NCBI GenBank assembly: GCA_029856155.1
Contig: JAHQWL010000027.1
Span: forward strand, 1 to 51,969
Source of the DNA: Promethearchaeia archaeon
Lineage (GTDB): Archaea > Asgardarchaeota > Lokiarchaeia > Sigyniarchaeales > SOKP01
DNA length: 51,969 nucleotides
Direction: 5' to 3'
A program made the translations under genes and the position numbers. How positions within the stretch are numbered: position 1 is the first letter of the stretch; the number at the start of each line of letters is the position of its first letter. The notes beneath the pieces are model-generated. The model saw only the letters and a program-made list of their open reading frames with translations. It ran no database searches and was not told the DNA's origin. This document shows, one piece after another, positions 1-51,969 of this stretch.

Positions 1-147
1 TCTTATTTTCTCGAACGCTATCCTGTCAATGATATTTTTTCGAAAGAACCGGAATATTTTAAAAAAACTGAGCCTCGAATTGATGATATTCTGGGAGATT
101 TAAGATTTAAAGTAGAGGACCGTATTAAATCTGTTTTTGGAATTTAG
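1..147 (+). CDS. 3' end of a truncated CDS, possibly a longin-like small protein (paralog of 25004..25465)
   Basis: Frame 1 is open from base 1 to TAG at 145-147 (SYFLERYPVNDIFSKEPEYFKKTEPRIDDILGDLRFKVEDRIKSVFGI*). The tail resembles FKNFKQNLDRIFGTDTQTIDQKLKGVF* of 25004..25465. Confidence 0.6.
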   Translation, partial: SYFLERYPVNDIFSKEPEYFKKTEPRIDDILGDLRFKVEDRIKSVFGI

Positions 148-226
148 ATGCTATCTTATTATAGTGTAAAAAAGGTTTTCCTTTCAATTAAGTAATTCTC
201 AAAAATTAAGAAACAAGTATATTAGT

Positions 227-910
227 CTATTTAATTAAAAAACCTTTAAATATTGCTATCGTCGCAATATCAATTGCTATTAATGCAAAAATCTCAATTG
301 TAATTGATCTGAGGAATCCTCCCATTAAATTGATGAACATTCCAATAACGGCGAAGATAATTCCTATAAAAAACCATTGAACTCTCTTTTTTGTTTCTTC
401 TCCAATTTTTCTTGTTATCAGAGCATACTTATATACTACATAAATAGACAATGCTGTTCTAACAAGAGTTATGAAAATAAACCATTCAGGTGGGGTATTG
501 GTATCAACAATATCTTGTGCATATCTAACCATATCTAATTCTGGTGTCCAGATAAAATATCCAACACTCATAATGAAGAATAATAACATCATTGATCCAA
601 GGTATTTCAGACTCATTGCAACCTTTTCGTATTTTTCTAATATGAAAACCGTCATCATTAGAGAAATACATATAAAATTGAAAAAAATTTGAGCTGTTAT
701 CATCATCGGAATAATAATCTGTGAATTATTTAGTATTAAATGGTAAAATGTATAAGTTAAAAATCCGAGGGAAGAGGAGATAAAGAATAAGGTAAACCAT
801 TTATTCAATAAATTGCCCGGATTTAGACGAAACACACGAAATCCTACTGTAAATGAAATTATAACTGTTAGAGCAGCTGTAATTATTTTAATTAAGTTAA
901 AAATATCCAT
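227..910 (-). CDS. 7TM-type integral membrane protein (sensor-like, no cytoplasmic output domain)
   Basis: 227 aa with ~7 hydrophobic helices. Layout is similar to the N-terminal part of 38770..39840. Confidence 0.7.
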   Translation of the reverse strand: MDIFNLIKIITAALTVIISFTVGFRVFRLNPGNLLNKWFTLFFISSSLGFLTYTFYHLILNNSQIIIPMMITAQIFFNFICISLMMTVFILEKYEKVAMSLKYLGSMMLLFFIMSVGYFIWTPELDMVRYAQDIVDTNTPPEWFIFITLVRTALSIYVVYKYALITRKIGEETKKRVQWFFIGIIFAVIGMFINLMGGFLRSITIEIFALIAIDIATIAIFKGFLIK

Positions 911-992
911 AATATATTATTTTGATATTGGGTTATAAAAAGATTTTTACAGAAGTATTCTAATAAAAAAGTAATTTTAAAGAAATCTATAA

Positions 993-3182
993 TTAATCTT
1001 CTTTAAAAATTTGTTCAATCTTTTTATCGTTTTCGTCCGCTTTAAAATGTTGGAGTGCTCCCGTCCAATCTTTTAAAATATTTCGATATTTTTCTTCAAA
1101 CCAAGTAACAAATTCTTTTAAGGGAGCTCTTACTTCAGCAGATTGAGTTCCCTTTATGAAAAGAGCACCAAATATACGATCACCATACTCTAAGAGAATA
1201 GTAATATCTCCATGGTCAATTTTTTTCAATGCTTCAGTAGATTTCGTCATTTCTTTAATAAAGGAAGTAATGGCAGAGAACATACCAGAGACGAGTCCTG
1301 GATCTTGATCAACATCTTTTTGGAAAGGAAAATTATAGACTCCTCGTCCATCATCATATATAATGTAAAGCCCTTGTTTTTCTACGGGTTCAAAGATATA
1401 GCTTAACTCTGGTTTCCATATACTAATTAGATTATTGTTAAAAAGATATCTTAATGTAAAATAAAATCGCTTTTTTTCATTTTCTTCTAAAGGTCTTAAT
1501 TCCTTCAGAAATATATCTTCTTCTAGCTTATTTAAAATTGATTTTACCTCTTCACGTTCTTTATCTATACTTTCTCTGATAATTTCTTCATTCTTTGTTA
1601 TTAAGTATTGAATCTTACTTTGATCATAATCATCGTATTTAATGAAATCACCAATAGTACTGAAAATAATTTTTTCTTGATGTTGATCATCTATCGAGAT
1701 CATTTTACTTTTAAATGATTTTCCTATGTAATAAATTATCAGGCTCCATATAATTACGTTGAATATATATCGAGTATATAAATACGGTATAGCTAATCCA
1801 TTCAAAATACCTGAAAATGCTGCACTTAAACTAGCGGTTCGAAATGTTAAGAAAAAAGAGCCATTAACCATGAATTTAATTATATCGCCAGTTAACCAGT
1901 ACTCTTGCGCAGTATAAAGAAAGATCGAAATAATAATAATAATTGGTAGATAAATAATATAACCGATAAACTTACTTTTGGTATATTTAAGGCTTTTAGA
2001 GAGGAATAGTCCTACAATTATAACTGGTAAAAGAACTTGTAAAAACCCTAAGGAAATCAGTAATTCAAATTTTAAGGAGTTTATTAGGTTTGGACTAGGC
2101 TCTATGAAATTTGCTTGTGTTAATATATCTGGATCATTAAAATATGGAACAAAGATAAAACTGGAGATTGCTAAATATATTACAAAGAAAAATCCAATTG
2201 AAATTAAACCATAGAAGATGATGAGCAAAATATTGCCAGAATCAATGTTTTTCATTTTTTCTTTTTTATTTTTCCACCAATCAATTAATTTTACTAAAAT
2301 AAGAATAGAAATTGGTTCGAAGACCTTGAGGAATAAAACAAAAATTATCGAAGCCATAATAAAATAAGCGAAGAAAAAGATGATTATGAGAATTGAATCA
2401 AAATATTGAGCAAGAAACAATAAAATTGATAAAATTGATATAGGAGCTCCAACTGTGTATAGACTTTTAAAAGTTTGCCTCCTTATCTCTTCTCCAATAT
2501 ATTTACCTTTTAATGCAATTTTAGAGCTAAAAACTAATTCAATACTAAATATAAAAGTAGCAAGATAAACAAATAAGATCTCGAGAAACCATCCCAATGC
2601 AGTATTTCCGGATGTGAGAGATTCATGTTCTAACCCAGAAACAGATAATATTACTTGCAGTATGTAGAGAGAAATAGGTAATAGTACGACCATTAATTTA
2701 AGAATTTCCTTTTCCCTTGTAAAATCATTTTTAAAAATTTCGTCTCGTATCATTTTAAATGGACTCCTATCTAAATGATAAGTTATTTGTTTCAAATTCT
2801 CTTTTATAGAACCTTCTTCTTTTCTCAACCGATTCCATACAATTATTAAAGAAATAAAGGGAGCTACAAAAAAAATAAACGGTAAAGTAACCAGTGGATA
2901 TGTCGCAAACAAGGTTAGTAATGTTCCAATACGTGCACCAATAAACTGAATTGTTAAAGCTATATTTCCTCCAGTTAATTCTTTAGGTTCAGCATTAATT
3001 TGAAAAATAATTGGTAAGATCCAATAAATCAAATAGAATACTACAATTCCTAAAAAAATTCTAAAATATAATTTACCTACAATTTTTTTCCAAATGAAAA
3101 ATAAAGGTATAATCAAAATAAGTATTGGTAGCGCGTTTAATAATATTGTGAGAAAAATTACCATTACGTCCATAATAACCAC
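993..3182 (-). CDS. Polytopic membrane protein with C-terminal Asgard longin-like domain
   Basis: ~12 hydrophobic segments in the first ~490 aa. C-terminus GLYIIYDDGRG...DPGLVSGMFSAITSFIKEM...IDHGDITILLEYG...FEEKY...DWTG is typical of Asgard longin/roadblock-like domains. Confidence 0.7.
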   Translation of the reverse strand: MVIMDVMVIFLTILLNALPILILIIPLFFIWKKIVGKLYFRIFLGIVVFYLIYWILPIIFQINAEPKELTGGNIALTIQFIGARIGTLLTLFATYPLVTLPFIFFVAPFISLIIVWNRLRKEEGSIKENLKQITYHLDRSPFKMIRDEIFKNDFTREKEILKLMVVLLPISLYILQVILSVSGLEHESLTSGNTALGWFLEILFVYLATFIFSIELVFSSKIALKGKYIGEEIRRQTFKSLYTVGAPISILSILLFLAQYFDSILIIIFFFAYFIMASIIFVLFLKVFEPISILILVKLIDWWKNKKEKMKNIDSGNILLIIFYGLISIGFFFVIYLAISSFIFVPYFNDPDILTQANFIEPSPNLINSLKFELLISLGFLQVLLPVIIVGLFLSKSLKYTKSKFIGYIIYLPIIIIISIFLYTAQEYWLTGDIIKFMVNGSFFLTFRTASLSAAFSGILNGLAIPYLYTRYIFNVIIWSLIIYYIGKSFKSKMISIDDQHQEKIIFSTIGDFIKYDDYDQSKIQYLITKNEEIIRESIDKEREEVKSILNKLEEDIFLKELRPLEENEKKRFYFTLRYLFNNNLISIWKPELSYIFEPVEKQGLYIIYDDGRGVYNFPFQKDVDQDPGLVSGMFSAITSFIKEMTKSTEALKKIDHGDITILLEYGDRIFGALFIKGTQSAEVRAPLKEFVTWFEEKYRNILKDWTGALQHFKADENDKKIEQIFKED

Positions 3183-3256
3183 TTTATTTTAGTGATAAAA
3201 GTAGAATTTATTTAAAATAAATGTATGTAATTGTTATTATAATAATTTAGGTATTT

Positions 3257-4375
3257 TTGACTAGTTTTACTTGTGCAATGACAGGAAAAAATAAAATTGG
3301 AATTATTGTTGATGAGGATTTTGCGACAAAAAACGTACCCCCTTATCCATATCCTACATTTCTTTCGTATGAAACACCCTTAAGAATTAAATCAATCTTA
3401 AGTTATTTAGAAAAGAATGAGATTTTTAAAAATGAGAGGATTGTTAAGTTAAAACCAAGCACAGTAGAAGAAGACATTATTCATTTAGCACATACAAAAT
3501 ATCATATTAATTCAATTAAAGCTCTTTCAAGTAGGGGAAATGGATTATTAGGTGAGGAAGTGTATGTCACTGAAGATACATTTGAATTAGCTAAAAAAGC
3601 TATAGGAGGTGCTATAAATGCAATTACTAGTGTAATAAATCATGAAGTTAATCAATCAATTGCACTTATAAGACCCCCAGGACATCATGCCTTGCGAGAA
3701 ACTGCTTCTGGGCTTTGTATCTTTAATAATATAGCAAATTCTATAATCTTTTTACGAGAAAAGCTTCAGTATACTAAAAGAATAGCAATAATCGATATAG
3801 ATGCTCATTTTGGGGATGGTCTTGTCCAATATTTCTACGATGATCCAAGTGTATTATATTTCTCCATTCATGAGTATGATTTTGTGGAAGGTGAAATAGG
3901 ATTTATTGATGAATTAGGTACGGGAGAGGGGCTTGGGAAAAGTATCAACTTTCCAATACCTTTAAATTCTAATGATAATGATTTTTTGGAATCTTTAGAA
4001 TTACTTGAGCTTATTTTAACAGAATATAAACCAGATCTCATTTTAATCGCCGCGGGTTTTGATATGTATTTTGCTGATCCAATAGGAAACTGTCTATTAA
4101 CAACGATATCATATTATAAATTTACTGAGAAATTATTGAAAATTGCTGAGGATATTTGTGAAGGCAAATTAGCTTTTATACTGGAAGGGGGTTATAGTTT
4201 AATAGGATTACCTGTTTGCGTACATTCTGTGATTAAAGCTTTGTTAAAAGAGAAGTATGAACCTCCTCCTTTTGAATATTTAGATTTTTCAAGTAATTCC
4301 AAAAAAAGTGAAATAAGTAAGATTAAATCTAGCTTAAAAAAACTCTTAGCTACTTATTGGAGTTCTATAGTTTAA
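3257..4375 (+). CDS. Histone deacetylase family (HDAC/AcuC/AphA) Zn-dependent deacylase
   Basis: RPPGHH, GLCIFNN, DIDAHFGDG, AGFD..ADPIG and LEGGY motifs. Start is probably the later ATG (MTGKNK). Confidence 0.92.
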   Translation: MTSFTCAMTGKNKIGIIVDEDFATKNVPPYPYPTFLSYETPLRIKSILSYLEKNEIFKNERIVKLKPSTVEEDIIHLAHTKYHINSIKALSSRGNGLLGEEVYVTEDTFELAKKAIGGAINAITSVINHEVNQSIALIRPPGHHALRETASGLCIFNNIANSIIFLREKLQYTKRIAIIDIDAHFGDGLVQYFYDDPSVLYFSIHEYDFVEGEIGFIDELGTGEGLGKSINFPIPLNSNDNDFLESLELLELILTEYKPDLILIAAGFDMYFADPIGNCLLTTISYYKFTEKLLKIAEDICEGKLAFILEGGYSLIGLPVCVHSVIKALLKEKYEPPPFEYLDFSSNSKKSEISKIKSSLKKLLATYWSSIV

Positions 4376-4390
4376 AAAAGATAAAAAAAA

Positions 4391-4801
4391 TTAAATAAGA
4401 CTGCTGAGTTTTAAAGCATAATCTTGAGCTGCAAAGAGCGCATCTCTAGGACCTGCTTGAGGATTTATATAACAAACTAATGCCCCAGTACCTCCTATTG
4501 GAACAGGACAAATAATAAGATGCCCTTTACCAGTAATATTTGTCCCAATTTTTCTCTCTTCTGTGTTCTCTACTATCATATACTTAATACCTTGAATTGT
4601 AATACTACTTATTCCCTTTTGTCCCAACTGTAGCTTCTGATTAAGTAATTCATTAATTAGATCAAGATCATTAGTTAAATCCCAATTTTCTGTTTGAGTT
4701 ATTATTCTGCCATCTTTACTAATTATAGCGACACCAAAAATATTAGTTTCTTCGTTTAATAAATCATCAATTATAGCTTCAATTTCGGACATTTCCACCA
4801 A
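4391..4801 (-). CDS. Profilin (Loki-type actin regulator); probable ATG start at 4792
   Basis: IITQTENW, IQGIKYMIVENTEERKIGTNITGKGH and PQAGPRD match the characterised Lokiarchaeota profilins as I recall them. Confidence 0.9.
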   Translation of the reverse strand: MVEMSEIEAIIDDLLNEETNIFGVAIISKDGRIITQTENWDLTNDLDLINELLNQKLQLGQKGISSITIQGIKYMIVENTEERKIGTNITGKGHLIICPVPIGGTGALVCYINPQAGPRDALFAAQDYALKLSSLI

Positions 4802-4897
4802 ATATTTATTATTAAATTGTTATAATAACATAAATAAAATCAATCATAAATTTAAATATAATTTAAAAATAAATTGAAAAAAGCATGGTGAAATTAA

Positions 4898-5440
4898 TTG
4901 GCTTTTAGAATGTGGAGAAAGGCTATTCTTTTATCATTACGAGAAAAGAAAGTTTTTATAATATTTACACTTATATATACAATACTAATATTTTTAACGA
5001 GCCTCTTCTGGGAATTAGCAGTTAGTGGAGATCTAGTTGGAGCAGGATATCTCCTAGCTATTTTTTTTGGTACTTCTTTAATTCTTTCATTACTTTATGC
5101 ATGGATTTTAGTTTCAAGAAAGAGGCGTGTTTGGGCAACCTTCAAATGTATTGGATATACAAATAAAAATATATTATCTTTGGTTTCAGGAATGATTCTG
5201 TTTACTACTATAGTCGGATTTTTAATTGTTATTGAAGTGTTATTTCATTATACTGCTGCTTTGGCTTATTTACACTCAGAAGGATTTCTAACAAGTATTA
5301 ACGAAATCCTAGTCGGACTACTTCCAGTGATAATTACAAGCGCATTATTTATTATTGTTCAATTAATTGCTTTTATTTTAGTATATAGAAAGGTTCTTAA
5401 AGTGCGCCCAATAATAGCACTAAAAAAAGTAGGTGAGTAA
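4898..5440 (+). CDS. Minimal FtsX/MacB-type ABC permease (4 TM, no large extracellular domain)
   Basis: RKRRVWATFKCIGYT matches the R.RE.G.LKALG permease motif, C-terminal V.PI.AL, and an ABC ATPase is adjacent. Confidence 0.75.
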   Translation: MAFRMWRKAILLSLREKKVFIIFTLIYTILIFLTSLFWELAVSGDLVGAGYLLAIFFGTSLILSLLYAWILVSRKRRVWATFKCIGYTNKNILSLVSGMILFTTIVGFLIVIEVLFHYTAALAYLHSEGFLTSINEILVGLLPVIITSALFIIVQLIAFILVYRKVLKVRPIIALKKVGE

Positions 5441-5455
5441 GGAGGTTAGAGAAAA

Positions 5456-6145
5456 ATGTCATCTGATAAAAATATTATGATTGAAGCTGTAGATATTAAT
5501 AAAGAATACAGAAGAGCTGGTGCGATTATTAGAGCGTTAGCAGATGTGAATTTAAAAATCAAATCCGGAGAATTTGTTATGATTCAAGGTCCAACTGGTT
5601 GTGGAAAATCAACACTTCTCAACGTTCTATCGGGACTAGATTTACCAGATTCTGGTAGAATCATTTTTGATGGAGAAAATATTGCTAGGGCAACTGAGGA
5701 TAGATTAAGCAAACTCAGAAGACAGAAAATTGGGTTCGTATTTCAAGATTTTAATCTTGTTAATACGTTGACAGCGATTGAAAATGTAGAATCAGTTTTA
5801 TGGCCAACAGTATTACGTCAAAAAGAGATTGAAAATAGAGCAATTACAGCCTTAAGAGATGTTGATTTACTCGATCGTAAGGATCACTATCCTGTTCAAA
5901 TGTCTGGTGGCGAAAAGCAGAGATGTGGTATCGCTCGTGCAATCATTCATAGACCAAGAGTTATTTTGGCTGATGAACCTACTGGAAACCTTGATCCGGA
6001 ATCAGAAAAGCAAGTCATGGATTTACTTAAAAAAATAAATAAAGAAATGGAAACCACAATCTTAGTAGTGACTCATAGAGATTTATCTAAATATGGAGAT
6101 AAAACAATACGTATGGATTCTGGTCGAATAACTAAAATTCAATAA
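5456..6145 (+). CDS. ABC ATPase, LolD/MacB/FtsE family
   Basis: GPTGCGKS, IGFVFQDFNL, MSGGEKQR, ILADEPTGNLD, VVTH; upstream GGAGG ribosome-binding site. Confidence 0.93.
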   Translation: MSSDKNIMIEAVDINKEYRRAGAIIRALADVNLKIKSGEFVMIQGPTGCGKSTLLNVLSGLDLPDSGRIIFDGENIARATEDRLSKLRRQKIGFVFQDFNLVNTLTAIENVESVLWPTVLRQKEIENRAITALRDVDLLDRKDHYPVQMSGGEKQRCGIARAIIHRPRVILADEPTGNLDPESEKQVMDLLKKINKEMETTILVVTHRDLSKYGDKTIRMDSGRITKIQ

Positions 6146-6363
6146 ATTTATTCTTCATTTTTTAACTTTAATTTTAAATCTTTTTTTAAAATGTTAATTA
6201 ATCCTTAAATAATATTGGTATTTTATACTCTTGAGGTTTTATTATAATAATATCAGCTAAATTTTAGATTGATTTTTATGCCAAAAATATAAATATGCCT
6301 TGTATTTTTGATTAGTAATAAGGAAATTAAAATCATTCAATCACTTATGGAAAGGGGATAAAA

Positions 6364-7137
6364 ATGGGATGGGGGCGTGTAATAAAATCAGGTTGTGCAG
6401 GGATGTGTTGTCTTATTCCTATGGCATACATTTCATTTCGGTTTCTCAATCTCACAGAGGGCGTAACAGGTGGATTAATTGCGAATATAGATGATGCAAT
6501 TGCTAATTTAATGAGCGCTCTTGGTCTTGGTGGATTAGGAATTTTTATACAATTTCTGGCCGGAATGTTAATTGGTATTGTACTTATATTTTTATTTCCT
6601 ATACACTGGTGTCTTTTTTATCGTCCTGATGATGTGATGTTACTCATCGCAATAACAATTCCTTGGATTTTATGTTGTGCCATAACAAGTGGGCTTTTTG
6701 CTCACTCTCCACGTGGAGGTTTACATACTAGTCTAGCAATAGGAATAGGTTATGCGATTATTTTTACTGTGCCCTACATTATATTAGCTATAGCATTTCC
6801 ATTAGGAGCAGTAATATTAGATGGACTACTATGGGGATTATCAAGTTTACCGTATCTTGTTGCTGTTCTTACTGCAATTTTTGAAGGTTGTTTAGTTGGA
6901 GCTGTGTTTGGAGCATTTATAGGAAGTTTAAGATATAAAGGTAAGGAAGGGGAACAAAAACAAAAGAAAAAGAAAGTGAAAGTCAAAAAAGAGGTTACCA
7001 AAACTTCTGAAATGTTCCTACCAGAAATTGTTGAAGAAAAAACTATAAACCTAACTTCAATGGATACTTGTAGCAATTGTGGAGCTAAATTTACTACAGA
7101 TGATTTATTTTGCACTAATTGTGGAGCTAAAAAATAG
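6364..7137 (+). CDS. Membrane protein with C-terminal zinc ribbon
   Basis: 5-6 Gly-rich TM helices, Lys-rich linker, CSNCG...FCTNCG. Confidence 0.75.
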   Translation: MGWGRVIKSGCAGMCCLIPMAYISFRFLNLTEGVTGGLIANIDDAIANLMSALGLGGLGIFIQFLAGMLIGIVLIFLFPIHWCLFYRPDDVMLLIAITIPWILCCAITSGLFAHSPRGGLHTSLAIGIGYAIIFTVPYIILAIAFPLGAVILDGLLWGLSSLPYLVAVLTAIFEGCLVGAVFGAFIGSLRYKGKEGEQKQKKKKVKVKKEVTKTSEMFLPEIVEEKTINLTSMDTCSNCGAKFTTDDLFCTNCGAKK

Positions 7138-7284
7138 AAATATATTATTTTTCAAGTTATTGAAATATAAATCCCTGAATTGTTTTTTTTTTAAAACTCC
7201 TAAATAATTCGATATAAAATATATTAATTATTAAATTATAGTATTTTATATTAATATTAAAAATTCAATGTATTAATACAGATT

Positions 7285-8289
7285 ATGTCAAGAGAAATAA
7301 AAGGAATTTTACTCAGTCGCTTAATCGTTTTGGTTTCAATTTTTTTAGTTCCTATCATAATTTTTTTAATATATAACTTAGTTAATTTCAATTTATGGTT
7401 TTCAAATGATCCAACACTCAAAACAGTATTAATAAAAGTACTATGCCCAACTGTATTTAGTATTTCATGGTTGTTCTTTTTGATTCTATTCGTGAATCGC
7501 TTTGCTTCCACTCTCGATGATTTTGATACAACTATTAGTGTTGTCCCTTCAAGATTAAAGTTCTTTTATGGAATCAATGCAGTATATATTCTTTTTATCT
7601 TTATATTTCCCATAATTACCCCGATAATTGCTGTATTAAGTTTTGCATCCTTTGCATGGAGATTGACAACTTTCAGAAAAAAAAGATGGGAAGAAGATAC
7701 TAAAGTCTCTTTAATAACTTGGATCATGATGGGAATTGCAGCAATTCTTCCTATATTCTGTGGAATAATAGTTCTACCCGAATTTTTTACTTTAGCACTA
7801 TTCCTATGGAAAGTAATTTGGGTACCCAATCTTGACATACTTTTTACAATTTCTTATTCATTGTTTACCGCATTAGCTATTGGTTCTTTTGTTTTATTAT
7901 TTTTAAATTCTGGAATAAGTGAATATGAACAACTTTTTGTAGAATCTTCAAAAAGGGAGAGTTTCTGGAACGTCAAAGTTCTTGAAATTGGATTATTTGG
8001 GTTTTTTTTGTTTTTAGATTTTGGTGGATATGAAGTAATTGATTTGTTTTATATGGCCGGATTTGTATTTATAATTCTCATCTCAATTATTAACTTTTTT
8101 CAAGGAAAGACGAAAATAGTCAGTTTTAAAAGTCACTTATTTGGATATATAATAGCAGCCGTATTTATTGGCTCAAATGTTATTTTCTCAACAACAGAAA
8201 TATCTGGATTCCTTAGAGTGTGGAGTTTGATTATTTCAGCAGTATTATACATTATTGTGTTTTTTTATACCTTTTTAGTGGCTGAATAA
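7285..8289 (+). CDS. Polytopic membrane protein of unknown function
   Basis: 334 aa with ~9 hydrophobic segments. Confidence 0.7.
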   Translation: MSREIKGILLSRLIVLVSIFLVPIIIFLIYNLVNFNLWFSNDPTLKTVLIKVLCPTVFSISWLFFLILFVNRFASTLDDFDTTISVVPSRLKFFYGINAVYILFIFIFPIITPIIAVLSFASFAWRLTTFRKKRWEEDTKVSLITWIMMGIAAILPIFCGIIVLPEFFTLALFLWKVIWVPNLDILFTISYSLFTALAIGSFVLLFLNSGISEYEQLFVESSKRESFWNVKVLEIGLFGFFLFLDFGGYEVIDLFYMAGFVFIILISIINFFQGKTKIVSFKSHLFGYIIAAVFIGSNVIFSTTEISGFLRVWSLIISAVLYIIVFFYTFLVAE

Positions 8290-8502
8290 AAATTTAAAAT
8301 TAAATTTTTTTCTAATCAGAAATAAACCATTTTAAGATAAAGAAATAATTCTTTTTTCTGTATAGAAAATATTTCTCATTTTAAATTGATTAATAATGGT
8401 TCTATTTTAAAGTAATTATAATATGTATAAGGAAATAATTATTCAAACGATTTTAACGCTCAATTCTCTAATATATTTTATTGAATGTCCAAATGATTAA
8501 AG

Positions 8503-8520
8503 ATTCTACTATATTAGAAT
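8503..8520. promoter_or_regulatory. Palindromic operator-like site ATTCTA-N6-TAGAAT
   Basis: attctactatattagaat is 16/18 identical to the reverse complement of 12815-12832 and lies just upstream of an AT-rich TATA-like stretch. Confidence 0.55.
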
Positions 8521-8591
8521 AAAAATTATTAAAAACTCAGATTTTGATTATTACCTTAATACAATTCATAATTTAAAATTAATAAGAATAT

Positions 8592-10664
8592 GTGAAAAAC
8601 ATGAAAAATTTAAATACAAAAACGATAATGGTCATTACAATTGTCCTTACTTCAGTTTTCGCAATGCCTATGGTAGCTATGGGACAGGAAAAAGATTATG
8701 ATGACGCTTTTAATTTCAACCAACTTGATGTAGGTATTTTCCAAGGTTTTTTGGGGGGTTTTGGGGGAATATTTAGCAATAACTTAGGTTATGCAGGGGG
8801 TATCCTTGGAACTATTTTTGAAACTTTATTGCAGCAAGGATTAGATCTTGATTCTTATCAGATATTAGATAATGTGTATGTTTTAAATGCAACTACGACT
8901 AGCACAATATCAGATGAGAAAACATTTACACCTGAAAATAATAAAGAATATTATCTTCTTCCTAATGAGTATGAAGTTCCAGAAGATCAAGGATTTGCAT
9001 ATTGTGAAATTACGAAATCTGGAAGCTATGTATACGATCTAGAAGTAGGCGCAGCAGTAACCCTTATTATATGGGATAGCGACAAATCTTTTATTAATGC
9101 TATAACTAGATTACTCGGTGTTGTCAGAAGGATTATAGGACTACAATCTTTGGGAAGACAAATAACTCTAGATCTTATTCGGGAAGGAATTAGCGCAATT
9201 ACATGGTTTTTAATTCATATAAATGATATATTCACTGGAGACGAATTATTTGTACTAAATCCTATCACATGGCAGAAATTAAACATCACTCCATTAATTA
9301 CTTATGATATTGATAAAGATTGGTACTATTCTGGTCCTGATTATAAAATCGGTGGTGAAGATGATTCTCGTGTAAATACCACAGTAAGAGCAGATTGGAA
9401 CAGTACCGCCCTAACAAGACAAGATAGTTACATGCAATGGTTATTGAGACCAACCGCACCAGGAGACTTAGCCGAAACTATTTGGACTCAATTTTCTTTT
9501 GATTTAATCCAGCTATGGATGAAAAATTTCGAACTCCATATTGATGTAGCTGAGATTCTTAATGCTGCAACAGGCGCTTCAGGATCTCCAGAACAAGCAA
9601 TTGCTAGTGCCTTTGGTGGATGTGATATTGAGTTCTATTTATTTACACATCATCTAGCGGGGGCTTTCTTGTACGATGATGCAAACGCAGATGAGCAAAT
9701 TTCTGCTAACTATGTAAATGTGACCAATAATCTCGGTGAAACAGTATTGGATGCCGCAGGTGATCCTATCCAAATCCCTGATCATTCTGAACTCACTCAT
9801 GGAATAATTTTAGGCACTGTTGGGAATTTTGATTTTAATACGCCTAAACCTAATGTAGGAGAAAAAAGCATTTCCTGGGGTATAACATTAAATAATGTTA
9901 ATGTATCGGCTGTACCCATGTTTGTTGATTTAGACTCATATTTAAAAGCCCCAGAGGAAGAACTTGCTTCTATTTACTTTGGTTTTACCTTTGAACCAAC
10001 AGTAGATGATGAATTAGGGGTTGCAAAAGGTGTGGTTAAATTAGATCAAGAATTTGCTCCTTGGAACGACGGAAATGGGCCTAACTCTATTATCCTAGGA
10101 TTAGATTTGGCAATTATTTATGTATCAACTGTGTTGCATTTCCATCTAAATGTGGCTTTGGAAGGAGAACCAGATAAACCAGAAGAGATTTTGGATCCAA
10201 CCGAAGATTATTATGCAGAAAGTCATGAAGTAAAAGTAGGAAATTATATTGGCCGACACACAAGCCAAAAGTTAGATTTTGTCGATATTGCAGGGCTCTA
10301 TTATCAACTTGGGACGGATAAATCAACAGCACCTCAATATAATGCAAGTACAAGTATTTTACCGCTTGAGTTATGGAGATGGGAAATGGAGAGACATGAC
10401 ACATTTGAATTAGGAGATGGTACCGAATCACAAACCTTTGCTTCAGATATAAGGATTTCAACAGAATTCAATGTAATGGTATATGCTGTCTGTTATCCTG
10501 AATTTAACGGAACTGGTTTAGGTATTTTCCACGATCCTACCTTCTCAGTTTACATGGTGTTCGAAAGTGAAGGATTCTGGGCTTTAATTGTTTTGATTGC
10601 TGGAGTTGGATTAGTTGGCGTTGCAACCATATTAATCAAGCGAAGAAAGGATCAAAGATTTTAA
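8592..10664 (+). CDS. Secreted, C-terminally anchored acidic cell-surface protein
   Basis: N-terminal signal peptide (..TIMVITIVLTSVFAMPMVAMG), acidic beta-rich body, HDPTF motif, C-terminal TM plus KRRK tail. Confidence 0.75.
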   Translation: MKNMKNLNTKTIMVITIVLTSVFAMPMVAMGQEKDYDDAFNFNQLDVGIFQGFLGGFGGIFSNNLGYAGGILGTIFETLLQQGLDLDSYQILDNVYVLNATTTSTISDEKTFTPENNKEYYLLPNEYEVPEDQGFAYCEITKSGSYVYDLEVGAAVTLIIWDSDKSFINAITRLLGVVRRIIGLQSLGRQITLDLIREGISAITWFLIHINDIFTGDELFVLNPITWQKLNITPLITYDIDKDWYYSGPDYKIGGEDDSRVNTTVRADWNSTALTRQDSYMQWLLRPTAPGDLAETIWTQFSFDLIQLWMKNFELHIDVAEILNAATGASGSPEQAIASAFGGCDIEFYLFTHHLAGAFLYDDANADEQISANYVNVTNNLGETVLDAAGDPIQIPDHSELTHGIILGTVGNFDFNTPKPNVGEKSISWGITLNNVNVSAVPMFVDLDSYLKAPEEELASIYFGFTFEPTVDDELGVAKGVVKLDQEFAPWNDGNGPNSIILGLDLAIIYVSTVLHFHLNVALEGEPDKPEEILDPTEDYYAESHEVKVGNYIGRHTSQKLDFVDIAGLYYQLGTDKSTAPQYNASTSILPLELWRWEMERHDTFELGDGTESQTFASDIRISTEFNVMVYAVCYPEFNGTGLGIFHDPTFSVYMVFESEGFWALIVLIAGVGLVGVATILIKRRKDQRF

Positions 10665-10671
10665 AATTATA

Positions 10672-10699
10672 TCATTTTTTCATTTTTTTTTCTTTTTTT
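10672..10699 (+). terminator. Oligo-T archaeal terminator
   Basis: tcattttttcattttttttt...cttttttt directly after the stop of 8592..10664. Confidence 0.5.
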
Positions 10700-10845
10700 A
10701 AATTTTCTGGAATTTTGTATAGATTGTGACGAATTTTAAATTGAACTATTATTTTTTCATTCATTTGGATGGTAAAAAGTTTTAAATTTTTACAAATGTA
10801 AATGATATAAAGATCAATAATTATTTTAAATTCCGTGAGTAAAAG

Positions 10846-12633
10846 ATGGCATTAAAAATGCAAGAACCCTTTAATGTTAACGAAAATAAACGATGGTTTA
10901 AGAGATGGTGGCCAAAAGGCGTTCCATTTAACACAATTTTTGAAGAGAAAACGCTAAATGAGTTATTGGATGAACAAATTGAAAAATATTCAAAAGAAAA
11001 CTTTATTTGGTTTTTAGATACTTGGATTACCTATAAACAATTTCAAAATTATGTAAAGTCATTTGCTACTGCTTTAGCTAATTTAGGAATTAAAAAGGGT
11101 GATGTTATAGCGTTATTTATGCCTAATTGCCCTCAATATATCGTTGCGTATTATGCCATTACTAGAATTGGTGCAATTGCTAGTGGAATTAATCCTACTT
11201 ATCTACCAATGGAAGTTCTCCATCAATTTGATATAATTAAGCCCAAAATGCTTATTGTTTTAGATGCTTCATATGAATCCTCAATAAAACCAATAATTCA
11301 AGATTCAACAATAGAAATTGTTGTGTATACTAATCTTGCAGATTTAACAGAATTTGGAGGTATAAAAAAAGCTATAGGTAAATTTGTAAAAAAAATTCCT
11401 ACTGGTAAAGTAGATTTCTTAGGTGCACTTAAATATAATGAACTCATAAAAACGAAACCAAGCGTTTCAAAAGTTAATATTGATGTAAAAGAACATCCTG
11501 CAACATATATTATGACTGGGGGAACAACAGGTTTACCAAAAGCAGCAGTATTAACTCATTTTAATGTCGTCTCAAACACTAAGCAATGTAAATTATGGTT
11601 AGGAGGAGAAAGACCAGGAATTGGGAATATCGGTACGCTTCCATTATTCCATAGTTTTGCCCATACTATAGTTATGAATACAACTTTAGCGATAGGAGGT
11701 TGGATAATGCTTTTTCCAACACCTCCTTCTCAAGCTGTACTATGTGAACAAATCGAGAAATTGCCTTGTAAAGAAGGATTAATCTATGCGGGTACTGAAA
11801 TATTATTTAAAAAACTCGCAGAACTTAAAAATCTTAAAAGAAGATTTCCTAGAGTACTGGGAAAGTTGATCTTATGTATTTCAAGCGCGGGTCCATTGCA
11901 CGAACCAGTTCGAGATGCTTTTGTTGAAAATACAGGAGGGCGAATTGTAGAAGGATATGGTCTATCAGAAGCGAGTCCTGCTGTAAGTGCAGGAAATTTG
12001 TTTGGAGAAAGCCCTATTGGAAGTATAGGAATGCCATTTACGGGAACAGAATGGGGGATTTGGGATATTAATAATTTTAAAAAGGATCCAATATGCACAG
12101 GAAATCCTGAAGACACAAATTTTGGTATTGAACATTCCGGTGAAATTTGTATATCTGGACCTCAAGTAATGTCAAAATACCTTGATAAACCTGAAGAAAC
12201 AAGTGAAACAATATTTGAATATAAGGGAAAATTATGGCTTTTAACTGGAGATATAGGGTTTATGAATGAAGATGGAACAATAGAAATTAGAGATAGAAAA
12301 AAACTACTTATTAAATATAAAGGATATTCCGTTTTCCCTAAAGAGGTTGAAGAGTTATTGATGAAACACCCAGATATTATAGAAGTAGCTGTTGCTGGTC
12401 TTCCTGATGAGGAGTATGGAGAAATAATAAAAGCGTGGGTTGCAATCAAAGAGGATTGTAATTGTTCACCTCAGAAAATAAAGGAATGGGCGAAAAAAAA
12501 CATGGCACATTATAAAGTACCACACAAAGTAGCAATTATTGGTGAACTACCGAAAAATTTAATTGGAAAAGTCCAAAGAAGAACATTACAAGAAGCTGAT
12601 CCTATATGGAAAGAGAAATATGGAAACGCTTAA
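10846..12633 (+). CDS. Long-chain fatty acid--CoA ligase (AMP-binding, FadD-like)
   Basis: MTGGTTGLPK, LPLFHSF, EGYGLSEASP, LTGDIG, PKNLIGK. Confidence 0.92.
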   Translation: MALKMQEPFNVNENKRWFKRWWPKGVPFNTIFEEKTLNELLDEQIEKYSKENFIWFLDTWITYKQFQNYVKSFATALANLGIKKGDVIALFMPNCPQYIVAYYAITRIGAIASGINPTYLPMEVLHQFDIIKPKMLIVLDASYESSIKPIIQDSTIEIVVYTNLADLTEFGGIKKAIGKFVKKIPTGKVDFLGALKYNELIKTKPSVSKVNIDVKEHPATYIMTGGTTGLPKAAVLTHFNVVSNTKQCKLWLGGERPGIGNIGTLPLFHSFAHTIVMNTTLAIGGWIMLFPTPPSQAVLCEQIEKLPCKEGLIYAGTEILFKKLAELKNLKRRFPRVLGKLILCISSAGPLHEPVRDAFVENTGGRIVEGYGLSEASPAVSAGNLFGESPIGSIGMPFTGTEWGIWDINNFKKDPICTGNPEDTNFGIEHSGEICISGPQVMSKYLDKPEETSETIFEYKGKLWLLTGDIGFMNEDGTIEIRDRKKLLIKYKGYSVFPKEVEELLMKHPDIIEVAVAGLPDEEYGEIIKAWVAIKEDCNCSPQKIKEWAKKNMAHYKVPHKVAIIGELPKNLIGKVQRRTLQEADPIWKEKYGNA

Positions 12634-12814
12634 TATTTTTTATAGATAATTGTTAAAAGAATTATCCAATTCTATATTTTATTATTCTCTATTTTTAAAT
12701 ACATAAACTTAACTAATTAATTTAAAAAGAATTATATTAAAAAGTAAAAAATATAATGTTTCAATATATTTCAAAATATTACAGTAATTGATAGAAAGAT
12801 AAATAAAGCTAAAT

Positions 12815-12832
12815 ATTCTAGGATAGTAGAAT
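12815..12832. promoter_or_regulatory. Palindromic operator-like site ATTCTA-N6-TAGAAT
   Basis: (t)attctaggatagtagaat(a), upstream of TTTATTAA and the wHTH gene; matches 8503-8520. Confidence 0.55.
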
Positions 12833-12913
12833 ACAAATTTTTATTAAGACATTAAGGATTTTTTAATAATAATACTAGATAATAATTAATACAATTCAAA
12901 GAGTATTTCAATA

Positions 12914-13849
12914 TTGTCTGAAAAAGCAGAAATAGAAAAGTTATTAATAGAAAGCGCGAAATTAGAAGCAACGCAAATTACGGATTCTAAACTTAAGCGT
13001 TTAGATAAGGTTATTCAAGATTTCGCACCAGAAATAGCTTTTTTATATCAAATAAGAGAAGATGAATCAGAAGAACAACAGATAAAGACTGGACGCCTTC
13101 ATGAAAATCGGATCTTAGGGATTCTATTAAAATTTTATTTGGTAGGAAAGAAAAAAATTACAACTGGCGAAGTCGAGGAAGAATATAAACGTTATTTTAA
13201 AGATATTGCTCGTTCTACAATCTCTACTTATTTAAATATGCTAAAAAAGGAGTCTACTTTATATAAAAAACGAGATGGGAGAATTGTATATTATATTTTC
13301 TATGAAGATCCACCAGTAGGAATCAAACCGTTTTGGTTTACTCGAATCTTTTGTATAGTTCCAGCTTATTTTGATAGAGCGATAAACTTTTCTAAGTTAT
13401 ATATTAATGCTGAAAAGTATGTACACCAATACATAAGCGATTATGGCAGTGGAGATAAAGAGATTTTAATTCGAAATTCTAAATTCCTTATAGGGTTAAT
13501 TATAATAAAAATATTTCAATATCGAAGCTCAAAATGCGTACTTTGTCAATTTAGTAAGAGAGAAATTTATAGTAAATTAGAAGAAATAATTGGTGTAGCA
13601 GTTAAAGACAGATCAGACGTATTACCAGAAGAGTTAGTTGAAAATTTGATTGAAAATTTCGCAGAAATACCAATGTTTAACGGGATCAATATTAAAAATG
13701 ATGATTTTGAGAAGAATATCGCTAAGGAAATAGTAAAGTGCGCTGATGTTTACAAAAAAGACCTTGACTTTCAAATTATGGTATCACTTAGAAGAAAGGA
13801 TTTAAGATTAAAGCAGAAATTGACATTAGAAGAACAAAGCAAAGAATGA
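12914..13849 (+). CDS. Winged-helix DNA-binding protein / putative transcription regulator
   Basis: ITTGEVEEEY...IARSTISTYLNMLKKESTL..KRDGRIVYY is an HTH plus wing; a CVLC motif follows. Confidence 0.65.
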   Translation: MSEKAEIEKLLIESAKLEATQITDSKLKRLDKVIQDFAPEIAFLYQIREDESEEQQIKTGRLHENRILGILLKFYLVGKKKITTGEVEEEYKRYFKDIARSTISTYLNMLKKESTLYKKRDGRIVYYIFYEDPPVGIKPFWFTRIFCIVPAYFDRAINFSKLYINAEKYVHQYISDYGSGDKEILIRNSKFLIGLIIIKIFQYRSSKCVLCQFSKREIYSKLEEIIGVAVKDRSDVLPEELVENLIENFAEIPMFNGINIKNDDFEKNIAKEIVKCADVYKKDLDFQIMVSLRRKDLRLKQKLTLEEQSKE

Positions 13850-13937
13850 AAAAAGGAAATTAGGTTTTGAAATACTCTAATTTTATTTAAGAATAAGTAT
13901 AAAATTTTAAATTTAAGGAAATGTCTCACATTTTCTT

Positions 13938-14468
13938 CTAAACCAAATTAGAGTTTTGCATCATTAATCGAGATAGAGCCTCAAATGTTTCTTCTACATT
14001 CTCGCCCGTCTTCGCACTACATTCTATAAACCCATCTACGCTCCTAGATCTAGCAATATTAATGCCCTCATCTCCAGAAACCTCGCGATCATCAATCAGA
14101 TCTGCTTTTCCACCTACTGCTATTATAGGAAATTGTTCTTCAACCCTAAGTTCTCTTCTTATTACCATTAACCAATCATCTATATGTGCCAATGAACTAT
14201 AATTCGTAACATCATACATAAATAGGGCTCCATTAGCTCCTCTTACATAGGTAGGTAATAAAAATCGAAATCGTTCTTCGCCGCCAAAATCCCAAATTTG
14301 GAGTTTAATCTTTTTTCCATTGATTTCTAGGCTTTTAACTTCAAAATCTACTCCTATAGTCATCTTTGAATCGGATTTAAACAAATTGGTTAAAAATCTT
14401 TGAGTTAAAGTAGTTTTACCACAACCGGCATCTCCAAAAATTACGATTTTATATGTTGCATCATACAT
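13938..14468 (-). CDS. Rab-like small GTPase
   Basis: GDAGCGKT, TIGVDF, KLQIWDFGGEE, YVRGA, GGKAD, CSAK. Confidence 0.95.
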   Translation of the reverse strand: MYDATYKIVIFGDAGCGKTTLTQRFLTNLFKSDSKMTIGVDFEVKSLEINGKKIKLQIWDFGGEERFRFLLPTYVRGANGALFMYDVTNYSSLAHIDDWLMVIRRELRVEEQFPIIAVGGKADLIDDREVSGDEGINIARSRSVDGFIECSAKTGENVEETFEALSRLMMQNSNLV

Positions 14469-14754
14469 TAGCTAAAATACCTCAATTTACTGAAATGTTT
14501 TATAATTGGATATGCCTTTTTGTAATTTTGTTATATTAAAACTGATTCCTTGTTTTTTTGATTTAATCACTATTAAGATTTCTATATTAAATATCTTTTT
14601 TTTATTATTTAAAATAATTTGAAGTGATATATTAAAAAGATTATAATATTAGTTTAAAATTTTATGTCATTATAATTTATAGATTTGTCATTTAAAATAA
14701 TGTATTTATCCATGATTAATATCTTTATTCTTATTTGATTAATTTACATCTATC

Positions 14755-16059
14755 ATGGTAAGAAAACTAGAATGGTCAAAATATTTTAAAATTGAATCGC
14801 ATAAGATTGATGCTTTTATTAACCATTTTGGAGCAAAAAAAACTTATGCAATGGGATTAATGCCTATAAGAGGACCAAAAGGTTTTAGAAAGTTAGACTA
14901 TGAATTCGTAGAAAAGGATTTAAATGTCGCTGAAATCATGAATAAACTTGAAAGGGCACATTTTAATACTCTTGGAATTGTAATTAAAGATACAGATGGA
15001 GCTTGTACTTGGGATACAAATGTGGGCTGGAACCCAACAGATCGAGACATCTTGGGAGAATTTTGTGATGCTGGAAAGGAAAGTGACATTAAAATAAATG
15101 TGTCATTCACAAGTATGAATGATGCCTACCAAGGGTATTTACACCCAGAAAGAGTAAGTGTTCATGGAAAAAGTGGAGAAAAGCATGGGATTAAATACAA
15201 AGAGGGGGAAATTTCGACACATATTGAAGGTGAAATGAGAATTGATTTACCTGAAGGGATTTCTTTTAAGGATTATCAGAAAAAAATACCTTTTTTAACC
15301 GAACAAATTGATGAAAAAGCTGGTAAATCTCGAGATACACGAAGTAAAGGATATATTCCTTTAACAAGCTTTATGTGTCCTAATAGTGAGCATCAAAACT
15401 ACTTATTAGCCCTTGCTGAAGAAGTTGTAAAAGATTATTCCATTAAGGGTTTCTTTGCTGATTATATTAGATATGACGGAGCATTTACAGATTTGTGCAC
15501 TTGTCACCGTTGTATACAAAAATTCAGAGATAAATATGGAAATAAACCAAAATTGTTAAAGAGTAATGATTGGTATGATTTTAAGGCTGATACTATAGCA
15601 CATTACGCTCAAAAGCTCCATAATACTATAAAATCGATAAATAAAAATTGTGTTTCTGGCTGGTTCTGTCTTCCAGGACCTAAAAAACTATTCTCAAGAA
15701 AAAGATTGGGACAAGATTGGACTAAATTATCTTCAATTCTGGATATTGTTTCACCTATGGAATATCCTTATTTGATGGGCACAAGAGATGATGGGTGGTA
15801 TTGGGGTAAGGTTGCTGATTTATTCTATTGGTATTTTATTAGAAACATGAAAAAAAGAGCTAAGGAGTTCAAAGCTCCAGTTCTGTCTGTCACAAATTCG
15901 GTAGAGTGTAATGTTAAAGAAATGCTAAAACAAATGAGAGGTTTTGATTTTGGGTTAGGAATTGCGGTATTTAAATACTACGGGACTTCAGACCAACAAT
16001 GGGAAGCTTTAAGGAAATATGCTGAAGAAGAGATTGGATTAGAAAATTTGAAGTTTTGA
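14755..16059 (+). CDS. Glycoside hydrolase-like TIM-barrel protein (GHL10/GHL6-like)
   Basis: F.CPNS, GFFADYIRYD, CTCHRC..KF, GQDW, SPMEY. Confidence 0.65.
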   Translation: MVRKLEWSKYFKIESHKIDAFINHFGAKKTYAMGLMPIRGPKGFRKLDYEFVEKDLNVAEIMNKLERAHFNTLGIVIKDTDGACTWDTNVGWNPTDRDILGEFCDAGKESDIKINVSFTSMNDAYQGYLHPERVSVHGKSGEKHGIKYKEGEISTHIEGEMRIDLPEGISFKDYQKKIPFLTEQIDEKAGKSRDTRSKGYIPLTSFMCPNSEHQNYLLALAEEVVKDYSIKGFFADYIRYDGAFTDLCTCHRCIQKFRDKYGNKPKLLKSNDWYDFKADTIAHYAQKLHNTIKSINKNCVSGWFCLPGPKKLFSRKRLGQDWTKLSSILDIVSPMEYPYLMGTRDDGWYWGKVADLFYWYFIRNMKKRAKEFKAPVLSVTNSVECNVKEMLKQMRGFDFGLGIAVFKYYGTSDQQWEALRKYAEEEIGLENLKF

Positions 16060-16071
16060 CAATGGTATTGA

Positions 16072-16455
16072 TTATTTATCCTTGATTGAGACATTTACAG
16101 CCGCATTACATACAATAATCTTATCTGAAGTATCTCCTAATTCTTTAATCATAATTCCTTGTGCTATTAATCCTCCTTTTACAACTTCTAAAGTTTTTTC
16201 GCCGAAAGGTATTGCTTTTAAAATTTTGTTCTCAGTAATATTTTCTGGGTATGGTGCTCCAATTTTTACATGAACCTTCATTCTTGATAAATCATTTGGT
16301 TTTTTTAGGCCACATATCTCACTTAAACCAATTAAACAATTATTAGAAATTGCGTTTTTAATTGCTTTTATAGAAGCATTGGTGCAATCATTATTATGCC
16401 CATGCTGGTCAATTCCCATGCCTATTTGATTTATAAAACTCTTTTCTTTATTCAT
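16072..16455 (-). CDS. Lin0512-family protein
   Basis: GMGIDQHG, KAIKNAI, IPFG..VVKGGL, AAV.V. Confidence 0.85.
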   Translation of the reverse strand: MNKEKSFINQIGMGIDQHGHNNDCTNASIKAIKNAISNNCLIGLSEICGLKKPNDLSRMKVHVKIGAPYPENITENKILKAIPFGEKTLEVVKGGLIAQGIMIKELGDTSDKIIVCNAAVNVSIKDK

Positions 16456-16553
16456 TCTTGCATCAATTCTAAGAGATAATTAAAAATTAAACTATTATAA
16501 AGTATTAAAGATCAAATATTATTAATAAAAATACAATGAAAAATTAAAAGAAA

Positions 16554-17237
16554 TTGGTTAAGATTATGAATCTAAAATTACCAAATAAGAGGGTGTATCT
16601 TCTCGCCTTTTCAGGGATTATTTTTTACATTGTACTTATTGCTATAGCCATGTTTACTTATCCTGGTGGTATAAGGGATAACACATCAATCGTTGGATAT
16701 TCATTTTGGGGGAATACTTTCAGTGATTTAGGAAGGGTAACAGCTTGGAATGGTGAACCTAATCCAATCTCCATGATATTCTTTTCATTCGCTTATGGTA
16801 TACATGCCATTACCATGATTTTATTTTATCTGGTGATTATGGATATATTTAAAGGATCAAAATTAGAAAGTAAAACTAGCAAAATCGGCTCTTATTTTGG
16901 GGTGTTATCTTCAATAGCTATAATTGGAATTATATTTACGCCTGCTGATATTTTTTATGTACATCATTGGATCTTTGTTTATATTGGATATCCATCTCTC
17001 TTTCTAATGGGAATTTCATATTCGATAACATTATTCTTAAGTGACAAATTTTCTAAGAATTTAGGATGTATTTTTACTATGTTTTTTTTTATATTCTTTG
17101 TAACTCTATTAGTAGGGTTAATCGGAGTATCTGCTAGTCGTAGTATAATGGTAATAGGACAAAAAATTATGAGGATTGCTTTGCTAATCGATTTAAGCAT
17201 TTTAATCTATGGAGTCTGGAAATTAGAAGAAAAATAA
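16554..17237 (+). CDS. Membrane protein (DUF998-like)
   Basis: YPGG..GYSFW.NTFSDLG followed by ~5 TM helices with H and QK motifs. Confidence 0.65.
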   Translation: MVKIMNLKLPNKRVYLLAFSGIIFYIVLIAIAMFTYPGGIRDNTSIVGYSFWGNTFSDLGRVTAWNGEPNPISMIFFSFAYGIHAITMILFYLVIMDIFKGSKLESKTSKIGSYFGVLSSIAIIGIIFTPADIFYVHHWIFVYIGYPSLFLMGISYSITLFLSDKFSKNLGCIFTMFFFIFFVTLLVGLIGVSASRSIMVIGQKIMRIALLIDLSILIYGVWKLEEK

Positions 17238-17333
17238 TAAAGAATCTTAAAAATTAAATTATTTTACTTATTTTTTACTTTAGTTTACATTAATTATACA
17301 CATCAATTAATAGTATAAAGGTGCAATAAGAAA

Positions 17334-18449
17334 ATGATCAAAGAAAAAGAGAATCCTTATAAAATAGATAATACGCTTTACAAGCGTTTTAAGGAGAAAA
17401 ATAATATGTTATTTAGAAGCCTATGGGACAATACTTTACCAACTTATCAAAAAATGATCGATACAAATATTGAGAAACATATTAATTCAAAGAAAGATGG
17501 TTATTCAAGATTAGATTTCGCTCTAGTAGCGGCGGGTTGGACTGTGTATGAAAGATTTCCTTATGCTTTCGCATGGGAAAGAAAAGATTTAAAGGATATT
17601 GGTTACGGTGTAAATTGGATGAAACTTAAATATAAGATTGAAAATCCAGAAAGCTTCACGAAAACTATAAAAAAAGCAGCAAAATTCTATGGAGCATCTT
17701 TAGTGGGTATTGCAGACGTTAATGAAAAATGGATTTACAAGACAGGATTTGTAAGACCTGAACATACTAGTGAGGCTGAAGCAAAAAAAGAGGTTCGTGA
17801 AGGAAAAGCTACAGATTCGATATACAATAACCCTATAGAATTACCAGAGGGAATAAATAAAGTGATAGTAATGGGGGTTGAAATGAATGAAGATGCAATC
17901 TCAACAGCCCCAACTCAACCAGCAGCTGCAGCTTCTGCAATTGCATATTCAAAAATGGCATTTATTATCTCATGTTTAGGTGAATTTATTAGAAATTTAG
18001 GGTATAGAGCTATTCAATGTGGTAATGATACTGCCCTTAGTATACCATTAGCTATTGATGCTGGACTTGGCGCTTTAGGTAGAAATGGGTTACTACTTAC
18101 TCCTGAATTTGGTCCAAGAGTGCGTATATGTAAGGTCTTTACAGATTTACCATTAATTTCGGATATGCCAAACCACGGATTTATTGAAAAAATTAAAAAT
18201 TACTGTAAGAACTGTTTTAAATGTGCTGAAGCCTGTGAAACTAATGCGATTACAAAAGATAAGAATCCTACGTTTATTGCACCAACAATATCTAATAATC
18301 GTGGAGTTAAAAAATATTATGTTGATGTAGAAAAATGTTTTGAATTTTGGGTTGAAAATTCTAGTGATTGTGGAAATTGTATTATGGTATGTCCTTTTTC
18401 TAAAATTAAAGAATTTCTATCCCCCTTAGAATTTTGGAACAAAACTTAA
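17334..18449 (+). CDS. Reductive dehalogenase-like cobalamin/2x[4Fe-4S] protein (RdhA/QueG superfamily)
   Basis: AKFYGASLVGIA, LGYRA, SIPLAIDAGLGALGRNG..TPEFGPRVR, CKNCFKCAEAC, C..FW..CGNCIMVCP. Confidence 0.85.
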   Translation: MIKEKENPYKIDNTLYKRFKEKNNMLFRSLWDNTLPTYQKMIDTNIEKHINSKKDGYSRLDFALVAAGWTVYERFPYAFAWERKDLKDIGYGVNWMKLKYKIENPESFTKTIKKAAKFYGASLVGIADVNEKWIYKTGFVRPEHTSEAEAKKEVREGKATDSIYNNPIELPEGINKVIVMGVEMNEDAISTAPTQPAAAASAIAYSKMAFIISCLGEFIRNLGYRAIQCGNDTALSIPLAIDAGLGALGRNGLLLTPEFGPRVRICKVFTDLPLISDMPNHGFIEKIKNYCKNCFKCAEACETNAITKDKNPTFIAPTISNNRGVKKYYVDVEKCFEFWVENSSDCGNCIMVCPFSKIKEFLSPLEFWNKT

Positions 18450-18501
18450 ACATCACATTAAATTATTAGAAATTCAAGTGTAGTTCATATAATTTAAAAA
18501 G

Positions 18502-19557
18502 ATGTTTAAGATGGAGAAAATTAGAGTAGGCATAATTGGTTCTGGTTTTAGTGCAAAAGATCATTTCTATGCGTATAATTTAGTACCAAATGTGGAGATT
18601 GTGGGAATCGCAGCGTCCTCTATAGAAAAAGCAAAAGACTTTATGAAGAAGTTGAAAATTGCAGGTAAACCATTTGGTGACTATAAAGATTTATTAAAGT
18701 TGGAATGTGACGCAATTTCTGTGTGTCTCCCTAATTATTTGCATAAAGATGTCACTTTAGATATCTTAAATTCCGGGACACACGCCCTTGTTGAAAAACC
18801 ATTAGCGAGAAATATAAAAGAGGGAGAAGAGATGTTAGATGCAGAAAAATCATCTAACCGAAAGATATTTTATTGCGAGAATATTATGTATGCTCCCTCA
18901 TATAGTAAAGTAAAAGAAATTATTGATGAGGGCACCCTTGGAACAATTTATATGGGGAGAGGAAAAGAACAACATTCGGGACCTCATTCTGAGTGGTTTT
19001 ATAAAAAAGCTAAAGCGGGTGGCGGTGCATTAATAGATTTAGGCATTCATGATATAGCTTGTCTAGTCTGGTACTTAGATTGTGATGTTTCAGAAGTTTT
19101 TTGTCAAACAAAAACAACTATTCCTGTGAGAGAAAAGTTTGGTGCGTGTGAAGTTGAGGATAATGCAGTGGGAATACTATATTTTGAAAATGATGCTCAC
19201 GTTGTTATAGAGGAATCATGGACTGCCCCGGGGGGTCATGACATGAGATTTGAATTATTTGGAACTGAAGGTCAAATTAAAGCCGCACCAACTTTTAGTA
19301 ATTTAATTAATGTATATAGTGAAAAAGGCTATGGATATGCTGTCGAAAAAGCCTCAACAACTAAAGGGTGGACATTTCCAGTTCCGGAAGAATCTTGGTC
19401 TTTTGGTTATCAGCAAGAAATCAGTCACTTTATTGATTGTATAATTCAAAATAAAAAGCCTTTGACAGATAGTAAGTATGCTCAAAAGATACTTCAAATT
19501 GTAGATTCAATGTATAAAAGCGCTGAGACTAAAAAAGTCGAAGAAGTGACTCAATAA
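18502..19557 (+). CDS. Gfo/Idh/MocA-family NAD(P)-dependent oxidoreductase
   Basis: GIIGSG, PNYLH, VEKPLA, GGGALIDLGIHDI. Confidence 0.92.
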   Translation: MFKMEKIRVGIIGSGFSAKDHFYAYNLVPNVEIVGIAASSIEKAKDFMKKLKIAGKPFGDYKDLLKLECDAISVCLPNYLHKDVTLDILNSGTHALVEKPLARNIKEGEEMLDAEKSSNRKIFYCENIMYAPSYSKVKEIIDEGTLGTIYMGRGKEQHSGPHSEWFYKKAKAGGGALIDLGIHDIACLVWYLDCDVSEVFCQTKTTIPVREKFGACEVEDNAVGILYFENDAHVVIEESWTAPGGHDMRFELFGTEGQIKAAPTFSNLINVYSEKGYGYAVEKASTTKGWTFPVPEESWSFGYQQEISHFIDCIIQNKKPLTDSKYAQKILQIVDSMYKSAETKKVEEVTQ

Positions 19558-19618
19558 TTAATTTTTACAAGTTATTTATTTTAAAAGAAGAAAGGAAAAG
19601 AAAACAAAATTTTTTTAT

Positions 19619-19981
19619 TTAGTATTGTTTATACTCGCCTTTATACCAAGAACGTTGAGATTTTCTAAGAGTATCAGGCATATCTTCATATGGTGATATT
19701 TCTTCTAATAGTTCGCATTCAACACCATATCGCATATTTGTTTTAGGGTGAACATACCCAGTTTTTGATATTCCATTAGCAGCTCTTAACGCGGTACGAC
19801 GAGCTATTAATGATGCGCCTTTTATATAAAAATATCTCCATTTGGTTTCGTCAGCCAGTTCTATAAAAATTCCTTCGTTCATGTCGGCGTCAGATTCGAT
19901 CGGTACAAATTGACCCTTGTCATCATTCCATTTCAACATAAAATGGTCTTTTTTTTCTGTCATAGTTTTCCCAAGATCCAA
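19619..19981 (-). CDS. Hypothetical protein, possibly a single gelsolin-like domain
   Basis: 120-aa ORF. IFIEL...WRYFYIKGASLIARRTALRAANGI resembles the gelsolin strand-strand-long-helix pattern. Confidence 0.5.
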   Translation of the reverse strand: MDLGKTMTEKKDHFMLKWNDDKGQFVPIESDADMNEGIFIELADETKWRYFYIKGASLIARRTALRAANGISKTGYVHPKTNMRYGVECELLEEISPYEDMPDTLRKSQRSWYKGEYKQY

Positions 19982-20070
19982 ATTTTAAGCTATTAGAAAT
20001 TAATTTGAATTCTTTCTTAAAAAATTTTAACTTTTTTTTAAAAATATTATAAAAGTAATATTATTTAATC

Positions 20071-21276
20071 TTATTTTAACGATTTAATATATTCTACTAT
20101 CGAATCTAGTTTAATTTTTGATGCTAGAAGAGTTTCATGAGGAAATTCTATACTTCTTGAATAGATATCAGAAACTACTGGAAAGTTATTGTTAATACTT
20201 TTCTCTAAACCCCAATTTGCTTTACTATAATCAATTCCTTTCTTTAATTTTATATTTTTAAAACAATCCAATTTATGGAGAGGTGGGTAATTATCAACAG
20301 TTGGAATTCCATTTTTATTTAACTTTTTTTTAAACGCTGTTTTAGTTATCTCTCCGAATTGTGAAGGATCAAACACAATTGGATATATATAATAACCGCA
20401 TTCTTCAGTTCCACGTGTCAATTTCATTACTTGAATACCATCAATTTCATTTAATTTTTTCCCTAAATATTGAGCATGTTCATTTCTAATTTTATGTTGT
20501 TCTGGAAACTTTTCTAACTGTTTTCGGAGTAAAGCCGCATTAAACTCACCTAATCTGTAATTAGTTCCGTATGAATAATGAGCATAAGAAGAACCATTCT
20601 TTCTTCTCCCACAATCGATATAAGAATAAATTTTATCAGCTAAATCTTCAGAATTACAAATAATCGCGCCACCTTCTCCACTAGTTATGATTTTCGAGGC
20701 TTGAAAGCTGAAAGTTCCTGCGATACCCCAATTACCCATTCTTTTACCCTTATAACGAGAACCGTGAGCATGAGAGCAATCTTCTATGATATAAAGATCA
20801 TTTTTATTAGCGATCTCTAATAATCTATCTAATTCAACTGGATTTCCACCCAGATGCACAGGGATAATTGCCTTAGTTCTTTCTGTAATTAATGATTCGA
20901 TTTTATTGATATCCATCACGAGAGTATCGGGATCAATATCACAAAAGATGGGTACCGCATTCGTTGCTATTACTGCTGATGCTGAAGCTACAAAAGTATA
21001 ATCTGAGACAATTACTTCATCTCCCATACCAACATTTAAAGCCATTAATACCGATTCAATGGCAACAGTCCCATTACACACTGCTATAGAATGTTTAGCT
21101 TCTTGAAATCTTGCAAATTCTTCTTGGAATCTCCAGACATTTTCACCTTTTTGATCTCCAGGGAACCCTCCCCACCAATTGCGTGATTTTATTACACCTG
21201 ATAAAGCATTTATTTCATTGTGATCATATATAGGCCACTCTGGAAAATTATTTTTCCTATCTTGTTTATATGACAT
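20071..21276 (-). CDS. DegT/DnrJ/EryC1/StrS PLP aminotransferase (RifK/BtrR-like)
   Basis: FPEWP, NGTVA, YTFVASA, EDCSHAHG, FSFQASK..TSGEGG, GTNYRL. Confidence 0.9.
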   Translation of the reverse strand: MSYKQDRKNNFPEWPIYDHNEINALSGVIKSRNWWGGFPGDQKGENVWRFQEEFARFQEAKHSIAVCNGTVAIESVLMALNVGMGDEVIVSDYTFVASASAVIATNAVPIFCDIDPDTLVMDINKIESLITERTKAIIPVHLGGNPVELDRLLEIANKNDLYIIEDCSHAHGSRYKGKRMGNWGIAGTFSFQASKIITSGEGGAIICNSEDLADKIYSYIDCGRRKNGSSYAHYSYGTNYRLGEFNAALLRKQLEKFPEQHKIRNEHAQYLGKKLNEIDGIQVMKLTRGTEECGYYIYPIVFDPSQFGEITKTAFKKKLNKNGIPTVDNYPPLHKLDCFKNIKLKKGIDYSKANWGLEKSINNNFPVVSDIYSRSIEFPHETLLASKIKLDSIVEYIKSLK

Positions 21277-21395
21277 AATTCAATAATACCCTAATTCTTA
21301 TACATAAATTTTATGAGCTATTTTAGATATATTTATCAAAACAGATAAAAGTTACATTCAACTTAGAACTTAATGTATTAGAATTTTTTACGATT

Positions 21396-23111
21396 TTGAA
21401 AATGAAAATTATTGATAAAAGATCATTAGCTAATATTCTGAAGGAATATATTTCAGATCTTGACTTAGAAGAAATAGAAGCTTTAATAGAAATACCTCCT
21501 CCAGAATTTGACTATACCTATGCGTTTCCTTGTTTTAGACTTTCAAAATTTCAAAAAAAGGAACCAAATGTAATAGCTCAGGCTTTAAGAGATAAAATTA
21601 AACTCCCAGAGTTTATAAAAAGTATCATTGCAGAAGGACCTTACTTAAATTTTATAATTAATCCAAAATTTATTCTTGAAACTATCTATGAATCCAAAAG
21701 CGAATATGGAAGGATAAGAGACATCTTAGAAAAGCCTAAAAAGTTAAGAATAGTAGTTGAATATCCTTCTCCTAATACTAATAAGCCTCTCCACTTTGGG
21801 CATGTAAGAAATATGTTATTAGGCAAATCTCTCTCTAATTTATTAGATTATAAAAAACATCATGTTTTTCAAGTTAACTTAAACAATAATCGTGGGATTC
21901 ACATTTGTAAGAGTATGCTTGCATATAAGAAATGGGGAAATAATAAAAAGCCGGATAAGAAAAGCGATCATTTTGTTGGTGATTATTATGTTCTTTATAG
22001 TGAGAAATCCAAGAACAACGACAATTTAGATCAAGAAGCTCAAGAATTGTTAAGATCTTGGGAAGCAGGAGATCAAGAGATAGTTGATTTATGGAAAAAA
22101 ATGAATAAATGGGCTATAGAAGGATTTAGATTAACTTATGATAAGTTTGGAATTAAATTTGATAAAGAATATTTTGAATCTGATTTATATTTAGAAGGGA
22201 AAAAGAAAATTTTAGAAGGCTTAGAAAAAGGACTATTCGAAAGAACTAAAGATGGCGCTGTTATTGCAAGGTTAAAAGAGAAATATAATCTAGAAGATAA
22301 AATCTTGATTAGGAGCGATGGGACTTCAATCTACATAACTCAAGATATTTATTTAGCTTATAAGAAGAAAGAAGATTTTAACTATGATAGATCTATTTAT
22401 ATTGTAGCTGATGAGCAGATTCAACATTTTAGATGGCTTTTTGCAATATTAGATATGTTGGGTTTTAAAGAAGATAATTATCACCTCTCCTATGGAATGA
22501 TTGATTTACCCAGTGGTAAAATGAAAAGTAGAGAGGGAACTGTTGTTGATGCTGATGATGTTATTGAAGAGGTTGAAAAACTAGCATATAGTGAGGTAAA
22601 CAAAAGGTACCCAGATTTGACTGATGATGAGAAGAAGATAAGAGCTGAAAAAATAGGATTAGCAGCCGTAATATTTTATATTTTGAAGTACAATCCTGTA
22701 AAAGGGTTTATTTTTAGACCAGATGAAAGTATTTCTTTTGAAGGGGAAACAGGTCCTTATATTCAATATTGTTACGCCAGGATTGCGTCAATTATTTCAA
22801 AATCAGATAGAGAAATTAGTATAACCATTAATTGGGATTTATTAACTCATGAAAAAGAGAGATTTTTAATAAAGCAATTAGTCTATTTTCCTGAAATTAT
22901 TGATTCATCTGAAAAAACATATAATATTCATTTAATTCCACAATATCTTCTTAGTTTATGTCAAGCATTCAATTCATTTTATACATCTTGTCAAGTAATT
23001 TCTGAGAATAAAGAATTAGAAAGAGCAAGATTATTATTAATTTCCTGTGTTCAAATTGTCATTAAAACAGGATTAGATATCTTGGGAATTGAGACATTAG
23101 AGAAAATGTAA
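21396..23111 (+). CDS. argS: Arginine--tRNA ligase
   Basis: SPNTNKPLHFGH (HIGH), KMKSREG (KMSKS), FEGETGPYIQY..AR, C-terminal EKM. Confidence 0.96.
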   Translation: MKMKIIDKRSLANILKEYISDLDLEEIEALIEIPPPEFDYTYAFPCFRLSKFQKKEPNVIAQALRDKIKLPEFIKSIIAEGPYLNFIINPKFILETIYESKSEYGRIRDILEKPKKLRIVVEYPSPNTNKPLHFGHVRNMLLGKSLSNLLDYKKHHVFQVNLNNNRGIHICKSMLAYKKWGNNKKPDKKSDHFVGDYYVLYSEKSKNNDNLDQEAQELLRSWEAGDQEIVDLWKKMNKWAIEGFRLTYDKFGIKFDKEYFESDLYLEGKKKILEGLEKGLFERTKDGAVIARLKEKYNLEDKILIRSDGTSIYITQDIYLAYKKKEDFNYDRSIYIVADEQIQHFRWLFAILDMLGFKEDNYHLSYGMIDLPSGKMKSREGTVVDADDVIEEVEKLAYSEVNKRYPDLTDDEKKIRAEKIGLAAVIFYILKYNPVKGFIFRPDESISFEGETGPYIQYCYARIASIISKSDREISITINWDLLTHEKERFLIKQLVYFPEIIDSSEKTYNIHLIPQYLLSLCQAFNSFYTSCQVISENKELERARLLLISCVQIVIKTGLDILGIETLEKM

Positions 23112-23141
23112 GGTAAATAATTTAAAAAGAGAGAACATAAG

Positions 23142-24041
23142 ATGAAATTTTTCGATTTTGGTAATAATATCAAAGAAAATACTCAATTTGTAATTTTTGG
23201 TATACCTTGGGATTATTTTACTTCAATTGATTTACCTAATTCATCAATCGCTCCAGAAAGAATTAGAAATGTGACAAATGATATTGGTTGGACAACAGAA
23301 TTAGGAGATCATATTACTAAATTAAAAGTTGTTGATGTAGGCGATATAGGCATTGAGAGAGTTAATGTAGATAAAAATCTCAAGGAAATCAATAATTTTA
23401 TTAAGGATTTATATACGAAGAATGAAAATGTCATTCCTATTATGATAGGAGGAGACCATTTTTGTTCTTTCCCTGTAATAAAGTCTGTAGGGGATCATTT
23501 TAACAAGAAAGAAGAATTTGGAGTACTTATCTTTGATGCACACTTAGATTTTTACCAAGAATGGGACAAAGGTGTGTATTCACATGCAACTTTAACTCAC
23601 AGGATATTTGATTTAGATTATATTAATAATAAGAACCTATTAATAGTTGGGGTTAGAGATATTGATATTCCGGAGTTAGAAATAGTAAGACAAGAAGAAA
23701 TTGAATATCTTAGTGCTTACCAGTTGTCTGAAGGTCTTAAAAATTATATAGAAAAAATAATAAACTTTTTCAAAAAATCGGGTATTAAAAATTTATATAT
23801 TTCTATAGATATTGATGCTTTAGATCCTTCTGTTGCTCCGGGTACTGGCTTTGCTATGCCTGGTGGATTTTCTTATCGTGAGTTATGGAAAATATTGAAG
23901 ATTATAACTGAAAATTTTAAAATAATTGGATTTGATCTTGTTGAGGTCGCTCCAAATTTAGATTTGGAAAATAAAATGACATGTAATTTAGCTGCGAAAT
24001 TGATTATAGAACTTATTTCTTTTATTGCAAATGTAGATTAA
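23142..24041 (+). CDS. speB: Agmatinase (ureohydrolase family)
   Basis: GGDH, DAHLD, SHAT, SIDIDALDP..APGTG, DLVEVAP. Confidence 0.85.
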   Translation: MKFFDFGNNIKENTQFVIFGIPWDYFTSIDLPNSSIAPERIRNVTNDIGWTTELGDHITKLKVVDVGDIGIERVNVDKNLKEINNFIKDLYTKNENVIPIMIGGDHFCSFPVIKSVGDHFNKKEEFGVLIFDAHLDFYQEWDKGVYSHATLTHRIFDLDYINNKNLLIVGVRDIDIPELEIVRQEEIEYLSAYQLSEGLKNYIEKIINFFKKSGIKNLYISIDIDALDPSVAPGTGFAMPGGFSYRELWKILKIITENFKIIGFDLVEVAPNLDLENKMTCNLAAKLIIELISFIANVD

Positions 24042-24053
24042 ATAATGATTTAA

Positions 24054-25007
24054 ATGCCAGATAAAGATTTTAGAGAAATTTTAAAAAAAGTAAATCAATT
24101 TGAAATAAAACAAGATACAGATATTGTTGAATTGATAAATTCCTTAAAAGATACGGGATTTAATGCAAAAAAGTTAGCTTTAGCTTGTGAAATCTACTAT
24201 GAAATGATAAAAGATTCTGATTGTGTTAAATTCTTTGGACTAGCTGGTGCACTCGTTCCTGTTGGAATGCAAAAAGTAATTTATGATTTTATAAAAGAAG
24301 GTTATATTGATATATTAGTATCTACGGGTGCTAATTTAACTCATGATCTCGCAGAAGCTTTGGGATATCATCATTTACAAGGAAATTTTGAATCGAAAGA
24401 AATTGATGATAAAGATTTACATAGAGAAGAGATCAACAGAATTTATGATGTTTATATGCCAAATAAAGTATATCAAGGCATTGAAGATTTTGTATCAGAA
24501 TTAGAAATACCAGATAATCAGATGTCTGTAAGTTCTTTTTTAAGATTCCTCGGAAATCAATTGCCTAAGGATTCTTGTTCAATTCTGAGAATATGTTCTG
24601 AGATGCAAATACCAATTTTTTGTCCTGCTTTTACAGATTCAGGTTTAGCATTACAATTAGGATTTCATCACCAAAAACTGAATTTAAATCATTTTACAGA
24701 TATGCTAGAAATGGTAAATTTAGCATGGGATGCAAAGATTGCTGGTGTATGTATTGTTGGAGGAGGGGTTCCAAAGAATTTTATTTTGCAATCATTACAA
24801 TTCAGTCCGAATTCTGCTAAATACGCTATTCAAATTACAATGGATCGCCCTGAGCCTGGAGGATTGAGTGGTGCTACTTTAAGAGAAGCTATTTCATGGG
24901 GGAAAATAAATGAAACCGCTAGATATTCAACACTTATTTCTGATGCTACAATTGCTTTACCTATTATACTATGGTTTTTAAAAAATAAGAATAAAATTAA
25001 AAATTAG
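24054..25007 (+). CDS. dys: Deoxyhypusine synthase
   Basis: TGFNA, STGANL.HD, INRIYD, PAFTDS, GGGVPKN, GGLSGA..EAISWGK (catalytic Lys). Confidence 0.93.
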   Translation: MPDKDFREILKKVNQFEIKQDTDIVELINSLKDTGFNAKKLALACEIYYEMIKDSDCVKFFGLAGALVPVGMQKVIYDFIKEGYIDILVSTGANLTHDLAEALGYHHLQGNFESKEIDDKDLHREEINRIYDVYMPNKVYQGIEDFVSELEIPDNQMSVSSFLRFLGNQLPKDSCSILRICSEMQIPIFCPAFTDSGLALQLGFHHQKLNLNHFTDMLEMVNLAWDAKIAGVCIVGGGVPKNFILQSLQFSPNSAKYAIQITMDRPEPGGLSGATLREAISWGKINETARYSTLISDATIALPIILWFLKNKNKIKN

Positions 25008-25465
25008 AATACTCCTTTTAGTTTTTGATCAATGGTCTGTGTATCGGTTCCAAAAATCCTATCAAGATTTTGTTTAAAATTCTTAAATTGAGATACTTCA
25101 GATAAATTTTTTCCTGTATTCAATGTCTTAAATTCTTTGGATACTTGTTTCAATAATGGATGAATAATTTTGCGTATGTATTTTTCAATTTTTTTGTCTT
25201 TATCTAAAATAGCATAGGATATTATAAGTTCTGGTTCAAAGCCATCTTCAGCATTAATTTGATCCTCTGTAAATGCAATGAGGTATTTTTTTCCTTCAAA
25301 ATATTCCACTATATCTTTAGAAAAAGTTGATTGCGCAAAATTTAAAATCGCAGTGAGCAAACCACTTCTCAAATCAGTATCAATTTTTCCTTTTGAAGTT
25401 TTATGATAACTCTTTTTTACTAAAGTAAAGCCTCTGAATAACAAGCCTGCTTCTCGAACAACCAT
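25004..25465 (-). CDS. Asgard longin/roadblock-like small protein
   Basis: DLRSGLLTAILNFAQSTF helix between beta-strands. Confidence 0.55.
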   Translation of the reverse strand: MVVREAGLLFRGFTLVKKSYHKTSKGKIDTDLRSGLLTAILNFAQSTFSKDIVEYFEGKKYLIAFTEDQINAEDGFEPELIISYAILDKDKKIEKYIRKIIHPLLKQVSKEFKTLNTGKNLSEVSQFKNFKQNLDRIFGTDTQTIDQKLKGVF

Positions 25466-25641
25466 TTTTAAGAATTTTAAATTAAATAATTTTGTTCTTA
25501 AGTATTATCTACTATATTTTTTATCAATTCACTATTTTAATTATAATAGTTTTTAATAATAAATCCTTTGATTATCTTACTAATTGATTTAACTTTTAAT
25601 ATTTAATAAAAAATATTATTTATCTAAGATTTCTTTCAGAT

Positions 25642-26829
25642 ATGATTACTAAGGAAAAAATTAAGTTATGCGCTGAAAATATTACTAAAAGTGTAAACAT
25701 AAAAAAAGAAGGCGAATTCATTCTTATAAAAGGTGCTCTTTACAGTCAGGAGCTCCTAGAAGAAATAGGATTAAGTGTTCTTAGAAAAGGAGGAATCCCA
25801 CATATTACCTCTGTAAGTGATTATTTTGAGGAATCAATATGGCAAGATGATCAAATTAAAGTGAAAACCTTACAAAAACCACCACTACATTATCTTGAGA
25901 TGATTAAAAATATCGATGCTTACATAGTAATTGAGTACCCCGAAGATCCCTTGATTCGCAATAATGCGCCAGAAGAAAAACTTAAAGCTTATCAGAAATC
26001 AATTGCTCCATTACGAGAAATATTATATGGGTTCAGGGAAGAATATGCACCAGGAAAAAAATGGTGTTACGCTGCTTGGCCTTCAAAGAAAGCCGCAGAT
26101 TTCTATAATATTAGCTATGATTTATTTGAAAAATTTATTGTTGATGGGATGAGCATTCCATCAGAAGAATTAACTAATATTACTAAGAATTTAGGTAAGT
26201 ATTTTGACGATGCTAAAAAAGTATATGTGAAAGATGATTTCGGCACAGACTTTTGGGTTTCAATAGAAAATCGAGGTAAAAATCTTGATGATGGAATACT
26301 TTCTGAAGAACAAATTGCGTTAGGAGACTTAGGAGGCAATTTACCTGCAGGTGAGGTATTTATTCCTCCAAATGAAAAGCAGGGAGAAGGCAAGATTTTT
26401 TGTCCATTAACAATTGAGAGATATTCTAACAAAATTTTGAAAAATGTAGAACTTAACTTTAAGGATGGTAAATTATTGATGAATAAAGTGTCTGCGGATA
26501 ATGGCTTAGATATCTTAATTAAGGCTTTTAAACAAAGTGAAAAAATAGATAGGAAAAATAATGTACCAGAATTAAGGACTTATAACGTTGGTGAACTAGG
26601 TATTGGATGTAATCCCGTAATAACGAAAGCAATTGGCTATATTCTTACAGATGAAAAAATTAATGGAAGTGTTCATGTTGCTTTTGGATTTAATACGTCA
26701 TTTGGAGGAACATCAGCATCTCAAATGCATTGGGATTTTGTTACTGAACCAAAGGCTAACATAACCGTCGAATATATGGATGGTTCTAAAAAAGAGATAA
26801 TGGAGAATGGAAAATTGATTGATGAATAA
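25642..26829 (+). CDS. Aminopeptidase, M29 family
   Basis: NLPAGEVF, GELGIG.N, DEKI.GSVHVAFG, HWD. Confidence 0.92.
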   Translation: MITKEKIKLCAENITKSVNIKKEGEFILIKGALYSQELLEEIGLSVLRKGGIPHITSVSDYFEESIWQDDQIKVKTLQKPPLHYLEMIKNIDAYIVIEYPEDPLIRNNAPEEKLKAYQKSIAPLREILYGFREEYAPGKKWCYAAWPSKKAADFYNISYDLFEKFIVDGMSIPSEELTNITKNLGKYFDDAKKVYVKDDFGTDFWVSIENRGKNLDDGILSEEQIALGDLGGNLPAGEVFIPPNEKQGEGKIFCPLTIERYSNKILKNVELNFKDGKLLMNKVSADNGLDILIKAFKQSEKIDRKNNVPELRTYNVGELGIGCNPVITKAIGYILTDEKINGSVHVAFGFNTSFGGTSASQMHWDFVTEPKANITVEYMDGSKKEIMENGKLIDE

Positions 26830-26843
26830 CTATTATTAATTTA

Positions 26844-27335
26844 TTACATAATGAATTCTGGCTGAAAAAATTCTTCTAAAAATTTTATAATTTTATCTAA
26901 AACTTTTTTTTTGAATGTAATACGATCTGTTTTGAAATTATATTCCAGAACAGATGTTTCTTTTTCAGTTGAAATGCCTATAAATACAAGTCCTACTGGT
27001 TTTTCTGGTGTCCCTCCAGTTGGACCGGCAATACCACTAATTCCAATTCCAATTTCAACATTAGAGAGAATTCTTATATTGTTAGCTAGTGCTTTTACAA
27101 CATTTTCTGATACTGCCCCAAATTTCTCAATGTTATTCGGATCTACATTGAGTAGATCTATTTTTGCTTGATTGCTATAACATACAATTCCTCTTTCGAA
27201 GACTTTTGATGCTCCAGAAATATTAGTAAACATATGTGATACAAAACCACCCGTACAGCTTTCAGCAATAGAAATCTTTAAATTTTGCTCTGAAAAATTA
27301 CTAATGAGTTTTTCTATTCTTTTTAAGATATCCAT
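26844..27335 (-). CDS. CinA C-terminal domain / NMN deamidase (PncC-like)
   Basis: AESCTGG, GAS, YSN.AK, GAVS, SGIAGPTGG...KPVGLVFI. Confidence 0.92.
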   Translation of the reverse strand: MDILKRIEKLISNFSEQNLKISIAESCTGGFVSHMFTNISGASKVFERGIVCYSNQAKIDLLNVDPNNIEKFGAVSENVVKALANNIRILSNVEIGIGISGIAGPTGGTPEKPVGLVFIGISTEKETSVLEYNFKTDRITFKKKVLDKIIKFLEEFFQPEFIM

Positions 27336-27343
27336 GATTTCAA

Positions 27344-27799
27344 TTACCTTTGAATCTCAAACTTTTTCCCGCATGACCCACAAAATACGGCCTCTTTATT
27401 TAGAGGGTTACCGCAATGGGGACAATGCCATTTTATTGTGGATTTTAGAGAAGGAGCTAAAACTTTATAAATTTCTGGTTGTTTTTCTCCAAATGGTTTA
27501 TATTCTAGGTTTTTTTCAGAAGCTTTATCAAAACATTTTGGGCAATAAATCTTCTTCTGTAATCCATAATATATAAGATAGGGATTGATTATCAAAAAAC
27601 CCCACATGAAAAAGATAAAAAGAAAAATCTCTGATAAAATTGAAAGAGATACAATAGTAATTGTGGTAAATATAATCAACATTAATACTGCAAAAATTCC
27701 AAATATTTTAATATTAAATCTCGGTCGAGTAGGAAACACATTCATGCAACAGCTCTGGCAAAAAACCATATTGTTTATATCTTGAACCATAAATCTCAA
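27344..27799 (-). CDS. LITAF-like membrane zinc-ribbon protein with an extra C-terminal zinc ribbon; probable start at 27769
   Basis: CQSC - hydrophobic hairpin - YCPKC, then CPHCG...FCGSCG. Confidence 0.65.
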   Translation of the reverse strand: MRFMVQDINNMVFCQSCCMNVFPTRPRFNIKIFGIFAVLMLIIFTTITIVSLSILSEIFLFIFFMWGFLIINPYLIYYGLQKKIYCPKCFDKASEKNLEYKPFGEKQPEIYKVLAPSLKSTIKWHCPHCGNPLNKEAVFCGSCGKKFEIQR

Positions 27800-27940
27800 T
27801 GTAAAGATTTAAAATGAGTTGTTATTATTTATATAAATTAATAACAAATAAAATTAAATAAAAAAATATTATTGTATACTTTTGATAAATATTGCATTAA
27901 AAACAGAATTAAACAAAATTTATTTAAACGAGTGATTTAA

Positions 27941-28480
27941 ATGGGAAAAAATGATGGTGCTAAAGGATTTGTATTCAAAATAACTGTAATTGGTAATGGA
28001 GCGGTTGGAAAGACTTCCTTAATTAAGAAATATACGCAGGGTAGCTTTCAAAAAGATTATATTAAAACATTAGGTGCCCAATTTTCGAAATATGATGAAG
28101 AAATAGACGGGGATAATTGTAAATTGTTTTTTTGGGATATTGCAGGGCAAGATGAGTTTAACTTTATGCGTCCTACATTTTATAAGGGAAGTAAGGCTGC
28201 AATTATAGTATTCTCTCATACTGATGAAGATAGTTATAATAATATAGTGGAATGGCATGAGGATATTAAAAAGTACACCGGAGACCTCCCTATTGTCTTG
28301 TTTGGTAATAAAACTGATTTAGTTGATGAAAAAAATATAAAGGATGAAAAAGTAAAGGAAATAGTAGATGAAAGAAACTTTCTTGGCTATTATAAAACAT
28401 CTGCAAAGACCGGACAAGGGGTTTTCGAAGCATTTCAGGCAATAATAAAAGAGTTATACAACAAATATAAAGAAGAATAG
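27941..28480 (+). CDS. Rab/Ras-like small GTPase
   Basis: GNGAVGKT, TLG, WDIAGQ, NKTD, TSAK. Confidence 0.95.
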   Translation: MGKNDGAKGFVFKITVIGNGAVGKTSLIKKYTQGSFQKDYIKTLGAQFSKYDEEIDGDNCKLFFWDIAGQDEFNFMRPTFYKGSKAAIIVFSHTDEDSYNNIVEWHEDIKKYTGDLPIVLFGNKTDLVDEKNIKDEKVKEIVDERNFLGYYKTSAKTGQGVFEAFQAIIKELYNKYKEE

Positions 28481-28483
28481 AAA

Positions 28484-28783
28484 ATGTTTGATGATATCAA
28501 TCAAGGATATCCAAAAATTTTATTTTTCTCGTCAAATCATTGTGCTCCTTGCAGACCAGTCGAAGAAATGTTAAAGAAAATAAATATTTCGCTTTTCGGT
28601 AAAAAACTACGAATAGAAAAAATATCAATTGATCTTGAAGAGAATCGTCAATTTACACAAGAATATCGTATTACTTCCGTACCCACATTAATCATAGCAG
28701 ATAAAAGAATATCCGTAAATATTCAAGAAGAAGAAATCATAGATGCGATACTTTATGCGTTTATATCTTCGGTTAAATTATAA
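28484..28783 (+). CDS. Thioredoxin-family protein
   Basis: CAPC active site, VPT cis-Pro loop. Confidence 0.88.
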   Translation: MFDDINQGYPKILFFSSNHCAPCRPVEEMLKKINISLFGKKLRIEKISIDLEENRQFTQEYRITSVPTLIIADKRISVNIQEEEIIDAILYAFISSVKL

Positions 28784-28840
28784 TTATAAAACAAAAATAA
28801 AAAATAAAATAAAATATAAATTAAAATAAAGTGAACGTTA

Positions 28841-29320
28841 ATGGATAGGCAATTACTCTCTAAAATACTAGCCCAAATGAGAAAAAATTTAAAAGAGGGC
28901 AAATCAATTGGAGATATGAAAGTTGGTGCACTATTAGCATTAGGTCACCAACTAGAGGCAATTTTTTACTATTTAGGACATGAATTAGGAAGTACCTTAA
29001 AGGTTAAGACCGTAAAGGATATATATCAAATTCCGGAGGAATTAAAGCGAATTATTAACGAATTTAATCTTGGATCAGTTGAAATAACTGAAAGTACGGA
29101 TGAAATTATACAATTAAAACTAAAAGATCATTCATCTATAAAAGATTTAATTAAAAAAGGAATTAAAACTACAGGAAGCTTCTGTTCATTTGAAGCGGGA
29201 TTATTAGCAGGTATTGTAGAAAAACTAAGTGATCGTCATTGTTTTGCTCAAGAACTCGGATGTAGTTTACAAACTGGTGAGAATTTCTGTACTTTTATGC
29301 TCGTTTTCCAGAAGGATTAA
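28841..29320 (+). CDS. V4R-domain protein (V4R/H-NOX/Bet3 fold)
   Basis: YYLGHELG, FCSFEAGLLAGIVE, ELGC...GENFCTF. Confidence 0.85.
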   Translation: MDRQLLSKILAQMRKNLKEGKSIGDMKVGALLALGHQLEAIFYYLGHELGSTLKVKTVKDIYQIPEELKRIINEFNLGSVEITESTDEIIQLKLKDHSSIKDLIKKGIKTTGSFCSFEAGLLAGIVEKLSDRHCFAQELGCSLQTGENFCTFMLVFQKD

Positions 29321-29552
29321 TTTTATAACTTATTTTTTTGCTACTATTTTTTCAGGAAAAGTTTTTGACTCTAATAAAAGTGTACTAATTAATTTTAAAA
29401 GGTTATTAGAAAATTATTAATAATTATAAACTATATTTTGAATATAAATGAAAATTGTAATTTTATTATTTTAGTGATATAAAACCAAAAAATTGAAATT
29501 AATGTCTATTTAGTTGATTAATTAAACCAAATTAATAAAAAGGGTTCATAGG

Positions 29553-30071
29553 ATGTCATATATTATAAAATTGGTGCTTCTTGGAGAAGCAAATGTAGGA
29601 AAAACGTCATTAGTTTATAGATTTATCGAAAATAAGTTCAGAGAAAATTATAAAAGTACCCTAGGAGTGAATCTTTTAAAAAAGGATATGGAAATTGACA
29701 AATATGGCAGTGTATCTGCTCAAATCTGGGATCTTGGTGGACAAGAATCTTTTAAATCTCTTAGAAAGCTCTATTTGGAAGGTGCAAATGGTGCGCTTCT
29801 AGTCTATGATATGACTAATAAAAAATCTTATGAAAAACTTGATGAATGGGTTCAAAGTTTTAGAGAAGCTAGAGATGATGCACCTATAATATTAATAGGA
29901 AACAAATCTGATTTGAAAAATCAAATTAAAATAACTGAAAGTGAATCAAAAGAATATGCTACAGTTAATAATTTAGGAATCATTATTACTTCTGCGAAAA
30001 CTGGTCAAAATGTCGAAGAAGCATTCATTGAGCTGTCAAGTAAAATTATAGATAAGATTTCAAACGTTTAA
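29553..30071 (+). CDS. Rab-like small GTPase
   Basis: GEANVGKT, STLGV, QIWDLGGQE, LVYD, NKSD, TSAK. Confidence 0.95.
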   Translation: MSYIIKLVLLGEANVGKTSLVYRFIENKFRENYKSTLGVNLLKKDMEIDKYGSVSAQIWDLGGQESFKSLRKLYLEGANGALLVYDMTNKKSYEKLDEWVQSFREARDDAPIILIGNKSDLKNQIKITESESKEYATVNNLGIIITSAKTGQNVEEAFIELSSKIIDKISNV

Positions 30072-30303
30072 AATTCGTTAAAAAGATTTTAGATAGTTTC
30101 TTTTTCTTTATTAATTTTTTAAAAAGAAATCTTTGTGAGTGAACTATCAACTATTAAAATTTTGTGCGTTTAACAGTAATCTTTTTTAAATCTACCACCT
30201 TTATAAAGGAAGATTTATTTAAATAAAATTAACAAGGAAACCTTGTAATAAAGAATATTTTAATTTTACAATTTCCAAATCATAATTATCACTTAATATT
30301 ATC

Positions 30304-30981
30304 ATGTCAGATGAAGAATTTGATGACGAATTTGAAAATGAATTTGATGAAGAAGGGGAAGAAGAGGAAAAAGGCGAATATGATTATGAAACTGATTTAG
30401 ATTATAAAATAGAGAATGTCGTCGCAACAGTAGTAGTAGAGATTACAGAAAAAATTGATCTTAATCAAATAGCAAGAAGGCACGCTGAGGTTGAATATAA
30501 TCCTGAACGTTTTCCCGGTTTAGTAATGAGAATTGAAAAACCTCGTGCTACGATATTGATATTTTCTACGGGGAAAATGGTAGTTACGGGTCTTAGACAA
30601 GCAGCAGAAGCAGAAAAAGTTGTTGATAAAGTAGTAAAGAACATTAGAAAAGCAGGTATAAAATTATCTAATCCCGAAATCACCATTCAAAATATAGTAG
30701 CTTCTGGTGATCTTCATACAAATATTGATCTTAATATGGCGGCAATTGTAATGGAATATGCTATGTATGAACCAGAAGTCTTTCCTGGCTTAATTTACCG
30801 TATGCAAGATCCTAAAACAGTATTTCTAATTTTTTCAACTGGAAGGATTGTGTGTACGGGTGCAAAAAAAAAAGAAATTGTAAGAGATGCAGTATTAAAA
30901 CTAAATCAACAAGTTAGAGAATTAGGAGTAGCAAGAAAAGATATTGGAGACTCAGAATATCAAGATATCACTTTTATCTAA
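30304..30981 (+). CDS. tbp: TATA-box-binding protein with acidic N-terminal extension
   Basis: Two TBP repeats: IENVVA...YNPERFPGL...LIFSTGK and IQNIVA...YEPEVFPGLIYR...LIFSTGRIVCTGAK. Confidence 0.97.
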   Translation: MSDEEFDDEFENEFDEEGEEEEKGEYDYETDLDYKIENVVATVVVEITEKIDLNQIARRHAEVEYNPERFPGLVMRIEKPRATILIFSTGKMVVTGLRQAAEAEKVVDKVVKNIRKAGIKLSNPEITIQNIVASGDLHTNIDLNMAAIVMEYAMYEPEVFPGLIYRMQDPKTVFLIFSTGRIVCTGAKKKEIVRDAVLKLNQQVRELGVARKDIGDSEYQDITFI

Positions 30982-31061
30982 AAAATTTTTATTATTATTA
31001 AAAATTCAATTTTTTTTTTTGTTTCGCTAATCCTGTCTAAATAGATATTAAAAAAAGATTT

Positions 31062-31400
31062 TCAAATAGATTTCTTTGCGTTTATAGCATTTATAGAATT
31101 AATATATTCATTATAGAATACCTTAACCAAATTATACTCTTTAGCTTTATTAAGTGCTAATAGAAGTAGTTGATTAAGAGATTTGCTATTATTAATCTCG
31201 TATATATCAGTACTGAGTCCTATTTTATCACTATATTGGTCAAGGAAATTACATATTATGTACCTATTTTCATTTCTCATGTTAATTTTATTCAGAGCAC
31301 CAAACATTCGTAGAATTAAAGGTGTCTGAAATCTAATTTTATTATGGTTTAATGTTTGGAACATCTTTAAATATTTATTTCGTTTTAAGGAAACCGACAT
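31062..31400 (-). CDS. Hypothetical protein
   Basis: 112-aa ATG-started ORF with no recognised motif. Confidence 0.55.
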   Translation of the reverse strand: MSVSLKRNKYLKMFQTLNHNKIRFQTPLILRMFGALNKINMRNENRYIICNFLDQYSDKIGLSTDIYEINNSKSLNQLLLLALNKAKEYNLVKVFYNEYINSINAINAKKSI

Positions 31401-31486
31401 AAATAAAGAATTTAAACAATCCTTTTTAAAAGAAAGTATTACTAAGATATTATCTTCAACTTTTTTAGAAAACTTTTTTAGTAAAA

Positions 31487-31771
31487 TTAGGATTCGATTA
31501 TATAATCAAAATCTTTAAATTCATTTGTTGGCAATGAATATTCATATTCAACTTTTTCTACTTGAGCATGCTTAGGACCACCTTTTGAAAATTCTAAAAG
31601 TTCATTTAATTTATCTTTAGAGCCTTCTGCTTCGATATAGACGGTTCCATTCGGCAAATTTTTAACATATCCCGTTAAACCTAAATTCCGAGCAAACTTT
31701 CGAGTAGTATAACGAAAAAAAACGCCTTGGACATATCCAAATACTTTAATTTTTATCTTAGATTCATTCAT
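31487..31771 (-). CDS. acyP: Acylphosphatase
   Basis: GYVQGVFFR, GYVKNL..GTV...EG, GP..A.V. Confidence 0.93.
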   Translation of the reverse strand: MNESKIKIKVFGYVQGVFFRYTTRKFARNLGLTGYVKNLPNGTVYIEAEGSKDKLNELLEFSKGGPKHAQVEKVEYEYSLPTNEFKDFDYIIES

Positions 31772-32403
31772 ATCTTTAAAAAATAAAAATCTTTCTCAGA
31801 GTTATATCCTATAACTTCACTTTTTACAAGTGTTTCAAGAACATTAAATAACCATTTCTTGCTTGTGTTTATCACTCTTTTAAAATCTTCAACACTTGCA
31901 GAATCTTTTATTGCTAATAAAAATAGTATTTTACTTTTCACTGATAGATGATCTGATTTTGTGATATAATTAAATTTTACTTCATAGTCATATTCTCGGG
32001 TTTTTAAAAACGCTACTTCATTGCTTAATTTGGAGATAACCTCATCAGTGGTTCGGAACGCATCTAAACTGATAAGAAACATACTTTCTAAATGTTCTTT
32101 TAGCTTTTCTTCTTGTGTTTCTTTTTCTATTTCTTGATTAAATTTTTCCAGAATTTCTAAATAATCATTACCATCATCGTATTTACTTAATACTAAAACA
32201 AGTATCATTTCCTTATTTTCGTTATAATAAGATACTGAGTTCCAATTTTTCTCTTCTGTAATAATGTAGGATTCAGTAAAGTTATGCGATATTGTTATTT
32301 GTTGAACCACGGGATCTGGGATTTCTAGATCTTCTGGGTATTTCAAATAAATCATTCCTCCCTCAACTACATCCCATCTAATTAAAAAAATCCCGTTCGG
32401 CAT
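31768..32403 (-). CDS. uDENN/longin-like N-terminal domain, coiled coil and C-terminal winged helix
   Basis: IFLIRWDVVEGGMIYLKYPE start, heptad region, SKILFLL...SKKWLFNVLETLVKSEVIGY. Confidence 0.55.
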   Translation of the reverse strand: MPNGIFLIRWDVVEGGMIYLKYPEDLEIPDPVVQQITISHNFTESYIITEEKNWNSVSYYNENKEMILVLVLSKYDDGNDYLEILEKFNQEIEKETQEEKLKEHLESMFLISLDAFRTTDEVISKLSNEVAFLKTREYDYEVKFNYITKSDHLSVKSKILFLLAIKDSASVEDFKRVINTSKKWLFNVLETLVKSEVIGYNSEKDFYFLKI

Positions 32404-32606
32404 ACCAACATCCAGTTTAAATTCTAATAATTAAATAATCGTTTATTATTAAAAATTTAATTCTTAATTACTTAATTAATCAATTATGATATCATGATAT
32501 ATATGATATATATTTGAAGGCAAGTTAGTAAAATTAAACTAAATGTATTGAAATTCCCTAAAAAAATAAATAATACAATGTTGATTTATTACATAGAGGA
32601 TTTTTT

Positions 32607-32882
32607 ATGGATGTATACTATGTATATATTTTAGAAGTTCTGGCTAAGACGGGAAAAAAAAGTTTTTACACGGGATACACTAATAATCTTTATAGAAGAT
32701 GGCATGAACATCGAAATGGTATAGGGGCTAAATTTTGTCGTGGGAAAAAAAATATTGAGTTAAAATATTTTGAAACGTATCAGAGTAGAAAAGAAGCAAT
32801 GAGAAGAGAATTGCAAATAAAAGGTTTTTCAAGAAAACAAAAACGAGAATTAATAAAGAGTTTAAATGATAAAATAAAGTAG
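32607..32882 (+). CDS. GIY-YIG nuclease (UPF0213/YhbQ-like)
   Basis: YVYIL, FYTGYT..L.RR..EH..G.GAK, EA.RRE..IK. Confidence 0.9.
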   Translation: MDVYYVYILEVLAKTGKKSFYTGYTNNLYRRWHEHRNGIGAKFCRGKKNIELKYFETYQSRKEAMRRELQIKGFSRKQKRELIKSLNDKIK

Positions 32883-32895
32883 TTGATTTAGTTAA

Positions 32896-33705
32896 TTGGT
32901 TAAAAAAAAATTTTTAATCTGTTTAGTAGGATTACCCGCATCTGGTAAATCTACCTTTGCTAAAATATTAAAAGCTGTAATTGAAAAAAAATATAATAAC
33001 CTGGATGTAAAGATCATTGATCCTGATATAATTAGATTAAATTTGACTTCAACTAAATTTGATTACGAAAAAGAACATATTATTAGAAAAGAGAACCTTA
33101 AGAAAATTAAAAACGAATTAGAAAAAGGGCATATAGTTATTAGTGATGATTTGAACTATTACTCCAGTATGAGACATGATTTAAGAGATATTGCCGATAA
33201 CCTCAATGTTGATTTTTATTCTATTCATATAGCTACTCCCATTGAAATTTGTTTGAAGTGGAATGAAAACAGAGGTGAACCTATTCCAAATATGGTTATT
33301 CAAAGAATCCATGAAAAGTTTGATACTTTTAATAGATATAGTTGGGATGTTGCAGATGCAGTATATGATCTTTCACAAATAGTAGATCTAAACGCTTTAA
33401 TTGATGATTTTATAGAGACTGTCATTGTAAAAGGGTTTAATAGAAATTTTAAACATAAATCCTTGGAAATAAAGAGAGATTTTTCAAATTTGGATAATGA
33501 AAATCTTGATAGAATAACAAGAATTTACGTAGGAAAACTTTTACATCATTCAAGGTATTTACCATTAAAGAAGAGAATTATTAAATTAAGAAAAAATTAT
33601 CTGAAACAAAATAAAAATAGAACTCTTAACGAGCCTGAGATATCAAAATCATTTAAATTTTATTTAGAAAATAATTTAAACATCCAAATTAATGAAGATC
33701 TCTGA
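32896..33705 (+). CDS. pstK: L-seryl-tRNA(Sec) kinase (PSTK/Kti12 family)
   Basis: GLPASGKST, DPD.IR, DDLNYYSSMR, WNENR, YSWD, helical C-terminal domain. Confidence 0.8.
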   Translation: MVKKKFLICLVGLPASGKSTFAKILKAVIEKKYNNLDVKIIDPDIIRLNLTSTKFDYEKEHIIRKENLKKIKNELEKGHIVISDDLNYYSSMRHDLRDIADNLNVDFYSIHIATPIEICLKWNENRGEPIPNMVIQRIHEKFDTFNRYSWDVADAVYDLSQIVDLNALIDDFIETVIVKGFNRNFKHKSLEIKRDFSNLDNENLDRITRIYVGKLLHHSRYLPLKKRIIKLRKNYLKQNKNRTLNEPEISKSFKFYLENNLNIQINEDL

Positions 33706-33818
33706 TAATTACTTTATTATAAAAATTAAAGAAAAAGAAAATAAACCATCAATTACTTTTCTTTTACAAAGTCAAATTAGATTTTTTAAAAAATTAGATT
33801 TTTATTTATGAATTTAAA

Positions 33819-36098
33819 ATGTCGCAAAAAAACAATATGAAAAAAACAGCGAAACTTAGAATTGAGCGGTTGGAAAAGAGTCGAAGTGGCCGTTCTCTAT
33901 GTTACATAGATCAAGATATAATGCTTGATTTAGGATTAAACCCTGGAGACATTATCGAGATTAGAGGAAAAAAAAAAACTACTGGTATTGCCGTGTCGTC
34001 TGTTCAAGATAGAGGAAAAGATATTATTAGACTTGATGGACTTCAAAGACTTAACGCGGGAGCGACAATAGGAGAATATATTACAGTTGAACTTGCTGAA
34101 GTATATCCCGCAATTGAGATTGAATTAACTCCTACACGCCCTAATATTGATTTAAAAAGACAAGCAGAAGCAATTAAGGGTAAATTAATAGATAAACCCG
34201 TAGTTATTGGAGATATTGTAGATATTTTAGGAACTTTTGTTCAAAAAGATGATAGTGAAAACCCAATGTCTGATATAATGAAAATGTTTCAGTTCGGAGG
34301 GAAAAAAAGACCAACATTGGGAACACTCAGATTAATCGTTGAAAATTTGAAGCCTTCAGATAAGGTTGTTAAAATTACTAGAGATACTATGATAAGAGTT
34401 AATAAGAGAGTTGCTGTCTTAAATGTTTCTGGTGGAGTCGTTACTTACGATGACGTTGGAGGTTTAACTGATGAGATTCAAAGAATTAGAGAAATGGTGG
34501 AATTACCGATAAAACACCCCGAATTATTTCATCGATTAAACATTGATCCACCAAAAGGAGTATTGTTCTATGGCCCTTCTGGTACCGGTAAAACCCTAAT
34601 GGCAAAGGCAGTATCTCAAGAGTCAAATGCAAACTTTATAACTATTAATGGTCCTGAAATAATGAGTAAATTTTATGGAGCAAGTGAGGGCAGGCTTCGT
34701 GACATTTTTAGAGAGGCTGAAGAAAATGCTCCATCTATAATATTTATTGATGAAATTGACTCAATTGCTCCTAAAAGAGTTGATACTTCAGGAGAGGTTG
34801 AAAGACGTGTAGTTTCTCAATTATTATCTTTAATGGATGGTTTACGCGGAAGGGGAGAGATAATTTGTGTAGGTGCTACTAATAGAATTAATGCAATTGA
34901 TGAAGCATTACGAAGACCAGGACGTTTTGATAGAGAGATTGAATTTGGTGTTCCTAACGTTAAAGGAAGAAAAGAAATCTTCCAAATACATACAAGAGGT
35001 ATGCCTATGGAAGAAGATGTTAATTTAGATAATTATGCTGAAATAACACATGGTTTTGTAGGCGCGGATATCATGGCAATCAGTAGAGAAGCTGCGATGT
35101 TCTCACTAAGAAGAGTCTTACCGAAAATCAATTTAGATGAGCCAATCCCAAGCGAGGTTATTCAAGAATTAAAGATTAAAGATGAGGATTTTATGAAAGC
35201 TACCAATCTTATCGAACCTTCTGCTATGCGAGAAGTAATGGTTGAAATTCCCGATATTGGATGGGATGATGTAGGGGGTTTAGAAGATCTTAAGCAAGAA
35301 TTGAGAGAAGCCGTAGAATGGCCATTAAAATATCCAAAATTATTCGAGAAGGCAGGTATACGCCCCTTAAATGGAATTCTTCTTTTTGGACCTCCGGGGT
35401 GTGGAAAAACTCTTTTAGCAAAAGCAATTGCAAATGAAAGTCAATCAAATTTCATAGCCATAAAAGGTCCAGAAATCTATTCCAAATGGGTAGGAGAAAG
35501 TGAGAGAGCTATTAGAGAAATATTTCGTAAAGCTCGACAAGCCGCTCCTTCAATAATTTATTTTGATGAGATTGACGCAATTTCTTCAGGAAGAGGTGAT
35601 TATGAAGGAACACACACCTTTGCTTCAATTGTAAATCAAATATTAGTTGAAATGGACGGAATTGAAAATCGAAAAGGTATAGTTATAATTGCTAGCACTA
35701 ACCGACCAGATATTGTTGATCCTGCTTTTCTTAGGCCAGGAAGATTTGATCGTTTGATTTTTGTAGAAGCACCTGATCTTGATTCTCGATTAAGTATTTT
35801 AAATGTTCATACAAAAAACATGCCACTCGGAGAAGACGTATCCTTAAAAAGGATTGCTCAGGTTACAGAGGGGTACAGTGGAGCAGATTTAGAAAATGTT
35901 TGCCGTGAAGCTGGAATGCAAGCAATAAGAGAAAAGATGGATAAACTAGAGAAAATCGAAAATAAGCATTTTGAATTTTCTCTGTCAAAAATAAAATCTA
36001 CCTTACCAAAGAGTATTCTCGAACGATATGAAAACATGGCAAAACAAATAACTGAATCAAGAAACCTTACGGAAACGCAAACTGATTTGTATAGATAA
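33819..36098 (+). CDS. cdc48: Cdc48/p97/VAT AAA+ ATPase
   Basis: N domain and two AAA modules ([30 protein letters not shown]); C-terminal DLYR. Confidence 0.96.
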
Positions 36099-36227
36099 AT
36101 AACATTTCTCTTATCTATTTTTAATCACATCCATATTTTGCTTATCTAATTCTATATTAATTTTGTAAAATTTTATTAGAGACATTATCTAATTATTATT
36201 ATTTGAATAATTAAAGAGAGTTTTATC

Positions 36228-37430
36228 ATGAATGATATAAAAGTAGATTGGAAAGGACATGTGGAAAAGTATCAAACGGCGATGGTGGAATTGAATCTTG
36301 ATTTTTGCATTCTTACTCGTGTTAAATCGATTACGTATTTAGCTGGGTGTTTTGTGCCTTGGAAAAGTTATATATTTCTCCCTAAAGAAGGTGCTGGAGA
36401 CCCAATATTATATACTGTATTATTAGATACAGAAAGGGTAAAAGCAGAAGGACACTTAGAAGATGTTCAGGGTTGGGGTCCTCTTAAAGGGTTCTTTATT
36501 GAGAAAAAGATCCAAAAAGCAGCTAAAAAAACTGGGTTATATACATCAAAAGGTTCTCCACCTAGAATTGGGGTCGAATTAGGGCTCGATATCTGTGTGA
36601 CTGGTCAAATGTTATCCCACTCGGAAGCTCTATTATTAGAACAAGTGTTTCCTGGGTGTGAATTGGTAGATTTTAATGAAAAAACCGAAAGAATACAATT
36701 TATTAAAGAACCAGAAGAAATAGCGTTATTAAGAAAAGCAAGTGAAATCACCGATATAGGACAAGTTACTGTAAAGAAAGAATTAGAAGAACGCCCTTCG
36801 GGAAAAATCTTTACTGAAAATGAGATAGCTGGAATTGGAACATTAGCAATGAGAAAAGCTGGGAGTAATTATGAATGGACATTTACTGGAAACCAAGAAA
36901 TCGGTTCAGGATACCGCGCTAGTTGGACTTTTAATGGCTGTACACCTGCAACAAATAAAAAAGTAAATGAGAGTGAATCCCTATTAGTAGATCTTCATAG
37001 TGAGTATGGATGTTATCTTGGAGATTTAAGTCATAATTACATTCTTGGCAAATGTCCTTCAGAATTGAAAGCTTTTAATGATGTGTATGAGCAACTTTGC
37101 TATACTCTTATCGATAATATGTATCCTGGAAATTCATTTGAAGAGTGTTATCAAGAAGTAAGAAAGGTCGCCGAAAAAGCAGGATATGAAAATGATTTAT
37201 TTTTTGGGATAGGTCATGGAATAGGTTGTATTGGGAATGAGTCATGGCCGGTTATAGTTCCTGGAAAAGAATGGGGTCCAATGATATTTGAGGAGAACAT
37301 GGTTGAAATCGCAGCAATAGTATTTAATCGTCCTGGCCTTGGAGGTCTTCGACTTGAGTCACCTACCCTTGTAACAAGGAAAGGTGCGGAAGTGCTCCCT
37401 AAAACGCCATTTGAAGTCGATTATGTATAG
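36228..37430 (+). CDS. M24 (pita-bread fold) Xaa-Pro peptidase/creatinase-like hydrolase
   Basis: IKEPEEI..LRKA, VD...Y.GD, GHGIG, G.RLES. Confidence 0.85.
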   Translation: MNDIKVDWKGHVEKYQTAMVELNLDFCILTRVKSITYLAGCFVPWKSYIFLPKEGAGDPILYTVLLDTERVKAEGHLEDVQGWGPLKGFFIEKKIQKAAKKTGLYTSKGSPPRIGVELGLDICVTGQMLSHSEALLLEQVFPGCELVDFNEKTERIQFIKEPEEIALLRKASEITDIGQVTVKKELEERPSGKIFTENEIAGIGTLAMRKAGSNYEWTFTGNQEIGSGYRASWTFNGCTPATNKKVNESESLLVDLHSEYGCYLGDLSHNYILGKCPSELKAFNDVYEQLCYTLIDNMYPGNSFEECYQEVRKVAEKAGYENDLFFGIGHGIGCIGNESWPVIVPGKEWGPMIFEENMVEIAAIVFNRPGLGGLRLESPTLVTRKGAEVLPKTPFEVDYV

Positions 37431-37524
37431 ATTTGATTAATTTATCTTTAGATTAATCAAATATAATTTATTTTAAAAAAAATATATCTTTTGTTATAGA
37501 ATATCTAAATCTCAAAAAGAAAAC
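37353..37524 (+). repeat. Direct-repeat unit 1 (intact M24 3' end + hairpin spacer + decayed M20 start)
   Basis: Aligns to 40039-40211. The M20-start relic (atagaatatctaaatctcaaaaagaaaac) begins 66 nt after the stop, the same spacing as the real M20 ATG after the relic stop. Confidence 0.8.
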
Positions 37525-37530
37525 ATTTTT

Positions 37531-38427
37531 TTAATTTAATAACTCTAAAAATCTTTTTAAAATAGCATGATATTCATCTCTTTTGAGTAAAGTGCCCATA
37601 TGCCCAACATTCTCAAATATGATTTCTTCCACATTGGGATATTGGCTTCTTAATTCCTCATGATAAGGAAATCCATTATCATCATTCGCTGTAAATATTA
37701 GAACTTTACCATCCCACCCGTCATAATTTTCTATATTGTATTTTTCACCATTGAATTCACCTGTAAGAATCGATTGGCATAGTATAACACTCTTCTCTAC
37801 TTTACTAAACCTTTCTTTTACAAATGCTAATGTAAATTTTAACTCCTCCCGAATTTCAGGAGTCATTTCTTTTTCTTCATTTGCTAATTTCAAAAGTTTT
37901 TTTGACATCAACTTCTTTAATAGAAAAGCCGGTATAAATTTAAGCAGCTTATTAGTTTTTTTAAAATCGTTTACCCATTCATTTTTTGGAGGATAGCTAT
38001 TGATAAGAATAAGTGCTTCTATATTTTTATAATTTCTATGGAAATATGGTTGAGCCATAAAACTTCCAAAACTCTGACCTATTAATATATATCTCTTCAC
38101 ATTTTCTTTTTTTAGAATTTCATTTACACCTTCACTAAATTCATCCAAACTTTCAAAATTCGTAATTGATGGGGCGATAACTCTATAATTTTTTTCAAAA
38201 AATCGTATCGCTTGAAAATTACCCTCAGCATTTCCAAGTGCTCCATGAAAGGTAAGAACTGTTTTTTTACCAGTTCCACAGCTAATATACTCTATTTCCT
38301 TATTTCTGAACATTATCATTTTTGTAGGATGATTTCTTCTATATTCCACAAGGCCTTGATAAAGTTCCGGAGCTATATCCTTATAAAATTTGGAATTACT
38401 TTGATTTTTCATCTCTAATAGCCTCAA
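37531..38427 (-). CDS. Alpha/beta hydrolase; probable start at 38412
   Basis: FHG, GQSFG nucleophile elbow, ANDD, VGH. Confidence 0.88.
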   Translation of the reverse strand: MRLLEMKNQSNSKFYKDIAPELYQGLVEYRRNHPTKMIMFRNKEIEYISCGTGKKTVLTFHGALGNAEGNFQAIRFFEKNYRVIAPSITNFESLDEFSEGVNEILKKENVKRYILIGQSFGSFMAQPYFHRNYKNIEALILINSYPPKNEWVNDFKKTNKLLKFIPAFLLKKLMSKKLLKLANEEKEMTPEIREELKFTLAFVKERFSKVEKSVILCQSILTGEFNGEKYNIENYDGWDGKVLIFTANDDNGFPYHEELRSQYPNVEEIIFENVGHMGTLLKRDEYHAILKRFLELLN

Positions 38428-38636
38428 TTTTTACTTTACCTAAAATTTTTTTATCGCTATTTAGGCATAACTAATATTGATATATAAATATTTTTATTCT
38501 TTTATGGAATTTGAGTAATCTATTCAAATTTTGATATTAGGTTATGTTTAAAAATATCTAAATTAAATAATTTAAGATTTCTTCAATTAATGTATATATT
38601 TTGTATATAAACTTAGTAGGTCTAATATTATAAATT

Positions 38637-38705
38637 TCAAGTAAATATGCTGAAATATTTCCTAAAACATTATTTGAAGTTGACTATGTCTAGTTTTCAT
38701 TAAAC
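38637..38705 (+). pseudogene. Direct-repeat unit 2: relic of the M24 gene 3' end
   Basis: Translates SSKYAEIFPKTLFEVDYV* versus real TRKGAEVLPKTPFEVDYV*, followed by tttcattaaac as in unit 4. Confidence 0.8.
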
Positions 38706-38769
38706 CGTTTTAAGTTATTCTTTTTAATTAGCCTAATTCTATTTGAATTTGAAGTATTGGAAATGAGAT

Positions 38770-39840
38770 TTAAGATTTTTTAGATTTTTTCATTTTAATT
38801 TCTGTTTTTTCAAGGTCAAGTTTGTGTTTGTTTGAGTATATTTTTACTGGTTTAGATTTATCAATTGGTCCATAACATGCCCAACACGCATTTTCCAAAG
38901 TAGTTAAAGCTTGAGCACATTTTTGGCAATATAAAGCACCACAAGCTGGACAAATAAAGGTAAATCCTTCTGCTGTACCTTTACATACTAAACAGATCTT
39001 TCTTTCCTTATGAAAAACGATGTCTTCTTCGGTTATGTTTTCTGGGCGCATCTCAAAAAGTCTAAATAAATCTCCCTCAATTTTAATTTCTTTTTCTTCA
39101 GGTTTTTCTTTTTTAACTTTTATACGTTCTTCTCTTAAGGCAAAATACCACATCCAAGCAGTGATTAAAAATAGAAATCTAAAGAAAAATTTCATTATTA
39201 CTAATGTAATAATAAATTCTATTATTGCAGAAGTGGTTGCTAGAATTTGACCATAACTTAGTAAGAAATATTTCCTCCTTATGATTCCCTCAGATTGCAT
39301 TCCTTTATAAAAAGCCCCAAAACCGAGAAAAATAAATTGTTGAAGTATGAAGAATAAGACTATAATAATGAAAACGTTGATATTGGCTGAAAAAATTAAA
39401 AATTCTTCCTGGGCAGTAGATAAATTAGAGATATTCCAATATTTTCCAGGATCTTGGATATATATTATTGAGAGTATGATTCCACATAATATATTCACTA
39501 TTATTATGATCTGCTTTGTTTTTTTAGAAAGCCATAAATCAATCCCAAAATAAATAGTAGTTATATTAATTAAAAATACAGAAAGACCAATTAGAACTAA
39601 AGGAATACCATATAAATCTATCATATTTTCTCCTTTTATAAGATAATAGAAGAAATTCACAGTATACCCTAAATACAGGAGTGCTACTGAACATAACATA
39701 ATACCGGCAATTCCTAATCGTCTAGTATGAGTCTTTTTAGATTTAAATAGGAAAAAAAAACCAAAAATCATCTCGAAGAAAAACACACTGAGAAAAGATA
39801 TTGCATTCAATAATCCAATAATATTAACCATTTCTTTCAC
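38770..39840 (-). CDS. 7TM membrane protein with C-terminal 8-Cys (C4C4 RING-like) zinc finger
   Basis: ~7 TM helices, charged linker, CLVC-x9-CPAC-x4-CQKC-x10-CWAC. Confidence 0.75.
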   Translation of the reverse strand: MKEMVNIIGLLNAISFLSVFFFEMIFGFFFLFKSKKTHTRRLGIAGIMLCSVALLYLGYTVNFFYYLIKGENMIDLYGIPLVLIGLSVFLINITTIYFGIDLWLSKKTKQIIIIVNILCGIILSIIYIQDPGKYWNISNLSTAQEEFLIFSANINVFIIIVLFFILQQFIFLGFGAFYKGMQSEGIIRRKYFLLSYGQILATTSAIIEFIITLVIMKFFFRFLFLITAWMWYFALREERIKVKKEKPEEKEIKIEGDLFRLFEMRPENITEEDIVFHKERKICLVCKGTAEGFTFICPACGALYCQKCAQALTTLENACWACYGPIDKSKPVKIYSNKHKLDLEKTEIKMKKSKKS

Positions 39841-39901
39841 AGATTGTATTTTATTTCCATATTTTTCTACTGGTTTTCAATTAATGCATGAACTTTTCAA
39901 T

Positions 39902-40039
39902 TAGATATTATTCAAATTTGTATAGTCAATATATATAATTTACTATAACATTTACCTAAATATCATAGAAACATCTAAGTTCATAAAAGATAAACTAAAT
40001 TATATTCTAAAGATGTTAGTTCAAATCCCATCAGAAAAC
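39902..40039 (+). pseudogene. Direct-repeat unit 3: spacer + relic of the M20 gene 5' end
   Basis: 39965-40039 translates IETSKFIKDKLNYILKMLVQIPSEN versus real MEITNSLKEKLLYILKNLIQIPTEN; offset 217 nt. Confidence 0.82.
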
Positions 40040-40256
40040 TTGAGTCTTCTACCCTTGTTACAAGCAAATGTGCTGAAGTCCTCCCCAAAACTCCGTTCGA
40101 AGATGATTATGTCTAGATTTGATTGATATTTCATTAAACTAGTCAAATTTAATTTATTTTAGTACATTTTTTTCTAATATTATGGAAATAACTAATTCGT
40201 TAAAAGAAAAATTGCTCTATATTTTGAAGAATTTAATTCAGATTCCTACTGAGAAT
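40039..40256 (+). repeat. Direct-repeat unit 4: relic M24 3' end (40039-40116) + spacer + intact M20 start
   Basis: LESSTLVTSKCAEVLPKTPFEDDYV* versus LESPTLVTRKGAEVLPKTPFEVDYV*; 64/78 nt identical to 37353-37430. Confidence 0.9.
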
Positions 40257-41324
40257 CCACCTGGAAAAACCGAAGAAGTGGTTAATTTCTTGGTTAAGGA
40301 AGTTTTCAAAGAAGAAGAAGGTTTCCGTAATAAAATTATTACTCATATGAAAAACGGTGTTAAACTCCATAATTTAGTATCAAAAATTGGTTCAGGAAAA
40401 AAGAAGATATTATTATCCGGACATTTTGATGTGGTACCCGTTGGAGATCAAACCAAATGGTCTTATCCTCCATTTTCTGCTAAAGTTGTGGATAATAGAG
40501 TATATGGTCGAGGATCTGCTGACATGAAAGGAGGAATAACGTCAATAATAGGAGTAATGAAGTTATTAGAGTCAAACAGCCATTTTATGGAAAATTATGA
40601 GCTTATTTTCCTAGGTTCTGCTGACGAAGAAGCAGGTATGACTGGCTCTGAGTTATTATCGAAGAAAGAATTTATCAATAATGCTGAATTAATAATTATA
40701 GCTGAACCTACTAATTTAGACATTGGTGTTGCTGAAAAAGGTGTATTATGGGCGACTATACGGGTTATTGGAAAGTCAGCTCATGGATCTATGCCTCAAG
40801 AGGGACATAATGCGATAGAAGGAATCTTTAAAATTATTCCTAAAATAAATAATTGCTTAGAAAATAAATCAAATAAAATTCTTGGAAGATCCACTATAAA
40901 TATTGGAAAAATTCATGGTGGTACAAAAATTAACATTGTCCCTGATTATACCGAATTAGAAATTGATTTTAGATTAATCCCCGAACAAGAACATGAAAAA
41001 GTAATAGATAATTTGAGAGAAATTGAATTAGAGCCTTATTCTATTGATGTTGAAATTACAAACTCATTACACTCTTTATTAACTGACACAAATCATCCAT
41101 TCGTCCAAAATTTGAAAAATATAACGAATTCAGAATTTATTGGTTTATCTTATGCCACTGATGCTTGTAAATATATAAGTCCTACAAATTTTATTCCCTT
41201 TGTTATATTTGGTCCAGGGGATCCAAATAATGTTCATAAGCCAAATGAATGGGTACAATTAGAACAAGTATTCCAAACAACAGAATTATTAACCGAAGCG
41301 CTTATAAAAACTTATCTCAAATAG
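40182..41324 (+). CDS. M20 metallopeptidase (ArgE/DapE family)
   Basis: GHFDVVP, GRGSADMKGG, ADEE, AEP, G..AHGS.P, H..NE. Confidence 0.93.
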   Translation: MEITNSLKEKLLYILKNLIQIPTENPPGKTEEVVNFLVKEVFKEEEGFRNKIITHMKNGVKLHNLVSKIGSGKKKILLSGHFDVVPVGDQTKWSYPPFSAKVVDNRVYGRGSADMKGGITSIIGVMKLLESNSHFMENYELIFLGSADEEAGMTGSELLSKKEFINNAELIIIAEPTNLDIGVAEKGVLWATIRVIGKSAHGSMPQEGHNAIEGIFKIIPKINNCLENKSNKILGRSTINIGKIHGGTKINIVPDYTELEIDFRLIPEQEHEKVIDNLREIELEPYSIDVEITNSLHSLLTDTNHPFVQNLKNITNSEFIGLSYATDACKYISPTNFIPFVIFGPGDPNNVHKPNEWVQLEQVFQTTELLTEALIKTYLK

Positions 41325-41466
41325 AATTTTTAATCAATAATGAGTATTAATTCAGATTTCAAAAGCGATTCGAGTATCATTCTTTATAAATAATAAAAGA
41401 TGTTTTTATAATTCTTAAATTAATAAAGAGCTTATATAAAGAAAATTGAAATGAGTGAATTAAATC

Positions 41467-42240
41467 ATGACTAAATTAAATTTTGAAAAAGATGATGTAT
41501 TAGGTATAATAACTTTTGTGGACAAACCGATGAATTTAATAGATTCGGATTTCATAAAGGAATTAGAAGTAATTTTAGATAAATTAGAGAATGAAGAAAT
41601 AAGAGCTTTACTCTTTAAGGCAGATGAAAATAATTTTTCAGCTGGAGCAAATGTATCGTTTTTTCAGAACTCAAATGAGGATTCTACAAGAAAAATATTA
41701 GAAGTGTTTTTAAGTGCTATAAATCGAATAGAACGATTGCCATATCCAACAATGGCTGCTGTGAAGGGTATGTGTATTGGAGGGGGTTTTGAATTAGCAT
41801 TAGCTTGTGATTATATTTGGGCAAGTGAAAATGCACAATTTGCGGCAGCTGAAGTATTAATAGGAATTGTACCTTTAGGGGGTGGGGTTCAGAGACTCGC
41901 TCAGAGATGCGGTGCTGCAAGAGCTAAAGAGATTACACTAAGCGGTCGTTTTATTAAACCTGAAAAGTTAGAAAGATGGAATGTTATAAATAGAGTTTTA
42001 CCAGAGCAAGAACTTATTGAAAAAGCTATTAAATTTATGAAAATTCAATCAAACGGTCCAACAATTGCTTTTGATACAATAAAAAGATTACTAAGAGAAT
42101 ATTATGATAAAGGTTTAGAAAAATCAGATAAATTATTAGTAGATGTAGTTCCTAAGCTTTTTGAGACAGAGGATATTAAAATAGGCATTGAATCTTTTAA
42201 GAAGAGAGGACCGGGGAAAGCTATATTTAAAGGTAAATAA
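41467..42240 (+). CDS. Enoyl-CoA hydratase/isomerase family
   Basis: FSAGAN, CIGGGFELALACD, E..IGIVP.GGG.QRL. Confidence 0.93.
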   Translation: MTKLNFEKDDVLGIITFVDKPMNLIDSDFIKELEVILDKLENEEIRALLFKADENNFSAGANVSFFQNSNEDSTRKILEVFLSAINRIERLPYPTMAAVKGMCIGGGFELALACDYIWASENAQFAAAEVLIGIVPLGGGVQRLAQRCGAARAKEITLSGRFIKPEKLERWNVINRVLPEQELIEKAIKFMKIQSNGPTIAFDTIKRLLREYYDKGLEKSDKLLVDVVPKLFETEDIKIGIESFKKRGPGKAIFKGK

Positions 42241-42306
42241 TCTTATTATTATTATCTTTATTAGAATTTGATATATGTAATTCATTTGATTATAAAGTAA
42301 TAATTT

Positions 42307-43458
42307 CTATAATTTAAGAACAAATTTCTCAATTCTGTTCATTGCTTCCTTAAGCTTTTCTATTTCAGTAGCGTATGATATTCTTATCATATTATCTGAA
42401 AATGACCCAAAAATGTTTCCAGGTACGATGGCTACTGCTTGTTCTTTCATAATTCTCTTTGAAAATTGGGGGCCACTCAACTTGAATTTTTCTGTTGATG
42501 GCATCATATAAAATGATCCTTGTGGTTTTACTAAGTCAAATCCAATTTCTTTTAGTCTATGGTAAACTAAATTTCGTCTATCATCAAAACTTTTCAAAAT
42601 ATTCTCGAAAAAACCTGTGCCCATTTTTAATGCTTCAATAAAACCATATTGTGCAGCATGATTAGTTCCTGCAACTGTATATTGATGAAATTTTTCCATC
42701 AAATTAATTATTTCTTTTGAAGCGACTACATACCCAATTCTAAATCCTGTTGCAGAATATAATTTTGACATTGCATTCACGGTAACAGTTCTTTCAAACA
42801 TACCATTTAAAGAAGCTGGACTTACATGTTTAAATCCATCATAAACGTAATTTTCATAGACTTCATCTGTTATTAAATATAGATCATTTTCAATAATAAT
42901 ATCAACAATTTCGTTCAATTCTTTTGGTGTTAGAGCATGACCAGTAGGATTATTGGGAGTATTAATCAACATTGCTTTTGTTTTAGGGTTGATTGCATTT
43001 CTTATTCCTTCAATATTAAGACTAAAATCCTTGTTTCGTTCAACTTCTATTACTTTAACACCAAAAAATAACGCGCAATAAAAGTAAGAAACAAAATTCG
43101 GTGAAGAAATAATCAATTCATCTCCAGGATTAAAGAGTGAAGCAAATGCTAAAGTAACAGCTTGACTAGCTCCATTTGTAATAATTGCATTTTCTTTCCA
43201 ATTTGAATCTATCTTATTTTTCCTTCGCACTTTTTCTTCAATCAACTCTAATAATTCCGGAACACCTCTTGTAGGAGCATACATAGTAACTTTTTTTTTT
43301 AAGGCGTCAATATTTCCTTGTATTACTGGTTCTGGAGTGGTAAAATCTGGTTGACCAATACCTAAACTAATTACATCTGAACGCTCCGAAGCAAGATCAA
43401 ATAACTCTCTAATTGCTGATTTTGGAGCTTTAGATACTCTATAGGAAGTGTCTTTCAT
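42307..43458 (-). CDS. Class I/II PLP-dependent aminotransferase (AspC-like)
   Basis: GQPDF, NTPNNPTG, DEVY, SKLYSATGFRIG. Confidence 0.93.
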   Translation of the reverse strand: MKDTSYRVSKAPKSAIRELFDLASERSDVISLGIGQPDFTTPEPVIQGNIDALKKKVTMYAPTRGVPELLELIEEKVRRKNKIDSNWKENAIITNGASQAVTLAFASLFNPGDELIISSPNFVSYFYCALFFGVKVIEVERNKDFSLNIEGIRNAINPKTKAMLINTPNNPTGHALTPKELNEIVDIIIENDLYLITDEVYENYVYDGFKHVSPASLNGMFERTVTVNAMSKLYSATGFRIGYVVASKEIINLMEKFHQYTVAGTNHAAQYGFIEALKMGTGFFENILKSFDDRRNLVYHRLKEIGFDLVKPQGSFYMMPSTEKFKLSGPQFSKRIMKEQAVAIVPGNIFGSFSDNMIRISYATEIEKLKEAMNRIEKFVLKL

Positions 43459-43546
43459 GATTAATTTTCTTTATAGTGATATATTAAAAAGTCTGCTTGT
43501 TAATATGCTGATACAAAAAAGAGTTTTTTGAGGTTATTAAAATTTT

Positions 43547-44101
43547 TTAAATATTAACCCCATGATCACTTAAAATTTGATGTACTAAGAGAGAAAAAGC
43601 TTCTTCAATATTTTCTCCAAGTTTTGCGCTTGTTTCAATAAAATGACTAGCTTTAATTTTTGTCGCTAATTCTTTTCCTCGTTCTGTAGCTATTACTCTC
43701 TGATCTTTTAAATCACTTTTATTCCCTATTAAGATGAATGCTCCTTTCTTTTTTACATGTTTTTTAAAGTCTCTTAACCATTTATTACTAATATTATCTA
43801 ATGTATTATAGCGCGTTACATCATAAACGAGTAGAGCGCCCTGGCACCCTTGGAAATACATACTACGAACAACTTGATATTTTTCTTGACCCGCTAAATC
43901 CCACATAATCAATCTAACTCTTGCATTATCAAGATTTACATCTTTTCGTACAATGTTAGCTCCTAATGTAGGTTTATAATCTTCTTGGAATGACTCTTCT
44001 ACAAATTGGCTAATTAATGAAGTTTTGCCCACTGCTGCATCTCCTAAGATAGTTATTTTAAAAACGAATTCACGTAATTCACTAGTTTCTTCTATTGTCA
44101 T
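43547..44101 (-). CDS. Rab-like small GTPase
   Basis: GDAAVGKT, PTLG, WDLAGQE, NKSD, TSAK. Confidence 0.95.
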   Translation of the reverse strand: MTIEETSELREFVFKITILGDAAVGKTSLISQFVEESFQEDYKPTLGANIVRKDVNLDNARVRLIMWDLAGQEKYQVVRSMYFQGCQGALLVYDVTRYNTLDNISNKWLRDFKKHVKKKGAFILIGNKSDLKDQRVIATERGKELATKIKASHFIETSAKLGENIEEAFSLLVHQILSDHGVNI

Positions 44102-44222
44102 TATGCAATTTATTATTTTGTTGTAAGTATATTTAATACTTTATTTCAAAAATGATATATGATATTTTTTTATTACAAATATAAGGATTTCTTCTATAAA
44201 TTATATAATTTTCGTCACAAGA

Positions 44223-44786
44223 TTATTTAATACTTTTCTTAATTTTTAACTTAATAATAAAACTATTGTGGGTTGGATCGTTTACATCTTCTTTTTCACT
44301 TTTACAAATAACCATTTGTTCTGAAGGTAAAGATTTCTGTAAAGAATGAACTAAAAACCCTATAAATAAGTCACAAGGAACTCCAATCTCAGAACAGAAG
44401 ATGCATCTATCAACTTGAACAGTTATTTCATTTTTGCTATTATCCAAAATCTCAACTTTCCAATCTGTAATAATTGAAGAATTCATTTCCTCAACAACTT
44501 CTTCGAATTCTTTACCAAAAGGGAACATATAAAATGCCATTTTTTTTCCAATTTCGTAAAGAAGCTTCGAAGAATCATATAATAAACAATTTTGAGCCGA
44601 AATGATTTTTTTAAAAGAAAAGTAATCTAATGTGTCGTTAGGATCTTTATCTTTTATATCTATCATTTCTGCTTCTCTTAATATTGATTTCATTCCATCA
44701 TAATCAAGGATATCATGATACGCTTGGAGAAGCGCTATGACAACTTTATTCTTTACAAATCCTTTATAATCTCCAATCATTTCCAT
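44223..44786 (-). CDS. V4R-like protein
   Basis: GMKSILREA, LYEIGKK, RCIFC...PCDLFIGFL. Confidence 0.65.
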   Translation of the reverse strand: MEMIGDYKGFVKNKVVIALLQAYHDILDYDGMKSILREAEMIDIKDKDPNDTLDYFSFKKIISAQNCLLYDSSKLLYEIGKKMAFYMFPFGKEFEEVVEEMNSSIITDWKVEILDNSKNEITVQVDRCIFCSEIGVPCDLFIGFLVHSLQKSLPSEQMVICKSEKEDVNDPTHNSFIIKLKIKKSIK

Positions 44787-44807
44787 TAAATTTGATAATT
44801 TACCTTT

Positions 44808-45389
44808 TTAATCTATGTTATTATTTAAGTAATCTAATTTGACTTTAGTTCCACTCTTATTTAAGATATGCAAAACTAACTTTTTAAAAGCCATCTCAAC
44901 ATTTTCTCCATATTTAGCACTTGTTTCAACAAAATCAGCTGCATTAATCTTTTGAGATAATAAGTTTCCTTCCTCAGATGATACTTTAATTGAGTCCTTC
45001 AAATCTAATTTATTACCAATTAAAATATAGACTCCATTGGGTTTACTAAATTTTATAAAATCCTCAAGCCATTTTGACGTTATATGCTCGTATGTTGAAT
45101 AACGCGTTTTATCGTAAACAAATAAGGCACCTGAACATCCTTGAAAAAACATCTTACGTGTTAACTCATATTTAGCTTGTCCAGCGATATCCCATAAGAG
45201 AAGACGAATATCAGAATTTATCTCTTCAATATATATATCTTTAGTGACAATATTAACCCCAAGTGTTGGTTGGTAATTCTCGTTAAATGAATCAGTGATA
45301 TATTTATCAATTAAGGAGGTTTTACCTACTGCGGGATCTCCTAATATTGCCAACTTTAATGCCCATTCTCTCTTTTTCTCTTCTCCCAT
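44808..45389 (-). CDS. Rab-like small GTPase
   Basis: GDPAVGKT, PTLG, WDIAGQ, NKLD, TSAK. Confidence 0.95.
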   Translation of the reverse strand: MGEEKKREWALKLAILGDPAVGKTSLIDKYITDSFNENYQPTLGVNIVTKDIYIEEINSDIRLLLWDIAGQAKYELTRKMFFQGCSGALFVYDKTRYSTYEHITSKWLEDFIKFSKPNGVYILIGNKLDLKDSIKVSSEEGNLLSQKINAADFVETSAKYGENVEMAFKKLVLHILNKSGTKVKLDYLNNNID

Positions 45390-45400
45390 CGATAATCAAC

Positions 45401-45835
45401 CTATTCTCCTATGTTTAAAAGTGATAAATCAAATTGAGGATCATTAGCACGATCTAATTTTTTATCTGTTTCAAATATAGCGACTTCCCCGGTAACAGAA
45501 ACGATACTTGGTTTACTTAAATGCCCACCTATTACACTATAATCTCTTCTTCCTAAAGATACATGTAAGTGAATAATTGGCTCATCGTCCTTATAAGTTA
45601 AATTTCCCATACATGTTATCAATTCAACATTTTCGATATAGGTTTCCATTTTATAGTTTTTAGTATCAATTTCAAAATACCCTAGTGTAAATTTTTTCAA
45701 TGCTCCAATACAGTTGATGAATCCAGATTTAATATTATGTTTTTTCACCATCTTAATAATAGAATCCATTAAATCCTCATCGGGTTCTACTTTTCCTATA
45801 ATTATTCGTTCACTTCTAGTTTCAATACTCTTCAA
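45401..45835 (-). CDS. PPC/DUF296-domain protein
   Basis: CIGAL, ELI..MGN, IHLHVSLG...GGHL, VTGEV. Confidence 0.88.
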   Translation of the reverse strand: MKSIETRSERIIIGKVEPDEDLMDSIIKMVKKHNIKSGFINCIGALKKFTLGYFEIDTKNYKMETYIENVELITCMGNLTYKDDEPIIHLHVSLGRRDYSVIGGHLSKPSIVSVTGEVAIFETDKKLDRANDPQFDLSLLNIGE

Positions 45836-45862
45836 TATAACCCCCTTAAATGGTTTAATTAT

Positions 45863-46402
45863 TTAAGTTTCGATCATTAACTTTTCCAAAACCTTATTCA
45901 CTAATTTCTTGAATGCCTCTTCTACGTTATCTCCGTATTTAGCACTAGTTTCCACAAAATCAGCTGCATTTATTTTTTCCGCAAGCTTTTTTCCCATCTC
46001 GGTCGATACCACTCTTGAACTTTCTAAATCGATCTTATTTCCAATCAAAACATATGATAAATCTTGTTCGCCATATTCATTTGCATCTATCAACCATTTT
46101 GATACTACATTTCGAAAAGATTCATCCCTAGTCACATCGTAAACAAATAGAGCTCCTACAACTCCTTGAAAAAACATTTTTCGCGAAACAACATATTTTT
46201 CTTGACCAGCAATATCCCAAATAACTAACCGGATTTGAGCATCTAATTCATCAATTTCTTTAACAACTATATTTACGCCAAGAGTAGGTTTATAATCTTC
46301 TTTAAAACGGTGGTGAGCATACATATCAATCAAGGATGTTTTACCAACCGCAGCATCACCTAATAAAACCACCTTTAAAACGATAATTTTTTCTCCAGAC
46401 AT
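45863..46402 (-). CDS. Rab-like small GTPase
   Basis: GDAAVGKT, PTLG, WDIAGQE, NKID, TSAK. Confidence 0.95.
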   Translation of the reverse strand: MSGEKIIVLKVVLLGDAAVGKTSLIDMYAHHRFKEDYKPTLGVNIVVKEIDELDAQIRLVIWDIAGQEKYVVSRKMFFQGVVGALFVYDVTRDESFRNVVSKWLIDANEYGEQDLSYVLIGNKIDLESSRVVSTEMGKKLAEKINAADFVETSAKYGDNVEEAFKKLVNKVLEKLMIET

Positions 46403-46580
46403 CCTTACTCGATAAATCCTTTCTAATATGTTATAGTTAAGATAGATTCATTTCTTTTATATTTGAGTTAATGGAGAGATTTTTATGTCTTTGCTACGAA
46501 TTATAATTTCAACTATAATTCGAAAAATTAATTATAATGAACTATTATAACCATTATTAGTAGAAATAACAAGAAAAATT

Positions 46581-47540
46581 ATGCCAGAAAAAGTCACAAT
46601 ATCGGATATAGAATTGATTTTATCAGAACCCGCTCAAGTTGATATGCAATGGGTTGGTAATGATGATTTAATAAAGCAACTAAAAGCAGCGTGGATGATT
46701 GTTGACAAAGAGGATTTACCTCTTAATCCAAGAATACTAGGAAAGCCAGGTGTTGGTAAGACAACACTTGCTTATGCTGCTGGAAGAAGATTAGAAAAAG
46801 ATGTATATATGTTTCAATGTACAATGGATACGCGCCCTGAAGATTTGCTTATTAGCCCTGTTATTGCTTCAGATACTAAAATAGCCTATGTCGCGAGTTC
46901 TTTAGTATCTGCTATGGTAAAAGGAGGAGTATGTTTACTGGATGAGGGAAATAGGATGAGTGAAAAAAGTTGGGCGTCATTAGCACCATTGATGGATAAG
47001 AGACGCTATGTTGAGAGTATTATAGCAGGTATAAGGATTTACGCTCATCCAGATTTTCGGTTATGTGTCACTATGAATGCTGATTCTAGCACTTATGAAA
47101 TTCCAGAATATATTCAATCTCGTTTACAACCTAAAATTTATATAGAATTTCCAAACAAAATTGATGAGTTAAAAATATTAAAGTACAATTTACCATTTGC
47201 CTCAGAGGAAATATTAGAATATTGTGTAAATTTCCTTCAAAATGCTCATATACATGACGAACCTTATACTGTGAGAGATGGTATTAATATTTTAAGATAT
47301 TATATTAAGTCGAGAATGATGAAGAAAGAAAACCAAGATATAATAGAAAAAAGCACATTAGAAAATGCTGTGATTCAAATATTAGAAGAAGCCGCTTTAA
47401 AATATTTACCGGGAAATTATGAAGAATTTATGAAAAAGCAGAAAGAATCAATCTCTTTTAGGTTATTGAAAGATATTGAGGAAGTTAATGATTATTATGA
47501 TAAATTTGTAAAAAAATCTGATAAAGATTCTAATATTTAG
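46581..47540 (+). CDS. MoxR/CbbQ-NirQ-type AAA+ ATPase
   Basis: GKPGVGKT, LLDEGNR, HPDFRL..TMN, SRL. Confidence 0.88.
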   Translation: MPEKVTISDIELILSEPAQVDMQWVGNDDLIKQLKAAWMIVDKEDLPLNPRILGKPGVGKTTLAYAAGRRLEKDVYMFQCTMDTRPEDLLISPVIASDTKIAYVASSLVSAMVKGGVCLLDEGNRMSEKSWASLAPLMDKRRYVESIIAGIRIYAHPDFRLCVTMNADSSTYEIPEYIQSRLQPKIYIEFPNKIDELKILKYNLPFASEEILEYCVNFLQNAHIHDEPYTVRDGINILRYYIKSRMMKKENQDIIEKSTLENAVIQILEEAALKYLPGNYEEFMKKQKESISFRLLKDIEEVNDYYDKFVKKSDKDSNI

Positions 47541-47809
47541 AGTTTGTTTTATCATATTTCAAGAAATTAAAAAAGAGTTTGTTATTGAATAAGTTTTTGA
47601 TTGATTTAGATACTTCTTAATAAATCTCTATCTTCCCTATCGTTTTAAGAGTCGTACAGTAATATCTAACAGCACAAGTATATTTAACACTATCGATACT
47701 ACACTTGTAATTAAAAATGAACTTGTCTAAATATATTAATTTAGTAAATATTAAATTCATGTAAAATATCAAAACTAACATAAAATCTGGTTTTATTAAA
47801 AAAATAGTT
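47496..47809 (+). repeat. Direct-repeat copy A: intact MoxR 3' end + internally deleted relic of the 49255..49692 gene and its promoter
   Basis: 47496-47728 aligns to 49117-49346. The minus strand reads ..SFLITSVVSIVLNILVLLDITVRLLKR* versus ..PFVITCVSYIVLSILTLLGIIIRLLKR*. 47776-47809 matches 49756-49789 at 27/34. Confidence 0.88.
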
Positions 47810-47882
47810 TTATGTTTAACTTACTATTTTATTTTTCTTTTTTTTTAGATACTAAAAGTGTATGGAGATGAGGATTAGAACA

Positions 47883-48908
47883 TTATATTTGGAAAAACAT
47901 TAATTTTAAGACTACGTAAAATCCATAAAAACCTATTAATAGTGCAGCTTCCCACTGTTTAAGCTTTTTTTGAGACCACAAGAAAAAGAATGCAATTGAT
48001 AGGCCAATAAGAAGCATTGGTATATCGAATAATAATAATATTGGGGTTACGTTAAAATCAATTATTAATACACCTGATCCAGTTGCTAGAAGTATATCGC
48101 AGATATTAGAGCCTAAGATATCACCTATAGCAAGTCCACACGATCTCCGTCGTATAGCTGTTAAATCTGCTATAAGTTCGGGTAAACTCGTGCCTACCCC
48201 TACAATCAATATTCCAATTACATTTTCTGGAATATATAATTCTTTTGCTAAACTATGTGCTGATAGAAGTGTAATTTCAGCTCCAACTAATAAAATAAAA
48301 AGCCCTATTAAAAAAATGCCGATCTCTTTTCGGAGTGATGATGTTTTTAAGGGTGTTTCGATGATTTCAAGATCTTGAGGTTGTAATCTTTCTTTTTCCA
48401 AATTTTGGATATCCATTCTTGCTTTTGCTATTTTTTTTTCGCTCCAAATTATTATTAATAAGTATGCTATGTATATTATTATCATCATGATACCCTCTAT
48501 GCGAGATAAAACACCATCAATGGCAAATATTAAAAATATGAAGACTGAAAAAAACAACATTGGTCCTTCTCGTCTTAACTCCCATTTGCTAACCATAATA
48601 GCTTGGCTAACACCCAATATTCCCAAAATAAGAGTAATTTGGGTAAGAAATGATCCAATTTTATTTCCGATTACAATTCCATCTATAGTTGTATCTATTC
48701 CTGTTAATTTGTCGATTCCTCCCATGATGCTTACTGAGATTTCAGGTAAACTAGTTCCAATCGCTAAAATAGTGAGCCCCACTAATAAATGACTTATGCC
48801 AAAACGGTTAGCTATTCTTTCAAGTCCTATTATAGCAAATTTAGCGCCAAAATATAAGCCGATAAAACCTAATAGAAGAAATCCAATAATTAAAGTTAAT
48901 GTTAGCAA
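47883..48908 (-). CDS. Ca2+/cation antiporter (CaCA, YrbG/NCX_Mj-like)
   Basis: Two alpha repeats GTSLPE, ~10 TM, GDILGSN. Confidence 0.93.
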   Translation of the reverse strand: MLTLTLIIGFLLLGFIGLYFGAKFAIIGLERIANRFGISHLLVGLTILAIGTSLPEISVSIMGGIDKLTGIDTTIDGIVIGNKIGSFLTQITLILGILGVSQAIMVSKWELRREGPMLFFSVFIFLIFAIDGVLSRIEGIMMIIIYIAYLLIIIWSEKKIAKARMDIQNLEKERLQPQDLEIIETPLKTSSLRKEIGIFLIGLFILLVGAEITLLSAHSLAKELYIPENVIGILIVGVGTSLPELIADLTAIRRRSCGLAIGDILGSNICDILLATGSGVLIIDFNVTPILLLFDIPMLLIGLSIAFFFLWSQKKLKQWEAALLIGFYGFYVVLKLMFFQI

Positions 48909-49116
48909 CTTAGCTCCAATTTTTTTTGAAAGACTCCTATAAAGATAAAATTATTAAAGACAACAATTTTAAGAGTAAAATCTATATAAAGTTATCCATT
49001 CTTTATCCAGAAGTAATCCATATTATGGACTTAAACTATACATCTCCAATTTTATTCTGGATAAATATTCATTATGTTTTTATAGGTTTAATTCTCTTGA
49101 ATTGTATATTTGAAAT

Positions 49117-49346
49117 AATGCAAAATATGTAAAAAAATCCGATGTGGATTCATATATTTAGAATTTTATTTATCATATTTCAAGAAATTAAAAAAAAATT
49201 TGTTATTAATTTGGTTTTTGATTAATATAGATACTTAATAAATCTACATCTTCTCTATCGTTTTAAGAGTCGTATAATTATACCTAATAATGTAAGTATG
49301 CTTAATACTATATATGATACACATGTAATTACAAATGGACCTATCT
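49117..49346 (+). repeat. Direct-repeat copy B: relic MoxR 3' end + spacer + intact end of the 145-aa gene
   Basis: 49117-49161 translates NAKYVKKSDVDSYI* versus real YDKFVKKSDKDSNI*; the spacer tatcatatttcaagaaattaaaaaa is shared. Confidence 0.88.
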
Positions 49347-49692
49347 GTTCTCCTAGAGCTGACACAGCAGCAAATGCTTGTAATACTGTAGGCAACCAAA
49401 TTGATATAATAATAATATAAATAACCACTAGTCCAATGCCTATTCGATCTATTAATTTATATCGAGGGCTATTGACTTCCATTACTCCTATTAAGGTAAG
49501 TGTTTCAGCAAAAAACCAGTTAATAATTGGTATCATTAAAGCTAGAGCAAACGGAATTATATATTCAGTAGTAATATTTGCAAGAAGACTAGGACTCAAA
49601 CCGATCATAATAACTAACATCATTACTGATAACACTGTTATTAAACCGCTACATACTAAAATCAGAATATTACCTAATGGTGCAAATTTCAT
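49255..49692 (-). CDS. Four-TM membrane protein of unknown function
   Basis: 145 aa with four hydrophobic helices. Confidence 0.7.
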   Translation of the reverse strand: MKFAPLGNILILVCSGLITVLSVMMLVIMIGLSPSLLANITTEYIIPFALALMIPIINWFFAETLTLIGVMEVNSPRYKLIDRIGIGLVVIYIIIISIWLPTVLQAFAAVSALGEQIGPFVITCVSYIVLSILTLLGIIIRLLKR

Positions 49693-49896
49693 TGTTTAAC
49701 ACTTTTTAATTTGGATTTGAAATGTTTAAGTTATTTTTAGAATGATTTAAATCTTTAACATAAAAGTAAGTTTTAATAAAAAATTAATTAGAAACAGATT
49801 TTAATATCTAAAATTATTTATTCTAATTCAGAAAACTGAGATTTTTTTCAATTTATTATTATATTTTAAGGAAATATTTACTTAAATTAGAGCCAG

Positions 49897-51882
49897 ATGA
49901 TAGAACAGCCTTATATTAAATTTAAGAATATTTATGTTATTCCCACTTTTCATTCGCGTATAGAGTTTGCGAAATTGGTTCGAACAGCGTTATTTAAAGT
50001 ATTTCCTGATGTAATCGCTGTAGAACTTCCAAATAATATGCAAGATGAAGTAATGGAGGCTATTGAAAGATTACCTTTTTTATCTTTAATTGGATATGCT
50101 GATACATTAAATCCAAAAAGAATGAATTATATTCCAATAGATCCGGGAGATTCTATAATAGAAAGTATACGAATTGGTCTCGAACATAATATCCCAATCG
50201 AATTCATAGATCTCTCAGTCTCGGAGTATTTACCTCCAAGTTTCAGACTTCCGGATGACTATGCGATTAACCAAATTGGTCTTAATAAGTTTTACCTGCA
50301 AATATCAGAATATTTTAAAGAAGAGTTTAAGGATAAAAAAGAAATGCTTAAAGACAAGACAAATTTAGAAGATTTCCTTAAAAATCAAGAAAAATTTGAT
50401 AAAGAATATGATTATACTGAAAAAGATATTCTTAGAGAAAAATATATGGCAGCTCATCTTTTAAAGATGACACCTTTGTATCATAGGATTTTACTCATTA
50501 TTGGTATGGCTCATTGGGAGAACGTTAAATATTATTTAGAGAACCCAGAAAAAGTTCGAGATGTTGAATTGGATTTAATTCCTCATAAATTTGTAAAAAT
50601 ATACAATATAAGAGCATCTGATGCCAGATTTCTTTTAAAAGAAGTACCTTATCATACATATAAATGGTTAAAATTTAGAAAGAAGTTTTCTAGAGATAAA
50701 TTAGAAAATATTGAAACTCTCGAGGAAGTTTACAAAGTTCTGAATTCTTTTAATAAGATTGAACATATTAGAAAGATCTTGTTAAAAGCTAAATATGATT
50801 ATGAAGAGGAATTTAAAGAATTTGTAGATCTTCATAAATTAAAAACTCTTTTTCAATATTCAAGAAACCTCTCTTTATCAGACCGGAGATTATTGCCAAA
50901 TTTGTATCAACTATTAATAGCCTCAAAAAATATTGTTGATGATGATTATGCTTGGAAAGTTATGGAAAAAGCAACAAAATATCCTTTTAATGATGAAAGT
51001 GATAATTATGAAACAATGAAGATGAGTATGGAAGGTGGTTATGATCCAAGTGGTCGGTATATAAAATTACAAAGACATCATCCCTATAGTTATGGAAAAG
51101 AAAAAGATTTTCCTTTAAAGAAAAAACCCGAAGAAAAATATCCTGGTGAATGGAGAAATGAATGGGAGGAAGGAAAAGATATGACTGTTTCTTGGCCTCC
51201 TGAAGACATTCTAGAGGAAGACTACTTTGCTTTTATAAGAAAAAAAACAATCAAAAATTTAAAAAATCAGAGAATTAAAATAGAAGAATTCAAATCTAGC
51301 TTAATGGATGGAATTGCAATTAAGGAAACTATTAGGAATTGGGCTTTTAAAAAGAAAATTTATGTGCAGAATATTCAACAAATTCAAGGTAAAACCGATA
51401 CAATTGTAGTGATATTTGATAAGGATGATGGAGAAATAGAAAAATATCCGTATAAATTAACTTGGTGGGCAGAACATGATAGGGAGAGTGATATGGCTTT
51501 CTATGCAACAAATCCTGGAGATTATGTTATTGGTCCAGGGATTACGCATGTGGAAGTTGGAGGATTATTATCAATCTTTCCAGCATTATTTCTAAGATCA
51601 ATTTTTGACTCGTATATGGATTATGAGTATAAAGATACTAAGAATAAAGCAGAGCGTTTACTTAAGGCTGCCATTATTTATTCAAAAGAACGTTATGTAG
51701 CCTATGTAGCAGCAGAACCACCACGCAAGTATTTCTATTCACTTGCAGGAATCAAAAATCGCGAACTATTATATATTCCAATTGATAATTTTAGTAAAGA
51801 TTCGCTTAAAACAATTAAACATATTCACATACTTGCGGGAAGGGACAAAAGAAAAATTGCTCATAATTATATTTTTATATAA
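49897..51882 (+). CDS. Conserved MoxR-associated protein with N-terminal TraB/TIKI-like domain
   Basis: VIPTFH, IAVELP, REKYMA and IGMAHW parallel the TraB/GumN H-E-R-H motifs; C-terminal WWAEH..ES..AFYAT. Confidence 0.55.
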   Translation: MIEQPYIKFKNIYVIPTFHSRIEFAKLVRTALFKVFPDVIAVELPNNMQDEVMEAIERLPFLSLIGYADTLNPKRMNYIPIDPGDSIIESIRIGLEHNIPIEFIDLSVSEYLPPSFRLPDDYAINQIGLNKFYLQISEYFKEEFKDKKEMLKDKTNLEDFLKNQEKFDKEYDYTEKDILREKYMAAHLLKMTPLYHRILLIIGMAHWENVKYYLENPEKVRDVELDLIPHKFVKIYNIRASDARFLLKEVPYHTYKWLKFRKKFSRDKLENIETLEEVYKVLNSFNKIEHIRKILLKAKYDYEEEFKEFVDLHKLKTLFQYSRNLSLSDRRLLPNLYQLLIASKNIVDDDYAWKVMEKATKYPFNDESDNYETMKMSMEGGYDPSGRYIKLQRHHPYSYGKEKDFPLKKKPEEKYPGEWRNEWEEGKDMTVSWPPEDILEEDYFAFIRKKTIKNLKNQRIKIEEFKSSLMDGIAIKETIRNWAFKKKIYVQNIQQIQGKTDTIVVIFDKDDGEIEKYPYKLTWWAEHDRESDMAFYATNPGDYVIGPGITHVEVGGLLSIFPALFLRSIFDSYMDYEYKDTKNKAERLLKAAIIYSKERYVAYVAAEPPRKYFYSLAGIKNRELLYIPIDNFSKDSLKTIKHIHILAGRDKRKIAHNYIFI

Positions 51883-51969
51883 TTATTTTCAGAAAATTTT
51901 ACCTCTATTGTTAAAATAATAACCAATTAAGTTAAGAACAATACATTTCTTTTCATATTCTTTAAATTC

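Follow-up and report, generated by a model that had tools for sequence, protein, structure and literature searches.

The direct repeats that bracket accessory genes behind an M24 peptidase gene and a MoxR gene in this Asgard (Loki-type) archaeon are most plausibly scars left by genes that entered without a recombinase, with long duplication of the target, and were afterwards exchanged among relatives. We assign this reading, which involves no dedicated cassette machine, a probability of roughly 0.62. Both loci lie in the window, i.e., the whole analyzed stretch of 51,969 nucleotides (Table 1), and the presence of about 25 such scars in the 4.1-Mb genome (G000) points to a regular route of gene gain.

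A preliminary description of this DNA had proposed that the two loci share an architecture of gene-end repeats, and a whole-genome self search bore this out, with copies 1 and 3 of the M24 locus (37352-37523 and 40038-40210) matching at 77% identity over 173 nt (E 2e-29) and copies A and B of the MoxR locus (47494-47728 and 49115-49346) at 80% over 235 nt (E 1e-51). The proposed gene identities (M24, alpha/beta hydrolase, 7TM protein with RING-like finger, CaCA antiporter, and MoxR) also held, as did that of the M20 peptidase; the finger matches PF13920 weakly, at 19.7 bits and thus under the 27-bit cut-off. The repeats had been described as a gene end plus its spacer. Both parts are present, but the unit extends into the second flanking gene. 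At locus 1 it comprises the M24 end, the spacer, and the first 43-65 nt of M20, i.e., it runs from gene interior to gene interior, and at locus 2 it comprises the MoxR end, the spacer, and the last ~30 codons of orf145.

Table 1. Features of the two loci (positions in the window; T, positions in the simple M24-M20 junction of the congener G001)
Feature	Position	Strand	Remarks
M24 (Xaa-Pro/creatinase-type) peptidase, locus 1 anchor gene	36228..37430	+	Pfam PF00557 and PF01321
Repeat copy 1	37352..37537	+	Repeats D1/D4; maps to T138-324
Hydrolase cassette	37500..38638	-	Alpha/beta hydrolase gene 37531-38427 plus flanks; Pfam PF00561
Repeat copy 2, left half	38635..38771	+	Maps to T158-237
7TM plus RING-like finger cassette	38772..39873	-	Gene 38770-39840; inside repeat copy 2
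Repeat copy 2, right half	39874..40029	+	T278-346; 84% to G021 L035 9670-9552
Repeat copy 3	40038..40210	+	T138 onward, collinear with G001 at 83%
M20 peptidase and enoyl-CoA hydratase	40182..42240	+	Both variable genes themselves
MoxR-type AAA ATPase, locus 2 anchor gene	46581..47540	+	PF07728
Target-duplication copy A	47494..47735	+	Live MoxR end (47 nt), spacer, decayed orf145 3'-end relic
CaCA cassette	47736..49114	-	Na+/Ca2+ exchanger gene 47883-48908 plus own flanks; PF01699
Target-duplication copy B	49115..49350	+	Decayed MoxR-end relic (15 codons), spacer, live orf145 3' end
orf145, small membrane-like gene	49255..49692	-	No Pfam family; earlier insertion between MoxR and gene at 49897

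The predicted empty and differently filled sites were found in relatives at both loci. At locus 2, the empty target with MoxR and orf145 facing each other is present as a single copy in G018 and G046, and the stretch L032 7954-8176 of G018 occurs twice in G000. Only 3 of 54 congeners (G000, G018, and G046) have orf145 at high identity; in most relatives, MoxR runs into the gene at 49897, with overlap of stop and start (the two genes are adjacent or overlap in G009, G017, and G006). Copy A carries 26 relic-specific changes (8 in the spacer and 18 in the orf145 end) versus 4 in the live copy. By codon position, 23 relic-specific changes (versus 6 in the live copies) are distributed 8:8:7, and the ratio of nonsynonymous to synonymous differences is 21:10, where ~2.1:1 is expected if one branch is neutral. 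This pattern argues that the repeat at the MoxR locus arose by duplication of the target in situ and that its relics later decayed neutrally. The orf145 relic in copy A also accounts for a spurious 54-amino-acid open reading frame (47617-47781).

Locus 1 has a more composite history. M24 orthologues share 80-87% amino acid identity in 11 congeners, and the simple M24-M20 junction, the single-copy state of this locus, is found in G001, G017, G011, and G002; M20 and the enoyl-CoA hydratase gene are missing between M24 and the aminotransferase gene in G015, G003, G005, and G010. Repeat copy 1 consists of the live M24 end (last 76 nt), an "alpha" spacer that contains a palindrome with 11-bp arms, and a relic of the M20 start (~43 nt). 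Copy 2 begins with a decayed M24 end (19-26 codons) and a "beta"-type spacer of the G021 allele, and its right half combines the "beta" spacer with a relic of the M20 start (~21 codons; tblastn match to M20 residues 2-53, E 0.001). Copy 3, which contains an M24-end relic of 26 codons, the "alpha" spacer, and the live M20 start (40182), directly abuts copy 2 at 40029/40038, a repeat-to-repeat duplication joint without cargo. The claim that the decayed M24 ends are in frame was confirmed for residues 375-400 at 40036-40113 (81% amino acid identity) and 382-400 at 38634-38690 (63%).

The copies of locus 1 appear to derive from different lineages. Copies 1 and 3 have spacers of the G001 type and copy 2 that of G021; the middle copy (38635-38714) matches the window's own copy at 76% over 66 nt versus 83% over 143 nt (E 1.6e-38) for the M24 end and spacer of G021 (L035 9810-9668). 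The boundaries of copies 1 and 3 fit a target-duplication pair, yet their differences by codon position are 2:1:11 (p about 0.007), and the pair is therefore allelic rather than decayed. Judged from these alignments, the M24 array appears to combine gene-end alleles of different lineages in a mosaic, which would be expected if a gene end arrived with the incoming DNA. An in-place origin from one target thus fits locus 2, whereas neither the 2:1:11 distribution nor the pooled omega of the genome-wide relics (see below) agrees with it.

All three cargo genes had been thought to be placed in the same way. This is correct for the hydrolase and CaCA genes, which lie between repeats, but the 7TM-RING gene splits repeat copy 2. 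Its flanks are contiguous in G021 and its joints share only TTT(T), so the gene did not create a repeat of its own. It is a clean insertion with a 3- to 4-nt overlap, the short end of the same spectrum as the long duplications. G000 contains 17 matches to this family, for which the best match among 53 congeners is 40%.

Two of the cassettes have relatives in other species. The CaCA cassette is present at three loci in three species, each time flanked by repeats particular to that locus (240, 182, and 87 nt), of which the 182-nt pair belongs to G020 (single copy in G000, C22:5556-5715) and the 87-nt pair to G002. The segment 47797-49091 is common to G020 and G002, the nucleotide identities are 90.7% to G020:C66 and 87.8% to G002:C2 (both other loci), and the corresponding dS values of 0.29 and 0.36 (overall range, 0.23-0.36) are far below those of the core genes (0.74 and 1.57; range given, 0.7-1.6). 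The three copies end differently, on the left by about 300 nt and on the right by at least 45 nt. In G020, the synonymous dS of the repeat pair is about 0.40 versus about 0.08 for the cassette branch, i.e., the pair looks older by about 1.8 SE. For the hydrolase cassette, the nucleotide identity to G018 is 89-91.5%, with 75-80% in the flanks, and its dS is 0.22-0.26 versus 1.0-1.8 for M24, M20, the aminotransferase gene, and g33819. These sequence comparisons argue that both cassettes have been horizontally exchanged between species.

The exchange bears on the proposal that small circles with one cargo gene and a core-gene terminus enter at that terminus through one homologous crossover (Campbell-type), giving an integron-like platform. 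The part of it that stood is that mobile units carry gene-end fragments, i.e., 38 nt of the M20 start with the hydrolase and 84 undecayed codons from the end of a cdhA-like gene with the CaCA gene in G020 (omega 0.04-0.08). Furthermore, the order of beta spacer and hydrolase in G021 and G018 is a circular permutation of that in G000 (hydrolase, then beta spacer), many relic/live pairs are allele-like, and the hydrolase entered the same site in lineages with flank dS above 1. A single crossover, however, cannot explain CaCA at new loci, as it has no way to make the first insertion there: the cassette lies between unrelated repeat pairs, no MoxR or orf145 target piece was found within its shared segment, and the relics at locus 2 are host sequence that decayed neutrally. 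Crossover within 40-240 nt at about 80% identity would moreover be inefficient, and a linear fragment with a double crossover fits the same data. We therefore consider circles unlikely as the sole mechanism.

The suggested genome-wide search of gene termini against nearby intergenic DNA, with genes called by a simple longest-ORF caller, yielded about 25 loci. Within 0.3-8 kb, 55 copies were direct and 8 inverted; beyond 20 kb, the numbers were 5 and 4. The relics lie outward of the terminus in a ratio of 27:3 for 3' ends and 8:2 for 5' ends (35:5 in total), and pure spacers are duplicated too. The matches (HSPs) are 55-194 nt long (median, 107 nt), and the duplications in the events examined measure about 240, 182, 87, and 186 nt. 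At a further locus (C21), five congeners have an insert, and G045 and G005 have the empty site. The cargo is ordinary overall (transporters, hydrolases, oxidoreductase, methyltransferases, and kinases, and elsewhere in G000, e.g., DUF998, ABC ATPase, and URO-D), and toxin-antitoxin pairs were found only in the C100 array. Several repeats lie at contig ends; short-read contigs would break at repeats of high identity.

Repeat pairs with a coding relic are only 72-92% identical, and no pair is thus demonstrably recent. Comparison of relic and live copies gives a pooled omega of 0.215 (935 codons; 53% of the differences at third positions), while about 0.55 would be expected under pure in-situ duplication and neutral decay. 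For many pairs, either the gene end must hence have been imported along with the DNA or the live gene must later have been replaced by another allele, and such replacement could hide an in-situ origin of the allele-like pairs.

The absence of a linked integrase or transposase, noted before, was confirmed: the contig contains no match to a tyrosine or serine recombinase, a DDE transposase, or TnpB (PF00589, PF00239, PF01609, and PF07282, searched in the whole assembly). The entire assembly contains one tyrosine recombinase (PF00589, contig C81), one TnpB-like gene, and two to three DDE genes, none of them near the loci, and no serine recombinase. No integrase remnant was detected in 13 insert or insert-flanking ORFs at the two loci of the window (3 here and 10 in relatives) or in 20 ORFs at other G000 loci (19 of them cargo), and Pfam scans of the cargo ORFs revealed no recombinase or transposase family. 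Transposon- or MITE-like cargo was rejected, given the differing ends of the CaCA copies and no reported terminal inverted repeats at the cargo.

Integrative elements that enter gene 3' ends leave displaced gene-end copies and can stack. Like such tyrosine-integrase elements at gene or tRNA 3' ends, the loci described here have displaced 3'-end copies that delimit stacked accessory blocks behind a core gene. Decayed elements of this kind that lost their integrase, or a site-specific recombinase acting in trans (e.g., the single Xer-like enzyme), would be in line with this anatomy, with the palindrome after the M24 stop, and with the 27:8 ratio of 3'-end to 5'-end relics. The loci differ in that no constant crossover point or core exists. 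Repeat length and boundaries vary per event (the M24 relics start at residues 324, 335, 339, and 375), 5' ends and spacers are duplicated as well, and the units measure only 1-3 kb. Across 25 loci, the joints revealed no motif (at most 0.26 bit), and the loci have neither a sequence nor a palindrome in common, the repeat interiors included; in most relatives, the palindrome behind the M24 stop is not conserved. An element bringing its own integrase was therefore discarded, and the reading as a whole is very improbable.

Integrons (IntI, attI, and attC cassettes) include ones reported in archaeal metagenome genomes. The mostly single-gene cassettes, promoter-bearing or promoterless and in a row at one site, resemble them, but there is no IntI-type recombinase beside the arrays, the sole PF00589 match being on C81, and the cassette bounds have no attC-like imperfect palindromes or common motif. 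The cassettes moreover occupy many sites instead of one platform, with repeats that are copies of the local target, and an integron was ruled out. The designation as an undescribed, integron-like system was thus too strong, since no shared site, motif, or enzyme was found and the footprint matches a published one (PMC2853133).

That no insertion took place at all is extremely improbable. Tandem or segmental duplication with deletion of resident genes, chance AT-rich similarity, or assembly chimeras could be invoked, given that tandem paralogues are abundant in G000 and are the source of most local direct repeats, that 40029/40038 is a plain duplication joint, and that the metagenome assembly has 104 contigs and 5.7% contamination. 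However, the bracketed genes are unrelated to their neighbors, are missing from the same site in relatives, and occur elsewhere in other species with dS far below that of core genes; the E-values (1e-29 to 1e-51) argue against chance. No assembly k-mers are common to repeats of ~80% identity, and the independent assemblies of G021 and G018 show the M24-repeat-hydrolase-repeat-M20 layout again.

Under insertion with long target duplication, DNA of 1-1.4 kb from a related species would first be joined illegitimately into an intergenic spot, a step documented at locus 2 and inferred elsewhere. Its two chromosome joints would lie 80-240 bp apart within both flanking genes, leaving this stretch on both sides of the insert; equivalently, a short tandem duplication would have caught foreign DNA in its new joint. 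The anatomy suggests template switching or end joining that involved sister or multiple copies of the chromosome, and the redundant repeat halves would decay afterwards. Since the duplication leaves both neighboring genes whole, such events can survive in a gene-dense genome. In a second, partly documented step, cassettes with gene-end remnants would pass from one congener to another and pile up at a given site through ordinary homologous recombination, for which the gene-end copies and the flanks provide the homology, producing arrays with alleles of different lineages as at locus 1. For CaCA, donor (G020/G002 cassette), empty target (G018/G046), and filled product (G000) have all been identified; no insertion was observed in progress.

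Homology-facilitated illegitimate recombination, reportedly described in naturally transformable bacteria (de Vries and Wackernagel, 2002), similarly combines one homologous anchor with one microhomology joint and no element enzyme, and by analogy would explain the allelic gene-end relics and the 3- to 4-nt 7TM-RING joint. It is described mostly with target substitutions or deletions instead of long duplications, unlike the present loci, whose anchor would measure only 40-240 nt, and it is not known from this archaeal group.

Insertion with long target duplication is said to have been described by Nobusato, Uchiyama, Ohashi, and Kobayashi (Gene 259:99, 2000) for restriction-modification gene units. 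Furuta, Abe, and Kobayashi (2010; PMC2853133) describe the same, recombinase-free bacterial footprint for such units, with repeats spanning start or stop codons. The shared features are small units (<20 kb) without a mobility gene, locus-unique direct repeats of tens to hundreds of base pairs (>30 bp here) that vary in length, occur only once at the empty site of a relative, often span a start or stop codon, and leave the neighbors intact, and the occurrence of the same unit at different loci. The present cases differ in their archaeal host, no archaeal case having survived the published screen (PMC2853133), and in their ordinary cargo (antiporter, hydrolase, and membrane RING protein), which supplies no DNA-breaking activity, the driver suggested for restriction-modification units. 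Restriction-modification cargo may describe the published examples and is perhaps not part of the definition. Further differences are the density of loci in this genome (about 25 in 4.1 Mb), the greater age of the repeats (72-92% identity here versus 94-100% in the published table rows compared; PMC2853133), and the many allelic repeat pairs, which point to later exchange between species.

The window, contig C28, belongs to a 4.1-Mb assembly in 104 contigs (G000), and the preliminary description had claimed that accessory genes at two of its loci are bounded by repeats made of the ends of neighboring genes. These repeats exist: a whole-genome self comparison aligned 37352-37523 with 40038-40210 at locus 1, the M24-M20 region (77% identity over 173 nt; E value, 2e-29), and 47494-47728 with 49115-49346 at locus 2, the MoxR-orf145 region (80% identity over 235 nt; E value, 1e-51). 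A third and more decayed copy is present at locus 1 (38635-38714). Two other similarities were rejected, i.e., a 34-nt match considered as a promoter fragment (47776-47809/49756-49789), which is probably due to chance (79% identity, AT-rich, and overlapping cassette sequence common to the congener G020), and the resemblance of the enoyl-CoA hydratase and MoxR C termini (42096-42132/47489-47525), which is not significant (E value, 0.15).

Genes of the two loci in the window and the regulator gene of the array on contig C100
Feature	Position	Strand	Basis
M24 peptidase	within 36.2-43.5 kb	+	gene calls/Pfam
Alpha/beta hydrolase	within 36.2-43.5 kb	-	
7TM protein (RING-finger match weak, below cut-off)	38770-39840	-	
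M20 peptidase	within 36.2-43.5 kb	+	
Enoyl-CoA hydratase	within 36.2-43.5 kb	+	
Aminotransferase	within 36.2-43.5 kb	-	
MoxR-type ATPase	within 46.6-51.9 kb	+	
CaCA exchanger	within 46.6-51.9 kb	-	
orf145 (145 aa, without family)	within 46.6-51.9 kb	-	
DUF5682-like gene	within 46.6-51.9 kb	+	
Lrp/AsnC regulator gene, live	C100 9772-10239	-	

Locus 1 was mapped on the uninterrupted M24-M20 junction of the congener G001, which served as a template (T; M24 stop at about T214, M20 start at T282). Copy 1 corresponds to T6-324 and takes in 43 nt of M20 in addition to the spacer and the live M24 end; copy 2 comprises T158-237 and, after 1.1 kb, T278-346; and copy 3 begins at T138 and continues into the live M20 gene, so that the unit spans from the inside of M24 to the inside of M20. 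The interruption of copy 2 is caused by the 7TM-RING gene (38772-39873), whose joints share only TTT(T), and both halves are contiguous in G021. Copy 2 ends (T346) and copy 3 begins (T138) at 40029/40038, separated by 8 nt; this duplication joint holds no cargo. The array could be derived by several recombination routes, and an attempt to reconstruct it fully in one step singled out none of them. Each unit of locus 2 combines the 3' terminus of MoxR (47 nt) with the spacer and the ~30 terminal codons of orf145, which converges on MoxR. In the left copy, the MoxR end is live and that of orf145 is dead, and the right copy shows the opposite. The 7TM protein with its RING-like match belongs to a large, fast-evolving family (17 matches in G000), many members of which contain internal stops in relatives, and its best match in the 53 congeners reaches 40% identity.

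A genome-wide search of gene termini, which had been proposed in the preliminary description, was performed with the ends of ~3,400 ORFs (150 nt plus 60 nt of flank) and revealed about 25 loci. Within 0.3 to 8 kb, 55 direct and 8 inverted intergenic terminus copies were detected, compared with 5 direct and 4 inverted ones at >20 kb on the same contig; the chance expectation, derived from 325 intergenic matches on other contigs, is about one local match. Coding relics, i.e., extra copies of gene ends, lie outward of the terminus in ratios of 27:3 (3' ends) and 8:2 (5' ends), and the repeats have a median HSP length of 107 nt, a median identity of 82%, and a median spacing of 2.1 kb. The cargo at the other loci of the genome is ordinary (DUF998, hydrolase, oxidoreductase, ABC ATPase, and URO-D). 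On contig C100 (1800-10250; region L081), an Lrp/AsnC regulator gene has left four relics of its 3' end (at about 8707, 5792, 2800, and 1813), which delimit blocks with two PIN-domain genes with a small ORF before each, a HEPN-nucleotidyltransferase pair, and NosD-like fragments. This array behind the regulator holds PIN (putative) and HEPN-MNT toxin-antitoxin pairs, and nearly all differences between its relics and the live end are synonymous (e.g., 8:0). Cassette-flanking repeats were also observed at contig ends (G000 C34:1-145 and C63:8-110; G020 C66:3-184), and young pairs of high identity may therefore break short-read assemblies and be undercounted.

Comparison of 54 species-level genomes of the genus showed both empty and differently filled alleles behind M24 and at the MoxR junction, as anticipated by the preliminary description. 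Behind M24, the site is empty in G015, G003, G005, and G010, where the aminotransferase follows directly, and it is occupied by M20 only in G002, G017, and G011, by the hydrolase in G014, G021, and G018, and by a histidine kinase and a response regulator followed by a 60-codon M24 relic in G009. A 5-kb MFS transporter block in G018 cuts M24 at residue ~327, and an undecayed 65-codon M24 end is located further on. The M24 gene of G001 has an internal deletion leaving residues 1-77 plus 336-400 (L033), and G006 has kept residues 324-400 alone (L031). Since M24 is broken in these congeners (in G018 at L030 and L032), the anchor gene, which had been called "core," is dispensable. MoxR overlaps the gene at 49897 in G009, G017, and G006, and the same junction carries orf145 alone in G018 and G046, two PEMT-like methyltransferase genes in G005 (L027:4271-5771), and in G015 a B12-binding corrinoid protein and a URO-D-like methyltransferase, next to which lies a relic of the start of the downstream gene (first 57 codons; L022:6300-8742). 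No recombinase was found in the inserts behind M24 or MoxR of the relatives. At another locus of the assembly (on C21), five congeners carry an insert, and G045 and G005 have the empty site.

The CaCA cassette (47797-49091) has 90.7% identity to contig C66 of G020 and 87.8% identity to contig C2 of G002, and both loci are unrelated to MoxR. In G020, 182-nt direct repeats flank the cassette; they consist of the 55 3'-terminal codons of a gene that G000 has once and without interruption (C22:4791-5714). In G002, the cassette is located between 87-nt repeats of a spacer; the cassette ends are unlike across the three copies. The G020 copy moreover includes the 3' end of a cdhA-like gene (84 codons, undecayed); in G002, this gene is located 1.2 kb upstream of CaCA. 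The dS of CaCA among the three species is 0.23 to 0.36, in contrast to 0.74 (TauE, G000-G020) and 1.57 (cdhA, G000-G002) for neighboring core genes, indicating that a single gene crossed species boundaries and came to occupy three sites. Each of these sites has its own locus-specific long duplication, for which the formerly proposed circle integrating by homology with its target cannot account. The hydrolase also moves between species, but to the same site. Its tract (37500-38638), which takes in 38 nt of the M20-start relic, has 89 to 91.5% identity to G018 compared with 75 to 80% in the flanks, and its dS is 0.22 to 0.26 compared with 1.0 to 1.8 for M24, M20, the aminotransferase, and the upstream gene. 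The hydrolase is joined to a spacer of an "alpha" type in G000 (as in G001 and G014) and of a "beta" type in G021 and G018, and G000 contains the beta spacer as copy 2 on the opposite side of the hydrolase. The array of locus 1 is therefore a mosaic of gene-end alleles from different lineages.

Duplication in place and import of a gene end leave different traces, as a dead copy of an in-place repeat changes evenly over the codon positions, whereas alleles of different lineages differ mainly at synonymous sites. At locus 2, polarized with G018, the relic-specific changes by codon position are 2:3:2 for MoxR and 6:5:5 for orf145, with 6 changes in the live copies and a ratio of nonsynonymous to synonymous changes of 21:10; this signature identifies an in-place duplication followed by neutral decay. 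Site patterns over three and four taxa were too sparse at this locus (3:1:2) to place the relic on the tree, and the codon-position test took their place. Copies 1 and 3 of locus 1 show 14 differences, distributed 2:1:11 over the codon positions (nonsynonymous to synonymous, 4:10), a pattern with a probability of ~0.007 under the in situ model. The 30 pooled relic/live pairs of the genome (935 codons) have an omega of 0.215, 53% third-position differences, and 9 stops. The loci are heterogeneous, i.e., those on C5 and C69 and most of C100 look allelic and those on C21, C54, C71, and C88 look in situ, and both in situ duplication and gene-end import hence probably contribute. Alternatively, live genes may often have been replaced by alleles of relatives after the insertion. 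Repeat divergence relative to the dS of the cassette is consistent with in situ duplication in G000 and marginally too old in G020 (~1.8 SE).

A search for dedicated machinery revealed no motif at 35 repeat/cargo joints (at most 0.26 bit per position, with A/T-rich chance matches only), and an all-against-all comparison of the repeats from the 25 loci showed nothing common beyond A/T runs and no common palindrome. A palindrome with perfect 11-bp arms, ATTTGATTAAT ... ATTAATCAAAT, directly 3' of the M24 stop (37431-37462; 40117-40148) is peculiar to that spacer; it is degenerate in copy 3, present in G001, partly present in G005, and absent downstream of M24 in most relatives. A terminator-like hairpin is a likelier interpretation than a site of recombination. 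The assembly encodes one tyrosine recombinase (contig C81), one TnpB-like gene, and two or three DDE transposases, and no serine recombinase was found in it; all of these genes lie away from the repeat loci, and the original statement that the window holds no integrase or transposase stands. An integron-like system, as suggested before, is not supported, as IntI, attI, and attC are lacking; an integrase-borne element would require an integrase and a fixed core, and a transposon would require defined ends, none of which are present. On contig C54 (31114-33858), a pair of 490-nt inverted repeats (72% identity) flanks a DDE transposase match (32561-32944), which is probably one of the few insertion sequences of the assembly.

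The addition of single, nonselfish genes at arbitrary places without an integrase or transposase is poorly understood in prokaryotes, and the footprint of an insertion with long target duplication is documented mainly for bacterial restriction-modification genes. A published survey describes it for restriction-modification units of Helicobacter and other bacteria, with repeats of tens to hundreds of base pairs and variable length, often across start or stop codons, a single copy at the empty site, and no mobility gene; it contains no archaeal case and suggests DNA breakage by the cargo as the driver (PMC2853133). An archaeal report was not found in our literature search, which covered the Asgard mobile-element literature in part, and the Aloposons, i.e., tRNA-targeting elements with giant genes (PMC8813620), are unrelated. 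The footprint observed here matches the published one, but the cargo cannot break DNA; cargo-caused breakage therefore cannot explain the insertions in general, which points to replication or repair by the host.

Overall, the preliminary description was right about real, recombinase-free sites of gene gain and about gene-end fragments that travel with the cargo, but not about a homologous circle as the route to new loci. We infer that template switching or end joining between chromosome copies would produce the insertion together with its duplication and that homologous exchange among relatives would follow. More generally, the genus may possess a host-encoded, sequence-independent pathway that routinely catches DNA, whether foreign or ectopic, where short tandem duplications are joined, with the duplicated gene ends then acting as portable homology by which single genes circulate within the genus without a mobile-element enzyme; we consider this reading tentative and assign it a probability of roughly 0.3. 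Template switching during replication would be one candidate for such a pathway, and end joining between chromosome copies another. If true, this reading would represent a general and so far unnamed mode of gene gain and help to explain why the closest prokaryotic relatives of eukaryotes have accessory genomes that are large and fluid. On present evidence, the observations do not amount to a new molecular machine. In this Asgard genome and its 53 congeners, ordinary cargo has been inserted dozens of times, and donor, empty target, and product can be aligned in several cases. The gene-end scars can document which genes were exchanged between species, and for Asgard biology they suggest a concrete route, open to testing, by which the heavy flux of genes in these genomes could arise.

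Between the two loci, the window contains three paralogous small GTPase-like genes (43547-46402; 53 to 65% amino acid identity among themselves) with small genes interleaved. Copy number and order of this cluster vary among the congeners; G015, G010, and G021 have lost one paralogue or carry it in truncated form.

Follow-up and report, generated by a model that had tools for sequence, protein, structure and literature searches.

Single-homology pop-in and pop-out of plasmids is a laboratory procedure and is not known as a natural route, and the minimal mobile elements of Neisseria move by double crossover and leave no duplicates of gene ends. Displacement of C-terminal ends through circular intermediates has been proposed for the Rhs genes (Jackson et al., 2009; PMC2935791), and arrays of T6SS effector-immunity genes have been ascribed to homology-facilitated illegitimate recombination (Kirchberger et al., 2017; PMC5361080). 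The locus compared here with these systems lies in a 51,969 nt stretch of DNA (the window) from a Promethearchaeia archaeon (GCA_029856155.1, JAHQWL010000027.1:1-51969). Two extra genes are located there between two peptidase genes, M24 and M20, and are bounded by leftover ends of those peptidase genes. The parts of the locus are, from left to right:

36228..37430, + strand: M24 peptidase gene (Xaa-Pro/creatinase-type; Pfam Peptidase_M24, 1.4e-21, and Creatinase_N)
37353..37430, + strand: U1, the real M24 3' end (last 26 codons)
37431..37495: U1 spacer, 65 nt, 3' of the real M24 stop
37496..37524, + strand: M20 relic, first 9 codons, with the ATG start changed to ATA and a 1 nt deletion; abuts the hydrolase stop
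37531..38427, - strand: cargo 1, alpha/beta-hydrolase gene, 298 aa (Pfam Abhydrolase_1, 1.1e-10; Ndr, 5e-7)
38428..38636, no strand: hydrolase upstream region, which travels with the hydrolase
38637..38693, + strand: U2, M24 3'-end relic (old), about codons 381-400 with the stop; 76% identity with U1 (66 nt)
38694..38769: s2a, left half of a long 'type-2' spacer
38770..39840, - strand: cargo 2, gene for a 356 aa membrane protein with about 7 TM and, at the C-terminus, a four-CxxC zinc finger
39841..39964: s2b, the other (right) half of that spacer
39965..40039, + strand: U3, relic of M20 codons 1-25 with an ATA start, from a different M20 allele
40039..40116, + strand: U4, M24 relic, codons 375-400 plus stop; 82% to U1, fused to U3
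40117..40181: U4 spacer, 65 nt, before the real M20
40182..41324, + strand: real M20 peptidase gene (Pfam Peptidase_M20, 8.9e-29, and M20_dimer)

The arrangement is that of a 3'-end displacement array, with an intact gene (ending in U1), direct 3' copies of variable length (U2 and U4) and different DNA downstream of each. The displaced fragments read as laterally acquired alleles, with spacers closest to different species.

The first-pass annotation had placed copies of the M24 C-terminus at 37353-37430, 38637-38693 and 40039-40116, and of the M20 N-terminus at 37496-37524, 39965-40039 and 40182, and all of them are present. A repeat search paired 37352-37501 with 40038-40187 as copies of the M24 3' end (150 nt, 78%) and found a 66 nt family of this end with copies at 37375, 38638 (76%) and 40061 (82%); blastn of the genome against itself aligned 37352-37523 to 40038-40210 (173 nt, 77.5%, E 2e-29). 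Read in the M24 frame, U1 is LESPTLVTRKGAEVLPKTPFEVDYV, U4 is LESSTLVTSKCAEVLPKTPFEDDYV and U2 ends in SSKYAEIFPKTLFEVDYV, each followed by the stop. The whole genome served as an empirical null for chance alignment: among 8.2 million positions on both strands, only U4 and U2 show at least 68% identity to the M24-end 66-mer, and nothing else in the window exceeds 52%. The repeats are confined to this locus in the 4.1-Mb genome. U3 is 64% identical to the real M20 start (next best in the window, 54%). The 9-codon M20 relic is contiguous with the 150 nt repeat, but taken alone it is too short for significance. The equal spacing noticed earlier holds, at 65 nt from stop to start in both the U1 and U4 junctions rather than the 66 nt first counted, and the spacer is 65-66 nt in seven other genomes examined, six of which have an intact M24-M20 pair. 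The array had also been described as having four units; every copy is real, but together they amount to three copies of a single junction (M24 stop, spacer, M20 start), namely U1, the pair U2 and U3 split by the 7TM/zinc-finger gene, and U4. U3 meets U4 at 40039 with no gap.

For cargo 2 the TM count comes from hydropathy peaks and there are eight C-terminal Cys residues; the Pfam match is weak (zf-C3HC4_3, 7e-4, below the cut-off). The family is fast-evolving, with 20 matches in this genome, the best at 40%.

The order CDC48, M24, a variable segment, aminotransferase is conserved across Promethearchaeia, and M24 orthologues with 80-92% amino acid identity are found in 60 or more genomes, most of them adjoining CDC48 (all genomes compared, here denoted G, are MAGs or metagenome contigs). 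M24 and M20 are direct neighbours in 10 genomes of the genus and in 21-25 of the 54 complete loci across Promethearchaeia, distant ones included. This suggests that the adjacency is common and probably ancestral, in line with the earlier proposal that the two genes once adjoined.

That proposal also held that the junction had been hit repeatedly at different times, and the distribution of the inserts agrees. Nine of the 54 genus genomes carry the hydrolase cassette. Orthologues of the hydrolase in eight other genus genomes are 83-93% identical, and all seven with flanks examined are at this locus. Its breakpoints, M20 codon 9 against the hydrolase stop and the upstream region against M24 codon 335, are common to several species (read in five or six genomes, and judged only where both junctions were readable). 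The 9-codon M20 relic is joined to the hydrolase 3' end at the same point in G014, G018, G021, G045 and the metagenome contig L140; it is better kept, with ATG intact, in the first three, and the G045 copy has ATA. The upstream region is conserved in G018, G042, G021, G046, G045, G062 and L140, and joins the M24 3' relic at trim points that vary among genomes. A derived string in U2, GAAATATTTCC, is common to the relics of G046 (GCTGAAATATTTCC there) and G021, and U2-type relics are longer in G018 and G045, reaching codon 335. The downstream partner of the cassette also varies (M20, aminotransferase or the 7TM module). The 7TM cassette is seen only in this genome and in L140. The hydrolase event is old and the 7TM event is recent. 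In G021, s2a runs unbroken into s2b with no intervening gene, and s2a follows the real M24 stop in both G021 and L140. The s2b half matches G021 at 83% identity and G018 at 77%, and in these two genomes it lies immediately upstream of the 9-codon M20 relic.

There are separate events in other species. In G009 and G065 the junction holds a histidine kinase/response regulator insert; in G018 it holds an MFS transporter with other genes. In G009, approximately 260 nt comprising the M24 end, the spacer and the aminotransferase 3' end are duplicated around the insert, and by eye the duplicates are nearly identical (few mismatches and one 1 nt insertion); this is a young, independent case of duplication around an insert. 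An intact M24 followed by direct copies of its 3' part with differing downstream DNA is also found in G018, G046 and G066, as in G009. Many post-M24 inserts in other species have no detectable M24 relic, and therefore duplication is not obligatory.

We consider it likely that DNA from related Promethearchaeia was added twice at the ancestral M24-M20 junction, each time by insertion-duplication that depended on homologous recombination, so that two cassettes are now stacked there. The most fitting view of the gene-end copies is that they are scars of ordinary homologous recombination, usable again as homology handles, and not parts of a dedicated mobile element. The incoming DNA would carry a stretch of the M24 3' end together with foreign cargo, either as a small circle or as a linear molecule with both ends matching one target; this circular or ends-in intermediate and a role of general recombination (RadA) are what we infer from the arrangement. 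A single recombination with a chromosomal copy of the M24 3' end would bring in the cargo and leave the homologous stretch on both sides of it. The copy adjoining the gene body would keep M24 intact, and the other would become a silent relic before the former downstream DNA. The old event would have inserted the hydrolase, its upstream region and the 9-codon M20 scar, leaving U2; the recent event would have inserted the 7TM/zinc-finger cassette into U2, with its constant internal joint U3/U4 (M20 codon 25/M24 codon 375). The M24-end copies could then be re-used for the gain, loss and re-ordering of cassettes. Selection would retain only outcomes in which M24, M20 and the 65 nt spacer upstream of M20, presumably the M20 promoter region, stay whole, and this would be why the repeats are built from gene ends. 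The first joining of a cargo to a piece of the junction falls outside this explanation.

The metagenome contig L140 is independent and about 95% identical in nucleotide sequence over CDC48-M24. Its order is M24, 7TM cassette, the joint of M20 codon 25 with M24 codon 375, hydrolase cassette, M20, the reverse of the order in this genome (M24, hydrolase, 7TM). The 7TM module thus sits at the real M24 end in L140 and at the relic behind the hydrolase here, and the U3/U4 joint is identical in the two at two different array positions. The joint and the whole 7TM module recur at about 96% identity, and the cargo 2 proteins are 99% identical. Past the joint, the relic in L140 resembles U4 for its first ~27 nt and U1 thereafter, and the real M24 end is roughly reciprocal; this pattern consists of 14 informative sites, scored against the alleles of this genome and not against the true parents. 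One module in different repeat copies, with its internal joint constant, is the signature that a circle would be expected to leave; scans for viral or episomal contigs found nothing. The opposite cassette order with the same joint fits homologous-recombination insertion-duplication through a circular or ends-in intermediate.

A different route, to which we give a small but real chance, is homology-facilitated illegitimate recombination, a one-sided form of homologous recombination that needs no circles. Linear DNA from a relative would anchor in M24 (or in M20 or the aminotransferase) and its other end would join illegitimately inside a resident gene end, displacing a relic; U3/U4 would be the illegitimate joint of an incoming M24 end-spacer-M20 fragment that replaced the resident M20 allele. 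This would yield the same allelic relics. G014, where the hydrolase and orf74 stand in place of M20 codons 10-339 and both M20 ends remain as scars, looks like such a primary replacement, and in G065 an aminotransferase 3' relic alone lies beside the kinase insert. The process is established in transformable bacteria and has been invoked for the T6SS arrays, but it is reported as rare relative to ordinary recombination (PMC5361080). Moreover, the same U3/U4 joint at two array positions would require an extra deletion and re-acquisition in a descendant, and G021 has the U4-type spacer and M20 start (94-97% identity) yet lacks U4. We know of no demonstration of either one-sided recombination or natural single-homology insertion-duplication in Asgard archaea.

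The relics themselves bear on a further alternative, in which the junction was duplicated in situ (by replication slippage, template switching or unequal crossing-over), cargo was copied in at the join and the copies then diverged. Direct local repeats strongly exceed inverted ones on this contig (295 vs 22), U3 abuts U4 as in the joint of a tandem duplication, and the G009 copies are nearly identical. However, U1 and U4 differ at 14 sites, 11 of which are third-codon sites polymorphic among 64 real M24 genes; the other three changes in U4 (P379S, G386C and V397D) affect residues invariant in 63-64 of the 64 and are changes of decay. A neutral relic should change at all codon positions at least as much as the silent sites of the real gene, whereas the observed ratio is about 8-fold the opposite. 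This argues that U4 is a foreign allele rather than a drifted in-situ copy. U3 keeps all the invariant M20 N-terminal residues (L11, L15, L18, Q20, P22 and N25), differs from the real M20 start by 7/4/14 at the three codon positions, and its 64% nucleotide identity falls inside the range between real M20 genes. Differences in 30 relic pairs pooled genome-wide are 178/98/307 by codon position. The U1 and U4 spacers are 72-78% identical to each other (72% over the 65 nt spacers themselves) but are closer to other species, the former to G001 (89%; 92% against its intact M24-M20 spacer) and the latter to G021 (94%; 95% against the homologous spacer). Neither cargo has a second copy in the genome (best match 40% for 7TM, none for the hydrolase). 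On these comparisons the relic ends appear to be alleles from other lineages and not in-situ duplicates. The real M20 gene is a recombinant mosaic, its 5' ~200 nt being 92-97% identical to G021 and the remainder 55-80% to G021 and 83-93% to G001, G050 and G041; this is direct evidence of homologous exchange at the locus. In-situ duplication is thus disfavoured for U1/U4 and very improbable for the array as a whole. In-situ duplication followed by a swap of one copy through ordinary allelic recombination is formally conceivable.

The pattern of gene-end relics is not peculiar to this junction. At approximately 23 loci in the genome, relics of gene ends lie in direct orientation around one to three cargo genes, and a like structure at 47.5-49.3 kb of the window was confirmed. 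Relic pairs are direct in 31 cases and inverted in two, and the relics of 3' ends are all (18/18) downstream of their gene. On contig C100, behind a gene for an Lrp/AsnC-type regulator (named from sequence, not by Pfam), there are arrays of up to five units that begin at the stop codon, with cargo ORFs resembling toxin-antitoxin genes.

Such arrays could also suggest a site-specific system, in which the gene-end repeats are att or attC-like sites of a 3'-end-targeting integrative element or an integron-like platform. The order of gene, new 3' end, cargo and displaced 3' end is the geometry produced by 3'-end-targeting integrases, and the U1 spacer contains an inverted repeat with 11 nt arms directly after the M24 stop (37431-37462). 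Against this, the inverted repeat is incomplete in G014 and G018 (5' arm absent in G014 and G018b), and no breakpoint coincides with it. By eye, U1 and U4 have no exact match longer than ~11 nt and no obvious core in common, and the M24 breakpoints are scattered from codon 324 to codon 386. None of the cassettes examined yielded a recombinase (locus genes searched with Pfam), and the assembly-wide census gave no recombinase or transposase match on this contig. The 97%-complete assembly has one tyrosine recombinase gene (PF00589, on contig C81), no serine recombinase, one TnpB-like match and two to three DDE transposase matches. We therefore regard a site-specific system as a poor explanation, with little chance of being correct. 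A chimeric contig assembled from the alleles of co-occurring strains is the least credible reading of all: the MAG has 104 contigs and 5.7% contamination, and U3 and U4 resemble nearly undecayed alleles, but the joint and the 7TM module recur in L140, the hydrolase module has the same breakpoints in MAGs from several studies, the relics bear stops, frameshifts and start-codon loss, and the copies have no common k-mer long enough to merge assembly graphs.

Several known classes do not describe the array. There is no IntI next to it and the locus Pfam search shows none, which rejects an integron; in translation the bounding units are the C-terminus of M24 and the N-terminus of M20, alignable codon by codon with orthologues, which rejects attC sites. 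The inserts hold a hydrolase and a membrane zinc-finger protein, and elsewhere a kinase/regulator or an MFS transporter with other genes, with no integrase or element genes as in an integrative element. Relics start at codons 324, 327, 335, 336, 340, 373, 375, 378, 381 and 386, not at a fixed att crossover. The duplications are 170-290 nt with allele-type divergence, not the short (2-15 bp) identical target-site duplications of a transposon or casposon; neither cargo gene has convincing terminal inverted repeats (only a short AT-rich pair, I7, is nearby), and the contig has no transposase match. It is not a Rhs/CDI toxin locus either, the exchanged ends being conserved M24 C-termini and the cargo a hydrolase and a membrane zinc-finger protein.

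The insertion-duplication that we favour nevertheless resembles described systems in its form. The Rhs C-terminal displacement arrays (PMC2935791), and also the CDI orphan modules, likewise have an intact gene followed by direct 3'-part repeats of variable length; in the Rhs arrays unrelated DNA follows each repeat, the incoming pieces come from relatives, and recombination with an excised circle is proposed to shunt the old end downstream. They differ in having variable toxin tips with immunity genes, whereas the displaced ends here are alleles of a housekeeping peptidase with the same function, the duplication extends to the 5' end of the downstream gene, and the genes carried are ordinary ones. 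The host is also different, an Asgard archaeon, in which about 23 unrelated loci show the pattern. In the T6SS arrays (PMC5361080), as here, genes are added serially downstream of a conserved anchor and older material is pushed back, with no integrase and by ordinary double-crossover exchange plus rarer additive events. In contrast with these, the present array is anchored in no more than the final 60-200 nt of a gene and a spacer, relic ends rather than orphan immunity genes mark the events, and the same cassette occupies two slots. Integron arrays also have single-gene cassettes in a row, a recurring bounding unit and an order that can vary between close relatives, but here there is no IntI, attI or attC, the crossover points vary, and what recurs is a piece of the adjoining host genes and is therefore locus-specific. 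Integrative elements that target 3' ends give the same direct order of gene, replacement 3' end, insert and displaced native 3' end; here there is neither an integrase nor a fixed core, the duplications span 170-290 nt and the inserts are only 1-3 kb without element genes. Campbell-type insertion-duplication is alike in that one crossover duplicates the homologous segment on both sides and the direct repeats then permit loss, and the Neisseria minimal mobile elements are alike in that relatives recombine to exchange the cassettes that lie between conserved flanking genes.

The M24 and M20 peptidase genes of this genome (G000, a MAG of 4.1 Mb in 104 contigs) are separated by two cargo genes, and the locus is laid out as follows.

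36228-37430, plus strand: M24 peptidase gene
37531-38427, minus strand: alpha/beta-hydrolase gene, between M24 and M20
38770-39840, minus strand: membrane protein gene with a C-terminal four-CxxC zinc finger (the 7TM/zinc-finger gene), between M24 and M20
40182-41324, plus strand: M20 peptidase gene

The first-pass annotation reported copies of the M24 C-terminus and the M20 N-terminus around the cargo genes, and these copies are confirmed. A repeat search of the window pairs the M24 3' end at 37352-37501 with 40038-40187 (150 nt, 78 %) and recovers a 66-nt family with three copies, at 37375, 38638 (76 %) and 40061 (82 %). In a self-blastn of the genome, 37352-37523 pairs with 40038-40210 (173 nt, E 2e-29). 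The M24 3' copies, translated in the M24 frame, give the M24 C-terminus, and 39965-40039 and 37496-37524 translate as M20 residues 1-25 and 1-9, respectively. As an empirical null the 66-mer was slid across all 8.2 million genome positions; the two claimed copies are the only sites genome-wide with at least 68 % identity to it, and the next best in the window reaches 52 %. The array is one junction in three copies:

J1: real M24 end, 65-nt spacer, 9 M20 codons
J2: M24 relic (about codons 381-400), long spacer split by the 7TM gene, 25 M20 codons
J3: M24 relic (codons 375-400), 65-nt spacer, real M20

J2 and J3 meet directly at 40039. In both M20 start relics (37496-37498 and 39965-39967) ATG has become ATA, as it has in the relic of the related genome G045; the M20 start relics of G014, G018 and G021 retain ATG. 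The change could be due to chance or to selection against spurious translation starts. Paralogues of M24 or M20 were rejected as a source of the relics, as there is no close paralogue in the genome and other matches are at most 31 % identical.

The related records are Promethearchaeota/Promethearchaeia (Asgard) MAGs, in which there is a conserved block of CDC48, M24, a variable segment and an aminotransferase gene on the minus strand. Ten genomes of the genus have M24 and M20 side by side, with spacers of 26-27 or 65-66 nt. Because they are also adjacent in distant lineages (M20 about 52 % identical), adjacency is likely to be the ancestral state. The earlier proposal that the two genes were once neighbours and that their junction was struck repeatedly is supported and sharpened. 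Of 54 complete loci, 25 have M24-M20-aminotransferase, 17 have M24 directly followed by the aminotransferase gene and 12 have other inserts. The M24-aminotransferase interval is a hotspot: G006, G001 and G018 have a truncated or deleted M24, M20 has been lost many times, and an enoyl-CoA hydratase gene is variably present, with a C-terminal relic left in G021. The nearest relative found, contig L067 (M24 92 % identical in amino acids), has a deletion from the hydrolase into the hydratase. At L067:9200-9700 the last 22 hydrolase codons are fused to the last 77 enoyl-CoA hydratase codons, the deletion having taken out the rest of the array plus M20. There is also a conserved 112-aa ORF between M20 and the aminotransferase gene in G002 and G018 (L025:10509-10847 and L032:2743-3081). 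It occupies the place of the enoyl-CoA hydratase gene in G000, and the M20-aminotransferase interval is therefore a second variable slot.

The array is best read as insertion-duplication of DNA from related lineages, dependent on homologous recombination. The hydrolase has orthologues (83-93 %) in 9 of 54 genus genomes, and they are at the M24-M20 locus in all genomes whose flanks were examined; the cassette is old and common to several species. Where the junctions are readable, the real M24 end, the spacer and nine M20 codons are joined to the hydrolase stop, which is followed by the gene and its upstream region. Beyond the upstream region there is an M24 3' relic in G018, G045, G042, G046, G000 and G021; there is none in G014, G062 or the independent metagenome contig L140, and in G062 M24 and the nine-codon scar are missing as well. 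In G018 and G045, which have an identical joint, the relic begins at codon 335/336; it is trimmed to codon 373 in G042, 378 in G046, 381 in G000 and 386 in G021. The G000 copy (U2) and the relics of G046 and G021 have in common the derived string GAAATATTTCC (GCTGAAATATTTCC in G046). The DNA beyond the relic varies, being M20, the aminotransferase gene or, in G000, the 7TM module. In the M20-less locus of G045, the first 11 nt of the spacer that precedes real M20 (s1) are still present after the 9-codon M20 relic, which suggests that M20 was deleted later. In G014, all that is left of M20 is the first 9 and last 40 codons, on either side of the hydrolase gene and orf74, which looks like a primary replacement inside M20. 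Recombination of linear fragments with homology on one side is a possible alternative to insertion-duplication, chiefly for primary events.

The real M24 end (U1) and the relic in J3 (U4), which differ from each other at 14 of 78 sites, were set against the final 26 codons of 64 real M24 genes. Of the 14 differences, eleven fall on third-codon positions that are polymorphic among species, and the remaining three (P379S, G386C and V397D) affect residues that are invariant in 63-64 of the 64 genes. U4 therefore diverged from U1 under purifying selection, by as much as is typical between species, and its decay has been brief. Duplication of the gene ends in situ is disfavoured on the same evidence, since a neutral copy would be expected to change at all codon positions, at a rate at least equal to that of silent sites in the real gene. 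The M20 start relic of 25 codons (U3) retains all invariant M20 residues and has lost the start codon alone. Of the two 65-nt spacers, the one after the real M24 stop is 92 % identical to G001 and the one before the real M20 is 95 % identical to G021, as against 72 % to each other. The real M20 (spacer plus gene, 40117-41324) is a recombinant mosaic whose breakpoint lies a few hundred nt inside the gene. Identity to G021 is 92-97 % over the spacer and first ~200 nt and 55-80 % over the remainder; the remainder is 83-93 % identical to G001, G050 and G041. These sequence comparisons indicate that the relics are foreign alleles.

Site-specific recombination is also disfavoured, because no recombinase is encoded in the cassettes examined and the M24 breakpoints are spread across codons 324-386. 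The hairpin behind the M24 stop (the inverted repeat at 37431-37462) was discarded as a crossover site: it is not conserved, G014 and G018b lack its 5' arm, and no breakpoint lies within it. The assembly, which is 97 % complete, has one tyrosine recombinase (PF00589) on a contig other than that of the window, one TnpB-like match, 2-3 DDE transposase matches and no serine recombinase (PF00239), and there is no recombinase or transposase match on the window's contig. On all these grounds the array was rejected as an integron, an integrative element or a transposon on their defining features. The assembly is thus very poor in site-specific recombinases and transposases, although repeated elements may be unassembled in a MAG.

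A search of JGI metagenomes for the 7TM protein yielded a single contig, Ga0307378_10017324 (L140). It is about 95 % identical to G000 in nucleotides over CDC48-M24 and 99 % in amino acids over the 7TM protein, and comes from a close but distinct strain. Its order is real M24, s2a, 7TM gene, s2b and M20 codons 1-25, joined to an M24 relic (codons 375-400), spacer s1* and nine M20 codons, joined in turn to the hydrolase gene, its upstream region, a different M20 allele and the aminotransferase gene (s2a and s2b are the halves of the long type-2 spacer; s1* is the spacer that follows the real M24 stop in G000). The joint between M20 codon 25 and M24 codon 375 is real and constant because it recurs in L140, and mis-assembly is disfavoured. 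The 7TM module follows the real M24 end in L140 and the relic behind the hydrolase gene in G000. A circle or ends-in linear piece consisting of M24 end, s2a, 7TM gene, s2b and M20 start could recombine with any M24-end copy that it encountered, which would give both slots; the gene-end copies would be scars at first and re-usable homology later. Of the 14 informative sites in the L140 relic, those up to position 27 are U4-like and those from 31 onwards are U1-like. In the real M24 end of L140, the sites at 31-42 and at 60 and 65 are U1-like, one of the latter two being a decay hit in U4, and those at 48-57 and 66-75 are U4-like. The reciprocity is suggestive and does not amount to proof. There is a type-2 spacer before the nine-codon M20 relic in G021 and G018, and the M20 start is hybrid in G021; both arrangements can be derived from the L140 order if the two M20-start copies recombined with each other. 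The family of the 7TM/zinc-finger protein is large and diverges fast; it has 20 matches in G000 (best 40 % identical), many copies in relatives have in-frame stops, and the zinc-finger module is also C-terminal in open frames of about 600 aa. Scans of viral and episomal contigs found no relative of either cargo gene on viral contigs.

Genome self-comparison gives 295 direct and 22 inverted repeat pairs on the same contig. When the set is limited to repeats of 50-450 nt that are separated by 0.3-8 kb and of which one copy is coding and the second noncoding, 31 direct pairs and 2 inverted ones are left, from about 23 loci (median repeat 136 nt, gap 1.8 kb, identity 82.5 %). Eighteen pairs take in a gene 3' end, and in 18/18 the relic lies downstream of the gene, past 1-3 cargo genes. 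Pooled relic differences by codon position are 178/98/307. The presence of about 23 similar loci in the same genome suggests that the process is general. There is a second case in the window, where 47494-47728 and 49115-49346 (about 235 nt, 80 %) flank a 341-aa minus-strand gene (47883-48908); the first copy contains the real 3' end of a 319-aa gene (46581-47540) and the second that of a 145-aa gene (49255-49692). Another contig has a five-unit array (C100:1813-9901) of 3'-end relics of a gene named from its sequence as an Lrp/AsnC-type regulator (9772-10239, minus strand), each unit beginning at the stop codon; by eye, its cargo ORFs look like toxin-antitoxin genes (PIN/AbrB-like, HEPN/nucleotidyltransferase-like and RelE-like). 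In G009, another species, about 260 nt (M24 end, spacer and aminotransferase 3' end) are duplicated around a histidine kinase/response regulator pair. The copies are near-identical by eye, with few mismatches and one 1-nt insertion, and this is a young independent case. The inserts of G009 and G065 may go back to one event or to two. G046 has an 88 % identical copy of the kinase/regulator cargo at another locus, where no repeats flank it; this may be the original site.

How genes are gained in Asgard archaea, the closest known relatives of eukaryotes, is an open topic. The locus offers a concrete and testable route, in which homologous recombination with related-lineage DNA adds genes behind housekeeping genes, no integrase being involved, and the gene-end relics left behind become handles for later gain, loss and re-ordering. 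That one cassette occupies alternative slots in two close strains is evidence of an unusually direct kind. We tentatively raise the possibility, which we do not favour strongly, that ordinary gene-end fragments serve Promethearchaeia as generic cassette sites that are independent of recombinases. Small circles, each with a gene end plus cargo, would leave the chromosome and enter it again through general homologous recombination, both within species and between them. If this is true, cassettes of 1-3 genes would be stacked and shuffled in an integron-like manner at dozens of loci per genome, and the process would rank as a major route by which Asgard archaea gain genes. In practice, gene-end relics in MAGs can serve as markers of recent acquisitions and should not be taken for mis-assemblies or pseudogenes of unknown origin.

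A literature search did not find this pattern described for Asgard or Lokiarchaeal genomes; it found bacterial analogues only. Circular intermediates have been proposed for Rhs C-terminal displacement (PMC2935791), and homology-facilitated illegitimate recombination for T6SS immunity arrays (PMC5361080). Rhs displacement via circles is the closest described model. The array belongs among these known recombination scars and arrays, with new features. In contrast to the Rhs and T6SS models, the displaced ends are isofunctional housekeeping alleles, the 5' end of the downstream gene is duplicated too, the cargo consists of ordinary genes, and there are many such loci in the host, an Asgard archaeon.
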